Assembly (NCBI GenBank): GCA_039917895.1
Contig: JBDSIO010000301.1
Span: forward strand, 1 to 52,011
From: Fibrobacteria bacterium
GTDB taxonomy: Bacteria > Fibrobacterota > Fibrobacteria > UBA11236
Length of the DNA stretch: 52,011 nucleotides
Reading direction: 5' to 3'
Position 1 is the stretch's first letter. The number at the start of each line of letters is the position of its first letter. The position numbers were made by a program, and so were the translations under genes. Positions 1 to 52,011 of the stretch are shown here, in pieces. The notes beneath the pieces are model-generated. The model ran no database searches, was not told the DNA's origin, and was given only the letters and a program-made list of their open reading frames with translations.

Positions 1-1048
1 CTAGTTGGCCGAAGGCCTTGGCGTTGCGGGGATCCAGCCTGACCACCTTGCGGAAAGCGGCTTCGGCATCCTTGTAGTCGCCTTCCAACTGGGCTTTGCG
101 GCCGGAAAGGTAGACGGCGGGAACATAGTCGGGCTTTAACTTCAAGGCGGCGGTCAAGGCGCTGCCGTACCCATTGCGGCCAGGCCCCATTTCAACTTCC
201 ATGGTCCCCAGGGTAGTGAGCATGGCGAGGTTATCAGGATGCGCCTTGAGCGCGGCATGGGCGCCAGCGAAAGCCTTTTCGATTTCACCCATGCGGTATT
301 GGGCTTCCACTGCTTGCACGCGCACCGTCATTTCCTCGGGGTTTAGCGCGAGGACCTGTTCGGCCGTGGCCAAGGCTTCCTGGTAGTTGGCCGTGCCGAG
401 AAAAACGTCCGTGGCCATGGCCAGCAAGGGAATTTCCCGGGTCGGTATGGCCAGCACTTTGCGAAGCGGGACGACGGCCTTTTCCAACGAACCGGCATCA
501 TACAGAAGTTCGACCACCTGACGAAGCGCCGCGAGTTCATCGCGGGAAGGCTGATAACGGGGCTCTTCCCCTTCGGATCCGGTGTCGCTATGTGCGTCGC
601 CATGTGCATCGCCATGTCCGCCGGCATGTCCCAGGGAGTGGCCTTTGGGTGCCTCCCCTTCTCCGCCATCCACGTTTGCTGCGTGAACCGGTTCGTTGTG
701 GCCCGCTTCCGGGTCGGCGCCATGTAGGCCTTCGCCGCCGCCATCACCCTCGCCAGCCTCCGGATTTCCGTGATGTTCCGCTTCGGAAACGCTGGCGAGG
801 GATACGCCGTGATCGCCTATGTCTCCGCCCGGAGCCTCCGCGCCCTCATGCCCGGCATGGCCGGAAGCTTCCATGGCTCCGTCATGGCCATGTCCATTCG
901 CCTCCCCGGCACTCAGTTTGTGTTTCACCAGGAAAAAGGCCGCGCCGGATCCCGCCCAGACCACCACGGAAAGGATTCCCACGAGTTTCATGAGCTTGGC
1001 GCCGCGTGGACGCTTTTCGGAAAACCTCTTTTTCATCTTGGCCAGCAT
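1..1048 (-). CDS. Membrane-anchored TPR-repeat protein with His/Gly/acidic linker (3' end runs off the window)
   Basis: Absent from the ORF track; translated by hand from ATG 1048 (GAGGG upstream): MLAKMKKRF...KLVGILSVVVWAGSGAAFFLV (TM), a His/Gly-rich linker, then TPR-like helices (NYQEALATAEQVLALNPE; GDYKDAEAAFRKVVRLDPRNAKAFGQL). No stop before position 1. Confidence 0.85.
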   Translation of the reverse strand, partial: MLAKMKKRFSEKRPRGAKLMKLVGILSVVVWAGSGAAFFLVKHKLSAGEANGHGHDGAMEASGHAGHEGAEAPGGDIGDHGVSLASVSEAEHHGNPEAGEGDGGGEGLHGADPEAGHNEPVHAANVDGGEGEAPKGHSLGHAGGHGDAHGDAHSDTGSEGEEPRYQPSRDELAALRQVVELLYDAGSLEKAVVPLRKVLAIPTREIPLLAMATDVFLGTANYQEALATAEQVLALNPEEMTVRVQAVEAQYRMGEIEKAFAGAHAALKAHPDNLAMLTTLGTMEVEMGPGRNGYGSALTAALKLKPDYVPAVYLSGRKAQLEGDYKDAEAAFRKVVRLDPRNAKAFGQL

Positions 1049-1092
1049 CGGGACACCCTCGGCCCGATCGGAAAGCGGATCCGGCCCCTGAG

Positions 1093-1122
1093 ATTCTAGG
1101 GGCAGGATCGGTGTTTGAGCAA
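1093..1122 (-). promoter_or_regulatory. Putative sigma70-type promoter for the TPR gene
   Basis: Minus strand TTGCTC-N18-TAGAAT, about 45 nt upstream of ATG 1048. Confidence 0.5.
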
Positions 1123-1154
1123 GACTTACAGTGGTTTGTCAAACCCCGGGATCG

Positions 1155-1261
1155 CAAAAAACCGGGCGGCTGCCTCCGTAAACCCCGGTCACTAGCGACC
1201 AGGGGGGAGGCCTAGTTGGGTTTTAAGCGGGGTCGGAAGCAAAGCAAGCGCCTACCGACCC
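1155..1261 (-). terminator. Tandem hairpins downstream of rlmB, possible intrinsic terminator
   Basis: Stems GGGTCGG/CCGACCC (1230-1261) and GCCTCC..GGAGGC (1172-1211), with a T6 run shortly after on the minus strand. Confidence 0.35.
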
Positions 1262-1265
1262 TGCC

Positions 1266-2192
1266 TCAGGTCCCTCGACCGTCGCCGCTTTCCCCAGCCT
1301 CGCCGAAGCTCCCGGGTTGCAGGGAGTAGAACTTCGGCCGGTCCGAGGTGAAGCGGCTGAAATTGGAGGCGCGGTTGGCTTCGTACAGCATCAGGGACAT
1401 GGCCACGCCGGCGTTGAAAGAATGCGCGCCGGGAGCCATGGGGATCTTGACTACGTAGGTGCAGGCGCGGCGGATATGGGGCGGGATGCCGCGGTCCTCG
1501 CCGCCGACCACGAGCACGACGGGGCCGTCATACTTGCCTTTGGTCAATTCCACCTCGCCGTCCTCTTCCAGGCCGATGATGGTGTAGCCTTCGTTGCGCA
1601 GGCCTTTCAATTCCTTTTCGATGTCGCCGACCTGGCAGATGGCGATCGACTCGAGCGCGCCGGCGGCGGTCTTGGCCACGGCGGGCGTTAGTCCGGCATT
1701 GCCTTTATTGTGGGACAGCACCACATCGGCGCCCATGCACACGGCGGAGCGGATGATGGCGCCCAGATTGCGCGGATCCTCGATGGCGGCAGGCACAACG
1801 ATCATGGGAGCATAGCCGGCGCGCTTGGAGGCGACCAGTTCCTTCTTTACGCTTTCCCAATCGTCCCAGGAGCGCGTATTGCAAAAGGCGAGCACGCCTT
1901 GATGGGCGCCCTTGTACCATTGGTCGAGACGGGCCTTGGGCAATTGGTGCACGCGGATCTTCTGCGCGTCAGCCATCTTCTGCAGTTCGTGCAGCTTATG
2001 GTTCTGGCCGCCATGCAGCAGGACCAAATGGTTGATTTTGCCGGGCGAACCGCGCAGCAGGGCTTCCACGGCGTGGACACCGGCTATGATGGATGTTTCG
2101 TCGACTTGCTTGGGCATTGGGACCTCAGGGATTCGTTGGGGCGATTCTTGTTTGGCCGGGGGCCCGGGCTGCCGCTCCGGAATCGTCGCCAT
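1266..2192 (-). CDS. rlmB: 23S rRNA (guanosine-2'-O)-methyltransferase, TrmH/SpoU family
   Basis: IAGVHAVEALL N-terminal domain, IEDPRNLGAIIRSA, VVGGEDRGI and IPMAPGAHSFNAGVA SPOUT motifs. The start could be 2117 (MPKQVDE). Confidence 0.9.
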   Translation of the reverse strand: MATIPERQPGPPAKQESPQRIPEVPMPKQVDETSIIAGVHAVEALLRGSPGKINHLVLLHGGQNHKLHELQKMADAQKIRVHQLPKARLDQWYKGAHQGVLAFCNTRSWDDWESVKKELVASKRAGYAPMIVVPAAIEDPRNLGAIIRSAVCMGADVVLSHNKGNAGLTPAVAKTAAGALESIAICQVGDIEKELKGLRNEGYTIIGLEEDGEVELTKGKYDGPVVLVVGGEDRGIPPHIRRACTYVVKIPMAPGAHSFNAGVAMSLMLYEANRASNFSRFTSDRPKFYSLQPGSFGEAGESGDGRGT

Positions 2193-2219
2193 GCCCCTCG
2201 GATCCGGGGGGGGGGTCGC

Positions 2220-3440
2220 CTATCTGGGCGAGCGGGCTGCTGTGCCTGCGGCAGCGGGAACTTCGGCTTCCACGGAATGCTTGCGGATCTGATCGAAGAA
2301 TTCTTCGAACAGATAGTGCGAATCCTTGGGGCCCGGCGACGCTTCCGGGTGATATTGCACCGAGTACGCGGGCAGGCTGCGATGGCGAAGCCCAGCGACG
2401 GTCTGGTCGTTCAGGTTGATGTGGGTGACTTCCACGGTCTTGGGGTCCAGGCTCTTCGGGTCCACGGCGAAGCCGTGGTTCTGGGAGGTGATTTCCACCT
2501 TGCCCGTGCGCAGGTCCTTGACGGGATGATTCGCCCCGCGATGGCCGAACTTGAGCTTGAAGGTGTCGCCGCCCAGGGAGCGGGCCAGCAATTGATGCCC
2601 AAGGCAGATGCCGAAAATCGGCTTCTTGCCCAGCAGGCCTTTGATGGTGTCCACGGCATAGTCGAGCAGGGCCGGATCGCCCGGGCCGTTCGACAGGAAA
2701 ATGCCGTCGGGCTTGATGGCGAGGATGTCCTCGGCCTTGGCGTCCGCGGGGAATCGCACCACCTCGGCTCCCAGGCTTTGCAGCTTACGGAGGATGTTGT
2801 ACTTGATGCCGTAGTCCATGGCCGCGACCTTGAATAAAGGTTTGTTGTCGGGAATCGGGCGAAAGCTCAGGGCATTCTCGGGTTCGTCCCAGCCCTCCTG
2901 CGCCGCAATCGTGACTTTTTTCACGAAGTCGATATGCGTGAACGAAGGAACGGCCTTGGCCTTGGCCAGCACGGCGGTCAGATCATAATCGCCCGTCACA
3001 ATCAGGCCGTTCTTGGCCCCCGTCTCGCGCAGGATACGGGTGAGGCGGCGTGTGTCCACGCCCATGATGCCGGGAATGTTGTTCTTCTTCAGGTATTCCG
3101 AAAGCGACCAGGGATGCACGGCCCGGCCGTCGTCGGCGCGCCAGTTGGACGGGTACTCGCAGCAGTTCTTGACCACCAGCCCGGAAACCTGGATGCGCTT
3201 GGACTCCACGTCCTCGGGATTGATGCCGTAATTGCCGATTTCCGGGTAGGTCAGGACAACGATCTGTCCCGAGTAGGAGGGATCGGTCAGGATTTCCTGA
3301 TAGCCCGTCATGGAAGTGTTGAAACAGACCTCCCCTCCTGAAACTGGTTCGGCCGATCCATTTTCAGCCCCATTGCGCTCGGCTCCGAAGGATTCCCCTT
3401 CGAAATAGTTTCCGTCTTCGAGGGCGAGTATGGCTTTCAT
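2220..3440 (-). CDS. carA: Carbamoyl-phosphate synthase small subunit
   Basis: GEVCFNTSMTGYQEILTDPSY, LSNGPGDP, GICLGHQ (catalytic Cys), QYHPEASPGP. Confidence 0.97.
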   Translation of the reverse strand: MKAILALEDGNYFEGESFGAERNGAENGSAEPVSGGEVCFNTSMTGYQEILTDPSYSGQIVVLTYPEIGNYGINPEDVESKRIQVSGLVVKNCCEYPSNWRADDGRAVHPWSLSEYLKKNNIPGIMGVDTRRLTRILRETGAKNGLIVTGDYDLTAVLAKAKAVPSFTHIDFVKKVTIAAQEGWDEPENALSFRPIPDNKPLFKVAAMDYGIKYNILRKLQSLGAEVVRFPADAKAEDILAIKPDGIFLSNGPGDPALLDYAVDTIKGLLGKKPIFGICLGHQLLARSLGGDTFKLKFGHRGANHPVKDLRTGKVEITSQNHGFAVDPKSLDPKTVEVTHINLNDQTVAGLRHRSLPAYSVQYHPEASPGPKDSHYLFEEFFDQIRKHSVEAEVPAAAGTAARSPR

Positions 3441-3528
3441 GCGAAAATCTCCGAATCATCAGCGAATTGTCAGAACGGTCCGAAAAGGCGAATAGTCCGA
3501 ATCGTAATAAAGACGCGTGGTGGAAGGG

Positions 3529-4422
3529 CTAGACATCGCCGCGCGAGGCGGAAAACACCTGGATCCTCTTGTCAGTAATGACCGCGTCCATTAATTGGTC
3601 ATGCGGGTCCAAAGTTAGGTTTTTCTGGGTGATTTGCACGTCGAATCCAAGCCCAGCCCGCATGCAACGTTGGCCGGCCAGATACCGGTCATAGAATCCC
3701 TTGCCTTTGCCCAATCGCCCGCCTCGGGAATCGAAACAAAGCCCGGGAATCAGCGCCAGATCGGGCTCCGGAGCTTCTCCCGACCGCAGCGCCGGGAGCG
3801 GTTCCTGGATGCCGAAGGCGCCTTCGGCCATGTCTTTTTCCAAATCCAAGACCCGGGCCATACCCAGCACCTTGGGTATTGAAGGCTTGGGAACGCCCGC
3901 TGCGGCGCCGACGCCTTGTGCAGACGTACGTAATGCGTCCATCCCCCCGGCGAGGTCGTCCCCGCTGACCGTCAAGGGAAAGTCCATAACATAAGGCATC
4001 AACAGGGTTTTGCCGTCCGCCAGTATCCGGCGCAGCAGGGGTTCGGTATCGATCTCCTCCAGGTTGCCGGAAAAGGCGGCCACCACCTTCGCATTCTTGT
4101 ACGAAGGCCACTCAGTGACCTGGGCCACGAGGGCGAGGGCGGCGGCGGATCGTTCGGAGGAAGGAATGGCCTTGAGCCGCTCCTTGGCCCAGGCGCGCAT
4201 GCCCGCTTTGTCGTGCTGGACCTTTTCCCGTTTGTCGCTGGCCTCCGATTCCAACGTCAGAGTTTCCAATTGCGATTTCACATCCGACTGGATCTGCGAC
4301 ACTTTACGTTTCAGCTTCCCGAACTCGCGCATCACCTTGCCAAGCTCCTTGGGTTTGACCAGCACCACCACAAGGGCGACGACGACGCCGAATTCGCCGA
4401 TACCTAAGGAGTCGAAAATCAT
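3529..4422 (-). CDS. Fusion: N-terminal TatB/TatA-like TM plus amphipathic helix, C-terminal 5-formyltetrahydrofolate cyclo-ligase (YgfA/MTHFS family)
   Basis: MIFDSLGIGEFGVVVALVVVLVKPKELGKVMREFGKL is TatB-like and the gene follows tatC. Then EIDT, GAFGIQEP, PDLALIPGLCFDSRGGRLGKGKGFYDRYL and DPHDQLMDAVIT are cyclo-ligase motifs. Start set at ATG 4422. Confidence 0.85.
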   Translation of the reverse strand: MIFDSLGIGEFGVVVALVVVLVKPKELGKVMREFGKLKRKVSQIQSDVKSQLETLTLESEASDKREKVQHDKAGMRAWAKERLKAIPSSERSAAALALVAQVTEWPSYKNAKVVAAFSGNLEEIDTEPLLRRILADGKTLLMPYVMDFPLTVSGDDLAGGMDALRTSAQGVGAAAGVPKPSIPKVLGMARVLDLEKDMAEGAFGIQEPLPALRSGEAPEPDLALIPGLCFDSRGGRLGKGKGFYDRYLAGQRCMRAGLGFDVQITQKNLTLDPHDQLMDAVITDKRIQVFSASRGDV

Positions 4423-4441
4423 GGGAGGAACCGGCGCCCTT

Positions 4442-5167
4442 TCATACAACCTCTCTTTTCTTCTGAGCCAACGCACAGATTCCAATAGAGAACAGATACA
4501 GCACAATCAATGGAATTGCCATCATGATCTGCGAGACTGGATCCGGTCCCGGCGTGAGCAGCGCCGCCACGGCGAAGATGACGATGACGGCGTAGCGGAA
4601 GAAGCGCCACATGCCTCCGGCCGTGATCAGACCCATATTGGCGAGCACGTAGGCGACCACGGGAAGCTCGAAAATGATGCCGAAGGCGAGCATGAACTGG
4701 CTGATGAAGGAAGCGAAATCGCCCTGACGCCAGTTCTGGGTTATAGCGCCCTTGGTGTAGGTCGCCAGAAAGGCGAGCCCGGCCGGCAGGACGGCGAAAT
4801 ACGCAAAGGCGGCGCCAGCGGCGAACATGACAATGGAGGAGAAGAAGGCGATACCGAAGACCTTCTTTTCATTGGCGAACAGGGCCGGAGCCAGGAATCG
4901 CCAGACGTTCCACATAATCCAAGGGAAGGAAATGATAATGCCCGAGATTAGCGACATTTTGAAGCTGGTCATCACCGTCTCCATCGGGGAAATGGCGATC
5001 AGGTCCACGTGAAGATGCTGCTTGGTGAGTGGGTAGGAGATTACGAACCAGATTTTCTCCCAGAATCCATAGGCGAGAGCAGCCGCGGCCACAAGGCCGA
5101 TCAGGATGCGGATCAGGCGGGAACGGAGTTCTGAGATGTGGTCCCAGAAGGTGAGTTGGGAGTCCAA
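4442..5167 (-). CDS. tatC: Twin-arginine translocase subunit TatC
   Basis: LTFWDHISELRSRL, FLAPALFANEKK, FGIIFELPV, AALLTPGPDPVSQ; about 6 TM segments. Confidence 0.96.
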   Translation of the reverse strand: MDSQLTFWDHISELRSRLIRILIGLVAAAALAYGFWEKIWFVISYPLTKQHLHVDLIAISPMETVMTSFKMSLISGIIISFPWIMWNVWRFLAPALFANEKKVFGIAFFSSIVMFAAGAAFAYFAVLPAGLAFLATYTKGAITQNWRQGDFASFISQFMLAFGIIFELPVVAYVLANMGLITAGGMWRFFRYAVIVIFAVAALLTPGPDPVSQIMMAIPLIVLYLFSIGICALAQKKREVV

Positions 5168-5232
5168 GCGCGTAAAGGAGGGGGAGTGGAAGGGGAGGGA
5201 TCGGGTTCGGGCAAGTCCGGACCCGCATCGAC

Positions 5233-5433
5233 TCAGGACTTCGGGATTTCCTTGTTGTCCGACTTGGCGTTCTTGTCCTCGGCTTCGGTTTCATGACCGG
5301 CCATGGAGTTTTTGAAATCGCGGATACCCTTGCCCAGGCCCTTGGCGATTTCCGGAATCTTTCTTCCGCCAAAAAGCAGTATTACGATCAACAGGATGAT
5401 GATGAGTTCAGGTGCACCTAGATTTCCGAGCAT
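5233..5433 (-). CDS. tatA: Twin-arginine translocase subunit TatA/E
   Basis: MLGNLGAPELIIILLIVILLFGGRKIPEIAKGLGKGIRDFK; GGAGG RBS before ATG 5433. Confidence 0.95.
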   Translation of the reverse strand: MLGNLGAPELIIILLIVILLFGGRKIPEIAKGLGKGIRDFKNSMAGHETEAEDKNAKSDNKEIPKS

Positions 5434-5622
5434 ATCGACCTCCGCGCTGGATTGCTGCAAGTATAGCAAAAAGGGGTACCCGGCGCTTGTCATGCCGCGT
5501 TGCAGCCTGTTTTACACGGAAATAAGGGTGACAGCTTGACTGGACTTCAGGTCTTTGATGCGCGGTTCGACGCTTGGGCGGCAGGTCTGCCAGGAAGCCC
5601 GAAGGCAGGATTGGTGTCTGAG

Positions 5623-6786
5623 CTATGCCGGGGGCGGGGGGGATTCCGGTTTTGCAAGCCAGGCATCCAGGAGCAAGCCTTCCTGCCACTTCATCCATTT
5701 GGCGGCCGCCATCATCATGGGACGTGAGTTCGCCCCGGTCAGGGCGACGGCGGTCAGGGTTGATTTGGTGGCCAACAGGGAGGCATCGACCTTCAGCTCC
5801 TCGGCAATCCGATCCCGTACAGTCTTGAGATGGTTCAGAATGATGGAACTGGGGCTGGGCGCGATCTTGCGGGGCAGACGCAACGGTTGCGGCCACTCCT
5901 TTTCCCCTATTGTCAGCGCCTGTTCGAAAGTCTCCAAGTATCCGGAACGGATCTTGGGACTGAGGCGCGAAGGCAGGGAGGGGACTTGCGCGGGCGCCCC
6001 GTCTTCGGGCACCGCCAAGGCGAAGCGCAGCAGAATGTCCGACGGGAGAACCTTGTAGCTGGGAAGATCGAGATCCTTGGCGGTCTGATCCCGGAACTTC
6101 CAGAGGGCCTGTAGGGCGGCTAGCTGGCGCGGATACAACTTCGAAGAGCCGTCGATGCGCCAGGTGTTTTCCAGGTCCACGACCTTGGAGTTCGCCGTCG
6201 CCTTCACAAGTTCAGCGCAGGTTTCCTCATGCCATCCGAGCCGGTTCTTCTCTTCCAACTCCTTGGTGAGGGCTTCGTAAAGTCCGGGCAGGAAAAAAGT
6301 ATCCTGGGCTCCATAGTGGAGCATAAGGGGGGGCAAAGGACGAAGGGACCAATCCGCCTTTTGCTGATCCTTCTTCAGGGTTACGCCGAAATAGGCCTGG
6401 ACAAGGGCGGCGAGGCCGAATGCCGGTTTTCCCAGCAGCTGCGCGGCCAGCATGGTATCGTACACCTTGTGGGGGCGGAATCCCGACGCCTGGTAAAGCA
6501 TCCGCAGGTCGTAATCCGCGCCATGGAGCACCAGCACTTTTCCGGCCAACTTGTTCAGAAAGCCGTCCAACTCGATGTCACTTAAGGGATCCACCAGGTA
6601 GCAACGGTCATTTACCAGAATCTGAATCAGGCAGATTTTCGCGTAGTAGTGATGCATGCTGTCCGCTTCCAAATCCAGGAACACGATATCCGTGCCGTCC
6701 ATGGCTTTCAAGAGCGCAGCCATACCCGCTATGCCGTCAACGTAATCGATAGGATAGGTGGGAGGAGGGGGGTGAATCATGCTCAA
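5623..6786 (-). CDS. rnd: Ribonuclease D (DEDD 3'-5' exonuclease plus HRDC domain)
   Basis: LDLEADSMHHY, LHGADYDL, DTMLAAQLLG, DWSLRPL, YGAQDT; HRDC-like LWKFRDQTAKDLDLPSYKVL. The start may be 6780. Confidence 0.9.
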   Translation of the reverse strand: MSMIHPPPPTYPIDYVDGIAGMAALLKAMDGTDIVFLDLEADSMHHYYAKICLIQILVNDRCYLVDPLSDIELDGFLNKLAGKVLVLHGADYDLRMLYQASGFRPHKVYDTMLAAQLLGKPAFGLAALVQAYFGVTLKKDQQKADWSLRPLPPLMLHYGAQDTFFLPGLYEALTKELEEKNRLGWHEETCAELVKATANSKVVDLENTWRIDGSSKLYPRQLAALQALWKFRDQTAKDLDLPSYKVLPSDILLRFALAVPEDGAPAQVPSLPSRLSPKIRSGYLETFEQALTIGEKEWPQPLRLPRKIAPSPSSIILNHLKTVRDRIAEELKVDASLLATKSTLTAVALTGANSRPMMMAAAKWMKWQEGLLLDAWLAKPESPPPPA

Positions 6787-7059
6787 AGGAACCGCGGCGT
6801 CATAAGTGGCTTTTTATCTCTCCGCTGCAAGTCATTTCATCTCAATAGGTTATCAAAAACGTAAAAGGCCCATTCCAACAAGCGGACCGGAAGCTGAAAA
6901 GTACAAAAATTCGATTTTAAGGAGGGATATTTCTGAAGCCTGAAATGAAAACCGAACCGCGTATTCATTGTGGATGTAGCGAAGGTAGGCAAAATGGCGC
7001 TCTCGGCAAGAATTCTAGATTTACCGGCCCGGGACAGAGCGGGAACGGAAAGGGACGGG

Positions 7060-8055
7060 ATGGCATTGCGGGCGTTGACGGGAATCAAACCAACGGGCGA
7101 ACCTCATTTGGGGAACTGGTTGGGCGCGATCAAACCCGCATTGGCGCTGGCGTCGACCTTTGAAACCTATTACTTCATCGCCGACTACCATGCGCTGAAC
7201 AGCATCTACGACCCCGAGGCGCTGCGCAGGAATACGCTTTCCATAGCGGCCACCTATCTCGCTTTCGGTCTCGATCCGCATCGCTCGGTCTTCTATTGCC
7301 AGAGCGATATTCCTGAAGTGTTCGAACTCGCCTGGATCCTGTCCTGCTTTACGCCCAAAGGCCTGATGAACAGGGCGCATTCCTACAAGGACTCGGTCGC
7401 CAAGAACCTGGCGGCTGGCAAGGATACGGATCAGGGCATCAATATGGGGCTGTATTCCTACCCCATATTGATGGCGGCCGATATCCTGATTTTCTCCGCC
7501 AACGTAGTGCCGGTCGGTGCGGATCAGAAGCAGCATGTGGAAATCGCCCGCGACATCGCAAGCGCCATCAACCACACATACCAGACAGAACTCTTCACGT
7601 TGCCGGAACCCCGCATCGATGAGCAGGTCAAGACCATCGTCGGTTTGGATGGCCGCAAGATGAGCAAGAGTTACGGCAATACCATTCCCCTGTTCCTGGA
7701 TGAGAAGCAGATGTTGAAGCGCATCAACCAGATCGTGACGAACTCGCAGGGGCCGGAAGAGCCCAAGGAGCCCGACCTAAGCTCCGTGTTCAACCTGCAC
7801 AAACTGATATTGACGGAGGGCCAGGAGTCGCAGATGCGCAGCCGGTACCAGGCCGGAGGCATGGGGTGGGGACAGGCGAAGAAGGATTATTTCGAATCAC
7901 TCAACGCACTTTTGCAGGGACCCCGCAAAGAATATCAGCGTTTGATGGCGGATCCGGCGGCGCTGCGGTCGATCCTGGCGAAAGGCCGGGACCAGGCGCG
8001 CGCGCAGGCATCCGTTTTTTTGGACAAGGTGCGCGGCGCCATCGGTATACGGTAA
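7060..8055 (+). CDS. trpS: Tryptophan--tRNA ligase
   Basis: TGIKPTGEPHLGN (HIGH-like), YPILMAADIL, VPVGADQKQH, KMSKS. Start chosen at ATG 7060. Confidence 0.96.
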   Translation: MALRALTGIKPTGEPHLGNWLGAIKPALALASTFETYYFIADYHALNSIYDPEALRRNTLSIAATYLAFGLDPHRSVFYCQSDIPEVFELAWILSCFTPKGLMNRAHSYKDSVAKNLAAGKDTDQGINMGLYSYPILMAADILIFSANVVPVGADQKQHVEIARDIASAINHTYQTELFTLPEPRIDEQVKTIVGLDGRKMSKSYGNTIPLFLDEKQMLKRINQIVTNSQGPEEPKEPDLSSVFNLHKLILTEGQESQMRSRYQAGGMGWGQAKKDYFESLNALLQGPRKEYQRLMADPAALRSILAKGRDQARAQASVFLDKVRGAIGIR

Positions 8056-8072
8056 ATAACAAGGAGATCCCC

Positions 8073-8687
8073 ATGAGCTTCACACTGGAAACCGGCGCCC
8101 TGGCGCCGGAATTCGACCTGCCTGACGTATACGGACGCACCCACAACTTCACCGACGTGATGGGCGCGAACGGAACCCTGGTTTTCTTCACATGCAATCA
8201 TTGCCCATACGTGATCGGCAGCGAGGACCGCATGAAAGCGCTTTTCAACACCTGCGAGAAGCTCGGGATCACCATGACGGCGATCCATTCCAATGAGACC
8301 AAGGATCATCCCGAGGATGATTTCGAGGCTGTGAAGGCGCGCGTCAAAGGGAAGGGCTTCCGGTGGCTGTCCCTGCGGGACGACCAACAACTCGTGGCCC
8401 GTGCCTACGGGGCCGAGCGCACACCCCATTATTTCCTCTTTGGCAAGCTCGGCAATCTGGTCTATTCCGGACGCATGGACAACAGCCCCCGCGACGCCTC
8501 CAAGGCCGAAACGCACGAACTCCAGGACGCCATCGCGGACATGCTAGCCGCCCGTCCCGCCAAGCTGGCGCGCACGGACGCCATCGGCTGCAACATCAAG
8601 TGGTGGGACAGGGAAAAACATTGGATGCCCAAAGATGCCTGCGATCTTGATTACCTCTATCAACGGGAGTCGACCAGCCGGGCTTAG
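8073..8687 (+). CDS. Thioredoxin-fold AhpC/TSA-like redoxin
   Basis: APEFDLP, FTCNHCPYV (CxxC), AYGAERTPHYF, YSGRMD, IGCNIKW; AAGGAG RBS before ATG 8073. Confidence 0.9.
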   Translation: MSFTLETGALAPEFDLPDVYGRTHNFTDVMGANGTLVFFTCNHCPYVIGSEDRMKALFNTCEKLGITMTAIHSNETKDHPEDDFEAVKARVKGKGFRWLSLRDDQQLVARAYGAERTPHYFLFGKLGNLVYSGRMDNSPRDASKAETHELQDAIADMLAARPAKLARTDAIGCNIKWWDREKHWMPKDACDLDYLYQRESTSRA

Positions 8688-8709
8688 AGCCCCGGCGGCC
8701 GACCGGCCC

Positions 8710-9984
8710 GTGAACGAGAAGGGGAAGCCCGTTTCCCGGGATGGGGGAGCTGCCGGCGGCGGCTATCGCGTCCGGCAGGAAATGAATCCGGGAAACCGGT
8801 TCGATGCGGTTAAAATTGAATGGGAAGACGGCGTGGATCTGCCCCAGACCTTGAAGATCCACGAGGAAATCGCGCGCAGCATCGTCTCCGAGAACGACAG
8901 CCCGGACATCCCTTTCCGTTACAGCGTGAATCCCTACCGCGGCTGTGCCCATGCCTGCGCCTATTGCTATGCGCGTCCCAGCCACGAATACCTGGGCATG
9001 GGCGCGGGCACCGATTTCGACACCCAAATATACGCCAAGACCAATGCCGCCGACCTGCTGCGCAGGAAGTTCGCTTCCAAAGGCTGGACGCGTGAGCCCA
9101 TCACTTTCAGCGGCATCACCGATTGCTACCAACCCGCGGAAAGCCGGCTCAAAATCACGCGCGCCTGCCTGGAAGTCTGCCTGGAGTTCAAGCAGCCGGT
9201 TTCCATCATCACCAAATCGACTTTGATCCTGCGCGATCTGGATCTGCTCACGGCCCTCGATCGGGAAGCGGGTGCGGGAGTTATCCTGTCCATCCCGTTC
9301 GCCGACGAAACCACCGCCCGTTTCATCGAGCCCTTTGCGGCGCCGCCGGAGCTGCGTTTCCGCGCCCTGGAAAAGCTGTCGCAAGCGGGCTTGCGAACAG
9401 GGATCTCACTGGGTCCGGTGATTCCCGGCCTCAACGACAGCGACATTCCCTCCCTGTTGGCGCGCGCGAAGGAATGCGGGGCCGGTTTCGCGTTCTACGT
9501 CATGCTGCGCCTGCCCGGCAGTGTCCGCGAAGTATTTCTGGAGCGCGTCCGCAAGCATTTACCGGAAAAGGCAGGAAAAATCGAGCATCATATCCGTGAA
9601 GTGCGCGGCGGAGATCTCTACCAGACGGATTTCAGGCACCGCATGTCCGGGACCGGAACCATGGCGGACATGGTGGACAAATTGTTCCGCATCCATGCCC
9701 GCAAACACGGCCTGGACATCGGAGAGCGCATGGAAGACCTGGAAGCCCGCAGCGCGGGAGAGGGCATGGCCGGTCCGAACCTGGGACGGAGCCTGCGGGG
9801 CAAGCAAGGCGGATCGGACGGAAGTGATCAGGGTGCAGCTTGGGTTGAAGCCCGGGAAACCGAAGGCGGGGCCACAGGGCGGATGGAAAACCGAACGTCC
9901 GGGGCGTCGGTTAGGAAACCGGGGAAGAGCCCGAAGGGCGCCAAAAAAATCGATCCGGGACAATTGGATTTGTTCGCGACGTGA
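8710..9984 (+). CDS. PA0069/Rv2578c-type radical SAM protein (SPL-related family)
   Basis: NDSPDIPFRYSVNPYRGCAHACAYCYARPSHEYL (CxxxCxxC), TDCYQPAE, GPVIPGLND; ends in QLDLF. Start uncertain (GTG 8710 or ATG 8782). Confidence 0.9.
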   Translation: MNEKGKPVSRDGGAAGGGYRVRQEMNPGNRFDAVKIEWEDGVDLPQTLKIHEEIARSIVSENDSPDIPFRYSVNPYRGCAHACAYCYARPSHEYLGMGAGTDFDTQIYAKTNAADLLRRKFASKGWTREPITFSGITDCYQPAESRLKITRACLEVCLEFKQPVSIITKSTLILRDLDLLTALDREAGAGVILSIPFADETTARFIEPFAAPPELRFRALEKLSQAGLRTGISLGPVIPGLNDSDIPSLLARAKECGAGFAFYVMLRLPGSVREVFLERVRKHLPEKAGKIEHHIREVRGGDLYQTDFRHRMSGTGTMADMVDKLFRIHARKHGLDIGERMEDLEARSAGEGMAGPNLGRSLRGKQGGSDGSDQGAAWVEARETEGGATGRMENRTSGASVRKPGKSPKGAKKIDPGQLDLFAT

Positions 9985-10081
9985 AGCCAGGGTCATTCCG
10001 TTCCCCGAACCCCTGGTCTCGCCGTCTATACTTAGCCAAGCTGGCGCAAGTCGTCCTGGGTGTGACGGGGGCCTTTGAACA

Positions 10082-10414
10082 ATGAAGCCCGGCCAGAAAG
10101 AGCTCAACGATTTCATCCTCGACCTGGTCGAGTTCATGGGCAAGCATTTCACCTCGAGGTTCGACAAGACGCGGGTCTCGGGCGGCAATGAAGGCTTGTC
10201 CATCCGCTTACTACGGGCCGAGTCCGGATCCGAGTTGGAAATTTCCACGGATCGGGCGGATTATCCCGCCAACTTAGTTTTCAGCCGATTTGGTAGCGGG
10301 ACGACCTTCGGTGCGCGCGTTTCGACGGGCGGCCGTTTGTGCCTCGGAGTTGAGGAGTCGTTCAGGCAGGCTTGCGGAAACAGTAGGCGCGGTAGGACCA
10401 GAGTCCCTTTTTAA
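10082..10414 (+). CDS. Hypothetical protein
   Basis: 110-aa ORF filling the gap, with a protein-like N-terminal part and TATACT at 10027-10032 upstream. Its 3' end overlaps the convergent methyltransferase by about 50 bp. Confidence 0.45.
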   Translation: MKPGQKELNDFILDLVEFMGKHFTSRFDKTRVSGGNEGLSIRLLRAESGSELEISTDRADYPANLVFSRFGSGTTFGARVSTGGRLCLGVEESFRQACGNSRRGRTRVPF

Positions 10415-11255
10415 AGGTACGGTACTGGAAATAGGTAGCATAGGCGTTACCCAGCTTCTCCGGACTGGTCAGTTTCAGCTTTTCCAGGAGCCACCGCATG
10501 GGGATGAACACCAGGCCGAAACGGAAGATGGCGCGAGCATGCGGCAGCACGTCCGCGCTGATGTCCTCGCCATGCACGAGCATAAAGCCGGAGCGCGCGC
10601 TATAGGCTTCCAGCTCCGAGGGCGAGCAAAGATGGGGGACCGCCCAGCCGGCCAGGAAAGTGGCGTATTCCCGTGCCTGCGCGGCATTTTCCGGGGCGGC
10701 GCCGCGGAAACCGTCCGCGATGACGAGCCGTCCTCCCGGTTTGAGAAGCCGGAACATGGCTGCGACCCACGCCTCCTTGTCTACCGCATGATCGAAGCTT
10801 TCCAGTGCCCAAACGATGTCGAAGCTCCCCGGCTTAAAGGCCGGAAGGTGGAAGTCGTTGACGGCGAAGCGGGCGGCCTGACTGCCGGAATGCTTGTCCG
10901 CTGAGGAGCCGGCGAAACCCCTGGCGAGCTTGGCTTGGCTTTCCACCAGGGTGATTCCGAAGCTGCGGCAACCGGGTTCGCGGGCCAGGAAAATCGCCGA
11001 CCCGCCCACGCCGCAACCGGCGTCGAGCAACCGCTCGCCTTTGCGGATCCCGGCGATGCCGGCCAGATATCGCACCATATGCTCGGTGGGGTTTCCGCCG
11101 CGGGGCAAATCACGGTCGAACCCGTAATGCATATGGTGGTGCCAGTCCGTCTGGTAGTACTTGAGGTAGTCCTCCGTCGCGGCAACGTAGTACCGGCGCA
11201 CGCGCGCCTTCAGGGCCTTGGCCTCCTTTTCTTCCGCGGACTCCAGGTCAGACAC
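10362..11255 (-). CDS. Class I SAM-dependent methyltransferase (tocopherol/sterol-MT-like)
   Basis: HMHYG, LLDAGCGVGG, FDIVWALES, LLKPGGRLVIAD. The GTG start overlaps the stop of the upstream gene. Confidence 0.85.
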   Translation of the reverse strand: MSDLESAEEKEAKALKARVRRYYVAATEDYLKYYQTDWHHHMHYGFDRDLPRGGNPTEHMVRYLAGIAGIRKGERLLDAGCGVGGSAIFLAREPGCRSFGITLVESQAKLARGFAGSSADKHSGSQAARFAVNDFHLPAFKPGSFDIVWALESFDHAVDKEAWVAAMFRLLKPGGRLVIADGFRGAAPENAAQAREYATFLAGWAVPHLCSPSELEAYSARSGFMLVHGEDISADVLPHARAIFRFGLVFIPMRWLLEKLKLTSPEKLGNAYATYFQYRTFKKGLWSYRAYCFRKPA

Positions 11256-12432
11256 GGGAAATGCTTTCCGCTTCATCGAATACCAGGCGCAAGCCCGCGG
11301 CGAACTCACTTTCCCGACCGATGAGGCTCACGACCAAGCGGCAACCTTCCTCGAATCCGAACAAATGGCCGGCATGGGTTTGCACGCCCTGGCGTTCCAT
11401 CAACCCCAAGGCGAACGCTTCATCGCGCAACGGAATATCAAGATCCAGGATCAGGGACCACCCGGCTTCCGGATTCAATAGCCGGAGGCGCGAGCCCAGG
11501 CGGTTAACCGGGCTTCCGATCAGGGCTTCCGCTGCGTCCAGATTCCGGCGCACGCGCCCTAGAATTGCGGATTGGATTTCCGGGCCCATGCGCAGCAGGC
11601 CGCTCGCCGCGATCTGCACCGGCGAGTTCACGGAGAGGAATGCGTCCGCGATCCATTCCAGGTGGCCCAGCGCCATCCTTACCGCTTCCCTTCCCCCTGC
11701 CACGTGGATCCAGCCCAGTTTAAGCTGCGGCAAGCCGAGGGATTTCGAGATTCCATTCAAGGTGAAAACCAGCGGCCCGCGGCTTTCAAAGTATTCATAG
11801 GGCTTTTGAACCAGCAGGTAATCGCGGAAGACTTCGTCCACGATCAGGGCCAGTCCGTAATCCGCGGCGATTTCCAGATACTCCCGGATCTCGCCGCCAT
11901 CGGTAAGGTGCCCGGTGGGGTTGTTGGGATGTACCAGGACCAGCGCTTTGCAACGCGTGGACACCAGGTTGCGCAAGGCGGGGAAATCCGTTTTCCAGGT
12001 TACAGGTTTGAGCGGGTAGCGTACTAGTTCCACATGTTCCAGATCAGCCAGGGAATCGAACAGGGGATAAGCAGGGGTGGGAATGAGGATTTCGTCGCCA
12101 GGATTGCAAAGCAACTTGAACAGGAACGAATAGGCCTCAGACGTGCTGGACGTCAGCACCAGGTCCTCCGGGTCCACCAGGCGGCCGCGTGCGGCGTAGT
12201 AGGCGGCCACGGTCTGGCGCGCTTCGGGATGGCCCTTGGGAGAAGGTTCGTAGCGCAGCACCGGGGGTTGCGCAAGCAGCCCGGGAATTCCCGCGGGGTA
12301 GGGGATGCCTGCGGTGGTGGGATTGGAGCCGGTGAGATCGAGCACCGGCAGGCCTGACGCTTCGCGCGCCAGCCTGGCCTCCCATTGGGGATTCGGCCCC
12401 TCCGGTGCGCGGGCGAAAGTATCCGAGAACAT
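11248..12432 (-). CDS. PLP-dependent aminotransferase class I/II
   Basis: PAYPLF, VHPNNPTG, IVDEVF, LNGISKSLGLPQLKLGW (PLP lysine). Confidence 0.92.
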   Translation of the reverse strand: MFSDTFARAPEGPNPQWEARLAREASGLPVLDLTGSNPTTAGIPYPAGIPGLLAQPPVLRYEPSPKGHPEARQTVAAYYAARGRLVDPEDLVLTSSTSEAYSFLFKLLCNPGDEILIPTPAYPLFDSLADLEHVELVRYPLKPVTWKTDFPALRNLVSTRCKALVLVHPNNPTGHLTDGGEIREYLEIAADYGLALIVDEVFRDYLLVQKPYEYFESRGPLVFTLNGISKSLGLPQLKLGWIHVAGGREAVRMALGHLEWIADAFLSVNSPVQIAASGLLRMGPEIQSAILGRVRRNLDAAEALIGSPVNRLGSRLRLLNPEAGWSLILDLDIPLRDEAFALGLMERQGVQTHAGHLFGFEEGCRLVVSLIGRESEFAAGLRLVFDEAESISRV

Positions 12433-12453
12433 GTTGCCGATAGGCCGACGCCG

Positions 12454-13359
12454 TTAGGCTTTGCCGGCCTTCGGAGCGGGCGGGGCGATCGGGAAGCGAC
12501 CGAGTCGGCGGAGGTTTTCCGTAATGCGGGCCGAAGAGTGGGATTGGTTCAGGGAATACAGATGGATGCCCGCGATCCCGTTCTTTAGCAAATCCTCGCA
12601 TTGTCGCGTCGCGAATTCGACGCCCCGCTGGGTGACTTCTTCCGGCTTGCCCGATGCCAGGAAAGCGACCATGGAATCCGGGATGGCGCACCCCGAGAGT
12701 TCCCGGAAGCGCGTGAGCTGGTTCAGGTTGAGAACCGGCATGATGCCGGCCACGAATGGCATGGTCACGCCCTCGGCATGGCAGCGATCCCGGAAACGGT
12801 AGAAGCTTTCGTTGTCGAAAAACAACTGGCTGATGGTGACTTCCGCGCCCTGATCCTGCTTGATTTTCAGAAACCGGATGTCGGCGTCGAGTGACGCCGC
12901 TTCCATGTGCTTTTCGGGATAGAAGGCGCATCCGATACGAAGCCCGAAGTTGCCTTTGATGAACCCGATCAGGTCGGAGGCATGGGCGAAGCCGTCCGGG
13001 TGGGGTTTGAAAGCGGTGTCCCCCTTGGGAGGATCGCCACGCAGCGCGAGCACGTTGCGGATCCCGGCTTTCACCAGGGCCTGGAGGATGTCCTTGAGTT
13101 CTTCCTTGGAGTGGCCTACGCAGGTCAGGTGAGCCATGGATTCGATGCCCAGTTCGTCCTGGATCCGCGATACCAGGTCGACGGTCTTGGAACGGGTGGA
13201 ACCGCCGGCGCCATAGGTGACGGAAATGTAGTCCGGGGCCAGTTTTGAGATTTCGGACATTGTCGAGTAAAGGGTGGCCCACCCGTTGATGTTCTTTGGG
13301 GGGAACAACTCAAAGGACAGGGTGGGCGCTCCGGATTTGATCTTATCTATAAAGGGCAT
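12454..13359 (-). CDS. metF: 5,10-methylenetetrahydrofolate reductase
   Basis: SFELFPPK, SVTYGAGG, AHLTCV, LALRGDPP, SQLFFD, GIHLYSLN. Confidence 0.96.
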   Translation of the reverse strand: MPFIDKIKSGAPTLSFELFPPKNINGWATLYSTMSEISKLAPDYISVTYGAGGSTRSKTVDLVSRIQDELGIESMAHLTCVGHSKEELKDILQALVKAGIRNVLALRGDPPKGDTAFKPHPDGFAHASDLIGFIKGNFGLRIGCAFYPEKHMEAASLDADIRFLKIKQDQGAEVTISQLFFDNESFYRFRDRCHAEGVTMPFVAGIMPVLNLNQLTRFRELSGCAIPDSMVAFLASGKPEEVTQRGVEFATRQCEDLLKNGIAGIHLYSLNQSHSSARITENLRRLGRFPIAPPAPKAGKA

Positions 13360-13432
13360 TCTCAGTCCAGGAAAGGTCCAAGAACATTAGCAAATGGAGG
13401 TCCAACCTCCCAGAAGTAAGTATTTTTCACGC

Positions 13433-14152
13433 ATGAAAAAACCCGTTTTCATCGGCGCATTCCTCGCCAGCCTGATCCTGGCGGCCGCCAATAATCTTTT
13501 CAACCGCCGCTCCATCGCCTGGATTGGATCTCCTGAGGTCCTGGACAAACCATCGGGCTGGCCCTCCATGAGCATTGCCCAAGGCATTGCGGCCGGCTTC
13601 AAGGTGGCCTGGAAAGGATTTCTCGCCCATCAATGGTCGATCCTGGGCGGTCTCGCGGCCCTGTTGCTGATCATGCTGTTTTTCAATCGCAAGCGTGGAG
13701 TCCCAGTCGCCCCGATGATGCGTTCGGCTTTGCGCATCGGGCTCGGGATTATGTTCCTGGCCGCGGCTTGGCCCAAGTTCGGCGACCCCAAAGGGTTCGC
13801 CATCCTGGTCGCGCAATACCAGTTCCCACTGCTTCCGGCCTTCACCGTCAACGCCTTTACCTTGTGGCTGGCCGCCTTCGAAATCGTGGTCGGCCTTGGC
13901 ATCATCCTGACCATATGGGAAAAGGAATTCGGGTCCATGGTCGGCATCCTCCTCCTTATGTTCATCGTGGCTTTGGGCCAAGCCCTGGTGCGCGATCTCG
14001 GAATCGCCTGCGGCTGTTTCGACATCGCAGGCGCGCAAAACGCGGGGGAGGCGTGGTTCTCCCTTATCCGCGATGTGTTCCTGCTCGCCCCCGTTGCCTG
14101 GCTGGTGCTCTCCGGTGGTCGCCGCTATCTTCACTGGTCCCGCAACCGCTAG
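13433..14152 (+). CDS. MauE/DoxX-family membrane protein with N-terminal extension
   Basis: LRIGLGIMFLAAAWPK, FEIVVG and the ACGCF motif; several TM segments. Confidence 0.8.
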   Translation: MKKPVFIGAFLASLILAAANNLFNRRSIAWIGSPEVLDKPSGWPSMSIAQGIAAGFKVAWKGFLAHQWSILGGLAALLLIMLFFNRKRGVPVAPMMRSALRIGLGIMFLAAAWPKFGDPKGFAILVAQYQFPLLPAFTVNAFTLWLAAFEIVVGLGIILTIWEKEFGSMVGILLLMFIVALGQALVRDLGIACGCFDIAGAQNAGEAWFSLIRDVFLLAPVAWLVLSGGRRYLHWSRNR

Positions 14153-14295
14153 GCCGCAAGCTTCCCAAGCCCCTATAATCGGGCTTCCGGGGACTCCCGG
14201 GCTTACGGGCGTCATAGAAAAGGGAAGGCCTGCTGGAATCCGGAAATAGGCCTTCCGGGGGGCCGGGAAAAGCGGCGTTCAGCGTTATATTTGCA

Positions 14296-15276
14296 GTGAA
14301 GGTGCGGGCTGTGGCACCCGGAGGAATGATTCTGTCTTACCTTGCCTTTCCGCGCCTGGCGCTTTCGATGCTGTTATGCTGCACCGTGACATGGTCATGG
14401 GACCTCTTCGCCTCCGTTTCGGAAGGCTACACCAGCTATGAAGCACGGGATTTCAATCGCGTCCTGACCTTGATGGAAAAGACCACCAAGGAGAAGGGTT
14501 TCAATCCATACAATGTGAGCCGGTTCGACGGCCATCCGCAAAACGCCCTGGTGCTGGGGGCGCGGCAGGGGAATTGGTCCTTCGGCCTGGAAGCGGAATT
14601 CTGGGTCGAAGAATTCGAGCAAAGCGAAGTCCCATTCGACCTGGAAAACGCTGAACGCGACTACCGCGTCACCTGCGAGAACCTCCGGGATCCGTCATAC
14701 GCTTCCAAAAACCTCTTCGGCTGCATCGAAGCGAAAGAGCAATTCCGGTTTCTGCCCATCACAGTCCAGGCGGAGTATTCCCGGGATTTGGGTCGTTGGT
14801 TCCGGCTCGGCGCCGGCTATGGTCTAGGCGTTTTGGCGGGTTCGGCGCATATCGAAATGACCTCCAAATATTACGGTGAAGGCGCGATTCCGGACGACCA
14901 TATCCGTTTCCAGATCTGGCCGGGCGTGAACCTGGTGCAGAAGGGGTTCGTGGACTTTGAATATCTGCCCTGGAAATGGCTCGGGATCGATTTGCGAGGA
15001 GGTTGGCGCATCTCCGGCGTGGAAGGCCTTACTCTGCGCGATCAGGAAGGATCCTCGCGCATCTTCAGCAGCGTTTTCCCGGAGGCCAAGGATGGCGCGC
15101 GCATGTACTTCCAATCCTTCACTACCAATCCCGAAGACGACAAGATTTACGTCGGCACCGAGGCCGAGGCCAAAGCTAAGGCGGAACGCGAAGGCTCGCG
15201 GTTCCACCTCGTCAATGGCGATTTCACGGGGTGGTTCGCCGCACTCAAGCTGAATTTCTATTGGAGGGATATATGA
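14296..15276 (+). CDS. Exported protein, probable outer-membrane beta-barrel
   Basis: Signal-like segment; alternating amphipathic strands (WSFGLEAEFW, FRLGAGYGLG, LGIDLRGGWR, WFAALKLNFYW). Start uncertain (14296, 14326 or 14368). Confidence 0.6.
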   Translation: MKVRAVAPGGMILSYLAFPRLALSMLLCCTVTWSWDLFASVSEGYTSYEARDFNRVLTLMEKTTKEKGFNPYNVSRFDGHPQNALVLGARQGNWSFGLEAEFWVEEFEQSEVPFDLENAERDYRVTCENLRDPSYASKNLFGCIEAKEQFRFLPITVQAEYSRDLGRWFRLGAGYGLGVLAGSAHIEMTSKYYGEGAIPDDHIRFQIWPGVNLVQKGFVDFEYLPWKWLGIDLRGGWRISGVEGLTLRDQEGSSRIFSSVFPEAKDGARMYFQSFTTNPEDDKIYVGTEAEAKAKAEREGSRFHLVNGDFTGWFAALKLNFYWRDI

Positions 15277-16448
15277 GCCTGATACGGTTGCAATGGTTGC
15301 GAAGGAATAAAATGTGGAAGACCTTGCCAAGGTTGCAAAGGTCGAAAAAGTTTCTGCTTCCCGGCCTGTCCGCCCTCCTCATCCTGATGGCCCAGGCTTG
15401 CGGCAAAAAGGACACGGACTTCGGCGGCACCGCACCCGTCATCCCCAAGGATTCCCTGGTTAAGCCCGACACGTCCAAGACCCTGGACACCTTGCGTTTC
15501 GCGACCCTGAACATGAGCATCGGCTTCCCGGTCTCGCAACTGCTGTTCACCAACATGGCGGATCAGCCCACCGCCTATAAGGTGCTCGATTCTCTGTTCA
15601 AACGCTATCAAAGGACGATGCCGAAAGAGCGCATTAAGGGAATGGCCAAGGCCATCGCCGATCTGAAGCTTGACGTGGTCGGTTTGCAGGAGGTCATGTC
15701 CTTCACCAAGGACGGAAATCTGGTGGACGATTACCTGCCGGAACTGCTCCAGGCCATCAGGGACGCGGGCGGGCCCGCATATAAGTTTTATTCCAACCCC
15801 CTGAACGATACCTTGCTGCAAGGCGCGATGGATGGGACCGTTCTGAAAATCGCCTTCCATGAAGGCAATGCCTTGCTGGTCAAGCCGGAACTCGCCATTC
15901 TCGACAGCGCGCGGTTCCTCTATTTCACCTTGCTGAAAATCCCCACCGGCGAAAACGCCGTCACACAACGTTGCCTGAGCTATTTGAAAATCAAGTCCCC
16001 GAACGGGGTGGTATGGCAGGTCTATAATACGCATCTCGAGGTCTTCGAAGACATCAGCAGCAGCCAGGCCCTCGAGGTGCGCCGCATCGTCGACAGCCTG
16101 AAGCTGCGGGATTCGGCCGGCCAGGAGACGGCGCCTCAAATCGTGATGGGCGATTTCAACGTCCTCCCCAATACCGATGCGCATACCGTGATGCAGGAAG
16201 GCGGATTCAGCGACACTTTCGATACCACCGCGGCGGATCCCGGCTTCACCTGCTGCATCGCGGCGAGCGCCTTGTGGGACACCCAAGCGGCGTTTTCCAA
16301 CCGTCGCATCGATTTCATCTTTTCCCGCCATATCGTCAAGGTCCTGGAGCATCATGTGGCCTTGAAGGATTCCCTCACCACCTCCACCGGCGTCGGCCTG
16401 CTGGCCACGGATCATCGCGCCGTGTGGGCGCGCATCGTAGGGCAATAG
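15273..16448 (+). CDS. Endonuclease/exonuclease/phosphatase (EEP) family lipoprotein
   Basis: Lipobox-like MAQA-C; ATLN, DVVGLQEV, YNTHLE, MGDFN, RIDFIF, TDHRAV. ATGA overlap with the upstream gene. Confidence 0.88.
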   Translation: MSLIRLQWLRRNKMWKTLPRLQRSKKFLLPGLSALLILMAQACGKKDTDFGGTAPVIPKDSLVKPDTSKTLDTLRFATLNMSIGFPVSQLLFTNMADQPTAYKVLDSLFKRYQRTMPKERIKGMAKAIADLKLDVVGLQEVMSFTKDGNLVDDYLPELLQAIRDAGGPAYKFYSNPLNDTLLQGAMDGTVLKIAFHEGNALLVKPELAILDSARFLYFTLLKIPTGENAVTQRCLSYLKIKSPNGVVWQVYNTHLEVFEDISSSQALEVRRIVDSLKLRDSAGQETAPQIVMGDFNVLPNTDAHTVMQEGGFSDTFDTTAADPGFTCCIAASALWDTQAAFSNRRIDFIFSRHIVKVLEHHVALKDSLTTSTGVGLLATDHRAVWARIVGQ

Positions 16449-16451
16449 GTA

Positions 16452-16898
16452 GTGAACGGAGGGAAGACTGGACCCGGTCCCGGCGCGACGGTCTTCGACC
16501 CCGTGCGCAAGCGCCACGTGGCCGCGACCCCGGAGGAAGGGGTGCGGCAAGCCGTTCTGCGCTATCTTCTCGACGTCCTGAGGGTGCCCGCCAATCTGAT
16601 CGGCGTCGAGTTCTGCCTGGCTTCTCTGGAACCGGGGAACCAGCGCCGGGTGGACATAGTGGTATGGCGGCCGGGCGAGGGACAGTTGGCGCCGTGGCTG
16701 CTGGTCGAATGCAAGGAGCCGAGGGTGCGCATCAATGACGAAGTGGCCTTCCAGGCCGCGGATTACCTGATCCGCGTCCCGTGCCGGTACGTCATGCTAT
16801 CCAACGGGGCGGATACCCGTTATCTGGAGAAAGCGGATGGCCGGTATCGCCTGGTTGCGGCTTTGCCTTTCTTCCGGACCGCCCTGCTCCGGCCTTGA
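16452..16898 (+). CDS. Stand-alone type I restriction enzyme HsdR N-terminal-domain protein
   Basis: FDPVRKRHVAATPEEGVRQ, RVDIVV, LVECK (PD-(D/E)xK), Q..Y, LSNG. Confidence 0.85.
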   Translation: MNGGKTGPGPGATVFDPVRKRHVAATPEEGVRQAVLRYLLDVLRVPANLIGVEFCLASLEPGNQRRVDIVVWRPGEGQLAPWLLVECKEPRVRINDEVAFQAADYLIRVPCRYVMLSNGADTRYLEKADGRYRLVAALPFFRTALLRP

Positions 16899-16943
16899 AA
16901 CCGCCCAGGAATTTCCTCTCTTCATTCCCCTGAGGAGGAATCC

Positions 16944-17384
16944 ATGAAGCAGGTTTTTCTTGACCGTTACGAATTCGACGATGACAGGAAGCGTCTGGAT
17001 TATCCCGTGCTGGAAGCCTGGTTGACCCGAACGTATTGGTCCCCGAACATCAAGGCCCCGGAGATCGAACGAGGTGCGGTGAATTCGACGCTGGTGGCCG
17101 GCTGCTACGCTGGCGGTGAACAGGTCGCGTATCTGCGCGTCTGCAGCGACAAGGTCCGCTTCGCTTACATCATGGACGTCTATGTCGATGAGGCCCATCG
17201 CCGCCAGGGCATGGCGGAAAACCTGGTCCGGTTCGCCATGGCCCATCCGGATCTCGTCGACGTATCCATGTGGCTGCTCGCGACGCGCGACGGCCACTCC
17301 GTATACCGCAAGGCCGGTTTCGGTCCGTTGCCGTTTCCGGACTTCTGGATGATCCAAAGGAAAGAAAAAATCCGCTCGGAATGA
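16944..17384 (+). CDS. GNAT N-acetyltransferase
   Basis: FAYIMDVYVDEAHRRQGMA (acetyl-CoA motif), LATRDGHSVYRKAGF; GAGGAGG RBS. Confidence 0.9.
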   Translation: MKQVFLDRYEFDDDRKRLDYPVLEAWLTRTYWSPNIKAPEIERGAVNSTLVAGCYAGGEQVAYLRVCSDKVRFAYIMDVYVDEAHRRQGMAENLVRFAMAHPDLVDVSMWLLATRDGHSVYRKAGFGPLPFPDFWMIQRKEKIRSE

Positions 17385-17440
17385 TAATAGGAAAGGGGAA
17401 AGGAGAAACGGAATGAGGCAAACAAGTGTAAATCGGGGAA

Positions 17441-17470
17441 TTGACTCTCCTTTGCCGGAGATCATAGAAT
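17441..17470 (+). promoter_or_regulatory. Putative sigma70 promoter
   Basis: TTGACT-N18-TAGAAT upstream of the 17572 CDS. Confidence 0.6.
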
Positions 17471-17571
17471 GAATAGCCGAATCCGTCGCTCGCCCTCGGG
17501 CCGGGTTTGGGCTCCGGCCGTGGATATCCGGGTACCGGGTCCGAGGATCGAAAATCCAGGAGGCCAACGGC

Positions 17572-18534
17572 ATGCGAAATCTGAGCTATCAAAACTACCT
17601 CAACGAGTTCATGGACTACGATGCCGCCCTATGGGACGAGTTTCAGGGTGAAGCTTTTCGCAAGTTCACATTTCCGGGATGCCCGCTGACCGCCGCCTTC
17701 GCGGATTCCCTGTGGGACAAGGACGTGATGGGGATGCCGGTTACCAAGGTGCAGCAATTTTTCCATGAGGGGGATATCCCCGCGGAGACGTTCGCGCCCT
17801 TCGCGAAGGAATTGGATGACGCGCTGCGTCCGGCCTCGGGGGGATTCGCATTGGCCCGCATGGATTTCCGTCTTTTCCCCCTGATCGGGGCGCTGGAAGA
17901 TTGCGGTTGGCGGCTTGCCGATACCCTCAACATCTACCATTGCGAACCGGGCAAGGCATTCTCCGTGGATGCTTCCGGTTCGGCGCGTAATGCCAGCCGC
18001 TCCTCGTCCCCGGGAGGTAAAGTCGCCGCGTCGGCGTTGCAATTGCGCGAACCGTCTTGGGACGAGGTGGCGTCGGCCTTCCCGGATCCCTCACGTTATT
18101 TCGCGGAGTCGCGCATCATGCGCGACTCCCGGCTTGGCGAAGCGGTGAAGACGCGCTTCTTCTCCACTTTGCTCAAATCCCTCTTTAACAACCCGGGATC
18201 GGTCAAACTTGGCGCGTACAAGGACGGGAAGCTTGCCGGCCTGGCTTTGGGTGATCGCGACACCGGAACCGGAGGCAAAGTGCCCGGCGGCCTGGGCTTC
18301 TTGTGGTTCAACGCCATCCGTCAGGAATGGTCGGGCCAGGGTCTCTCGCGGCCGCTTTTGCGCGCCTTCCTCTCGGCCATGGGCAATGCTTACGGCCATA
18401 TTGAAATCGGCGCCCAGGCCGACAATCTGTCCGCCAACCGCCTCTACCAGGGCATGGGACTTAAACTCGTGGGAAACGCTATAACCCTCCATCGCTGGTA
18501 CGATGGGCGTTCGAAGCCGGGCCCACCAGCATGA
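17572..18534 (+). CDS. GNAT acetyltransferase, WecD (dTDP-fucosamine acetyltransferase)-like
   Basis: LEDCGWRLADT, ESR..RD, WSGQGLS, IGAQADNLSANRLYQGMG, LHRW pattern. Confidence 0.7.
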   Translation: MRNLSYQNYLNEFMDYDAALWDEFQGEAFRKFTFPGCPLTAAFADSLWDKDVMGMPVTKVQQFFHEGDIPAETFAPFAKELDDALRPASGGFALARMDFRLFPLIGALEDCGWRLADTLNIYHCEPGKAFSVDASGSARNASRSSSPGGKVAASALQLREPSWDEVASAFPDPSRYFAESRIMRDSRLGEAVKTRFFSTLLKSLFNNPGSVKLGAYKDGKLAGLALGDRDTGTGGKVPGGLGFLWFNAIRQEWSGQGLSRPLLRAFLSAMGNAYGHIEIGAQADNLSANRLYQGMGLKLVGNAITLHRWYDGRSKPGPPA

Positions 18535-19457
18535 ATGCCCACGTTTCCCGCCTTGTGCTGGGAACCCTGCAAATGGGGATTCCCTACGGCATCGCGAATG
18601 CTACGGGCGTGCCTTCCCGGAAGGAATCGTTCGCCATCCTCGATACCGCCTGGGAATCGGGAGTGGACATGATGGATACTGCCGCGGCCTACGGCGAAAG
18701 CGAAGCCATCTTGGGAGAGTGGATGGCTTCCCGCAACGCCCATCCCCGCATCGTCACCAAACTTCCGCCCCTGCCGAAGGTGGCGCATGACGTGGAATCC
18801 ATAGGCCTCCATTACGAAACGCATCTCCAGGCCAGTCTGGCGCGGCTGGGTCGGCCGGCGGTTTGGGGCCTGCTGCTGCACGAACCGGAGGATTTTCTCA
18901 GTTGGCCGAGGGAGGTCGCGGAAGTGCTGCGCGGATTCCGGAAGCAAGGCATGGCCTCCCACGTCGGCGCTTCCCTCTATCGTTCCGACGATGGCCAGAC
19001 CTTGCTTTCCGCGCCCGAACTGGACCTTTTCCAGATTCCCTTTAACCTCTTCGATCAGCGGTTCCTGCCATCCTCAAGCCAACTGCAGACCGCGTCCGCC
19101 CGTAGCAAAATCCTGCTCGGCCGTTCCTGTTTCCTGCAGGGATTTTTCTTTCTGACCCCCGAAGAAGCGGCCATCCGGGTTCCGGGTTCGCGCGAGTTCC
19201 TGATGCGGCTGCAGCAGATTGCCTGGACGCAGGATATGAGCGTGCGCCGCCTGGCGTTAGGATTCGCCCTGTCCTTCCCGGAGCTTTCCGGTATCATTCT
19301 GGGAGTGGAGTCCGCCGCGCAGATGCGCGAAAACCAGGCCTCCTACCGGGAGGGTCCGTTGGGGCCGGAATTGGTCGCCATGATCCGTGAGGCTTTCGCT
19401 TCTGTGCCCTCGTCCCTACGGGATCCTGCGCGATGGCCGGCGCGGAAAAACCGGTAG
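18531..19457 (+). CDS. Aldo/keto reductase
   Basis: LVLGTLQMGIPYGIAN, DTAAAYGESE, VTK, LLLH (D-Y-K-H tetrad), QIPFNLFDQR, RSCFLQG. ATGA overlap with the upstream gene. Confidence 0.9.
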   Translation: MNAHVSRLVLGTLQMGIPYGIANATGVPSRKESFAILDTAWESGVDMMDTAAAYGESEAILGEWMASRNAHPRIVTKLPPLPKVAHDVESIGLHYETHLQASLARLGRPAVWGLLLHEPEDFLSWPREVAEVLRGFRKQGMASHVGASLYRSDDGQTLLSAPELDLFQIPFNLFDQRFLPSSSQLQTASARSKILLGRSCFLQGFFFLTPEEAAIRVPGSREFLMRLQQIAWTQDMSVRRLALGFALSFPELSGIILGVESAAQMRENQASYREGPLGPELVAMIREAFASVPSSLRDPARWPARKNR

Positions 19458-19501
19458 CCTTTAGGTTTAGGGGCGCCTACCGTTCAATCACCTACGCCGT
19501 T

Positions 19502-21400
19502 TTATTCGAGGTAGGTATAACCATAGAGTCCGGAGCGGTAGATGGCCAGGAATTCACGGCCCTCCAGCAAGGTGATCTTGCCTTCCTTCACAGAAGCCGA
19601 AACCCACGATTCCATGGTGCGCACCAGGTTCTTGTCGCTGAACTGCACATAGTCCAGAACGTCGGCGACGGATTCGCCGTCTATGACTTGGTCGATATGG
19701 TAGCCGTCCTTGCCTTTGCAAACGATGTGCACGGCGTTGGTATCGCCGAACAGGTTGTGCAGATCGCCCAGGATTTCCTGGTAGGCGCCCACCAGGTAGA
19801 CGGCGACGTAATAGGGCTCGTCGGCCTTTAACTGATGCAAGGGCACGCTGCGGGAGAAGTCCCCGGTGCCGATGAAATGATCGATCTTACCGTCGGAATC
19901 GCAGGTGATGTCCTGCAAGGTCACGGATTGGCCCGGTTCTTCGTCCAGTCGGGTGATCGGCATGATGGGGAAGATCTGGTCGAAGGCCCAGGAATCCGGC
20001 AGCGACTGGAAAAGCGAGAAATTGCAGAAATACTTTTCCGCCAGCAGCATCGGGATGCTGGAAAGCTCCGTGGGCGGATGCTTCATCGACCGGGCCAGGC
20101 GATCGGCCTTCTGGGCGATGGACCAGAACAGGCGCTCGGCCATAGCCCTGGTCTTGAGATCGACCATGCCGAGATTAAACCGGTCCAGCACCTCTTCGCG
20201 GGTCTGCAAGGCGTCATGCCAGCCTTCCAGCATGTTGTTGGAGGAGTAGTTCTTGAAGATGGTGTGCATCTCGCGCAGGGTTTCGTGATCCTGTTCGCTG
20301 ATGGAATGGATCTGCTCGTCCCAATATGGGGGACGCGCGACCTCCAGGACGTTGAATACCAGCACCGAATGGTGCGCCGTTAGGGCGCGGCCGGATTCGG
20401 CGATGATGTTGGGGTGGGCGATATTATGCTTGTCCGAGACCTGGCAGATGGTATAGATGACGTCATTGGCGTATTCCTGGATGGAATAGTTGACGCTGCT
20501 GTTGCCCGTAGATCGCGTACCGTCATAGTCCACGCCCAAGCCGCCGCCCACGTCGACGAAATCGATCTTGCAGCCCATGGCCTGGATCTGGATGAAGAAT
20601 TGGGCGATTTCCTTGAGGCCGGCCTTGATCTTGCGGATATTGGTGATCTGGCTGCCCAGGTGGAAATGGATGAGCCTGATGTAGTGGAGAATGCCCTCTT
20701 CGCGAGCGTAGTCCAGCGCTTCCAGCAGTTCCGACGAATTGAGGCCGAACTTGCTTTGATCCCCGCCGGAGTCTTCCCATTTGCCGCTTCCGGAACTGGA
20801 AAGCTTGATGCGGATGCCCACGTTCGGGGTCACGTTCAGGCGCAGGGCCATGTTCTTGATCAGCTTCAGCTCATTGACCTTCTCAACCACGACGAAGATC
20901 TTCTTGCCCATCTTCTGCGCCAGCAGCGCCAGTTCGATGAACTCCTCGTCCTTATAGCCATTGCAGATGATCAGGGATTCAGGATTATCCATGATGGCAA
21001 GCACGGCGTGCAGCTCGGGTTTGGAGCCAGCTTCCAGTCCGATGTTGAATTTTTTCCCGTGGCGGACGATCTCCTCCAGCACAGGGCGCTGTTGGTTCAC
21101 CTTGATGGGATAGACGTTGAAGTATTGGCCCTTGTAATTGTATTCCCTGGAGGCGGTCTCGAAGCAGCGCGAGATCTGCTCGATGCGATCGTCGAGGATG
21201 TCCGGGAAGCGGAGAAGCACGGGAAGACCGACATCCCGGAAGGTGATTTCGTCGACCAGCTCCTTAAGGTCGATTTCGGGACCATTATCCCTTTGCGGAC
21301 TGACCGTGGCATTGCCCTTGTCGTTGATGCCGAAATAACCCACGCCCCAACCGGCCGTGTTGTAGAGTTCCCGGGAATCTTCAATCCGCCATTTGCGCAT
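19502..21400 (-). CDS. speA: Biosynthetic arginine decarboxylase
   Basis: YPIKVNQ (PLP Lys), GLEAGSKPEL, HFHLGSQI, DVGGGLGVDYDG, DITCDSDG, GAYQEILGDLHNLFG. Start MRKWRIEDS at 21400. Confidence 0.97.
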   Translation of the reverse strand: MRKWRIEDSRELYNTAGWGVGYFGINDKGNATVSPQRDNGPEIDLKELVDEITFRDVGLPVLLRFPDILDDRIEQISRCFETASREYNYKGQYFNVYPIKVNQQRPVLEEIVRHGKKFNIGLEAGSKPELHAVLAIMDNPESLIICNGYKDEEFIELALLAQKMGKKIFVVVEKVNELKLIKNMALRLNVTPNVGIRIKLSSSGSGKWEDSGGDQSKFGLNSSELLEALDYAREEGILHYIRLIHFHLGSQITNIRKIKAGLKEIAQFFIQIQAMGCKIDFVDVGGGLGVDYDGTRSTGNSSVNYSIQEYANDVIYTICQVSDKHNIAHPNIIAESGRALTAHHSVLVFNVLEVARPPYWDEQIHSISEQDHETLREMHTIFKNYSSNNMLEGWHDALQTREEVLDRFNLGMVDLKTRAMAERLFWSIAQKADRLARSMKHPPTELSSIPMLLAEKYFCNFSLFQSLPDSWAFDQIFPIMPITRLDEEPGQSVTLQDITCDSDGKIDHFIGTGDFSRSVPLHQLKADEPYYVAVYLVGAYQEILGDLHNLFGDTNAVHIVCKGKDGYHIDQVIDGESVADVLDYVQFSDKNLVRTMESWVSASVKEGKITLLEGREFLAIYRSGLYGYTYLE

Positions 21401-21766
21401 GCTCGTCCTAGTCCTTGCAGGTCGCCCGTTCCGGGCGCCGCGCCGGTTCAGGGCGCGGGGCATAAATTTATGAATTTTTCGGTTGGATGGCGGCATCCGG
21501 CCGCCGGATCTCTGGGAAAATCGGGATTGAAACCCTAGTTCAATCCCCGCTAGGCCTTCTTGAAATACTCCGTTAACATTCCGCCCTTAGTTTTGTCCTC
21601 ATCCCCAGGGAGGACTCCCCATGAGAACAGAGCCCCTTAACCTTTCCGTGGCATCATTCCTTACGCTCACTGATTCCTGGGACGATGCCCTGCGGATGGG
21701 CGCCACTGTGAGACCGCATCGTCTGTTCGAATTGAATCCTTCCATTCACCTTCAAAGGAGTTTCCC

Positions 21767-23113
21767 ATGAAAATGCGCAACCTCGCCGTTTTGGGCGCCG
21801 CCACTATATTGGCCTGCACGGGCATAAAGCCTGCCGTGGCCGGAGAGAGCCGGGAGACCTGGCAGGAAGAAAAAGAGGATCGGGAAGGTTGGGGCGACGG
21901 CCGCAACCAGGGTTTGCACGGTGGGCATGCTGCGCCCAGCGTGTCTACCGTACCTACCGTACCTACCGTACAATTGGGCCCGCGCCCGTACTTCCTGGTG
22001 GACAATATGGATGAAGGAAAACTCAAGGACAAGCTGGAATCGTGTTCGGACGGTCCTTTCCGGAAATCCGATTTCTCCATTGGACATCGCGGCGGCGGGA
22101 CCCTGTTGATCCCGGAAGAGACCCGGCAATCCTACGAGGCCGGCGCCCGCATGGGAGCGGGAATCCTGGAATGCGACGTGGTCTTCACCAAGGACAAGGA
22201 ACTGGTCTGCCGACATGATCAATGCGACCTGCATACCACCACCAACATCCTGGCCATGCCGGAGCTGGCGGCAAAGTGCAGCGAAAAGTTCGTCCCCTAT
22301 GATCCCGTCACGGGCAAACCGGCTTCGGCCAAATGCTGCACCAGCGACATCACCCTGGCGGAATTCAAAACTCTGTGCGGCAAGATGGACGGATCCAATC
22401 CCAAAGGGACCACGCCCGCCGAATACATGGCGGGAACCCCGTCCTTTCGAACCGATCTCTACGCCACCTGCGGCGAGGTGCTGAGCCACAAGGAAAGCAT
22501 CAAGCTCATCAAAAGCCTGGGTGCGAAGTTCACTCCCGAGCTCAAGACTCCCGCCGTAGTCATGCCGTACCAGGGAACCTTCACCCAGCAGCAGCTGGCG
22601 CAAAAGATGATCGAGGAATACAAGGACGCCCATGTCAATCCCAAGGATGTCTGGTCCCAATCCTTCGACCTCAATGACGTTCTTTATTGGCTGAGATATG
22701 AGCCCAAGTTCGGCAAACAGGCGGTGTACCTGGATGCGCGGGTGGATTTGCCCGGGGGAGTGGCGACGGCGATCGCGGGTATGAGAAAAATCGCGAACCA
22801 AGGCGTGCGCATAATCGCTCCGCCGATGTGGACTCTGGTGAAGCCTGGCGCGGGCGGGAAAATCGTACCTTCGGAATACGCCATGGCCGCCAAGGCGGCG
22901 GGCCTGGATATCATCACTTGGACTTTGGAGCGTTCCGGCCCCTTGGCCACGGGCGGGGGCTATTATTACCAGTCCCTACCCGGCGCGATCAACAACGATG
23001 GCGATACCTATGCGGCGCTGGACGTGCTGGCGAGGAAGGTCGGGGTCTTGGGGATCTTCTCCGATTGGTCCGCGACGGTAACGTACTATGCCAATTGCAT
23101 GGGCTTGAAATGA
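21767..23113 (+). CDS. Secreted glycerophosphodiester phosphodiesterase (GDPD)
   Basis: Signal peptide; [37 protein letters not shown]; AAGGAG RBS. Confidence 0.9.
21945..21971 (+). repeat. 9-bp tandem repeat (CTACCGTAC)x3 in the GDPD N-terminal linker
   Basis: Three exact copies, encoding TVP-TVP-TV. Confidence 0.9.
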
Positions 23114-23488
23114 ATTGACGCCCCGCCCCCAGGAAACCGGCCGTTTCCGGCCGCTGTCGGCGACTGGGTGTCAGCCTTGGTTCAAGTAGCGCTCAAAGGG
23201 CGTCAACGCTTTAAATGCGGACGCCGCTTCCTTGGCGAAGCCCTTCCTGGCGGCAAGGTATGCAATCTTATCCCGAAGGAACCAGGCGAGGTCGTTTGAG
23301 GTATTACCCATGCGCACCAAACACTTCTCGGAAAATCCTCATTCATTCCGGACAATAGCTTTGGCCACCCAGGAAAATGGTAGTGGGTTGTACCAAATGG
23401 AAAAAGTTTCCGGGACGAAACGGGAATAACTGGATTTACGGCCAGGAAGCCGTCTCTGTCTGATATCATTCGGAAGGAAGCGCGAACC

Positions 23489-26155
23489 ATGCGTATGCGT
23501 CACGACATTTTCTTTTTACTAATGGTAGCGGCCTTGGCCGGTGGCGTCCCTGCCGCCGGCCCGAAGGAGTTCCATACCCACCTCTTTGCCATCATGGATG
23601 GCGAGGCGGATCGGAATGGCTGCGGGGGACGCAACCCGGATATCGAAGTCGGTTACGCCGACAACCGCGGACGCCGCCAGGTGAATGCCTGGATCACCTT
23701 CGGGGTCGAAGGTCTCGACCTCTCCACATCCACGCGTTCTTCATTGGTGCTGATACCGACCAAGGTGAAAGAGGCGGGCACATTGCAGGTTTTCGCACTG
23801 ACCAAGTCCTTGACCAAGGATGAAGACGACGTCACTTGGAGGGACCTCGCATATGATTCCAGGTTCCCTCTGGCCGAAGTCGCCATCAAGAAAACCGATG
23901 AGGAACGAGTGATCCGAATTGACTTGGGAAACATCCTAAATAAAGGGAACTTGAACGGCTTTGCCCTGATTTCCAAGCATAATCTGAATGCCATGTTCGA
24001 ATCCCGCGAGGGTGGGGTAGGTCCCTTGGTGCAAGTCATGTATCCTTTCGCCGCTTCCAACTCAAGTCAACTGGACTCGGCCATCGCAGCCGCGGCCAAA
24101 GCTTCGGCCCAGTCCGCTGCCTCCGCCGCGCAAGCCGCCCAATCGTCGGCTGCGGCGGAAGGTTCAGCATCGCAAGCTGCGCAATCAGCGACGGCAGCCG
24201 CCGGTTCAGGGACCCAAGCGTCCCTGTCGACCACCGCGGCGGCGGGTTCCGCCACGGATGCTTCCCACGCTGCCAATATCGCAACGGCCGCCGCTGGCGA
24301 TGCGTCCCATTCCGCCGCAACCGCCGCGGGCTCCGCGACTTCCGCGACGGGTTCCGCGAAGGAAGCCGCGGGCTTCGCCATTTCCGCAGCGGCCTCCTCC
24401 ACCACCGCCTCGCTATCGGCATCCGCATCGGCCGCTTCGGCCAGCGAGGCCGCGTCGTTTTCCAAGACGGCCGCGGAGGCTTCCATCTCCTCCGAGTATG
24501 CCGCAGGACAATCGGCCCAATCGGCAGCTGCTGCTCTGAATTCCTCCACCTCGGCCGGTGAGGCCGCCGGACATTCCGGCGCATCGGCTTCCGAAGCCGC
24601 AGCCTCCGCCCTAAGTGCGGCCGGTTCAGACGCCCACGCCTCGCAATCCGCTGCCCTGGCGTCGAAATCCGCCGATGAATCCGCTGCTTCCGCGATCACG
24701 GCGTCGGCTGGTGCGCAGGCATCGCTTGCTTCGGCCACCGCTTCACAGTCGTCGGCTCTGTCGGCGCTGGAGGCTTCCGTGACCGCGGCCCAGACGGCGG
24801 CCAATTTTGCCGTGGATGCGGCAGCAGTGAACACGGCAGTTAAGGAAGCGAAGACAGCCGCCACGGAGTCCAAGGTTTCGGCGACCGAAGCTTACGTCTC
24901 CGCCGGCGACTCCAAAGCATCCGCAATTTCGGCCCAAGGGGCCGCGTCCTCAAGCGCGGTCAATGCAGGCACGGCCCAAAACGCATCCCAAGCGGCGGCG
25001 ACTTCCGCTTATGCGGCCGCGGGGAGCGCGACCCAGGCGGCCACGGCACTCCAGGTCAGCGTCGCGCAGGTCGGGGCCTTGGCGCAGGAAGCCGCAACCC
25101 AGGCGCAGAAGAGCCAGGAATGGGCGGATTCCTCGAAGGCCTATTACCAGGCTCTGATTGGTTCGGGAAGCGGCTCGGGGAACGGCGCAGGCGCAGGCCT
25201 GGTTCCCACCGGGACCATGTTGCTGTCTGACAGCCCCGTCGCGCCTTCGGGATTCACCAAAGCCACCTTTGAACTAACTCTGGAGTCCCAGTGGACGCCT
25301 CAAACCGTCATGCCTTCCTCCCGGTATTACCTGGGAGCCGGAGAAGTGGGGGGCAAAATCTTTTTAATCGGGGGTTCCCCCGGATCGCTGAACTCGAACC
25401 AGGAATTCAATCCCGCAACGGGAATCTGGACCGCCAAGGCGAACATGCCGACGGCCCGTAATTACCTGACCACGTGCGTCGTGGCCGGAAAAATCTACGC
25501 CATCGGCGGCATCAGCGCCACGGGCTATCTGGGCACTAATGAAGTCTACGACCCCGTCGCGAATTCCTGGGCCACCAAGGCGGCCATGCCTACCAAGCGC
25601 GGAGCCCACGCCTGCGCGGTGGAGAACGGTAAGATCCACATTTTCGGCGGCGAGTTGGGCGGCGCTGCGCTCACCACCCATGAGGTCTACGATCCCGCCC
25701 TGAATACCTGGACCGTTAAGGCGCCGATGCCTACTGCGCGACTAGCGCTTTCCGGGGTGGAAGCAGGCGGCAAGCTGTATGCCATGGGCGGCTATTCGGG
25801 AAGCGTGAACCTGAACGTCAATGAAGCCTACAATCCGGTCACCAACACCTGGGAGACCAAGAAAACCCTGATGGACTTCCGGCGCGCCCATGCGGCCGTG
25901 GCGTCCGGAGGTGTGATCTATGTGATGGGCGGATGGAACGGCGCGGAGATAGTGACCGGCTCGGTGGATTCCTACGATCCAATCAAGGATTCCTGGAGGC
26001 ACAAGACCCCCCTGGGATCCCCGCGCTTCTCCCTGGCATCCGTCTTGGCCGGTGACGTCATCTATGCCATCGGCGGGCACAACGGGTCGGCCGCGTCCAA
26101 CGTGAACGAGTCCTACGCAGTAATCCCCACGCTCTATTTCATGAAAAAGGACTGA
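23489..26155 (+). CDS. Secreted fibre-like protein: N-terminal beta domain (DNRLRE/CBM96-like), Ala/Ser heptad stalk, tail-collar-like motif and six Kelch repeats
   Basis: Signal peptide; about 350 aa of AxxSAxx repeats; LVPTGTMLLSDSPVAPSGF; six W..K..MPT.R.......GKIY.IGG-type repeats. Confidence 0.85.
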   Translation: MRMRHDIFFLLMVAALAGGVPAAGPKEFHTHLFAIMDGEADRNGCGGRNPDIEVGYADNRGRRQVNAWITFGVEGLDLSTSTRSSLVLIPTKVKEAGTLQVFALTKSLTKDEDDVTWRDLAYDSRFPLAEVAIKKTDEERVIRIDLGNILNKGNLNGFALISKHNLNAMFESREGGVGPLVQVMYPFAASNSSQLDSAIAAAAKASAQSAASAAQAAQSSAAAEGSASQAAQSATAAAGSGTQASLSTTAAAGSATDASHAANIATAAAGDASHSAATAAGSATSATGSAKEAAGFAISAAASSTTASLSASASAASASEAASFSKTAAEASISSEYAAGQSAQSAAAALNSSTSAGEAAGHSGASASEAAASALSAAGSDAHASQSAALASKSADESAASAITASAGAQASLASATASQSSALSALEASVTAAQTAANFAVDAAAVNTAVKEAKTAATESKVSATEAYVSAGDSKASAISAQGAASSSAVNAGTAQNASQAAATSAYAAAGSATQAATALQVSVAQVGALAQEAATQAQKSQEWADSSKAYYQALIGSGSGSGNGAGAGLVPTGTMLLSDSPVAPSGFTKATFELTLESQWTPQTVMPSSRYYLGAGEVGGKIFLIGGSPGSLNSNQEFNPATGIWTAKANMPTARNYLTTCVVAGKIYAIGGISATGYLGTNEVYDPVANSWATKAAMPTKRGAHACAVENGKIHIFGGELGGAALTTHEVYDPALNTWTVKAPMPTARLALSGVEAGGKLYAMGGYSGSVNLNVNEAYNPVTNTWETKKTLMDFRRAHAAVASGGVIYVMGGWNGAEIVTGSVDSYDPIKDSWRHKTPLGSPRFSLASVLAGDVIYAIGGHNGSAASNVNESYAVIPTLYFMKKD
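24080..25135 (+). repeat. Low-complexity Ala/Ser-rich coding repeat with 7-residue period
   Basis: AAQSATA AAGSGTQ ASLSTTA AAGSATD ASHAANI ... The DNA is degenerate, not an exact tandem repeat. Confidence 0.85.
25292..26115 (+). repeat. Six Kelch repeats (beta-propeller)
   Basis: Six units of about 47 aa with the GG, Y/F-D/N-P and W signature residues. Confidence 0.92.
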
Positions 26156-26179
26156 GTCGGCGCGATTACGGAATGGAGG

Positions 26180-27361
26180 CTATCGCGTCCATTTTTGCAA
26201 TACGAAATACTTCAAGTAGCGGCCTTCGGGGAAGGAGAGATGGTAAGGATGGTCGAATGGCTGTTCCCTGCTCTCGAGCACCTTGAGGGCGCAGCGCGTG
26301 TTCACGCTGCTCTGATGCAGGATTTTGATGAAAGTGTCCTGGTCCACATGCGAGGTGCATGAGGAGGAGACCAGGATGCCGCCGTCAGGCAGCTTTTCCA
26401 GCGCCTTGGAATTTATGGTCGTATACGCCTTGATGGCGTTGGTCAACTGCTTCTTGTTCTTGGCGAAGGACGGCGGATCGAGGATGATCATGTCGAACTC
26501 CCCCGCTTTCATATCCTTCAGGAAATCGAAAACGTCCAGGGAGAGGAAATCCTCCTCGTTCACGGTATGGCCGTTGAGACGGAAATTCCGGCGGCAATAT
26601 TCGGTTGCCGGCTTGGAGATGTCCACGCTGACGACGCGCTTGGCCACCGAGGCTGCGTACACGGAGAACCCTCCCGTATAGCTGAAGCAGTTCGCCAACG
26701 CACGCCCTTTGGCGTATCGTAGCAGGGCCTGGCGGTTTTCGCGTTGATCCAGGAAAAAGCCGGTTTTTTGCCCCTCGATCACGTGGACCAGGAATTTGAA
26801 TCCATTCTCCTCGATCTCGACTTCTTTCGCCTCGGGTCCATGCAGAATGCCGATCAGCTTGTCCTCCATGCCTTCCATAGCCCGTACCGCAACGTCGCTG
26901 CGCTCCACTATGGTTCTGGGCCCGAATGCCTTGACCAGGCCTTCGACCACCATGGGTTTCAGACGATCCATTCCGAGGGTATGGAACTGCGCCACCAGGG
27001 TTTGATCGTATTTGTCCACCACGAGCCCGGGCAGGCCATCGCTTTCAGCGAACACGGCGCGGTAGGCGTTGGTCCGGGACGGCAGCCATTCTTCCTTGCG
27101 GCGGCGGATGCGGCGGAAAGTATCGGCGAAAAAAGCCGCATCGATGGGTTCGTCGCGCATGGAAAGCATGCGGACCGCGATGTCGGTACGGCTGTTGTAA
27201 TATCCGATGCCGATGAATTGCGAACCGGCCATGATGCGTACCACGGTGCCGTCCGGGATCTTCGGGGTGGCAGCCAAAGCCCCGGAAAAGATCCAGGGAT
27301 GGCCGGCAAGCACGTTGCGGACTCGCTCCGTGCGGATTTGTACGATGGGATAGGAAGTCAT
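26180..27361 (-). CDS. rlmI: 23S rRNA m5C1962 methyltransferase family (PUA plus SAM domain)
   Basis: GHPWIFSG, ESDGLPGLVVDKY, GQKTGFFLDQRENR, FSYTGGFS, ILDPPSF, SSCT, PEGRYLK. Confidence 0.9.
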   Translation of the reverse strand: MTSYPIVQIRTERVRNVLAGHPWIFSGALAATPKIPDGTVVRIMAGSQFIGIGYYNSRTDIAVRMLSMRDEPIDAAFFADTFRRIRRRKEEWLPSRTNAYRAVFAESDGLPGLVVDKYDQTLVAQFHTLGMDRLKPMVVEGLVKAFGPRTIVERSDVAVRAMEGMEDKLIGILHGPEAKEVEIEENGFKFLVHVIEGQKTGFFLDQRENRQALLRYAKGRALANCFSYTGGFSVYAASVAKRVVSVDISKPATEYCRRNFRLNGHTVNEEDFLSLDVFDFLKDMKAGEFDMIILDPPSFAKNKKQLTNAIKAYTTINSKALEKLPDGGILVSSSCTSHVDQDTFIKILHQSSVNTRCALKVLESREQPFDHPYHLSFPEGRYLKYFVLQKWTR

Positions 27362-27450
27362 CGAATTCCTTACGATGGATGGCCAGAGATAGAAAAATCA
27401 GCCGGGGCTTTGCAGTGGATGTTCTTCGGAACCCCTTGATCCAGCGGCCG

Positions 27451-27480
27451 TTGCAAACGCCGAATGGGCCATCGTATAAT
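27451..27480 (+). promoter_or_regulatory. Putative sigma70 promoter of the glycan operon
   Basis: TTGCAA-N18-TATAAT, ending 6 nt before an in-frame GTG at 27487. Confidence 0.6.
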
Positions 27481-27486
27481 CGAGCC

Positions 27487-28248
27487 GTGCTGCAACCCGT
27501 ACCAGGACCCGACCCGCGCCCCAAATCCCCGGCCGACCTGGTTTCCGGAACCATCGGCCTGATCATCCAGGCCCGCATGGGATCCTCGCGATTGCCCGGC
27601 AAATCCTTGTTGCAAGCGGGCGGCAAACCCATGCTCGCTTATCTGCTGGAAACCCTTGCGCATTCCGCTTTGGGACCCGTCGTGGTGGTGACCTCCGAAA
27701 CGCCGGCCGACGACGGTATCGCCGTCCTGGCCGACAGCATGGGCCTGGCTTGCGTTCGCGGCAGCGAATCCGACGTCTCCTCCAGGTTTGCGACGGCTAT
27801 CCGGCGCTTCGGCTTCGAGTCGTTCGTCCGCGTCTGCGGGGACAGTCCGCTCATGGATGCGGAAATGATCCGTCGCGCGATTGCGGAATTCGCGGAGGAG
27901 CCATGCGATATCGCGACCAACACCCAGCCACGCAGTTTTCCCAAGGGCCAAAGCGTGGAGGTGATCCGCAGCCGGTCTTTCCTGGCCGCGCTGCCGGAGT
28001 TCGACGAACCCGGGGATCGCGAGCATGTCACCCGCTGGTTTTACCGGAATCCCAGGCGCGTCCGCATCAGGAATTTCGCTAGCGGGGGCGATTGGGGCGC
28101 GGTACAGCATTCCGTCGACACGCCGGAGGATTTCCACCGCTTCCAAAGATTGCTGGCGGCGGCGCAACAACCGCATTGGCGGTGCCGCTGGTCCGACTGG
28201 GTGGCGATGGATACGAATCCCAATGGCGGCGGAAGCGGCCCAGGTTGA
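27487..28248 (+). CDS. SpsF-like cytidylyltransferase (CMP-nonulosonate synthetase family)
   Basis: IIQARMGSSRLPGK, VRVCGDSPL, REHVT, SVDTPEDF. Start uncertain (the ORF track gives 27379). Confidence 0.88.
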   Translation: MLQPVPGPDPRPKSPADLVSGTIGLIIQARMGSSRLPGKSLLQAGGKPMLAYLLETLAHSALGPVVVVTSETPADDGIAVLADSMGLACVRGSESDVSSRFATAIRRFGFESFVRVCGDSPLMDAEMIRRAIAEFAEEPCDIATNTQPRSFPKGQSVEVIRSRSFLAALPEFDEPGDREHVTRWFYRNPRRVRIRNFASGGDWGAVQHSVDTPEDFHRFQRLLAAAQQPHWRCRWSDWVAMDTNPNGGGSGPG

Positions 28249-29249
28249 AAAAACTGCGCGTTGGCATCATCGGGCTCGGGGTGGGGGAGCAGCATATCGC
28301 AGGGTGCGAAGGCGGAAGCGCCGGCGAAGCGGTCGTGCTGTGTGACTTTTCCCCGGAAAAGCTGCGCGAAGTTTCCGCGCGCCATCCCGGCATCGCGACC
28401 ACGGAACGCGCCGAGGACGTTCTCGACGATCCCGATATCGACGTAGTGTCCATCGCTTCCTGGGACAACCATCATTATCGCCAGGTCATGCGCGCAATCG
28501 AAAAGGGCAAGCACCTCTTCGTGGAGAAACCGCTTTGCCTCCAGCCCGGCGAAGCCCGGGACATCCGGCGCGCGCTGGCGGCCAAGCCCGGCCTGAAAAT
28601 GTCGTCCAATCTCATCCTGCGTCGCTCGAAACGCTTTCTTAAGGTCAAGGCCATGATCGCGGCCGGAAGGTTCGGCGATCTCTACCACCTTGAGGCCGAC
28701 TACAATTATGGCCGCCTGGAGAAGATTGTCGATGGCTGGCGCGGTCAAATCGAAGGCTATTCAGTGGTCCTGGGCGGCGGAGTGCATACCCTCGACCTGC
28801 TGATGTGGTTCTGCGGCAGCGACGTGACCGAGGTGACCGCTTACGGCAACCGCCTGTCCACCGGAGGCGCAAAAGCCCGTTTTGACGATTGCGTGGTGTC
28901 GATCCTGAAGTTCCGTAACGGGGCCACGGGAAAGATGGCGGCGAATTTCGGCTGCGTCCATCCCCACTTCCATCAGGTCGCGCTGTACGGCACGCGCGCC
29001 ACCTTTCTCAATACGCTCGATGGGGGGCGTCTCATCACCGATCGCAATCCTGCCGCGTCCGTCGAACCGGTTTCGGACGCCTATCCCGGTTGCCAGAAAG
29101 GTGAACTTCTCCGGGATTTCCTGGACAGCCTCGCGGCGGGACGGGAACCGGAAGTGCCGACCGGGGACGTTTTCAAGACCATTTCGGTTTGCTTCGCGAT
29201 CGAGGAATCCGCGCGCACAGGCGCGCCCGTGACCGTGGAATACATCTAG
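28245..29249 (+). CDS. Gfo/Idh/MocA-family oxidoreductase
   Basis: VGIIGLG, DVVSIAS, GKHLFVEKP, GGVHTLD. TTG start overlaps the upstream TGA. Confidence 0.9.
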   Translation: MKKLRVGIIGLGVGEQHIAGCEGGSAGEAVVLCDFSPEKLREVSARHPGIATTERAEDVLDDPDIDVVSIASWDNHHYRQVMRAIEKGKHLFVEKPLCLQPGEARDIRRALAAKPGLKMSSNLILRRSKRFLKVKAMIAAGRFGDLYHLEADYNYGRLEKIVDGWRGQIEGYSVVLGGGVHTLDLLMWFCGSDVTEVTAYGNRLSTGGAKARFDDCVVSILKFRNGATGKMAANFGCVHPHFHQVALYGTRATFLNTLDGGRLITDRNPAASVEPVSDAYPGCQKGELLRDFLDSLAAGREPEVPTGDVFKTISVCFAIEESARTGAPVTVEYI

Positions 29250-29258
29250 GAGGATCTC

Positions 29259-30401
29259 ATGGATCAGATACCGTTCGGCAGGCCCATTTTCGGGGAAGAG
29301 GAAGGCAAGGCCATCCTGGCCGTCATGGCCTCGGGAACCTTGGTTCACGGCCCCAAGCTCAAGGAGTTCGAAGAGGCGTTCGGCAGGTTCACCGGCGCCC
29401 CCCATTGCGTGGCCGTGGCCAATTGCACCGCGGCCCTGCACTTGGCGTACTTCTATTTGGGCATCAAGGCCGGGGACGAAGTCATCGTTCCCGCCCAGAC
29501 CCATACGGCTACGGCCCATGCGGTGGAATTGGCAGGCGGAAAGCCGGTCTTCATCGACGCCGAAGCCGTCACAGGCAACATCGACATCAGCCGCATCGAG
29601 GCCGCCATCACTCCGCGCACCAAGGCGCTGTCCATCGTGCACTATCTGGGCATGCCGGTTGAAATGGACAGGATTATGGCCATCGCCAAGAAGCACAACC
29701 TCTTCGTCGTCGAGGATTGCGCGCTCGCCACGGGCACCTACTACAACGGCGTGCATGCCGGCCTCCATGGCGACGTGGGCTGCTTTTCCTTTTATCCCGC
29801 CAAGCATATGACCACGTCCGAAGGCGGCATGCTCATCACCAAGCACGAAAAAGTAGCCGCCGCCATCAGCAAGCAGCGGGCTTTCGGGATGGACCGGCAT
29901 GTGGGCGAGCGTACGATTCCCGGGGTCTACGACGTCCAGGGACTGGGCTTCAATTACCGCATGAGCGAGATCAACGCCGCCATGGGGGTGGAGCAGCTCA
30001 AGCGCCTGCCGGGATTCCTGTCCAAACGGACGGAGAACCACGGCGCCCTGACCCGGGCCTTGACCGGTATGCAGGGTATTTCCATGCTACTATCGGAGCG
30101 CCCGGGATCCGTCCACAGCTTCTATTGCCACACCATCATACTCGATGAGGCCCTGGTTCCCAAAAGGGTCGATATCATCAAATACCTCAACCAAAACGGC
30201 GTGGGAACCAGCATCTATTATCCCCATCCGGTCCCGTACATGACATTTTACCGTCAAAAGTACGGCTACAAAGAGGGGGATTTTCCGGTAGCTGCGCGGA
30301 TTAGCGACAATTCCATCGCTTTGCCCGTTGGACCGCATATTGGGCTAAAGGAAATGGAAAAAATTGCCGAAACATTGGAAAAGGCAATCCGCCGCATTTG
30401 A
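29259..30401 (+). CDS. DegT/DnrJ/EryC1/StrS sugar aminotransferase
   Basis: ANCTAALHLA, VVEDCA, FSFYPAKHMTTSEGG (PLP Lys), GFNYRMSE. Confidence 0.95.
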   Translation: MDQIPFGRPIFGEEEGKAILAVMASGTLVHGPKLKEFEEAFGRFTGAPHCVAVANCTAALHLAYFYLGIKAGDEVIVPAQTHTATAHAVELAGGKPVFIDAEAVTGNIDISRIEAAITPRTKALSIVHYLGMPVEMDRIMAIAKKHNLFVVEDCALATGTYYNGVHAGLHGDVGCFSFYPAKHMTTSEGGMLITKHEKVAAAISKQRAFGMDRHVGERTIPGVYDVQGLGFNYRMSEINAAMGVEQLKRLPGFLSKRTENHGALTRALTGMQGISMLLSERPGSVHSFYCHTIILDEALVPKRVDIIKYLNQNGVGTSIYYPHPVPYMTFYRQKYGYKEGDFPVAARISDNSIALPVGPHIGLKEMEKIAETLEKAIRRI

Positions 30402-30410
30402 GGAGTCTCC

Positions 30411-31472
30411 ATGATCGATTTAAAAGGCAAGCGCGTAATCCTGGTCGGAGGAGCCGGATTCATCGGCCATCATATGGCCTTGGCCTTGAAGACCAAGGGC
30501 GTTCAAGTCGAGATCATGGACAGCCTGGAAGTGAACAACCTCTGTGCGTTCCTGAACAGCTCGGTCGAAATTCCCGGCCGGGACCGCTACGTGAAAATCC
30601 TCCACGAGAGGCTGGAACTGCTTTCCCGCGCCGGCATTCCCGTGCACGTGCAAGACGCCCGCGACTACCATAAGACCGCGCAGTTGGTGGCCCGTATCAA
30701 GCCGCATGCCATCGTGCATCTGGCCGCCATTTCCCACGCCGGCAAATCCAACAAGGACCCCTACAGCACATTCGATCACAGCCTACGGACCCTGGAGAAT
30801 TCCTTGGACGCAGCCAAGGATACGGGCGCCCATTTCATCTACTTCTCCTCAAGCATGGTCTATGGCAATTTCCCCGACGGGTTCGCTTCCGAAGACACCC
30901 CGTGCAATCCCATCGGCATTTACGGAGCCTTGAAGTTCGCCGGCGAAAAAATGGTCATCGCCTACAACCAGGTGTTCAACCTGCCTTTCACCATCGTCCG
31001 ACCTTCCGCCCTGTACGGCGAACGCTGCGTGAGCCGCCGCGTGGGCCAAATCTTCATCGAGAATGCCCTGGACGGCACGGAAATCACCATCAACGGCAAA
31101 GGCACCGACGCCTTGGACTTCACCTACGTGGAAGACCTGGTCGGCGGCGTGGTCAATGTTCTCGAGAACGAGAATTCCCGCGGCGAGACGTTCAACCTCA
31201 CCTTCGGAAAATCCCGTTCCCTGAACGAAATGATCGAAATCCTGTCCAACCATTTCCCCAACGTGCGGGTCAATTATCTGCCCAAGGACGCCCTGATGCC
31301 GGACCGCGGGACCCTGGACATCTCGAAAGCGCGCCGTTTGATCGGGTATAATCCCCGGAATCCCCTTGAAAAGGGATACCTGCGTTACATAAACTGGTAC
31401 AAAGAACACGTCGGAAAGCAGGACTGGACCATGGTCGGCAAGATCGAGGTCCCGGCCGGCGCCGTACGCTGA
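30411..31472 (+). CDS. NAD-dependent epimerase/dehydratase (extended SDR)
   Basis: GGAGFIG, HLAA, SSSMVYG, YGALK (YxxxK), DFTYVED. Confidence 0.93.
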   Translation: MIDLKGKRVILVGGAGFIGHHMALALKTKGVQVEIMDSLEVNNLCAFLNSSVEIPGRDRYVKILHERLELLSRAGIPVHVQDARDYHKTAQLVARIKPHAIVHLAAISHAGKSNKDPYSTFDHSLRTLENSLDAAKDTGAHFIYFSSSMVYGNFPDGFASEDTPCNPIGIYGALKFAGEKMVIAYNQVFNLPFTIVRPSALYGERCVSRRVGQIFIENALDGTEITINGKGTDALDFTYVEDLVGGVVNVLENENSRGETFNLTFGKSRSLNEMIEILSNHFPNVRVNYLPKDALMPDRGTLDISKARRLIGYNPRNPLEKGYLRYINWYKEHVGKQDWTMVGKIEVPAGAVR

Positions 31473-31506
31473 AGGACGGCGCTTCCGCCGTACCAGGGAG
31501 GCGCTC

Positions 31507-32451
31507 CTGAAACTGGTTTTTTTCGGCAACGGCCAACGCGGCATCACCTGCCTGAAAGCCGTCCTCGCGGACGGCTTTCGCATCGATCAGGCGGTTTCCC
31601 ATCCCACCGGTCCCGGTTCCTGGAAGGGATCCTTCGCGGAAGCGGCAGTCTCCGCCGGGCTTCCCCTCCTGCAACCTGAAAATCCGAACGACCCCGACTT
31701 CATCGCGCGCATCCGGGAGGCCGCTCCCGACCTCGTCGTACTGGGCGGTTACGGAAAGATCCTCAAAGGTCCGATCCTCCAAGTGCCCAGGCTCATGTGC
31801 ATCAACCTGCATGGAGGCCGGCTTCCGAAATACCGCGGGTCTTCGCCTCTCAATTGGGCCCTGATCAATGGGGACAAGGAATTCGGGATATCCATCATCA
31901 AGGTGGATACCGGCGTCGACACCGGGGATCTGCTGCTGGAGCGGCTCTTTCCCATCGCCGCCGGGGATACCATCGCGGACCTGCACCATACTGTCAATGC
32001 CCGATTCCCGCCCCTGCTGGTCGAGGCCCTGCGCGGAGTGCGCGACGGCACCCTGGCGCCGCGCAAACAGCCTTCCGGGGGTTCTTATTACCCCTTGCGT
32101 TTCTCCGAGGACGGATTCGTCCTGTGGGACATGCTGACCGCGGAACAAGCGCATAACCGCATCCGCGCGCTGACCGAGCCCTATCCATGCGCCTTCAGCC
32201 ATTACGGCGGACGCAAGGTGAAACTCCTGGCCTCGGAGCTGCCAGAAGAGGATTTCCACGGAGAACCGGGACGGATCTACCGCATTTCCAAAAAAGGCGT
32301 GCTGGTATGCGCCTCGGACAAGTGCCTATGGCTCACCCGCGCGGAGTTCGAAGATGGCACCGGGCTCTCCGCTGCCGCCGAGCGATACGCCAAGCTGGAC
32401 ACGGTCCGCGATTTCATCCTGACATCCATTGCCCAGGGAGGCGCCCGTTGA
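31507..32451 (+). CDS. Sugar N-formyltransferase (Fmt/ArnA-like, with C-terminal domain); probable CTG start
   Basis: The frame extends 92 codons upstream of the listed ORF: (M)KLVFFGNGQRG...PDLVVLGGYGKIL...INLHGGRLPKYRGSSP, VDTGD, IRALTEPYP. GGAGG lies 5 nt before CTG 31507. Confidence 0.88.
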   Translation: MKLVFFGNGQRGITCLKAVLADGFRIDQAVSHPTGPGSWKGSFAEAAVSAGLPLLQPENPNDPDFIARIREAAPDLVVLGGYGKILKGPILQVPRLMCINLHGGRLPKYRGSSPLNWALINGDKEFGISIIKVDTGVDTGDLLLERLFPIAAGDTIADLHHTVNARFPPLLVEALRGVRDGTLAPRKQPSGGSYYPLRFSEDGFVLWDMLTAEQAHNRIRALTEPYPCAFSHYGGRKVKLLASELPEEDFHGEPGRIYRISKKGVLVCASDKCLWLTRAEFEDGTGLSAAAERYAKLDTVRDFILTSIAQGGAR

Positions 32452-33458
32452 AGATCGGTTCATTCGATACGCGTGAAAAGGTTTTGGTGGTGGCCGAGGT
32501 CGGCAACAACCATGAAGGCAGCTATGCGTTGGCCGAAGAGATGGTGGGACGGGCCGCCGAGGCGGGCGCGGGCGCGGTCAAGTTCCAGACCTTCCGTACC
32601 GAGCATTACGTGAGCGCTTCCGACGAGGCCCGTTTCAAGCGGCTCAAATCGTTCGAGCTTAAGCCCGCCGACTTCGAAAAACTCGCCGCGGTGGCACGCC
32701 GCGCCGGGATCCTGTTCATCTCCACGCCTTTCGATCTGCAAAGCGCGGAAGTCCTGGCGCCGCTCGTGGATGCCTACAAAATCTCATCTTCGGACAACAC
32801 CTTTTATCCCCTGATGGAAAAGGTGGCCAAAGTCGGCAAGCCCGTCATAGTCTCCTGCGGCCTCTCCGGCATGGAAGAGGTGGTGCATTCCGCGTCCTAC
32901 CTCCGGCGCGTTTGGCGCGAGGCCGGCATTTCGCAGGATCTCGCCGTGCTTCATTGCGTCAGCGCCTATCCCGTTCCGCCCGAGGACGCGAGCCTGCTTT
33001 CCATCCGCGCGCTCCGGAAGGCCCTGCCGGACACCATAGGATATTCCGATCACACCCTGGGCGTGGAAGCGGCCTTGCTGGCCGTGACCCTGGGCGCCGA
33101 GATCATCGAGAAGCATTTCACCCTCGACAAGAACCAGAGCGACTTCCGCGATCACAAGATATCCTCCGATCCCGTGGAGCTTCGGCAGCTGGTGGACGGC
33201 ATCGTCCGGGTGAGGACGCTGTTGGGCAAACGCGGTAAGGAAGTCCAGGCAAGCGAGAAGGGCGGACTGACCGCCATGCGCCGTTCCATCGTGGCCGCGC
33301 AGGATATGGCTGCGGGCGAAACCATCACCTGGGACAAAATCACCTGGACCCGTCCCGCGGGTGGCCTGCCTCCCGGACGCGAGACCTCCCTGCTGGGCGA
33401 GAAGTTGCGCGCGGCGGTTAAAGCCGGGGACAAGCTGGGGCTAGAGTCCCTGGCCTAG
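32448..33458 (+). CDS. N-acetylneuraminate/nonulosonate synthase family (NeuB/PseI/LegI/SpsE) with SAF domain
   Basis: AEVGNNHEG, AVKFQ, STPFD, LHCVSAYP, GYSDHTLG, IEKHFTLD, RRSIVA..RPAGG. TTG start overlaps the upstream TGA. Confidence 0.95.
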   Translation: MKIGSFDTREKVLVVAEVGNNHEGSYALAEEMVGRAAEAGAGAVKFQTFRTEHYVSASDEARFKRLKSFELKPADFEKLAAVARRAGILFISTPFDLQSAEVLAPLVDAYKISSSDNTFYPLMEKVAKVGKPVIVSCGLSGMEEVVHSASYLRRVWREAGISQDLAVLHCVSAYPVPPEDASLLSIRALRKALPDTIGYSDHTLGVEAALLAVTLGAEIIEKHFTLDKNQSDFRDHKISSDPVELRQLVDGIVRVRTLLGKRGKEVQASEKGGLTAMRRSIVAAQDMAAGETITWDKITWTRPAGGLPPGRETSLLGEKLRAAVKAGDKLGLESLA

Positions 33459-33466
33459 GCCGTCCC

Positions 33467-34180
33467 ATGAACATCGCATTCCTGACCACCGATACCCTGC
33501 ACCATGCGTTCTTCGCGAGGGAACTGGCCAAGGCCTTTCCCATCCAAATCGCCTTGCTCGAATCCAAGCCTCCGGCCCAGCCTTTCCCTTGCGCTCATGC
33601 TTTCGAAGCGGAACGGGATGGGCACGAACGCCGCGTCTTTTTCTCGGGAGGCGAGGCATCGGTGAAGGATTTCGCGCCCTCCCGGGAGTTCGCGGACGTG
33701 AACGCGCCGGAAGCCCTGGCAGTTCTGCGCGAGGCGCGCCCGGAGGCCGTGCTGGTGTTCGGCACCGGTAAGCTGAAAGGGCCGCTAATCGATATGTTTC
33801 CGGGCCGCCTGGTGAACCTCCATGGGGGAGACCCGGAGGAATACCGCGGCCTCGACTCACACCTTTGGGCCGTCTACCACAAGGAATTCCAAAGCCTCGT
33901 GACCACGCTCCATTTCGTGGACAAGGGTCTCGATACGGGCCGCATCATCCAACAGGTGGACGTCCCTCTGTCGAAGGGAATGGCGCTGCCGGAGCTGCGG
34001 GCGGCCAATACGCGCGCCTGCCTGGAACTGTGCCTGTCCGCCTTTTCCGCCTGCGAACGCCTGGGGCGCTTTCCGTCGCGGCGCCAGCGCCGCAAGGGGA
34101 GATATTACGGCGCCATGCCAGCGGTATTGAAGGATCTCTGCGTGACCCGCTTCGCGGCGCATACCGGGAGTCTGCCGTGA
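33467..34180 (+). CDS. Second formyltransferase (N-terminal domain only)
   Basis: VFGTGKL, VNLHGGDPEEYRG, TLHFVDKGLDTG. Confidence 0.88.
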   Translation: MNIAFLTTDTLHHAFFARELAKAFPIQIALLESKPPAQPFPCAHAFEAERDGHERRVFFSGGEASVKDFAPSREFADVNAPEALAVLREARPEAVLVFGTGKLKGPLIDMFPGRLVNLHGGDPEEYRGLDSHLWAVYHKEFQSLVTTLHFVDKGLDTGRIIQQVDVPLSKGMALPELRAANTRACLELCLSAFSACERLGRFPSRRQRRKGRYYGAMPAVLKDLCVTRFAAHTGSLP

Positions 34181-35082
34181 AATTCAGCGATCGCCTCTCC
34201 GAGGGCGCCTGCGCCATCTTCCTGTTGCATGGCGTGGTCGAGCGGAACCGCGCTCCGGTGCGCAATTACAATCGCAAGCATATCGAACTGGACTATTTCC
34301 GGGATTTCCTGATCGACCTGGGCGCACATGGAACCTCGCTGTCCATGGACGAGGTGCTGGAACATTGCCGGGCCGGATCGGACTTTCCGGACCGTTCCTT
34401 CGCGATCACCTTCGACGACGGCTTCGAGAACAACAGCACGGTGGCGGCGCCCGTCCTCGAAGAGCTGGGAATTCCGGCCACCTTTTACGTGACGACGCGC
34501 TTCATCGATGAGAACGGCATGTCCTGGATCGACCGTATCGAGGCCGTGTTGGAGGATGCGCCTCCGGGATCGCTTCGGCTTCCCTGGTCACCGGAAGCAA
34601 GGTCCTTCACGACCTCGGCCGACAAGATCGCTTTGCTGGACGAAATCCGCCGCGTTGTCAAAAGCGATCCGCGTTGCGACACGGACGCGTTGGCCGCCGA
34701 TTTATCCGCCCGCTTGGACAGACCGCCCGTGGCATGCGGCGATGGGCCTTTGGATCGGAAAATGTCCTGGTCCATGGTCAATGCCCTGAGCCGGAATCCC
34801 CTGTTCCGGGTAGGCGGGCATTCCCACACCCATCGCATCATGGCTTTCCTGGAAGCGGAAGAGCTCGACCGCGAGGTTTCCAAAAGCCTTTCCCTGCTGG
34901 CAGCGAAAGGCGGCATCAGGTCCGTGCATTATTCCTACCCGGAAGGACTGGATCATTGCTACAACGAGGCGGTCATCCGCCGCCTGCAAGCAGGCGGAGT
35001 GCGATGCTGCCCCACCGCCGTGGACGGCATCATCCGCAAAGGCGCCGATCCGTTCAAACTGAGAAGGATCATGGTCTCATGA
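34177..35082 (+). CDS. Polysaccharide deacetylase (NodB/CE4) family
   Basis: ITFDDGF, PATFYV, GGHSHTH, YSYPEG. GTGA overlap with the upstream gene. Confidence 0.9.
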   Translation: MKFSDRLSEGACAIFLLHGVVERNRAPVRNYNRKHIELDYFRDFLIDLGAHGTSLSMDEVLEHCRAGSDFPDRSFAITFDDGFENNSTVAAPVLEELGIPATFYVTTRFIDENGMSWIDRIEAVLEDAPPGSLRLPWSPEARSFTTSADKIALLDEIRRVVKSDPRCDTDALAADLSARLDRPPVACGDGPLDRKMSWSMVNALSRNPLFRVGGHSHTHRIMAFLEAEELDREVSKSLSLLAAKGGIRSVHYSYPEGLDHCYNEAVIRRLQAGGVRCCPTAVDGIIRKGADPFKLRRIMVS

Positions 35083-36197
35083 AATATTGCCAGAAATGCG
35101 TCCTCCCCGATACCCGGCCCAACCTGATGCTGGACGCGGACGGCGTCTGCGACGCCTGCGGATCTTCCCTGGGGAAGCGAGACGTGGATTGGCCGGCGCG
35201 CGAGGCGGATTTCCGCGCCGTGGTCAACAACGCCAAGGCCAAGAGCAAGGGCTACGATTGCCTAATCCCGGTGAGCGGCGGCAAGGACAGCACCTGGCAG
35301 GTGGTCCGCTGCCTGGAGTACGGACTCAATCCCCTGGCCGTGACCTGGAGGACGCCCGCGCGCACGCCCATCGGCCAGTCCAACCTGGACAACCTCATCA
35401 GCCTGGGCGTCGACCACATCGATTACCAGGTCAATCCCAAGGTGGAACGGAAGTTCCTCATTCTCGCCTTGGAGAAGTACGGCAGCACCGCCGTTCCCAT
35501 GCATATGGCCCTGTTCAACATCCCCCTGCGCATCGCGGCCAAGTTCGACATCCCCTTGGTGGTCTACGGGGAGAATTCCGCTGCGGAGTACGGCGGCAAG
35601 GATGAAGCCCAAAAGGGATTCAAGCTCGACGGAAATTGGCTCCGCCGCTTCGGCGTCACCCACGGCACCACGGCGGCCGATTGGGTAGGGCCCGATTTGT
35701 CGGAAAAGGAAATGACGCCGTATTTCGGCCCCAACGATGCGGAGATGGAGGCAAAGGGCATCTCGGCCATTTTCCTGGGGCACTATTTCCCCTGGGATCC
35801 CCTGACCAGCCTGGAGTCGGCCAAGCGCCATGGGTTCAGGGTGCGCGAGGAAGGGCCCAAGACCGGGTATTACAACTTCGCCGACATCGATGACGATTTC
35901 ATCTCCATCCACCATTTCATCAAGTGGTACAAGTTCGGATTCACGCGCCTGTGGGATAACCTGTCCCTGGAAATCCGCAATGGCCGCATGACCCGGGACG
36001 AGGCGGTGAAGATCATCCGCGAACGCGGGGACGAGACGCCGCAAGAGGACATCGCCAAATTCTGCGCCTTCACGGCCATCACGGAAGCGCGGTTATTTGA
36101 AATCGCGGAGACGTTCCGCAATAAGGAAATCTGGAAGCGTGAAGGATCGAAATGGACAATGCCGGGATTCCTGATCCCGGACTGGAGGTGGAAGTGA
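35079..36197 (+). CDS. N-acetyl sugar amidotransferase (WbuX/PseA/WbpG family)
   Basis: MKYCQKC...CDAC, SGGKDS PP-loop, YGEN..EYGG, KFGFTR, EIRNGRMTRDEA. Confidence 0.92.
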   Translation: MKYCQKCVLPDTRPNLMLDADGVCDACGSSLGKRDVDWPAREADFRAVVNNAKAKSKGYDCLIPVSGGKDSTWQVVRCLEYGLNPLAVTWRTPARTPIGQSNLDNLISLGVDHIDYQVNPKVERKFLILALEKYGSTAVPMHMALFNIPLRIAAKFDIPLVVYGENSAAEYGGKDEAQKGFKLDGNWLRRFGVTHGTTAADWVGPDLSEKEMTPYFGPNDAEMEAKGISAIFLGHYFPWDPLTSLESAKRHGFRVREEGPKTGYYNFADIDDDFISIHHFIKWYKFGFTRLWDNLSLEIRNGRMTRDEAVKIIRERGDETPQEDIAKFCAFTAITEARLFEIAETFRNKEIWKREGSKWTMPGFLIPDWRWK

Positions 36198-36586
36198 AAT
36201 TCGAACCCAAACAGCCCCCGCGCACTTTCCAGGTGGGCAAGCTGACCGATATCGTGCTCAAGGATTGCGGCAAAATGGCCCTCGAACCGGGTGAACAGGT
36301 AACCTTCACAACGGAGCAGGGAGGGGAATACGACGTGCTGCGGAAGGAATGGGGGTTCTACGCCACACCTTCGCTGAATGCGCGTCTGCCCCAGTTCGGC
36401 CTGCGCGCCTGCCTGGTAAGCAGCCCTTCGGGGCGGTATTACATCTTCATGCTGGAAAAGGGCAAGGAAGATTCCTTTTGGGCTTATATGACTGCCGAGG
36501 AACACTCCGTGGTGAGCTGGCTGGACGATACCGAGGGAATGAAGGCCGTCGCGGCCCGCATTTCCGCAGGCGGACAGAAAGGCTGA
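36194..36586 (+). CDS. Hypothetical protein (130 aa)
   Basis: GTGA-coupled to the amidotransferase, with a GGAGG RBS. Sequence includes PPRTFQVG, DCG, EQVTF, EYDV.RK.WGFYATPSLN.RL. Confidence 0.8.
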   Translation: MKFEPKQPPRTFQVGKLTDIVLKDCGKMALEPGEQVTFTTEQGGEYDVLRKEWGFYATPSLNARLPQFGLRACLVSSPSGRYYIFMLEKGKEDSFWAYMTAEEHSVVSWLDDTEGMKAVAARISAGGQKG

Positions 36587-36595
36587 GTCAGGAGC

Positions 36596-38428
36596 ATGTG
36601 CGGCATCGCCGGTTACATCGGCCCCAAGGAGATTCCGGAGGATAGGGTTTCGGCCTGCCTGCGCGCCATGGACCACCGGGGTCCGGACGCCAATGGTCGC
36701 TATCGCCACGCGGCGCGCGGCGAGAACGTCCTGCTCCTGCACACCCGCCTGGCCATCATCGATCTCGATCCCCGATCCGGGCAGCCATTCCGGATGGGTG
36801 GCAAGGCCCTGGTCTTCAACGGCGAACTATACAACTACCTGGAGGTGAAGGCCGCCCTGGAAAAGCGCGGCCGCCGCTTCGCAACCGATGGCGACACCGA
36901 GGTCCTGCTCGCGGGAATCGATACCCTGGGTGATTCCGCCCTGGACCAATACGACGGGATGTGGGCATTCGCCCTATACGACGAGGCCGATGGCGGATTG
37001 AAACTCTGCCGCGATCGCTTTGGCGAGAAACCCTTATACCTGCATCGGGAAGGGACAGGACTCTATTTCGGTTCCGAGCCGAAGTTCATCCATGCCCTTT
37101 TGGGCCATAACCTTCCCATCGATTTGAATCACCTCCACCGCTACCTGGTCAACGGCTACCGCTCCCTGCACAAGGGAACCAACACCTATTTCCAGGGGTT
37201 GGAAGAACTCCCTTCAGGACGGCTGCTGGCCCGCCGGCCCGGAGGCGGAAAGACAGAGGATGCCTATTGGAATCCGGTTTCCCGGCAGGACCCGGCCATG
37301 GAATACCGCGATGCGGTCGAAGGCGCCCGCAAGGCCCTGATCGACGCAGTGAGCATCCGGCTACGCGCCGACGTGCCCATCGCATTCTGCATGAGCGGCG
37401 GCGTGGATTCCAATGCGCTCATATCCATCGCCAAGCGAGTGTTCGGCTACCAGGTGCACGGGTTCACCATCGCCAACAGCGACTCCCGATACGACGAGGG
37501 AGAAATGGTAGCGGCTTCCGTCAGGGATCTGGGCATCCGCCACACCTCCATACCCCTGGAGACCAAAGGATTCCTGGGCAAACTGAGGGGCCTGGTGGCC
37601 GCCCATGACGGGCCCGTCAGCACCATCACCTATTACGTTCACTGGCTCCTGATGAAAAGCGTGGCCGAGCACGGCTATAAGATTTCCCTCAGCGGGACTG
37701 GGGCGGACGAGCTCTTCACGGGCTATTTCGATCACCACCTGGCCTATCTCAAGGAGATTGAAGGCGACCCGGTACGGTATCCCGCCGCCCTGGAAGCCTG
37801 GCGCAAGCATATCCTGCCAGGGATCCAGAATCCCTACTTCCAAAACCCCCGGTTGTTCAGCGATAACCCCGCCTTCCGGGACCATATTTTCCAGGATTGC
37901 GACCTGTTCACCTCGCGCCTGGTCCGTCCCTGGACCGAAGCTTTCGCGGATCGAACCTGGAGCGGCGATTTGCTCCGCAACCGGATGCTGAACGAGCTTT
38001 TCCATGAGGTGGTGCCTCCCATCCTCCATGAGGACGATCTCAACGCCATGTGCTTCTCCATCGAAAACCGGTCTCCCTTCCTGTCCCGGCCGCTCTTCGA
38101 TTTCTGCCAAAGCATCCCCACCCGGCACCTGGTCCGGGACGGGTACGCCAAAGCCGTGCTCCGGGACGCCATGCGGGGAATCGCGCCGGACGCCATCCTG
38201 GGGAACCGGACCAAAGTGGGATTCAACGCGCCCGTCCTCTCCCTGCTGGATCCGGCGGATCCCGAAGTGAAGGATTGCCTGCTCGATCCGCGTAGCCCGG
38301 TATTCGAAATCGTTCGCCGCGAAGCGGTGGAGGAGTTGCTCGAAAGGCCCCACTTGCCGAATTCCGAAAGCAAATTCCTGTTCAACTTCCTCAACGCCAA
38401 GCTTTTCCTCGAAACCTTCGGGAGTTGA
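36596..38428 (+). CDS. asnB: AsnB-family glutamine-hydrolysing amidotransferase (sugar amidation)
   Basis: MCGIAG (Ntn Cys), HRGPD, FNGELYN, RDRFGEKPLY, SGGVDS, SGTGADE, ENRSPFL. Confidence 0.93.
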   Translation: MCGIAGYIGPKEIPEDRVSACLRAMDHRGPDANGRYRHAARGENVLLLHTRLAIIDLDPRSGQPFRMGGKALVFNGELYNYLEVKAALEKRGRRFATDGDTEVLLAGIDTLGDSALDQYDGMWAFALYDEADGGLKLCRDRFGEKPLYLHREGTGLYFGSEPKFIHALLGHNLPIDLNHLHRYLVNGYRSLHKGTNTYFQGLEELPSGRLLARRPGGGKTEDAYWNPVSRQDPAMEYRDAVEGARKALIDAVSIRLRADVPIAFCMSGGVDSNALISIAKRVFGYQVHGFTIANSDSRYDEGEMVAASVRDLGIRHTSIPLETKGFLGKLRGLVAAHDGPVSTITYYVHWLLMKSVAEHGYKISLSGTGADELFTGYFDHHLAYLKEIEGDPVRYPAALEAWRKHILPGIQNPYFQNPRLFSDNPAFRDHIFQDCDLFTSRLVRPWTEAFADRTWSGDLLRNRMLNELFHEVVPPILHEDDLNAMCFSIENRSPFLSRPLFDFCQSIPTRHLVRDGYAKAVLRDAMRGIAPDAILGNRTKVGFNAPVLSLLDPADPEVKDCLLDPRSPVFEIVRREAVEELLERPHLPNSESKFLFNFLNAKLFLETFGS

Positions 38429-38436
38429 GGACGGCG

Positions 38437-38465
38437 TTGCTTTCAAACGCCCGCTATCGTACCAT
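38437..38465 (+). promoter_or_regulatory. Putative internal promoter
   Basis: TTGCTT-N17-TACCAT in the 96-bp gap after asnB. Confidence 0.4.
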
Positions 38466-38524
38466 TTTCACGGAGCCGGCGGCCCCTGAACCGGGGAGCG
38501 CCCGCCCCGGAACAGGATCATCAG

Positions 38525-39271
38525 ATGTCCTACAGCAAGAATCCGCAGGAACTTTGGGAAGACTCCTTCCAGGAGCAGATTGCCCGCCAAGCGTATAACA
38601 CCGCACCCGTCGAAGCGCTCGTGCGCACGGCCGCTTATCATCTCCGCGACCGACGGCCGGAAGGGGATTACTCCGGACTGCATTGGCTGGAAATGGGATG
38701 CGGAACGGGGCCGAACCTGAAATGGCTGGCCCAAAAAGGCATTAAGGTCAGCGGCATCGACATCTCGCGCAACGCATTGGCCCTCGCGCGCAAGCAATTG
38801 GAAGACGGGGGCTTGGGAGCCGCAATCGTAGAAATGGTGGAAGGATCCGTGGCCCAGACTCCCTTCCCCGATTCTTCCTTTGACGGTATCTTCGAGGCCC
38901 TGGTCTTCCAGCATCTGACCAAGGAGGATCGCGTTAAGGCCTTCGCAGAGGTCCGCCGGCTGCTCAAGCCCGGCGGCGTCTTCATCGGAAACATGCTGGA
39001 CTCCGGACACACCATCTACCGCCAGCGCAAGGCCGAGGAGCTCGCGGACGATCCCGGAACCCTGCTTTTGCGCGACGGCGGATCCAATTTCCATCTCAAC
39101 AACCTCGGTCTCTGCCATTTCTACCGCCGCGAGGAATTGGAAAACCTTCTCCAGGGATTCGGCATCGTCGATCCTTCCATCATGACCTACTACCTCCCGC
39201 GGTTCGAAGCCAAAAAGCGCGGCTATGAGGAGTATCTGCAGAGCATGTGGACGGTCTATGCCGTCAAATGA
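38525..39271 (+). CDS. Class I SAM-dependent methyltransferase
   Basis: LEMGCGTG, GIDIS, PFPDSSFD, LLKPGG. Confidence 0.9.
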   Translation: MSYSKNPQELWEDSFQEQIARQAYNTAPVEALVRTAAYHLRDRRPEGDYSGLHWLEMGCGTGPNLKWLAQKGIKVSGIDISRNALALARKQLEDGGLGAAIVEMVEGSVAQTPFPDSSFDGIFEALVFQHLTKEDRVKAFAEVRRLLKPGGVFIGNMLDSGHTIYRQRKAEELADDPGTLLLRDGGSNFHLNNLGLCHFYRREELENLLQGFGIVDPSIMTYYLPRFEAKKRGYEEYLQSMWTVYAVK

Positions 39272-39953
39272 GGGATGGCTGGGCCATCCCGACGCGCGCA
39301 ACCCCTGGGCGAACGATCGTAAGCTCCTGGAACTGTACCGCCGGCGCTGCCGACGCGAAACCGAGGAGATGACGAGCGCGGCGCAGGCCGCCGAGATCAT
39401 CGCGGAAACCGCCCGGCCCGGGGAATCCCTGTTGGATGCCGGATGCGGAGGCGGCTATTACTACTGGTCCTTCCAATCCCGTGCTCCGGGCCTCGCCTAT
39501 CATGGCCTCGATCATACGCCCGCTATGGTGGAGCTGGCGACTGTGGAAATGGCCAAGGCGGGGCTTCCCGCCGAGCGATTCCAACTCGGGGACATCGCGG
39601 ACCTGGAAAGGGAATTCGATCATACCGTGTGCTTCCATGTGCTCGCCACCAGCCCGCATTACGCACACCTGCTCGATCGGCTTCTGGCCTGCACGCGCAA
39701 ACGCCTGGTACTGCGCGAGAGCCTGGCCGATACCGCGGGCACCACCTATCAGGCGGACGCCTATCTGGACGAGGACAAGCAGCACATCCAGGTCTACCAC
39801 AACACCTATGCGATGGAAGAGATGAAGGCGTTCATCGAAGCGCGGGGTTTCTCCGTCGTTAATGTGCCCGACAAGCGCAGCAAGAACGGCATGGAAATGG
39901 TCTGCGACGTGCCCCATTGGTGGAAGATCCTGGTCGCCGACCGGCGCAGGTAG
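39258..39953 (+). CDS. Class I SAM-dependent methyltransferase
   Basis: LLDAGCGGG, YHGLD, FDHTVCFHVL; GAGGAG upstream of ATG 39258. Confidence 0.88.
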   Translation: MPSNEGWLGHPDARNPWANDRKLLELYRRRCRRETEEMTSAAQAAEIIAETARPGESLLDAGCGGGYYYWSFQSRAPGLAYHGLDHTPAMVELATVEMAKAGLPAERFQLGDIADLEREFDHTVCFHVLATSPHYAHLLDRLLACTRKRLVLRESLADTAGTTYQADAYLDEDKQHIQVYHNTYAMEEMKAFIEARGFSVVNVPDKRSKNGMEMVCDVPHWWKILVADRRR

Positions 39954-39972
39954 GAAGCAACGAGGAGGATGC

Positions 39973-41835
39973 GTGTCTAGAATTGCCGGTGCGATAGCCG
40001 CGGAAACCGCCCACCCCGCTTTGTTGGCGGTGGCGGCTTCCCTTGAGACCCTCAAAGCCGCCGAGGATTGGGGCCTGCATGGTATGCCTGGAAGTATGGC
40101 CGCAAGCTCCGCAACGGCGCTACTCGGATGGACCGGGCATGGAACGGTTCAGTACGCTTCCCGGGACGGAGTCACGGCGGTCGTGGACGGCCGATTCTAC
40201 GGGCGTCCCGCGCTTGCTGAAAACGATTCTGAGGCCGCCCACCTGATCCGCCGCTTCCGCGAAATGGGATTCCCGGGCGCCCTGGCGGGGCTTAACGGCG
40301 ATTTTTCAGTCGCCCTCTTCGACTCCAAGAACCGCAAGCTCTGGCTGGCACGCGATCGGTTCGGAGTCAAGCCCCTATACTACGCGCGCGGCCGGGGATA
40401 CCTGGCCTTCGCATCCCGTCCTTCCGCCTTGTTCGGGATGCCCGGCATCGGCAAGGCCGTACGCAAAGAGTACGTGGCTCTGTATGCGGGTTGCCATTAC
40501 CGTTATTTCGATAACGACAACGCCAAGTCCCCGTATGCCGATGTCGCGCAATTGCCCGCCGCGCACTGGCTTTCGAGCGACGGAACCTCGGTGGAGACGG
40601 GCGTTTATTGGTCCATGACGGACGCCGAGGATATCGCCGGTTCCGATGCGGAGCTGGCGGAACGTTATCGCGATCTCATCCTGGACGCCGTGCGCATCCG
40701 TATATCAAAGGCCGAGAAGCCTGCCTTCACCTTGTCCGGCGGCATGGACTCCTCTTCCGTGCTCGCGAGCTCGGTGCGCCACTTGGGCCGGAAACAAATC
40801 GCTTTCTCCACCGTCTACGACGACAAGACTTACGACGAAAGCGAAGACATCGCTTCCATGCTCGACGGATACGTCGAAAAGTGGAATACCATCAAGATTG
40901 GGCATCCCGACGTATTCGGATTGGTGGAGCGCATGGTGGCCGTGCATGATGAACCGGTCTGTACCGCTACCTGGCTGTCGCATTTCCTGCTTTGCGAGGA
41001 AGTGTCGCGCCAGGGTTACCGTACCCTGTTCGGAGGACTGGGCGGGGACGAACTGAACGCGGGGGAATACGAACACTTCATCCCTAATTTCGCCGACCTG
41101 ATGCGAGCGGGGGACGAAAAGGCCTTGCGGCGCGAGGTGGATATGTGGGTGAAATACCACGACCACCCCGTCTTCAAAAAGGATTTCTCCGTAATGGAAG
41201 AGATGGTGCGGCGATCCACCGATGCCGCCGTACCGGGAAGGTGCCTGCCGGACCGGGTCCGCCTGGAACGTTACGCGGCCACTCTCGACGAGGGCTTCTT
41301 CGATTTGAAAAAATGGATTCCGGCCATGGATCATCCGTTCAAGAGCTACCTGAAGAACCGCACCTGGCAGGACATTTACCGGGAAACCATCCCACCTTGC
41401 CTGCGCGCGGAGGATCGCCAGACCACGGCCTTCGGGATCGAGAATTGCGTTCCGTTCTACGATCATCGCCTGGCTGAATTCATGTTCCGCGTTCCCAACC
41501 GCCAGAAAATCCGGGACGGACGCACCAAGCATCTGTTGCGCGAGGCCATGACCGGCGTGCTCCCCGAGGAGACCCGCACGCGCACGAAAAAGGTGGGCTG
41601 GAACGCGCCGGCGCACCAATGGTTCTCCGGCAAAGGCCTGGATCGGCTGAATGACCTGGTCCACAGCGCGGCATTCCGCGGTCGCGGGATCTACGACCTG
41701 AAAGAGGTGGACCGCCTAATCCGTGAGCACGAGGACATCGTCGTCCACGGAAGGAATATCGATAACCACATGATGTTCTTCTGGCAGTTGGTCAACCTGG
41801 AAACCTGGCTGCTGCGGCTGGATGCGGGCGCGTAG
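39973..41835 (+). CDS. AsnB-like ATP-dependent amide synthetase with degenerate glutaminase domain
   Basis: GAGGAGG RBS, then GTG giving MSRIAG (no Cys1, no HRGPD). Retains RDRFGVKPLYY, LSGGMDSS, GGLGGDE, PFYDHRL, K..LREAM. Confidence 0.88.
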   Translation: MSRIAGAIAAETAHPALLAVAASLETLKAAEDWGLHGMPGSMAASSATALLGWTGHGTVQYASRDGVTAVVDGRFYGRPALAENDSEAAHLIRRFREMGFPGALAGLNGDFSVALFDSKNRKLWLARDRFGVKPLYYARGRGYLAFASRPSALFGMPGIGKAVRKEYVALYAGCHYRYFDNDNAKSPYADVAQLPAAHWLSSDGTSVETGVYWSMTDAEDIAGSDAELAERYRDLILDAVRIRISKAEKPAFTLSGGMDSSSVLASSVRHLGRKQIAFSTVYDDKTYDESEDIASMLDGYVEKWNTIKIGHPDVFGLVERMVAVHDEPVCTATWLSHFLLCEEVSRQGYRTLFGGLGGDELNAGEYEHFIPNFADLMRAGDEKALRREVDMWVKYHDHPVFKKDFSVMEEMVRRSTDAAVPGRCLPDRVRLERYAATLDEGFFDLKKWIPAMDHPFKSYLKNRTWQDIYRETIPPCLRAEDRQTTAFGIENCVPFYDHRLAEFMFRVPNRQKIRDGRTKHLLREAMTGVLPEETRTRTKKVGWNAPAHQWFSGKGLDRLNDLVHSAAFRGRGIYDLKEVDRLIREHEDIVVHGRNIDNHMMFFWQLVNLETWLLRLDAGA

Positions 41836-41997
41836 CGGCGAAATCCGGGACGGGGTGGATTGTCTTTTTTGAGGCTACGCCGGGCGCATCCGGCGGGACC
41901 TGAAGTGTCGTTTCAAGTATTCCTCCAATTCTGGCTGGATGGCTTTCCGGCCAAGCGGGCCGGTGGCTAGGCGCGATCCGTCGCTCCGATTCTTTGC

Positions 41998-42027
41998 TTG
42001 CTCCCGGCTTTCCGGCCATAGTACCAT
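41998..42027 (+). promoter_or_regulatory. Putative promoter for the distal glycan genes
   Basis: TTGCTC-N18-TACCAT in the 234-bp gap. Confidence 0.4.
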
Positions 42028-42069
42028 CAAAGCGCGGATCCGCGGAAAACCTCGCGAGGGAGAACATCC

Positions 42070-44271
42070 ATGCAGCCTTTGATCACCATGATCAGGGTCA
42101 GGAATGACGGCATTCCGGCCCATTCGGACAGCCCGATCCATTCGCGATATCGCACGGAATTCGGACCCGATGCGCAAATCATTGAGATGCCCTTTCCCGC
42201 CTACCATACCGCCCGTGAATTCGCCCTTGATTTTCTCGCGGCGATCGCGATCGCTCGTGGGGCATGGATTCAAGTCGTCAGCGGCAATGTCGCGCCGCGT
42301 CCCGGGGACCTCTCCGGAATCCTCAGGCGACTCTCGGAATCGTCATCCTCCGGTGTGCAAGGCGCGGTGCTTGCCGCGCGCGTAAAATCGGAGGGAGGAT
42401 TGGAAACGGGATTGTTCGAGGATGGGTTCTCCTTGGACGCCATGGAAACCGCCAAATCCGCCCATCCCTGGCTTGCCGATCCTTCCGCGTTGATGCCTTT
42501 CTTCGTAATGAGCCGCTCGTTCGCCAGCTCGCTCGCCGAGGAGTTCGTGCGTACCCCGGATCCTTCCGCCGCGGTGATATGCTTCGTGGCAGCGTCCAAA
42601 GTGGAGACGCAGGTCCGTCAAGGGGCGTTCCTGGAGTTCCGCGAGGCAACGCTGATCGTGAATGCTCCCCCCGCGCCCAACGCAATCGCGGATCAAGCCA
42701 TGGCGGATTTCGAGGCGGACCGCAGCTTGGACGCCCTGAAGGCTCTCGACTATATCCGATTCACCTGGGGCGCGAGTCCATCGCTGGACCTGCATCGGTC
42801 CGTGCTTTCCGCGAAGCTGGAGCGCTTTTGGCTCGCAACCCATACCACGCGCCGGTTCCTGCAGAACAATAAAGGCAGCGATCCCGCCAAAAAGCTTTTC
42901 GAAGCCTTGAAAACCAGACGCTCCGAAGCCGCCTCGGGATATGCAGCGGCGGCGCCTCTGCTTGATTTGATCGATCCCGAAGGCGATTCAGGCGGGGAAA
43001 AGTGGTTGTTCGATTTCGTATCCGGCCAGCATGAACAAAGCGTCGGGTTGGTGATCGGGGATTATCCCTTGCGCGCGGCCTTCTGCATGCTGCTGGCGTG
43101 TCTGGGCACTCCGCGTAAGGTCGTGACACTTTCGCCTTTCCGATCCGCAGGGGGATGGAAAGGCAGGTCCGGGAGGGGCTATGATGTCTGGAAATCCATG
43201 GTCAGCCGCTTCGATTTGGAAGATCACGCGGAGGCTTCCGTATCCATCCGGGAAAGGCTGGCGGCCTGGGGCGACGCACCGCGGCCGGACATCCTGTTCG
43301 TTGCCTTGACGGAGGGAAACGATTACCGCGACGAATTGGCGGCCGCCTTCGCGTTGCTGAAGGAAGGCGGTCTGCTGGTGGCCCAAGGCGCGACCGCGGA
43401 GCATCCCCAGGCTTGGAAATTCTGGATCGAATCCGCCGAGCCCGCGCTCAGCGACAAAGGCCGCGAAGGCGCGCTGTCATGGGGCCGCAAGACCTCGGTT
43501 GCCCTGGGTGGGTCGCAACCGGTCATCACGCATGCGGAGTTGCTGCGCCGATGCAAGCTTCCGGAGCCGTTCGAACGCACCATGCTCTCGAATGAACGTT
43601 TCCGCAATGCTTTCAATTTGGCCCGCTTCGTAGACATCCGCAAGCTTCCGGGATCCATCGTAGAATGCGGGGTATGGAAAGGCGGTTGCTCCTCATCCAT
43701 GCTGCTCGCGATCCAACAGACCGGGAGCGACCGGGCGCTTTGGGCCTTCGATTCCTTTGAAGGCCTTCCCCGGCCTGGAGAGAAGGACGGGGCTTGGGCA
43801 TTCGAGAAGAGCGATGAGTGGGGCGGGAAGGGTTGTGAAGCGACCGAAGCGGATTTCCGCGAGACCTTGTTCAAGATCGCGGGTCTCAAGGACCGGAACG
43901 TGCATATCCGCAAAGGGTGGTTCAAGGACACGCTTCCCATTGCGAAGCATGAAATCGGTCCGATCAGCATCCTCAGGCTGGACGGCGACTGGTATGACTC
44001 GGTGTTGATCGGCCTGGAATGCCTCTATGACCTGGTGGTTCCCGGCGGATATATCCTGATCGACGATTATGGGTATTGGGAAGGCGCGCAAAAGGCCACG
44101 GATGAATTCCGCGCCCGTCTAGGAATCCAAAGCCCGCTTATTCTGACCGATCACGATGAGCGTTATTGGATCAAAATCGATGAAAAGCAGAGTTGGAAGC
44201 CCGTTCAGCCGGTGCGCGACATGGCTTTCGGGGTCGGGACTGAAAAGGGCGGATCGCCCTCGAACCATTGA
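42070..44271 (+). CDS. Multidomain protein with C-terminal TylF/MycF/NovP-family O-methyltransferase and a degenerate central methyltransferase-like domain
   Basis: PGSIVECGVWKGG, FDSFEGLP, KGWFKDTLP, LRLDGDWYDS, PGGYILIDDY..W.G. The central part has DILFV..LKEGGLLV. Confidence 0.88.
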   Translation: MQPLITMIRVRNDGIPAHSDSPIHSRYRTEFGPDAQIIEMPFPAYHTAREFALDFLAAIAIARGAWIQVVSGNVAPRPGDLSGILRRLSESSSSGVQGAVLAARVKSEGGLETGLFEDGFSLDAMETAKSAHPWLADPSALMPFFVMSRSFASSLAEEFVRTPDPSAAVICFVAASKVETQVRQGAFLEFREATLIVNAPPAPNAIADQAMADFEADRSLDALKALDYIRFTWGASPSLDLHRSVLSAKLERFWLATHTTRRFLQNNKGSDPAKKLFEALKTRRSEAASGYAAAAPLLDLIDPEGDSGGEKWLFDFVSGQHEQSVGLVIGDYPLRAAFCMLLACLGTPRKVVTLSPFRSAGGWKGRSGRGYDVWKSMVSRFDLEDHAEASVSIRERLAAWGDAPRPDILFVALTEGNDYRDELAAAFALLKEGGLLVAQGATAEHPQAWKFWIESAEPALSDKGREGALSWGRKTSVALGGSQPVITHAELLRRCKLPEPFERTMLSNERFRNAFNLARFVDIRKLPGSIVECGVWKGGCSSSMLLAIQQTGSDRALWAFDSFEGLPRPGEKDGAWAFEKSDEWGGKGCEATEADFRETLFKIAGLKDRNVHIRKGWFKDTLPIAKHEIGPISILRLDGDWYDSVLIGLECLYDLVVPGGYILIDDYGYWEGAQKATDEFRARLGIQSPLILTDHDERYWIKIDEKQSWKPVQPVRDMAFGVGTEKGGSPSNH

Positions 44272-44298
44272 TGGAAGCCGCAAGGATTGGAACCGTAA

Positions 44299-47200
44299 AT
44301 GCCCGCTAAGAAGGTCCTGGTTTTCGCGCCCTACGGCGCTTGGATGGTCCATCATCAATTGGACGCGGTAATCGGGGCCGCATTGGCCCATCGCGGATGC
44401 GAGGTCGTAGCGGTGATTTGCGACGGCTTCCTCAAGAGTTGTTTCATAGCCGGAAAACCTCCTAACCCGGAAACCTGCCGCTCCTGCGCGTTGACGGGAG
44501 CAGGGGTCTTTGCGCGCATGGGCATCCGTACCGTGCAATTGCGCAGCCTGGTGACGGAAGCGGACCTTGAAACCGCCGCGGAATTTTCCCGTTCCGCCGA
44601 TTTGGGCAGGATGTCCGACGTCAGCTTCGATAAATATCCGCTGGGGAAATGGTGCCCGCCTTCCATGCAGTCTTATTTCTCGACCGGGGAATTCCCGCTC
44701 GACCAGGAATGGGCCGTAAAGGCGATCCGGGATCAGTTTTCCAACGGCGTATTGCTCGTTTTGGCCTTGAACCGGCTCATGGACGGATTCAAGCCCGATC
44801 AGGTTTTCTCATATAACAGCACCCATTTCTATTACCGGATCGCCTCCGAACTCGGAAAGGAACGCGGCCTGCCCGTATTGGTTCATGAGCGTGGGCATCT
44901 GAACGACAGTTTCACCCTGTTGGACGGTGAAAGCACCAATGCCAACCAGGGCCGGTTCAATGCCTTCAAAGCCTGGGAAGACGTGCCCCTGAACCGGGAA
45001 GAATGCGGCGAAGTGCAGACATATTTCCGGGAGCGCGAAGAAGGTAAAAACGGATTCTCCCGCTTCTATACTTTCGACAGCCAGGCCGAAGACGTCCGTA
45101 GGACCCTGCGCATCCCCGCGGGCGCACCGATCCTGGCGCTTTTCGGCTCCGGCGACCGGGAACTGGGAGCGTTCGAAACGGTGCAGCGTAAGACCTTCGC
45201 GGGGCAGGTGGAATGGATCCGGGCGACAGCCGAAATCTGCCGTAAACGAGGATGGTACCTGGTGATCCGGCACCACCCCAGCAACGTCATGAAGAACCAG
45301 GTGAATTTCCCTTTCATTTCCTCCTTGATGGAATTGAACAGGGAAATGCCGGATTGCGTCCGGGTGATCATGCCCCATGAACGCCTGACTTCTTATGCCA
45401 TTTTGTGGAATGCCGACGGCGCGGTGACCCATTTCAGTACCATGGGTTCGGAAACTCCGACCCGCGGGGTGTTGGGAGTATGCGTCGGCGACTCTTTGTA
45501 CCAACCTCTGGGCGTGGAATGGGCGGGTACCCGGGAGAATTATGAAAATGCCCTGGTGTCGAGCGTGGAGAAAACCAGGGATTTCGGATTGGCCCAGCTC
45601 CGGAAAGCCTATCGTGGCGCTCATTATGTCGTATTCAAACTGGGATACAAGTTCCGCAGCTTCGGAATCAGGGATGTGTATGCGCCGGATATCCGGGTCC
45701 GAAGCTTGTCGGAATTCGATCGCGGCAATGATCCCATCCTTGATCGGGTTTGCGACTACGTCATGGAAGGTTCGGCCTTGCTACCTGTTCCCGACGCCTC
45801 GGAAAGGAGCCGGAGTGAAGAGGAGGAACGGGTCTTCTTGGAAGTCGAGCTCCAGGGCCTGGTGGCCAAACGCCGGGCAATCGCATCGTCGAGGGCTATG
45901 GCCGAGGATGTGGCTGCTCCACTATTGACCGTGTTCGCCCTCCAGGGTTTTGAGGACGCGGGTATCCGCGATAAAAGCCTGAAAAGGAGCCGTGAAAAGG
46001 CCATCGAAAGGATCGATGTCGGGTTCGATCCCGAAGCTGAAATCGGTCGGATATTCGAATCCCTGGCAAGGGAGGCGGCCCGCGCCAAGGGTCGTTACGT
46101 GTACGTTTCGCTACCAGGTGTGGATGCGGATGAGTCCGTATTCGCGAATTCGATAGATTTTCTGGAAAACGAGGCCAACCGGGAAATTTCCGCCGTGACC
46201 TGGGGAGGCTGGCTGTCGGATGCCCAGGGCCGATTGAAACAGGAAATTTTCACGGATTCAAAGCCCATCGAATCCTTTGAGGAAGCAATTGAGTGCCTGG
46301 CCTCCCTGGATGATCCGATCAAGCACTTCGCCTTCGCGGTCATGCGAAAGGATTTCTTCACCGACCTGATCGGGTGGTTGGACGCGATGTCGGGATTCGG
46401 TCCCAGGGAAATCGCTGCTTCACTCTTCAATCTCCTTCGCGGAGCGAAATCCGGAGATACGATTATGCGCATGAAGGTGCCGATGATTTCGATATACCAA
46501 GTCCAGGAATCCCAAGCCGGAAAAGCGCCCGCGGATTCGGCAGTCGGTTCTCCCGCTCCATCCCTGAAGGCAGGTCTTGCCATGATGATGAACCCTTCTA
46601 CCCAAGCCAAGCTGGTTGACCCGATTTCGCAGCCGCCATCGGTCACCGGAGAATCAGCCGGGAACACGGGGAAGCCCCGCGATCCGGCAATCCTGGACGT
46701 CAGCCCGGACGTGCTGCGCGCCCGCCTGGAAACGGCGGCCTCGGCTTTCGCCGGCAACCCCGGTGATATAGAAGCCGGATTGGATTGCGCCGACGTCCTG
46801 GCTCGTTTGGGCGAAGGTGTCGGCGCGCGTCGGGTATTGATCGCCTTGCAAGCCCGGCACCCTTCGGATGCCCGGATCAAACCTCTGCTCGACAGCGTGG
46901 ATTGGAAATCCCGGCAAGGCCTGGCCGGCGTTTTCGAGTGGAACCTGCGCGGCGAAGGATATCGCCGGCTGTTCGGAAAGCGGAGCGTGGATTCCTACGC
47001 CGACGCCCAGCCTTATGTCGAATCGGTACCGGGTTGGATGCTGGAGGGGCAGGAGAAATACCTTTTCGAAAAGGTAAAATCCCTGCCCGACGGCGCCGTC
47101 ATCCTGGAAATGGGCGCCGACCGCGGGAGGTCAACCAGCGCGATGGCCCTCGCCTGCAAAGGCACCTCGAAACGCATCATCTCCATAGATACCTTCGCGG

Positions 47201-49401
47201 GGAACGACGGCATCATGGGCAAGACCTACGATTTTTACCATGAGTGGCGCGGAAACCTGGAGCGGTTGAGCGTAGGGGATCGGGCCACCGGAATCCAGGG
47301 TTACACTTTTGACGTGCTGCCGACATGGAACACCATGGTGGACTTCGCCTTCATCGACGCCTCCCACGAATATATCGATGTCTTGAACGATCTCAAACTC
47401 ATCTATCCGTTCGTCAAAAAAGGGGGATGGATCGCCTTCCATGACGTGGAGCCCGGATGGCCGGGTCCTTGGCGCGTTTGGCTGGAATATGGAATTCCCC
47501 TGCTCACGAACCATGAGGTGGTCCATACGCTCGCATCGGGGCGGAAAACCGAAGCCTACGAGTTCGGTAAACAACCCGAGGCGATCACGCGCTTCTCCTT
47601 CGCGCGCAGCTGGGTCGAGGACCTGCGCAGGAGCGGGGACCCCTCGGCAGTGCCGCTGCTCCAAGCATTTACCGCCAGCCTGGATTTTTCCCGCCCGGGT
47701 CCCGAAAGCCGGGGCAAGGCCATCGAGGCGGAAAGGACCATCTCCGGCATGGCTCCCCACCTGAAGCAGACGCTCAATTGCATGATCGGGAAAGACGCCT
47801 ACTTCGACGGCTACCTGCACTATTGGTATGCGTTGACGCTAGAAGCCGCAGGCCTGCAGGAGGAGGCGCGTCGGCATTTTTCCATCGCGTCCCGGGTGTC
47901 TTACGCGGTACCGATGGAACAGCTACGCCGTCCCGAAGGCGAGTCAATGTCGGCGGCGGATCCTATCGCGGAAATATTCCGGAATTGGATGAAGGCATCC
48001 GACACGGTTATCCAAATCGGGAGCGGTGACGGATCCCTGCTCAGCCGACTGCCTGGCCGCTTCAAACTGGGCTTGGAACCGGATGACCAATTGCGGAAAC
48101 ATGCCGCGATTTCGGCCGGTATCGATTCGTTCAATTCGGCATCGGAACTGCCGGAAGAATTCGCCGATATCGCCATCGGCCATGCGGCGCTCGGATTAGT
48201 CCAAGAGCCATTGGCATTGCTCAAATCCTTACGCGGAAAACTAAAGCCTGGTGGAAAAGCGGTTTTCACGACCCGGTCTCCCGATGCCGAGGCGCCGGGC
48301 GTAGCCGGCAAGGACCTTTACGCATGGACCTCCGCCGCCTTTGCGAACTTTTTCGCCGCGGCCGGTTTTGCAGTTAAAAAGGTGGGTCTGGAGGAAATTC
48401 CCGGCGCCGGAAAATTCATATTTCTGGTCGCGGATGCCACCCCATCGGCAGATTCCTCCTCCAGCAAGGCGGATTGGGCTCCGGTTCGGACTTCCGCTCC
48501 CTTGAACGCGCGGGATTCATCCGTGAAGGGGGTAACCAAAACGGACCCGCGGGATATTCCCGTGGCATTGGTCGCGTATCGGCGTCCGGAGCACACCCGT
48601 CAAGTCATAGAATCCCTGGAGCGCCAGGGTGTCCGGAATCTTTATATTTTCTGCGACGCGGCCAAAGGGAACGGCGACGAGGCGGATGTGCGTGCGACGC
48701 GAAAGCTGGTCGAAGGAATCTCCTGGATTAAACCTGAATTGCACTTCGTAGAGAATAACCGGGGACTCGCCAGGTCCGTGATGGCGGCGGCCGACCATGT
48801 CCTGTCCCGTCACGAAACCGTCGTGCTACTCGAAGACGATTGCGTCCCGCAGCGTCATTTTTTCGGATTCATGGCCAACGCCCTGGATAAATACCGGGAC
48901 GATGAAAGCGTTTACGGGGTTTCAGGATACACGGTTCCCCTGCAGCCCGATCTTTTGCGGCGCTACCCGCAGGACGTGTATTTCTGCCCTAGGATAAGCA
49001 GTTGGGGATGGGCGACCTGGAAAAGGGCGTGGAAGCAGTTGGATAGGGATCTGGTATCCGTTTGCCGGAAGGTCCTGGATGCACGAATAGATCTCGATCA
49101 GGGCGGCGACGACATCAAGTTTTCCATTGAAGGGATGCTGCAAGGGCATGTCAAGGACGTTTGGACCCTTCCCTGGGTCCTGAGCGTCTACCTTAACCGT
49201 GGCTGTTTCGTCTATCCCACGGTGTCCCATATCGACAATATCGGGATGGATGGATCCGGAGTCCATTGCGGCAAGACAGACCGGTATGTCACGGCCTTGG
49301 CCGAGGCTCCTGCGCACCGCTTTCCCGAACGGGTTTTCTACGATCCCGAGGTGATGGCCCGCTTCTGCAGCTTCTACGATCTCGCCTTGCAGCGGACCTG
49401 A
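44299..49401 (+). CDS. 1700-aa multidomain glycan enzyme: capsule-biosynthesis (KpsS/KpsC-like GT-B) domain, degenerate GT-A-like region, TPR-like helices, two methyltransferase domains, C-terminal GT-A glycosyltransferase
   Basis: HERG, IRHHP, FSTMGSE; ILEMGADRGRST..SIDTF..FIDASHEY..KKGGWIAFHD; IQIGSGDG..LKPGG; PVALVAYRRPEH, LLEDDC, SSWGWATW, NIGMDGSGVH. Confidence 0.85.
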   Translation: MPAKKVLVFAPYGAWMVHHQLDAVIGAALAHRGCEVVAVICDGFLKSCFIAGKPPNPETCRSCALTGAGVFARMGIRTVQLRSLVTEADLETAAEFSRSADLGRMSDVSFDKYPLGKWCPPSMQSYFSTGEFPLDQEWAVKAIRDQFSNGVLLVLALNRLMDGFKPDQVFSYNSTHFYYRIASELGKERGLPVLVHERGHLNDSFTLLDGESTNANQGRFNAFKAWEDVPLNREECGEVQTYFREREEGKNGFSRFYTFDSQAEDVRRTLRIPAGAPILALFGSGDRELGAFETVQRKTFAGQVEWIRATAEICRKRGWYLVIRHHPSNVMKNQVNFPFISSLMELNREMPDCVRVIMPHERLTSYAILWNADGAVTHFSTMGSETPTRGVLGVCVGDSLYQPLGVEWAGTRENYENALVSSVEKTRDFGLAQLRKAYRGAHYVVFKLGYKFRSFGIRDVYAPDIRVRSLSEFDRGNDPILDRVCDYVMEGSALLPVPDASERSRSEEEERVFLEVELQGLVAKRRAIASSRAMAEDVAAPLLTVFALQGFEDAGIRDKSLKRSREKAIERIDVGFDPEAEIGRIFESLAREAARAKGRYVYVSLPGVDADESVFANSIDFLENEANREISAVTWGGWLSDAQGRLKQEIFTDSKPIESFEEAIECLASLDDPIKHFAFAVMRKDFFTDLIGWLDAMSGFGPREIAASLFNLLRGAKSGDTIMRMKVPMISIYQVQESQAGKAPADSAVGSPAPSLKAGLAMMMNPSTQAKLVDPISQPPSVTGESAGNTGKPRDPAILDVSPDVLRARLETAASAFAGNPGDIEAGLDCADVLARLGEGVGARRVLIALQARHPSDARIKPLLDSVDWKSRQGLAGVFEWNLRGEGYRRLFGKRSVDSYADAQPYVESVPGWMLEGQEKYLFEKVKSLPDGAVILEMGADRGRSTSAMALACKGTSKRIISIDTFAGNDGIMGKTYDFYHEWRGNLERLSVGDRATGIQGYTFDVLPTWNTMVDFAFIDASHEYIDVLNDLKLIYPFVKKGGWIAFHDVEPGWPGPWRVWLEYGIPLLTNHEVVHTLASGRKTEAYEFGKQPEAITRFSFARSWVEDLRRSGDPSAVPLLQAFTASLDFSRPGPESRGKAIEAERTISGMAPHLKQTLNCMIGKDAYFDGYLHYWYALTLEAAGLQEEARRHFSIASRVSYAVPMEQLRRPEGESMSAADPIAEIFRNWMKASDTVIQIGSGDGSLLSRLPGRFKLGLEPDDQLRKHAAISAGIDSFNSASELPEEFADIAIGHAALGLVQEPLALLKSLRGKLKPGGKAVFTTRSPDAEAPGVAGKDLYAWTSAAFANFFAAAGFAVKKVGLEEIPGAGKFIFLVADATPSADSSSSKADWAPVRTSAPLNARDSSVKGVTKTDPRDIPVALVAYRRPEHTRQVIESLERQGVRNLYIFCDAAKGNGDEADVRATRKLVEGISWIKPELHFVENNRGLARSVMAAADHVLSRHETVVLLEDDCVPQRHFFGFMANALDKYRDDESVYGVSGYTVPLQPDLLRRYPQDVYFCPRISSWGWATWKRAWKQLDRDLVSVCRKVLDARIDLDQGGDDIKFSIEGMLQGHVKDVWTLPWVLSVYLNRGCFVYPTVSHIDNIGMDGSGVHCGKTDRYVTALAEAPAHRFPERVFYDPEVMARFCSFYDLALQRT

Positions 49402-49405
49402 TTCA

Positions 49406-50338
49406 ATGGGTCAATCCACCGCAACCGGCGCAGCTTCCGATCCCATCGTCTGCTATTGCTTCAATCGTACCAGCAAGCAATTGAGAGACGCGCATGCTCG
49501 GTTGGGAAGCCTTCCCGAAGTCCAGAAGGAAACCCGGGCCGGAACCAAGTGCGGTGGTTGCCGGATGATCCTGGAGTCCATGTTCGATGAGAATCCCGAT
49601 GAAATCCTCAGCCTCGGTCAAGGTGGCCGCAACGTTTGCGTCCGTCCCGGTTCGACCCTGATGAAGGGTTTCGTCGCCGCGGATCACCGGCTGGATACGG
49701 TGGTCTATTCCTCCAACGGAGTGCCCCCCCAGTTCGATGGGCAGGATATGTCCCTGCCCTTGGAGTACATGCTGCTGGACAGTTCGGGAAACCCCGTGCT
49801 CCATCGCACCGCCCGGCTCGAATCCAACGAAACCTTTTGCTTCGACACGCGGAAGGAGAATCTGCCAAGGCCGCTATACGGTATGTTCCTGCTCAGGTTG
49901 GGGCGCGCAAATTACGGCGCGGGGCGCTTCAATACCGTCTGGACCAACGGCGTTTCCGCCTGCACGACCCATGAAATAAACGATTCGGGAAGGCCATGCT
50001 CGGTGCTTCCGGTTCCCGTGGATGACGCTTTCCTGCGGGGGCCCAACTCCATCTTTCTCGCTATGCAGAACCCCCACGATTGGCCGATCCGTTTGCGGTT
50101 GGAAGCCGTTGACGCGAACGGGGCGGTCCTGGCCTGCCTGCATCGGGAGTTGCCTCCCCGTAACAGCCAATGGCTGAACGTCCTCAAGGAGGTATTCCGC
50201 CCCCTGTTGGCGGAGCATGCCGGAGCGAGGCTCACGTTGCGCATCCAGAGCGAACCCCGGCGCATGGACATGGCCGCAACCCTGTATTTTTTCCTGCATA
50301 ACCTGGAAACGGACATCTGGAGCGCCAACCACCTATGA
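49406..50338 (+). CDS. BFD-like [2Fe-2S]-binding domain fused to an unknown beta-rich domain
   Basis: IVCYC-x30-CGGC (AGTKCGGC), the BFD/NifU/NirB-type pattern. The remainder is unassigned. Confidence 0.85.
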   Translation: MGQSTATGAASDPIVCYCFNRTSKQLRDAHARLGSLPEVQKETRAGTKCGGCRMILESMFDENPDEILSLGQGGRNVCVRPGSTLMKGFVAADHRLDTVVYSSNGVPPQFDGQDMSLPLEYMLLDSSGNPVLHRTARLESNETFCFDTRKENLPRPLYGMFLLRLGRANYGAGRFNTVWTNGVSACTTHEINDSGRPCSVLPVPVDDAFLRGPNSIFLAMQNPHDWPIRLRLEAVDANGAVLACLHRELPPRNSQWLNVLKEVFRPLLAEHAGARLTLRIQSEPRRMDMAATLYFFLHNLETDIWSANHL

Positions 50339-51093
50339 AAGACCCTACGGATGGTTCCTCAGTATTGATGCAAGCGGGATATCTTCCCGATACCTCGGAA
50401 TACACCACTACGATACGGCATTTTCCCGGAACTAACGCCCATCTTCCCTGGGGCACCCATGGCCGTTTCAGCTTCGAAGTGGAGGTCTTCGAGAACGGCG
50501 TGAAGATAGGGTCGGATCGGACTCCGGAATGCGATGAATCCGGAAGCCTGGAAATGGATATCGGGGCCTTGGCGGAGCGATGCGGACGGCCGGTCAACGG
50601 CATGTATGTGGTAAAATACCGCCATGCCAAGGAGATTCCCGTGGAGGTCTATGCTTTCCACGTACACAAGGCCTCCGGCACCTACGTTTCCTGCAACATC
50701 ATCCCCTTCATCGGTGATCAGCTATATCCGACGGTGCACACCGATCAAATGGAGAATACCCTCTTCTGGCCAGGGCTGATTCCGGAGACCGACAGCGAGT
50801 CGCATTTGGTGGTCGTGAACCCCTACGACGAGAATATGGGGTTCCAAGTCCACGCCATGGGCGCGGCAGGAGTCCTGGCACGAACGGCTGTGCTTCATAT
50901 CAAGCCTTTCCGGGCCGCGACCTTCCCTTTACCAGAACTGTTTTTCGAGTGCGAAGCTGAGATTAGGGCCGCGAAAGGGAAGGTTTCCTTCTGCGTTTCC
51001 TCACAGTATAAGTTGATCGCCTACATGATGTTCAAAAGCCGCGGCCAGGTGATGTCCATGATGGATCACCTGCATAATTTCTGCCTGGCCTGA
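50335..51093 (+). CDS. Hypothetical protein, apparent paralog of the C-terminal part of 49406..50338
   Basis: ATGA overlap. Shared motifs: RPVNGMYVV/RPLYGMFLL, VVNP/MQNP and terminal MDHL/ANHL. Confidence 0.8.
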   Translation: MKDPTDGSSVLMQAGYLPDTSEYTTTIRHFPGTNAHLPWGTHGRFSFEVEVFENGVKIGSDRTPECDESGSLEMDIGALAERCGRPVNGMYVVKYRHAKEIPVEVYAFHVHKASGTYVSCNIIPFIGDQLYPTVHTDQMENTLFWPGLIPETDSESHLVVVNPYDENMGFQVHAMGAAGVLARTAVLHIKPFRAATFPLPELFFECEAEIRAAKGKVSFCVSSQYKLIAYMMFKSRGQVMSMMDHLHNFCLA

Positions 51094-51099
51094 CGCCGG

Positions 51100-51936
51100 C
51101 TATTTGAAACGGACCAGCGAGGTCCAGCGATAGCTGGAGGCATCTTGCCAATAGGGTTCCAGGCCCGCATGCCGCGCCGGATCGTAAGCGCCGAAAACGG
51201 AGGGCGTAGTGATATAGGACGTCTCCATCGTTACCGCCTCTCGATAATCGAAGACCGGGGGAAACTTATGGTAGGAAGAGATCGCCTCCAACAAATACTC
51301 GCGTTCCGTTGGGAAGCGTAAAGCGCCGGTTTCCGATTTTTGGTTGAGGATCGCGGCGAGGGAAATATGCCGGTTGCCGGAATATTCCGGGTAGTTATCA
51401 TCCAGGATGACGGTCTTGATCCCCATTTCCCGGCATAGCTTAAGTCTGGCGAAAACGTCCTGGTGATCATCGAAAAACACCAGGGTATCGACGAGGTAGT
51501 CTTTGATGTGGGACCAATCCAGGGTGGTGAAATCGTTAGTCGTGTACTCCGCCCTTTTGGTGCGGTACTGGATTCCCTCGCTGGCGGGATCGATCGCGAA
51601 TATGACGGCTTCGGGAAGCGCATTCTCGATAAGCCAGGTGGATTGCCCTTTCCAAACGCCGCTTTCGACCACCAGTTTCGGATCCACTTTTTTCAGAATA
51701 TGCCACAGGGTGAACAGTCCGCTGGACTTCATTCCTCCTTCATTTTGCCGTATAGGCCTGGTTTCGTAGAATGGCAGGAATCCTTTCAGTTGCGCGGCGA
51801 TTTCCTGGAGGTCCCAGATCGGGGTCCCGATCTGCTCGATTGGCGCCGGCGGCGTCGGCGTAACCGCCGGATTCCTGTCTTGGTAGGGGGCTGCTGCCGA
51901 AGCGGGCTTAGAAGTCTGGGGAATGGAAATGCGCAT
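51100..51936 (-). CDS. Uncharacterised methyltransferase-like protein
   Basis: VVESGVWKGQSTW, FAIDP, VFFDDH and ILDDNY follow the class I (Methyltransf_24/TylF-like) motif order. Confidence 0.7.
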   Translation of the reverse strand: MRISIPQTSKPASAAAPYQDRNPAVTPTPPAPIEQIGTPIWDLQEIAAQLKGFLPFYETRPIRQNEGGMKSSGLFTLWHILKKVDPKLVVESGVWKGQSTWLIENALPEAVIFAIDPASEGIQYRTKRAEYTTNDFTTLDWSHIKDYLVDTLVFFDDHQDVFARLKLCREMGIKTVILDDNYPEYSGNRHISLAAILNQKSETGALRFPTEREYLLEAISSYHKFPPVFDYREAVTMETSYITTPSVFGAYDPARHAGLEPYWQDASSYRWTSLVRFK

Positions 51937-51962
51937 GGGGAATCCTTCCGGTTGGCCTGTAC

Positions 51963-51992
51963 ATTCTACCCCATCCGGAAACCGGTAGTAAA
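51963..51992 (-). promoter_or_regulatory. Putative sigma70 promoter
   Basis: Minus strand TTTACT-N18-TAGAAT, 26 nt upstream of ATG 51936. Confidence 0.45.
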
Positions 51993-52011
51993 GCCTATCC
52001 GGAGTCCGGAT

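Follow-up and report, generated by a model that had tools for sequence, protein, structure and literature searches.

The gene behind tatC in Fibrobacteria bacterium (GCA_039917895.1) joins a predicted TatB-type module to a complete 5-formyltetrahydrofolate cyclo-ligase (MTHFS) in a single open frame. We consider it likely that the product is one bifunctional membrane protein, which would serve as the organism's only TatB and would also, tethered to the membrane, carry out the housekeeping reaction of MTHFS, neither half having need of the other. The fused gene occurs across the phylum Fibrobacterota, nearly always beside tatC.

The tatA-tatC locus and the fused gene

The window, i.e., the whole stretch of DNA analysed, comprises 52,011 nucleotides (contig JBDSIO010000301.1). 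The host is a soil bacterium of the Fibrobacterota. Within the window, tatA, tatC and the fused gene lie consecutively, all on the minus strand (Table 1), and gene calls and family matches bear out the order tatA-tatC-[tatB::cyclo-ligase]-carA-rlmB that a preliminary description, made from the sequence alone, had proposed without naming a strand. The uninterrupted reading frame after tatC that was reported there also holds, with 297 codons and neither a stop nor a frameshift at the junction. The frame is open over 3529..4506 (-), and the conserved start of the fused gene is the ATG at 4422, from which the protein begins MIFDSLGIGE, 19 nt past the tatC stop. The TatC protein was aligned to Aquifex TatC (4b4a_A, E 1.7e-42), and its T205 and Q213 were near-invariant inside LTPGPDPVSQ across 19 TatC sequences. 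A promoter/terminator scan of the minus strand over 3300-5700 found none, and no RNA family was matched by an Rfam search of positions 1-9000.

Table 1. Positions of the fused gene, its parts and the neighbouring genes in the window
Feature	Position	Strand	Basis or remark
RNase D gene	5623..6786		upstream of tatA
tatA	5233..5433	-	66 aa + stop; ATG at 5433; PF02416 65.5 bits, TIGR01411 tatAE 64.1 bits
tatC	4442..5167	-	241 aa + stop; TTG start; PF00902 213.4 bits, TIGR00945 200.6 bits
Fused gene, TatB-like module + MTHFS	3529..4422	-	297 aa; TAG stop 3529-3531; single open frame
Predicted short transmembrane helix, residues 8-22	4357..4401	-	AF2 model helix 8-22; E10, then 12 hydrophobic residues F11-V22
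Hinge K23-P24	4351..4356	-	P24 invariant; AF2 model kinked at residue 23
Predicted amphipathic helix (~25-45) + helical connector (46-71)	4210..4350	-	hydrophobic moment; AF2 model
MTHFS (5-formyltetrahydrofolate cyclo-ligase) domain, residues 72-297	3532..4209	-	PF01812 104.7 bits (cut-off 27), TIGR02727 113.5 bits (cut-off 84.9)
Variable loop insertion in MTHFS domain, ~146-186	3865..3987	-	absent/different in most homologues; pLDDT ~50
Nucleotide-binding motif GGRLGKGKGFYDRYL, residues 234-248	3679..3723	-	aligns to same motif in solved MTHFS structures
carA	2220..3440	-	downstream of fused gene
SpoU/RlmB-type methyltransferase gene	1266..2192	-	downstream of fused gene, past carA

The fusion is real and not an artefact. 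The junction, for which read support had been suggested as a check, is bridged without a single indel by contigs of two sequencing runs (X1 record 5, 3992-4897; X2 record 9, 4015-4279), X1 possibly being the source sample. Moreover, 98 near-full-length homologues of the fused protein come from many assemblies, and the 72 genomes with a full-length profile match include single-contig genomes such as G023, G025 and G032. All of this stands against an assembly or frameshift error. A Met at the domain boundary (Met75, present in 21/39 homologues) might serve as an internal start from which MTHFS is made separately, but 15 of the 39 have no Met at all within residues 55-85, and we regard two separate proteins or an artefact as highly improbable.

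The TatB-like N-terminal module

The first 71 residues (the N-module) were compared among 39 aligned homologues. F3, D4, G7, E10 and P24 are invariant in this set (E10 also in all 22 sequences of a second set), 38 of the homologues have a hydrophobic run of exactly 12 residues, and the N-module together with the junction is free of indels in 37. TatB E8, to which E10 corresponds here, hydrogen-bonds TatC T208 according to a passage of PMC13323110, and a run of 12 hydrophobic residues is described in part of PMC9424591 as a strictly conserved feature of TatA/B proteins. The hydrophobic moment peaks at 0.69 over residues 25-42, and the AF2 model gives one continuous helix from residue 24 to 85 (pLDDT 80-97). 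The motifs quoted in the preliminary description were all found, with K23-P24 at the hinge position in place of Gly-Pro, KELGKVMREFGKLKRK at 25-40 and RLGKGKGFYDR at 236-246. At residue 23 the homologues have K (13), E (11), D (13) or N (1) and never G, leaving no Gly-Pro hinge in the set. Since the stand-alone TatB-like protein of another genome of the phylum (G057) likewise has N-P at this position, the hinge without Gly is a trait of the phylum.

The N-module was then compared with the curated Tat families. PF02416 (cut-off 21 bits) gave no match to the fused protein at E<=1, and TIGR01410 scored it at 25.0 bits, below the 56.5-bit cut-off. An N-terminus failing Tat HMMs had been named beforehand as a reason to drop the TatB assignment, and read narrowly these two scores are such a failure; it is outweighed, however, by the homologues and by reciprocal profile searches. 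All 39 aligned homologues match TIGR01410 tatB and TatB_Rickett at E<=0.01, sub-threshold, with 1.1e-9 as the best value, while PF02416 is matched at this level by just 8 of the 39. When the full-length profile was compared with the PDB, TatB chains 9e02_F and 9e03_B and TatA chain 7b7o_A were matched at positions 6-65, a better result than that of a single-sequence search with the 75-residue N-module (a weak TatA match, 7b7o_A, E 0.013). The N-module profile, run against 1.84 billion representatives, gave 5949 matches, with the fused family first and then proteins of 100-250 aa aligned at residues 2-71. Forty non-fused proteins among the best 150 of the 5949 matches were scanned; TIGR01410 was the top family in 39/40 and was above its cut-off in 38/40, and tatAE came first in 0/40. 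A TatB-type match, sub-threshold, and a cyclo-ligase match above cut-off are found in one protein, the co-occurrence for which an HMM scan had been suggested.

The earlier observation that no other tatB is present in the locus extends to the whole 92.7%-complete genome. PF02416 is passed there by tatA alone, and an HMM of the N-module matched the fused gene itself (122 bits), tatA weakly (E 0.27) and nothing else. No other gene in the genome is a TatB candidate, and collectively the evidence from sequence comparison supports a TatB-type N-module directly after tatC.

Compared with TatB of E. coli-type TatABC translocases (TIGR01410; 9e02_F, 9e03_B), the N-module has the same short helix with a leading Glu and 12 hydrophobic residues, the same Pro-containing hinge and amphipathic helix, and the same clustering with tatA and tatC. 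The fused protein differs in falling below the curated cut-offs, in having K, E, D or N for the hinge Gly, and in the gene order tatA-tatC-tatB. In addition, the unstructured hydrophilic tail of E. coli-type TatB is replaced here by a folded enzyme of ~225 residues. Part of PMC13186574 states that TatA/B can do without the C-terminal domain, needing no more than anchor and amphipathic helix plus a few residues beyond.

The MTHFS domain, selection and distribution

The C-terminal part had been described as a complete cyclo-ligase with RLGKGKGFYDR, and this proved correct in that it scores over the curated cut-offs and both the fold and the motif are intact. G234, R236, G238, G240, G242, Y244 and D245 (GxRxGxGxGxYD) are invariant in 39/39 homologues, as are K72 and R76, whose counterparts in the alignment with human MTHFS are K10 and R14; we take these residues to have catalytic roles. 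The AF2 model of the fused protein (pLDDT 83.7) was matched by Foldseek to 2jcb_A (E 2.2e-16, TM 0.88) and also to the human MTHFS entries 3hy6 and 3hxt, and the PDB profile search matched the MTHFS part to 1sou, 2jcb, 3hxt and 1ydm. The fold, the Lys/Arg pair and the GxRxGxGxGxYD motif are thus those of stand-alone MTHFS (PF01812, TIGR02727; 2jcb, 1sou, 1ydm, human 3hxt), and the score lies above the equivalog cut-off. Whereas stand-alone MTHFS is a soluble protein of ~190 aa, the domain here is the C-terminal part of a predicted membrane protein and has a ~40-residue variable loop insertion. The genome holds one PF01812 gene, which is the fused gene; SHMT and a DHPS-type gene are also present. 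The C-terminal part is an intact MTHFS, the only one in the genome, and would be active. In public annotation, these proteins are named just '5-formyltetrahydrofolate cyclo-ligase'.

Purifying selection is stronger on the N-module than on the enzyme part. In five within-genus pairs with finite dS, omega lay between 0.04 and 0.09 for the N-module, against 0.12-0.21 for MTHFS, values that are approximate because dS is ~1.

A full-length profile match was obtained in 72/151 Fibrobacterota genomes, which are kin and some of them incomplete; tatC was present in 72/72 of these and adjacent in 69. At least 15 Fibrobacterota families have the fusion, which was absent from 76 MTHFS loci of other phyla among the matches listed. 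The suggested survey of the architecture across genomes accordingly agrees with the idea of a lineage-specific fusion. None of the 21 TatC-less Fibrobacterota genomes had a full-length match, and a soluble MTHFS without the N-module was found in 11 of the 12 TatC-less genomes inspected. In several lineages the two parts are split, or one is lost while the other is kept; in G057 and G044, for example, a stand-alone TatB-like gene follows tatC and MTHFS is encoded elsewhere. More distant fused proteins have longer connectors, with MTHFS starting at residues 62-129.

In one genus (g16), MTHFS carries a hydrophobic N-terminal helix in which the TatB (F-D/G-E) motifs are missing; tatA-tatC lies elsewhere in the genome in G035, and G116 has no tatC. 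That TatC-less genomes simply have a stand-alone MTHFS was ruled out by these helix-bearing proteins. Derivation of the g16 helix from tatA via internal deletion is conceivable.

Alternative readings and significance

In the explanation that we favour, residues 1 to ~45 (the 12-residue hydrophobic helix headed by Glu10, the x-Pro hinge and the amphipathic helix) would act as the sole TatB, binding TatC and forming with it the receptor core of TatA-TatB-TatC folded-protein export. The TatB tail, usually dispensable and unconserved, would have been swapped for an intact MTHFS via the helical connector. The enzyme would thereby be tethered to the TatBC receptor and would return 5-formyl-THF to the one-carbon pool, dependent on ATP, on the cytoplasmic side of the membrane. 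Most likely, tatB and an adjacent MTHFS gene became one early in the history of Fibrobacterota, and the fusion may persist because both halves tolerate it, export and folate recycling having no need of each other and the halves probably no functional coupling. Tat cargo candidates in the genome are a 1159-aa molybdopterin oxidoreductase (SRRSFIKG) and a pirin (SRRRFLG).

Two-component TatAC systems function without TatB, so the presence of tatA and tatC does not force a TatB function on the fused gene. The N-module might be a TatB-derived anchor without an export role, the fusion holding MTHFS at the membrane beside a two-component TatAC system. The sub-threshold Pfam and TIGR01410 scores and the loss of the hinge Gly are in line with this, and the g16 helix, which persists on MTHFS even in TatC-less G116, is a hint that attachment to the membrane may by itself be what counts. 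Furthermore, in a separate Bacillota cluster (ESM Atlas, 55 members; PF01812 + PF12822/PF07155), known from its automatic cluster description, MTHFS is joined to the S component of an ECF transporter, indicating that membrane-tethered MTHFS arose more than once. In that cluster MTHFS is likewise tied to the membrane, but it is paired there with a component for vitamin uptake, where the folate logic is obvious, whereas the partner here is a protein-export subunit. A generic anchor would nevertheless not be expected to hold five residues and the 12-residue run invariant, nor to evolve more slowly than the enzyme as the N-module does. Its closest stand-alone relatives are TatB proteins (39 of the 40 scanned among the best 150 matches), it was lost in 11 of the 12 TatC-less genomes inspected, and the split lineages retain it as a gene of its own right behind tatC. 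On balance, we think a mere anchor unlikely.

A closer bond between the halves is conceivable, in which MTHFS takes part in the work of the Tat receptor, either as a folded cytoplasmic cap, replacing the TatB tail, by which cargo is contacted or proofread, or as a link between export and ATP/folate status. Retention of the fusion in at least 15 families is consistent with such coupling, as is the AF2 model, in which one rigid helix runs through the hinge into the first helix of the enzyme, and the indel-free N-module and junction in 37/39 homologues imply a tighter constraint than would be expected of a neutral tether. A passage of PMC13673990, citing Taw et al. 2022, also mentions chaperone-like activity of TatB C-terminal regions on cargo. 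Several lineages, however, separate the parts or lose just one, and the connector varies in length in distant fused proteins. Because all catalytic motifs are kept and the genome has no second MTHFS, the domain would be needed as an enzyme anyway, and no biochemical link between 5-formyl-THF and Tat export is known to us or came up in the literature search. We judge coupling to be improbable, and very improbable in the specific form of three MTHFS domains on rigid helices under TatB3C3, a platform that would contact or proofread folded cargo or gate export by ATP/one-carbon status. Since split forms occur naturally, coupling is not obligatory, and we argue that the fusion represents joined neighbour genes.

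No published description of a TatB-MTHFS fusion was found in a search of the literature, partly at the level of titles and abstracts, on TatB with cyclo-ligase, Fibrobacter Tat and membrane cyclo-ligase fusions, in keeping with the statement in the preliminary description that no characterised example was known. The words 'fibrobacter' and 'folate' are absent from the text of a 2026 review of Tat evolution (PMC13673990).

The fusion can be seen as a natural, phylum-wide experiment, suggesting that a TatB-type anchor can have a folded enzyme of 25 kDa attached right behind its amphipathic helix. The enzyme would be placed at the cytoplasmic face, the side on which folded cargo docks, and this bears on structural models of the TatBC cage. 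If the halves were coupled, protein export would be linked to folate/energy status, and if the enzyme domain worked in export, Fibrobacterota TatB would be the first Tat subunit to contain an enzymatic or sensor domain of its own. Annotation as cyclo-ligase only hides the sole TatB candidate, and surveys would score most Fibrobacterota as TatB-less. As the evidence speaks rather for neighbouring genes whose fusion is tolerated, the practical value of the finding would lie mainly in correct annotation and in a structural test case for Tat.

The fused gene and its neighbourhood

The single uninterrupted frame that the preliminary description had placed after tatC was found on the minus strand. 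Translation from its conserved start, 19 nt beyond the tatC stop, gives P0001, a 297-aa protein with the N-terminus MIFDSLGIGE, in which a TatB-like module (residues 1-71, the N-module) is followed by a 5-formyl-THF cyclo-ligase (MTHFS) domain. The motifs claimed earlier were all located: K23-P24, KELGKVMREFGKLKRK (residues 25-40) and RLGKGKGFYDR (residues 236-246). The junction (nt ~4209) is likewise intact, being spanned without indel by independently assembled contigs from two public sequencing runs, namely record 5 of X1 (3992-4897) and record 9 of X2 (4015-4279, 0 differences); the runs, four in all, come from a single study, and the source sample may be X1. An internal start is not conserved: 21 of the 39 homologues have Met75, whereas 15 of the 39 lack a Met throughout residues 55-85; the reading that the frame yields two separate products is poorly supported.

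The N-module and junction were free of indels in 37/39 homologues, and the MTHFS domain of more distant fused proteins begins at residue 62-129, after longer connectors. Omega, computed against five congeners for which dS was finite (0.94-1.6, close to saturation), came to 0.04-0.09 over codons 1-71 and to 0.12-0.21 over the MTHFS part.

Two further observations concern the window. The tatC start is apparently TTG, and the aligned first codon is Leu in 9 of 18 aligned relatives (L009, L010, L012, L014, L021, L019, L006, L015 and L017), which suggests that a non-ATG start is conserved. An open-ended ORF encodes a long His/Gly/Glu/Asp/Ala-rich low-complexity stretch (HGHDG...GHAGHEG...GHGDAHGDAHSD), followed by a C-terminal region that looks helical-repeat; its product may bind metal.

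Features of the window and of the other loci discussed
Feature	Position	Strand	Remarks
ORF of the fusion	3529..4506	-	conserved start ATG 4422
MTHFS loop	3865-3987	-	residues 146-186
tatC	4442..5167	-	PF00902 213 bits, TIGR00945 200.6 bits
Apparent tatC start	5165-5167	-	TTG
tatA	5233..5433	-	PF02416 65.5 bits
RNase D	5623..6786		upstream neighbour
carA	2220..3440	-	downstream neighbour
SpoU/RlmB-type methyltransferase	1266..2192	-	downstream neighbour
Low-complexity ORF	2-1048	-	open-ended
Stand-alone TatB-like gene	L025:2199-2360	+	G057
g16 protein	L047:1966-2550	+	G116
g16 protein	L044:2149-2739	+	G035
Molybdopterin oxidoreductase	L068:2482-5958	-	G000 (the window's genome), contig C219
Pirin	L069:1228-2394	-	G000, contig C334

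The two domains of P0001

Residues 72-283 matched PF01812 with 104.7 bits (cut-off 27), and P0001 scored 113.5 bits against the equivalog TIGR02727 (cut-off 84.9). The profile of 39 homologues matched the solved MTHFS structures 1sou, 2jcb, 3hxt (human) and 1ydm at E values of 1e-28 to 4e-33, and the AlphaFold2 model of P0001 (mean pLDDT 83.7) was superposed on B. anthracis MTHFS 2jcb_A with an E value of 2.2e-16 and a TM of 0.88. K72, R76, G234, R236, G238, G240, G242, Y244 and D245, which we take to be catalytic, are invariant in 39/39 homologues, and K72 and R76 align with K10 and R14 of human MTHFS. Within the domain, a Gly/Ala/Pro-rich loop of ~40 residues with low model confidence is confined to the window's genome and those closest to it; elsewhere among the relatives this site has insertions that differ or are longer, as in P0057. 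Given that the fused gene is the one PF01812 gene above cut-off in the whole genome (92.7% complete), which also encodes SHMT and a DHPS-type gene, the enzyme stands in its usual housekeeping context.

The TatB-type N-terminus of the preliminary description failed at the curated cut-offs, as PF02416 did not match P0001 at E<=1 and TIGR01410 gave 25 bits, below its 56.5-bit cut-off; nevertheless, several independent lines assign the N-module to the TatA/B family and, within it, to the TatB side. At E<=0.01, each of the 39 aligned homologues matched both TIGR01410 and the Rickettsial TatB model (best 1.1e-9), and just 8/39 matched PF02416. The full-length profile matched the TatB chains 9e02_F and 9e03_B and the chloroplast TatA 7b7o_A over positions 6-65. 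A profile of the N-module alone (22 rows, alignment A3) was run against 1.84 billion representative proteins and gave 5949 matches at E<=0.001, with the fused family at the top and a second tier (50-57 bits) of 100-250 aa proteins aligned at residues 2-71. When 40 second-tier proteins were scanned, TIGR01410 ranked first for 39 of them and the Rickettsial TatB model for the remaining one; 38 exceeded the TIGR01410 cut-off, and tatAE came first in 0/40.

The physical features point the same way. Glu10, invariant in both the 39-homologue alignment and A3, corresponds to TatB E8, which an excerpt of PMC13323110 describes as highly conserved and hydrogen-bonded to TatC T208. In the cognate TatC, T205 and Q213 are nearly invariant within LTPGPDPVSQ and would be the counterparts of E. 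coli TatC T208 and Q215. The hydrophobic run after Glu10 is exactly 12 residues long in 38/39 homologues, and 12 consecutive hydrophobic residues are a strictly conserved TatA/B feature according to PMC9424591. The helix downstream of the hinge has a hydrophobic moment of 0.69. At the hinge itself Pro24 is invariant, whereas the preceding position, Gly in TatA/B, is K, E, D or N, the sole departure from the physical hallmarks of that family. In the AlphaFold2 model, residues 8-22 form a helix, the chain kinks at 23, and an unbroken helix 24-85, the rigidity of which may be overstated by a single-chain model, runs into the enzyme's first helix.

The claim that the locus has no other tatB could be extended to the genome: among 84,730 six-frame ORFs, the N-module HMM found, besides itself (122 bits), only tatA (E 0.27), and tatA alone passed PF02416. 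Two candidate Tat cargoes were identified. A 1159-aa molybdopterin oxidoreductase (N-terminus ...SRRSFIKGMGIAGG) carries the canonical Tat signal SRRSFIKG and is likely a major cargo of the system. A pirin (PF02678 and PF05726), a kind of protein usually located in the cytoplasm, has an apparent twin-arginine signal in which HSRRRFLGRL precedes a hydrophobic stretch and AYA.

Fused, split and lost forms

The homologue search listed 119 relatives, 98 of which cover >=97% of the query (262-345 aa), and bit scores fall sharply, from 209 to 109, between fused relatives and stand-alone MTHFS (~190 aa). Where an organism is named, as for four relatives, it is a Fibrobacteres, Fibrobacteria or Fibrobacterota MAG, and the sole annotation of the protein is '5-formyltetrahydrofolate cyclo-ligase'; both Pfam families were precomputed for 22/120 listed entries. 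A match was present in 40/41 related genomes. The unpublished genome G011 is one of these 41, one of the 22 A3 rows and one omega row, and no claim depends on it alone.

The full-length profile and PF00902 were cross-tabulated over 151 Fibrobacterota genomes. Full-length matches (beginning at profile position <=20) occurred in 72 genomes, all with tatC, which was adjacent in 69; the MTHFS part only was matched in 71 (tatC in 55), a partial N-terminal extension in 4 (tatC in 1), and nothing in 4 (tatC in 2). None of the 21 TatC-less genomes had a full-length match. Since the match adjoins tatC in 15 'MTHFS-only' genomes (genera g15 and g21), and inspection of one of them, G095, showed a divergent TatB-like module sharing a 312-aa frame with the MTHFS part, the true fusion count is probably above 72. 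Of a 72-member Fibrobacterota cluster in the ESM Atlas, 100% of the proteins carry PF01812 and 97% carry PF02416. Among the matches listed in a species-genome scan, which does not prove absence of the fusion outside Fibrobacterota, 3/3 complete fused loci were Fibrobacterota-type, and 76 MTHFS loci of other phyla had neither an N-module match nor a hydrophobic segment upstream.

A separate 55-member Bacillota cluster in the ESM Atlas (~353 aa) joins PF01812 to ECF-transporter S-component families (PF12822, PF07155). It is a second, independent membrane tether of MTHFS and suggests coupling to folate uptake.

Split forms were also found. In G057, tatA and tatC are followed by a stand-alone TatB-like gene of ~53 codons with an N-P hinge, non-Gly as in the fused forms, which, if functional, would encode one of the smallest TatB proteins; in G044, an 87-aa TatB-like frame follows tatC. 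MTHFS lies on a different contig from tatC in both. Among 12 TatC-less genomes whose MTHFS locus was inspected, 11 encode an MTHFS that is soluble and has nothing hydrophobic upstream of it. Two members of a single genus differ, in that G055 carries tatC and the fusion and G045 (100% complete) lacks both tatC and the N-module; their MTHFS domains are sisters (support 98/90). The fused (g15), helix-only (g16) and soluble (g18-g20, g24) forms of family f5 make up one clade (100/100) in the MTHFS tree, which is midpoint-rooted, leaves out the fused f14 genera and does not give the order of events. Two soluble f11 forms (L066 and L067, from G130 and G046) cluster with a Clostridiales sequence (97/83) and not with their own phylum, so the stand-alone MTHFS genes of these two genomes may have been replaced by horizontal transfer.

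Proposed roles of the fused protein

Genus g16 is an exception, and its forms are the main support for the view that the N-module is just a membrane anchor. Here the gene directly after rnd encodes a protein of 194-197 aa whose hydrophobic N-terminal helix (...IVIVILVLLIFGSSP...) is without the F-D/G-E TatB motifs; profile positions 72-99 (the first ~28), which include the conserved Lys/Arg, are missing from the MTHFS part of the protein. The protein is kept whether tatA-tatC lie elsewhere (G035) or were not found (G116), and could be a fusion remnant or a membrane-anchored MTHFS-like protein with changed function. A different possibility is that the enzyme domain has a genuine functional role in the Tat receptor, as TatB tails show chaperone-like activity according to an extract of PMC13673990; however, the split and loss forms speak against obligatory coupling of the two halves. 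A passage of PMC13186574, citing Lee et al. 2002, states that TatA/B can do without the C-terminal domain, an anchor, an amphipathic helix and a few further residues being all that they need, so the enzyme could stand in for the TatB tail.

No paper on a TatB-MTHFS fusion was found in the literature searched (supplements excluded). Automatic database clusters do show the architecture, under an annotation as MTHFS only. The best-supported reading of the sequence data is that P0001 is a bifunctional protein, the N-module of which would act as the sole TatB of a TatABC system, while its C-terminal domain would be the cell's housekeeping MTHFS, kept at the membrane.

Follow-up and report, generated by a model that had tools for sequence, protein, structure and literature searches.

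At the end of a sialic-acid-like (nonulosonic-acid, NulO) sugar operon of a Fibrobacteria bacterium stand two overlapping genes, here called A and B. The first begins with a [2Fe-2S] domain and the second encodes a His-rich protein, and the question raised by this locus is what such a pair does there. The window, meaning the whole stretch of 52,011 nucleotides that was analysed, contains the following features.

27379..44271, + strand: upstream part of the nonulosonic-acid operon (Pfam and NCBIfam matches)
27562-28059, within the operon: CTP_transf_3 cytidylyltransferase (Pfam)
32187-33458, within the operon: NeuB (Pfam/NCBIfam)
44299..49401, + strand: megaprotein of 1700 aa, with a ~700-aa Cys4 GT-B-like N-terminal region (mega-N), TPR, Methyltransf_24, Methyltransf_23 and a weak GT2-like C-terminus (Pfam)
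49406..50338, + strand: gene A, an ORF of 310 aa, with an N-terminal BFD-type [2Fe-2S] domain and a ~225-aa two-part beta-sandwich-like region ending in N308-H309-L310
49445..49588, + strand: BFD-like [2Fe-2S] domain of A, aa 14-61, with C16/C18/C49/C52 (Pfam PF04324)
49667..50335, + strand: aa 88-310 of A, homologous to B and the wider B-like superfamily (hhalign), with T188-H189-E190, R167, R174, R196 and an N222-P motif
50335..50338, + strand: ATGA, in which the start of B overlaps the stop (TGA) of A (sequence; translational coupling)
50335..51093, + strand: gene B, an ORF of 252 aa encoding a His-rich two-part beta-sandwich-like protein that ends in D244-H245-L-H247-x-x-C250
51100..51936, − strand: convergent conserved protein of 278 aa, of unknown family, without Pfam match and present in relatives' islands too

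The terminal gene pair of the operon

The operon also holds a GFO/IDH/MocA oxidoreductase, a DegT aminotransferase, a dehydratase/epimerase, formyltransferases, a deacetylase, a WbuX amidotransferase, two AsnB-like proteins, methyltransferases and a TylF O-methyltransferase. A first-pass annotation of the sequence had proposed that the pair might supply a missing pathway step. With the cytidylyltransferase present in the window such a role is not required, which weakens the proposal. No ferritin-family gene was found among the ORFs of the window that were scanned, and no RNA records were listed for 48800-51300.

The ATG of gene A at 49406 lies 4 nt downstream of the stop codon of the megaprotein (49399-49401). 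The cysteines of A are spaced as C16-Y-C18, 30 residues and C49-G-G-C52, and aa 14-61 matched Fer2_BFD (PF04324) in Pfam with an E value of 1.8e-11 and 44.6 bits, above the curated cut-off of 26. The Bfd chains 6e6r and 4e6k were found in a search of PDB sequences at E ~0.003. In an alignment of 26 A sequences, C16, C18 and C52 were kept in 26/26 and C49 in at least 90%, and Fer2_BFD was also detected in the A-type proteins of loci L002, L004, L005, L020, L021 and L023. From this motif A is predicted to bind a [2Fe-2S] cluster via its BFD-type domain. Bfd proper is small and stand-alone (56-73 residues in the matched PDB chains) and works with bacterioferritin, whereas A has 310 aa, joins the BFD domain to a beta-rich region of ~250 aa and is encoded in a sugar operon; it is not a Bfd in this sense. 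The JGI label on relatives of A, 'bacterioferritin-associated ferredoxin', reflects the BFD domain only. Outside this domain A (~250 aa) had no Pfam or NCBIfam match above cut-off and none among PDB sequences.

Over its whole length B had no Pfam, NCBIfam or PDB sequence match. A CTG start for B, considered from conserved 'ERQPP' codons 5′ of the ATG, was rejected; these codons are conserved because they overlap the invariant C-terminus of A. No signal peptide was seen when the N-termini of A and B were inspected by eye. The first-pass annotation had read off the spacing of A from the megaprotein (49401 to 49406), the CYC-x30-CGGC pattern, the BFD fusion, the ATGA overlap and the unfamiliar sequence that follows the cysteine pattern in A, and every one of these readings was borne out.

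The histidines at the ends of the proteins, which had been put forward as metal ligands, proved to be strongly conserved. T188-H189-E190 and N308-H309 of A were present in 26/26 sequences of the A alignment, in which N104 and N222 were invariant as well. The residues of B were counted in an alignment of 54 sequences with a mean column identity of 44%. D244, H245 and H247 were found in 54/54, H111 and C220 in 53/54, E140 in 51/54, H97 and H135 in 48/54 and H109 in 46/54, while H173 (32/54) and C250 (35/54) were variable. The C-terminal half of B also carries W145 (53/54) and, 17 residues on, N162 (54/54). Since B has two H-x-H motifs, copper proteins were considered, and no match of B to cupredoxins/multicopper oxidases or PHM-like copper monooxygenases was obtained in Pfam, NCBIfam, PDB sequences or Atlas neighbours.

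Relationship of A and B and their superfamily

The first-pass annotation had noted that A and B resemble each other, and the motif pairs that it quoted are all present and were aligned to each other by both BLASTP and hhalign. A raw BLASTP comparison was weak (E 0.066), and hhalign of the two family profiles aligned A 88-307 with B 15-242 over 200 columns at 93.3% probability and E 2.7e-7. A distant A-like protein, P0100, matched the A profile at E 8.6e-13 (292 columns) and the B-like profile at E 3.1e-11 (192 columns), and it keeps the T188-H189-E190 and N308-H309 motifs of A as STHE and QHL. The C-terminal halves of A and B were matched at 95.9% and E 6.4e-9 in profile-profile comparison, and the C-half of A matched the C-half of the superfamily at 94.3% and E 9.5e-8 (hhalign). 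The family profiles match and P0100 bridges both families: A and B are paralogues, and their likeness exceeds chance. The superfamily to which this coupled pair belongs is undescribed and consists of two-part proteins of ~250 aa that look all-beta. An internal duplication of each protein, which had also been claimed, fared less well. Comparison of N-half with C-half profiles gave only E 0.002-0.4 and probabilities of 0.1-16%, a signal that is suggestive at best and does not confirm a duplication.

The superfamily is marked by a G...N-P motif and a C-terminal [D/N]-H. In 14 sequences that sample the superfamily more widely, invariance was limited to P-G, N, G and D-H. A single His, that of the [D/N]H tail, is thus common to the wider superfamily, and the rich His set belongs to the B family only. 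Searches with PDB profiles gave 0 matches, and two chance-level ones at E 0.26 and 0.67, for alignments A2 and A3; a word-index protein search with the diverse alignment A3 gave 6 proteins. The distant relative P0087 had no match by tblastn among 72,556 plasmids, and P0087 alone found no relative among genome contigs.

In the distant single-chain members P0082 and P0090 the [2Fe-2S] domain is located at the C-terminus, and Fer2_BFD was annotated in 45% and 67% of the members of Atlas clusters of 342 aa and 304 aa. Together with its N-terminal place in A-type proteins, this ties a [2Fe-2S] domain to the superfamily repeatedly. Independent fusion of BFD at either end of superfamily members argues that the cluster is functional and not decorative. 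This bears on the idea that A and B make up a non-redox metalloenzyme, such as a hydrolase, lyase or epimerase with Zn or Mn whose target would be the nonulosonate or its acyl groups, the BFD domain being structural or regulatory. The conserved His/Asp/Glu sets and the two H-x-H motifs would also suit hydrolytic metal sites, and the products of the many group-transfer enzymes in the operon could need trimming. However, the four cysteines of the cluster are conserved from phylum to phylum, three of them at 26/26, which together with the recurrent fusions makes this idea distinctly improbable.

Distribution of the pair and its link to the megaprotein

Protein searches gave 22 proteins for the A family and 25 for the B family, and 33 representatives of B were obtained at E<=1e-10 among 1.84e9. 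No match to B was found by tblastn in the 72,556 plasmids. In three phylum-level genome sets B was present in 4/296, 6/124 and 1/401 genomes; the A/B pair is rare and recurs across three bacterial phyla. Matches to A and to B, nine of each, fall on contigs equal in size. In all ten loci that could be assessed (the window, L001/L009, L002, L003/L008, L004, L005, L020, L021, L022 and L023), A immediately precedes B in the same orientation, and the A-like gene likewise directly precedes the B-like gene in the distantly related pair of L038. The two genes overlap by 22 nt in 8 loci and by 4 nt in the window. Apparent A-B fusions, suggested by open frames of 633 and 565 aa, were rejected, because alternative frames stay open in GC-rich DNA; in those loci, too, A and B are distinct genes that overlap.

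In the window, L004, L005, L020 and L022 the pair has genes for nonulosonic acids (NeuB, CTP_transf_3, DegT and amidotransferases) on its flanks. A recurrence of adjacent A and B in NeuB/CMP-sugar loci, which had been suggested as a check, was therefore found, and in three phyla. The expected linkage of the homologues to glycan loci held for most loci and did not hold for L021, in which the pair has lipoate, 2-oxoacid dehydrogenase and globin genes as neighbours and is separate from the NulO locus of that genome. None of the outcomes that the first-pass annotation had named as refuting its metalloenzyme reading was observed. The 278-aa protein downstream of B has relatives at L003:13566-14399 (49% identity, E 2e-92) and at L002:1455-2210, beside a megaprotein homologue (48% identity, E 5e-82). 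The gene at L002:469-1425 was rejected as a further relative and is unrelated.

Homologues of mega-N adjoin B in L004 (E 2e-87), L022 (E 3e-73) and L005 (E 1e-156), and a strong one was present in 11/11 B-positive genomes, against a background of 6/296 and 13/124 genomes. Cys41, Cys48, Cys60 and Cys63 of mega-N were invariant in 11/11 sequences. Mega-N is a putative nonulosonate transferase of an undescribed Cys4 GT-B-like family, and it marks nonulosonic-acid loci or islands in at least three phyla. The A/B superfamily and the Cys4 mega-N are two undescribed protein families. In the Fibrobacterota-type and Bdellovibrionota-type phylum-level sets, 9 of the 19 genomes with mega-N lack the A/B pair. 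The pair is thus an accessory that nonulosonic-acid glycosylation islands may carry or lack. Elsewhere the gene slot beside mega-N is taken by tailoring enzymes, namely methyltransferases, a fused B12-radical-SAM domain (L026) or a PhyH dioxygenase and a carbamoyltransferase (L027). A protein of 745 aa encoded ahead of the distant L038 pair was rejected as a mega-N homologue (E 0.56).

The constant company of mega-N would fit a pair that serves as a dedicated ferredoxin or cluster-handling unit for the mega-N Cys4 site, or for a radical-SAM or dioxygenase partner, and that has no active site of its own. The four invariant cysteines of mega-N and its presence in 11/11 B-positive genomes are consistent with this, as is a B12-radical-SAM gene 2.3 kb away from the distant pair in L038. 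It is nevertheless very doubtful: mega-N retains the Cys4 site in the 9 genomes without A/B, the only radical-SAM gene found in the window (8635-9984) is outside the glycan operon, and a ferredoxin role would not account for the conserved beta-sandwich stretch of ~480 aa and its invariant His, Arg and Asn.

The islands resemble the flagellin NulO islands with Maf or FlmG in that the NulO operon has amidotransferases and methyltransferases. In L005, FliW and two flagellin genes precede the mega-N homologue, and 6 flagellin genes are present in the genome of the window. Maf proteins carry PF01973. In contrast, no PF01973 was found in the genome of the window (92.7% complete), whose putative transferase is of the undescribed Cys4 GT-B-like family. 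No paper that joins BFD with NulO or flagellin glycosylation was found among the full-text matches listed.

Candidate functions of the pair

The reading that we prefer, at a probability of roughly 0.4, is that A and B constitute an iron-sulfur metalloprotein that oxidatively tailors the nonulosonate. Known BFD domains, such as those of Bfd, NirB and NifU, are electron carriers. A and B would assemble into a hetero-oligomer, in which the Arg/Asn-rich beta-sandwich of A (R167, R174, R196, N104, N169 and N176) may bind the anionic (CMP-)nonulosonate. The [2Fe-2S] cluster of A would pass single electrons to a His-ligated metal centre built mostly by B (H97, H109, H111, H135, E140, D244, H245 and H247) and finished by H189/E190 and H309 of A. 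This centre could perform an O2-dependent oxidation, for example a hydroxylation, of the sugar or of one N-acyl group, either before or after the transfer step of the megaprotein. Such O2 chemistry is feasible since the genome has 3 COX1 genes. In favour of this reading were counted the constant pairing and the paralogy of A and B, the repeated tie of their superfamily to a [2Fe-2S] domain, the conservation of ligand-type residues, the linkage to glycan genes and the tailoring enzymes that occupy the slot beside mega-N elsewhere. Counted against oxidative tailoring were the few residues that are invariant superfamily-wide, the variable H173 and C250 of B, the location of the pair in L021 and the neighbours of the pair, among which no reductase recurs; L004 alone has a DAO flavoprotein.

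Also counted against it was that the sole fold lead, ASRAH/DUF5719, points to predicted sugar-binding domains without described catalysis. The ASRAH superfamily comprises ASRT/TM1070 (PF07100) and the actinobacterial and amidase-fused dyads and tetrads. DUF5719 (PF18986) is probably an ASRAH dyad family, to judge from matching amidase fusions and taxa. The ESM Atlas model of B (pTM 0.79) places it near DUF5719-bearing clusters, including Chloroflexota amidase fusions, with TM scores of 0.67-0.71, and the Atlas feature search gave 0.88 for DUF5719 and 0.87 for ASRT. An ASRT-type eight-stranded fold is thus a candidate that comes only from the Atlas model of B, for which a single row passes the Atlas threshold for assigning DUF5719. 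The hallmark of ASRAH domains is a Trp that starts strand 1 and a near-invariant Asn that ends strand 2, W7 and N32 in TM1070, 25 residues apart, according to the main text of De Souza, Iyer and Aravind 2009 (PMC2739507). W145...N162 in the C-half of B resembles this hallmark; A has the invariant N104 and N222 but no matching Trp.

On this lead A and B may be a non-catalytic module that binds the sugar or nucleotide sugar. ASRAH-like dyads would form a pseudo-tetramer of four beta-sandwiches, a binder of the nonulosonate or of the nascent glycan that would regulate the megaprotein or escort it, with the [2Fe-2S] cluster as a redox, O2 or iron sensor. In its main text the ASRAH paper describes amidase-fused and actinobacterial dyad and tetrad forms, tetramers, predicted sugar binding, linkage to glycosyltransferases and intracellular sensors (PMC2739507). 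The linkage to glycosyltransferase and sugar genes is shared by A and B, which may also have the dyad layout and are presumably intracellular like ASRT, and the pair was found only in genomes with mega-N. On the other hand, neither A nor B matched ASRT or DUF5719 in Pfam at E<=1, and no ASRT chain appeared in the PDB profile searches with alignments A2 and A3. DUF5719 was matched in 1/14 distant relatives, at E 0.37, and the match of the DUF5719-bearing P0094 to the B profile (E 9.3e-4) falls in another region. For a sugar pocket, five to seven conserved His together with Asp/Glu would be a large number, and recurrent fusion to an electron-carrier domain is unusual for a binding module. The main text of PMC2739507 mentions no [D/N]H tail, His-rich set or ferredoxin, 2Fe-2S or BFD domain. 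A purely binding role is the main rival, somewhat less probable than oxidative tailoring. 'DUF5719' was not found in a full-text literature search, and 'ASRAH' gave one relevant paper among the matches listed.

Oxidative tailoring by A and B would have a functional analogue in CMAH, a [2Fe-2S] and non-haem iron enzyme that hydroxylates CMP-sialic acid and whose cluster is of the Rieske type with Cys2His2 ligation. The likeness is one of functional analogy only, in that a nonulosonate pathway would in each case use an iron-sulfur cluster beside a metal site with His ligands. A differs in its Cys4 BFD domain and unrelated beta-sandwich-like body, and no homology to CMAH was found. The cluster motif of A is all-Cys, and no Rieske or other catalytic domain was matched in Pfam. 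A possible N-glycolyl legionaminic acid without known genetic basis is mentioned for Tannerella forsythia in passages of PMC5378307. It is conceivable, though unlikely, that A/B-type pairs represent a novel class of metalloenzymes that depend on a [2Fe-2S] cluster and use an ASRAH-like sugar-binding scaffold, with a metal site from the C-terminal His tails of both subunits. In these islands the pair would then be the functional equivalent, in bacteria, of CMP-sialic acid hydroxylase and would oxidise a sugar of the legionaminic or pseudaminic type on its way to flagellin.

Nonulosonic acids affect flagellar assembly and surface recognition, and the enzymes that decorate them in bacteria are mostly unknown. 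The pair, linked to one family of putative transferases, is a concrete two-gene target for redox tailoring or redox control of glycosylation. If the fold lead is true, it would be the first link of ASRAH-type sugar-binding domains to an electron-carrier domain.

The overlapping gene pair

The pair at the end of the sugar operon consists of two ORFs:

49406-50338, + strand, gene A, ORF of 310 aa
50335-51093, + strand, gene B, ORF of 252 aa

The first-pass annotation had described both ORFs, their overlap and a CYC-x30-CGGC pattern in A, and all of this was borne out by the ORFs, the sequence and Pfam. The stop codon of the 1700-aa megaprotein ORF is at 49399-49401, and the ATG of B overlaps the TGA of A. 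A contains C16-Y-C18 and C49-G-G-C52, separated by 30 residues, and its residues 14-61 matched the Pfam BFD-like (bacterioferritin-associated ferredoxin-like) [2Fe-2S] domain (E 1.8e-11; score 44.6 bits, cut-off 26), which is already known. Bacterioferritin-associated ferredoxins were the sole relatives of A in a search of PDB sequences, on the BFD stretch only (E ~0.003). Neither the remaining ~250 aa of A nor full-length B gave an above-threshold match in Pfam, NCBIfam or PDB sequences.

The resemblance between A and B, also noted in the first pass, was weak in direct BLASTP (22% over 116 aa, E 0.066) and with the first family profiles (30% probability, E 5.5e-4). Enlarged alignments of 26 A-type and 54 B-type sequences gave 93.3% probability (E 2.7e-7, 200 columns; A 88-307 equivalent to B 15-242). 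The A3 profile of 14 distant B relatives, each ~250 aa, matched both B (E 1.1e-27, 230 columns) and the C-terminal part of A (E 8e-6). On the metagenome contig L038, an A-like gene lies upstream of a distant B-like gene with a 22-nt overlap. Its 347-aa product, which combines a C-x-C...C-x2-C stretch with an S-T-H-E motif and terminates in Q-H-L, matched the A profile (97.8%, E 8.6e-13, 292 columns) and the B-like profile (97.2%, E 3.1e-11, 192 columns). Because all three comparisons agree, the non-BFD region of A and B are, on sequence evidence, paralogues over their full length. The internal duplication proposed for each protein was not established, since comparisons of N-half with C-half gave E 0.002-0.4 at best, which is too weak; the aligned segments resemble equivalent strand-hairpin patterns.

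Conservation in B was counted over the 54 B-type sequences, with identity down to 23%. D244, H245, H247, N162 and Y106 were present in all 54, H111, C220, Q224 and W145 in 53, Q171 in 52, E140 and N141 in 51, H97 and H135 in 48, H109 in 46, C250 in 35 and H173 in 32. Invariant in the 26 A-type sequences were the cluster cysteines, N104, R167, N169, R174, N176, W179, T188-H189-E190, G195-R196, N222, W256, Y294, F296 and N308-H309. Only P-G, N, G and D-H were invariant among the 14 distant relatives; the deep hallmark of the superfamily is therefore G...N-P plus a C-terminal D/N-H. The many conserved His residues, with two H-x-H motifs among them, characterise the B family, and the Arg/Asn-rich set characterises the A family.

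Both genes are rare, with 22 relatives of A and 25 of B among 5.8 billion protein clusters; nine contig sizes appeared in both sets of hits. When 1.84 billion representatives were searched exhaustively with the B-family profile, 49 proteins scored E<=1e-3 (33 of these at E<=1e-10). B was found in 4/296 genomes of the window's phylum, in 6/124 from the phylum to which a Bdellovibrionota MAG belongs and in 1/401 sampled from that of a Verrucomicrobiota MAG. A lay directly upstream of B in 10/10 loci where order was assessable, with a 22-nt overlap in eight, a 4-nt overlap in the window and a 9-nt gap in the Verrucomicrobiota locus L005. The 22-nt overlap is strictly conserved in relatives (L002, L008, L009, L020-L023, L038). 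In the window, B starts at an ATG 18 nt downstream of the relatives' start (region 50317-50338), and the upstream codons still encode E-R-Q-P-P as in the relatives, probably because they overlap the invariant W-x-A-N-H-L end of A. No A-B fusion was found among the hits. Fusions suggested by long open frames were rejected as alternative frames, which in the GC-rich genomes of L008 and L009 run through A and B for 550-630 codons without a stop, so that stop-to-stop lengths mimic gene fusions.

The operon and the mega-N partner

The pair forms the 3′ end of a plus-strand operon:

from ~27.4 kb, + strand, cytidylyltransferase, GFO/IDH/MocA oxidoreductase, DegT aminotransferase and dehydratase/epimerase
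continued, + strand, formyltransferase-like genes, NeuB, deacetylase and WbuX amidotransferase
continued, + strand, two AsnB-like enzymes, several methyltransferases and the megaprotein
44299-46398, + strand, mega-N, the ~700-aa N-terminal part of the megaprotein

The listed NeuB ORF (423 aa, 32187-33458, +) shares its first 265 nt with the preceding formyltransferase ORF (31783-32451), and the NeuB domain is not reached until residue 119; the real start is probably further downstream. Just upstream of the operon is an 888-aa protein with at least 5 Kelch repeats (23489-26155, +), followed by a PUA-SAM methyltransferase gene. Convergent with the pair is a 278-aa protein without a Pfam family (51100-51936, −), whose sole hit was a weak NCBIfam methyltransferase match (E 0.0011); it is 48-49% identical to proteins of the same islands in the relatives L003 and L002.

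Mega-N had no match in Pfam or PDB. It is homologous to a ~1000-aa protein encoded directly after B in three Bdellovibrionota loci (two of them compared, at E 2e-87 and 3e-73) and to a 1030-aa protein of L005 (38% identity, E 1e-156):

L004:10754-13771, L022:10636-13770, L005:4942-8031 and others, mega-N homologues

C41, C48, C60 and C63 were invariant in 11/11 sequences. The R-H-H-P and G-x-E stretches are conserved and may recall sialyltransferase-type GT-B motifs. Mega-N represents an undescribed, GT-B-looking family. A strong homologue was present in 11/11 B-positive genomes, against backgrounds of 6/296 in the window's phylum set and 13/124 in the Bdellovibrionota set, counts that overstate independence because the genomes are kin. 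Nine genomes had mega-N without A/B, likewise in NeuB/cytidylyltransferase loci, where its companions are different tailoring enzymes: methyltransferases, a B12-radical-SAM domain in fused form, and a PhyH dioxygenase with a carbamoyltransferase. The fused form is a 1536-aa protein (L026:8922-13532, from a relative without A/B) in which a B12-binding radical-SAM domain is joined to mega-N, and in L027 it adjoins the carbamoyltransferase and PhyH dioxygenase.

All mega-N loci seen, from three phyla, were nonulosonic-acid loci. The order in L005 is FliW, flagellin, flagellin, mega-N, methyltransferase, A, B, carbamoyltransferase, ..., NeuB. The window's genome (92.7% complete) has six flagellin genes and no PF01973 domain, which is the domain carried by Maf transferases. 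We infer that the island serves to attach a heavily modified nonulosonic acid to flagellin or some other protein, and that mega-N is its transferase, a candidate nonulosonate transferase. The exception is L021, where lipoate-ligase, 2-oxoacid dehydrogenase and globin genes surround the pair, with mega-N and NeuB on a different contig of the genome. The distant pair at L038 has no mega-N; its neighbours are GNAT, a B12-radical-SAM enzyme, a methyltransferase, a HAD hydrolase and an RmlD-like reductase.

A small protein of 148-165 aa follows B in two Bdellovibrionota loci (L020:10599-11045, L021:9146-9643). The two are weakly related (E 2e-6), and one is weakly akin to the N-terminal extension of the L004 mega-N homologue (E 8e-4). 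It could represent a third part of the module that occurs either split or fused.

Fold and possible function

The fold lead came from the model of B in the ESM Atlas (pTM 0.79). Structural neighbours of this model (TM 0.67-0.75) were unnamed clusters of ~250-350 aa, one with Fer2_BFD in 45% of members, and DUF5719-bearing proteins, including Chloroflexota amidase fusions. Feature scores for B were 0.88 for DUF5719 and 0.87 for ASRT, both below the 0.9 level, and A residues 70-310 share the top unnamed cluster with B. The ASRAH superfamily, as defined by De Souza, Iyer and Aravind in the main text of PMC2739507, comprises ASRT, Chloroflexi amidase-fused tetrads and actinobacterial glycosyltransferase-linked dyads; these are tetramer-forming beta-sandwiches, predicted to bind sugar, in which strand 1 opens with a Trp and strand 2 closes with an Asn. 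W145...N162 of B fits this pattern loosely. Pfam and PDB profile searches gave no sequence-level ASRAH or DUF5719 support for A or B, apart from one DUF5719-bearing protein matching the B profile (E 9.3e-4). On the model, an ASRAH-like fold is likely but unproven, and the beta-sandwich body of A and B may be a divergent ASRAH dyad. A non-catalytic, ASRAH-type protein that senses sugar or acts as an adaptor, its cluster sensing redox state, would fit this fold; it is the main rival of the redox reading below and somewhat less likely, and the conserved His set of B counts against it.

Members of this superfamily carry the BFD domain in two arrangements, N-terminally on the A paralogue and C-terminally on the single-chain distant relatives P0082 and P0090. 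Known BFD domains are electron carriers. Because of the two-way attachment, this electron role and the conserved His/Asp/Glu set of B, the best reading, at a probability of roughly 0.4, is a redox metalloprotein that oxidatively tailors nonulosonate. A and B would form a hetero-oligomer, with the anionic sugar nucleotide bound to A, and electrons would pass from the cluster of A to a metal site of mostly B His residues and both C-terminal His tails, where the oxidative tailoring would take place. The slot adjoining mega-N holds tailoring enzymes in other islands, and the genome has the capacity to respire oxygen, judging by its three COX1 genes. The His/Asp/Glu set would also suit a non-redox metalloenzyme, which is unlikely given the BFD domain at either end of superfamily members. 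About as unlikely is that the pair serves solely to supply electrons or clusters to some other enzyme of the island, a role that would leave the invariant His, Arg and Asn residues unexplained.

Literature searches found no prior description of the A/B superfamily, of its obligate pairing or of its tie to the Cys4 transferase-like family in nonulosonic-acid islands, nor, as far as the main text of PMC2739507 goes, of its fusion to an iron-sulfur domain. No mention of DUF5719 was found in the literature; among the matches listed, ASRAH gave a single relevant source, and the BFD term did not occur with nonulosonic acid or flagellin glycosylation. The A/B pair, with the function proposed here, is a clear and testable target.
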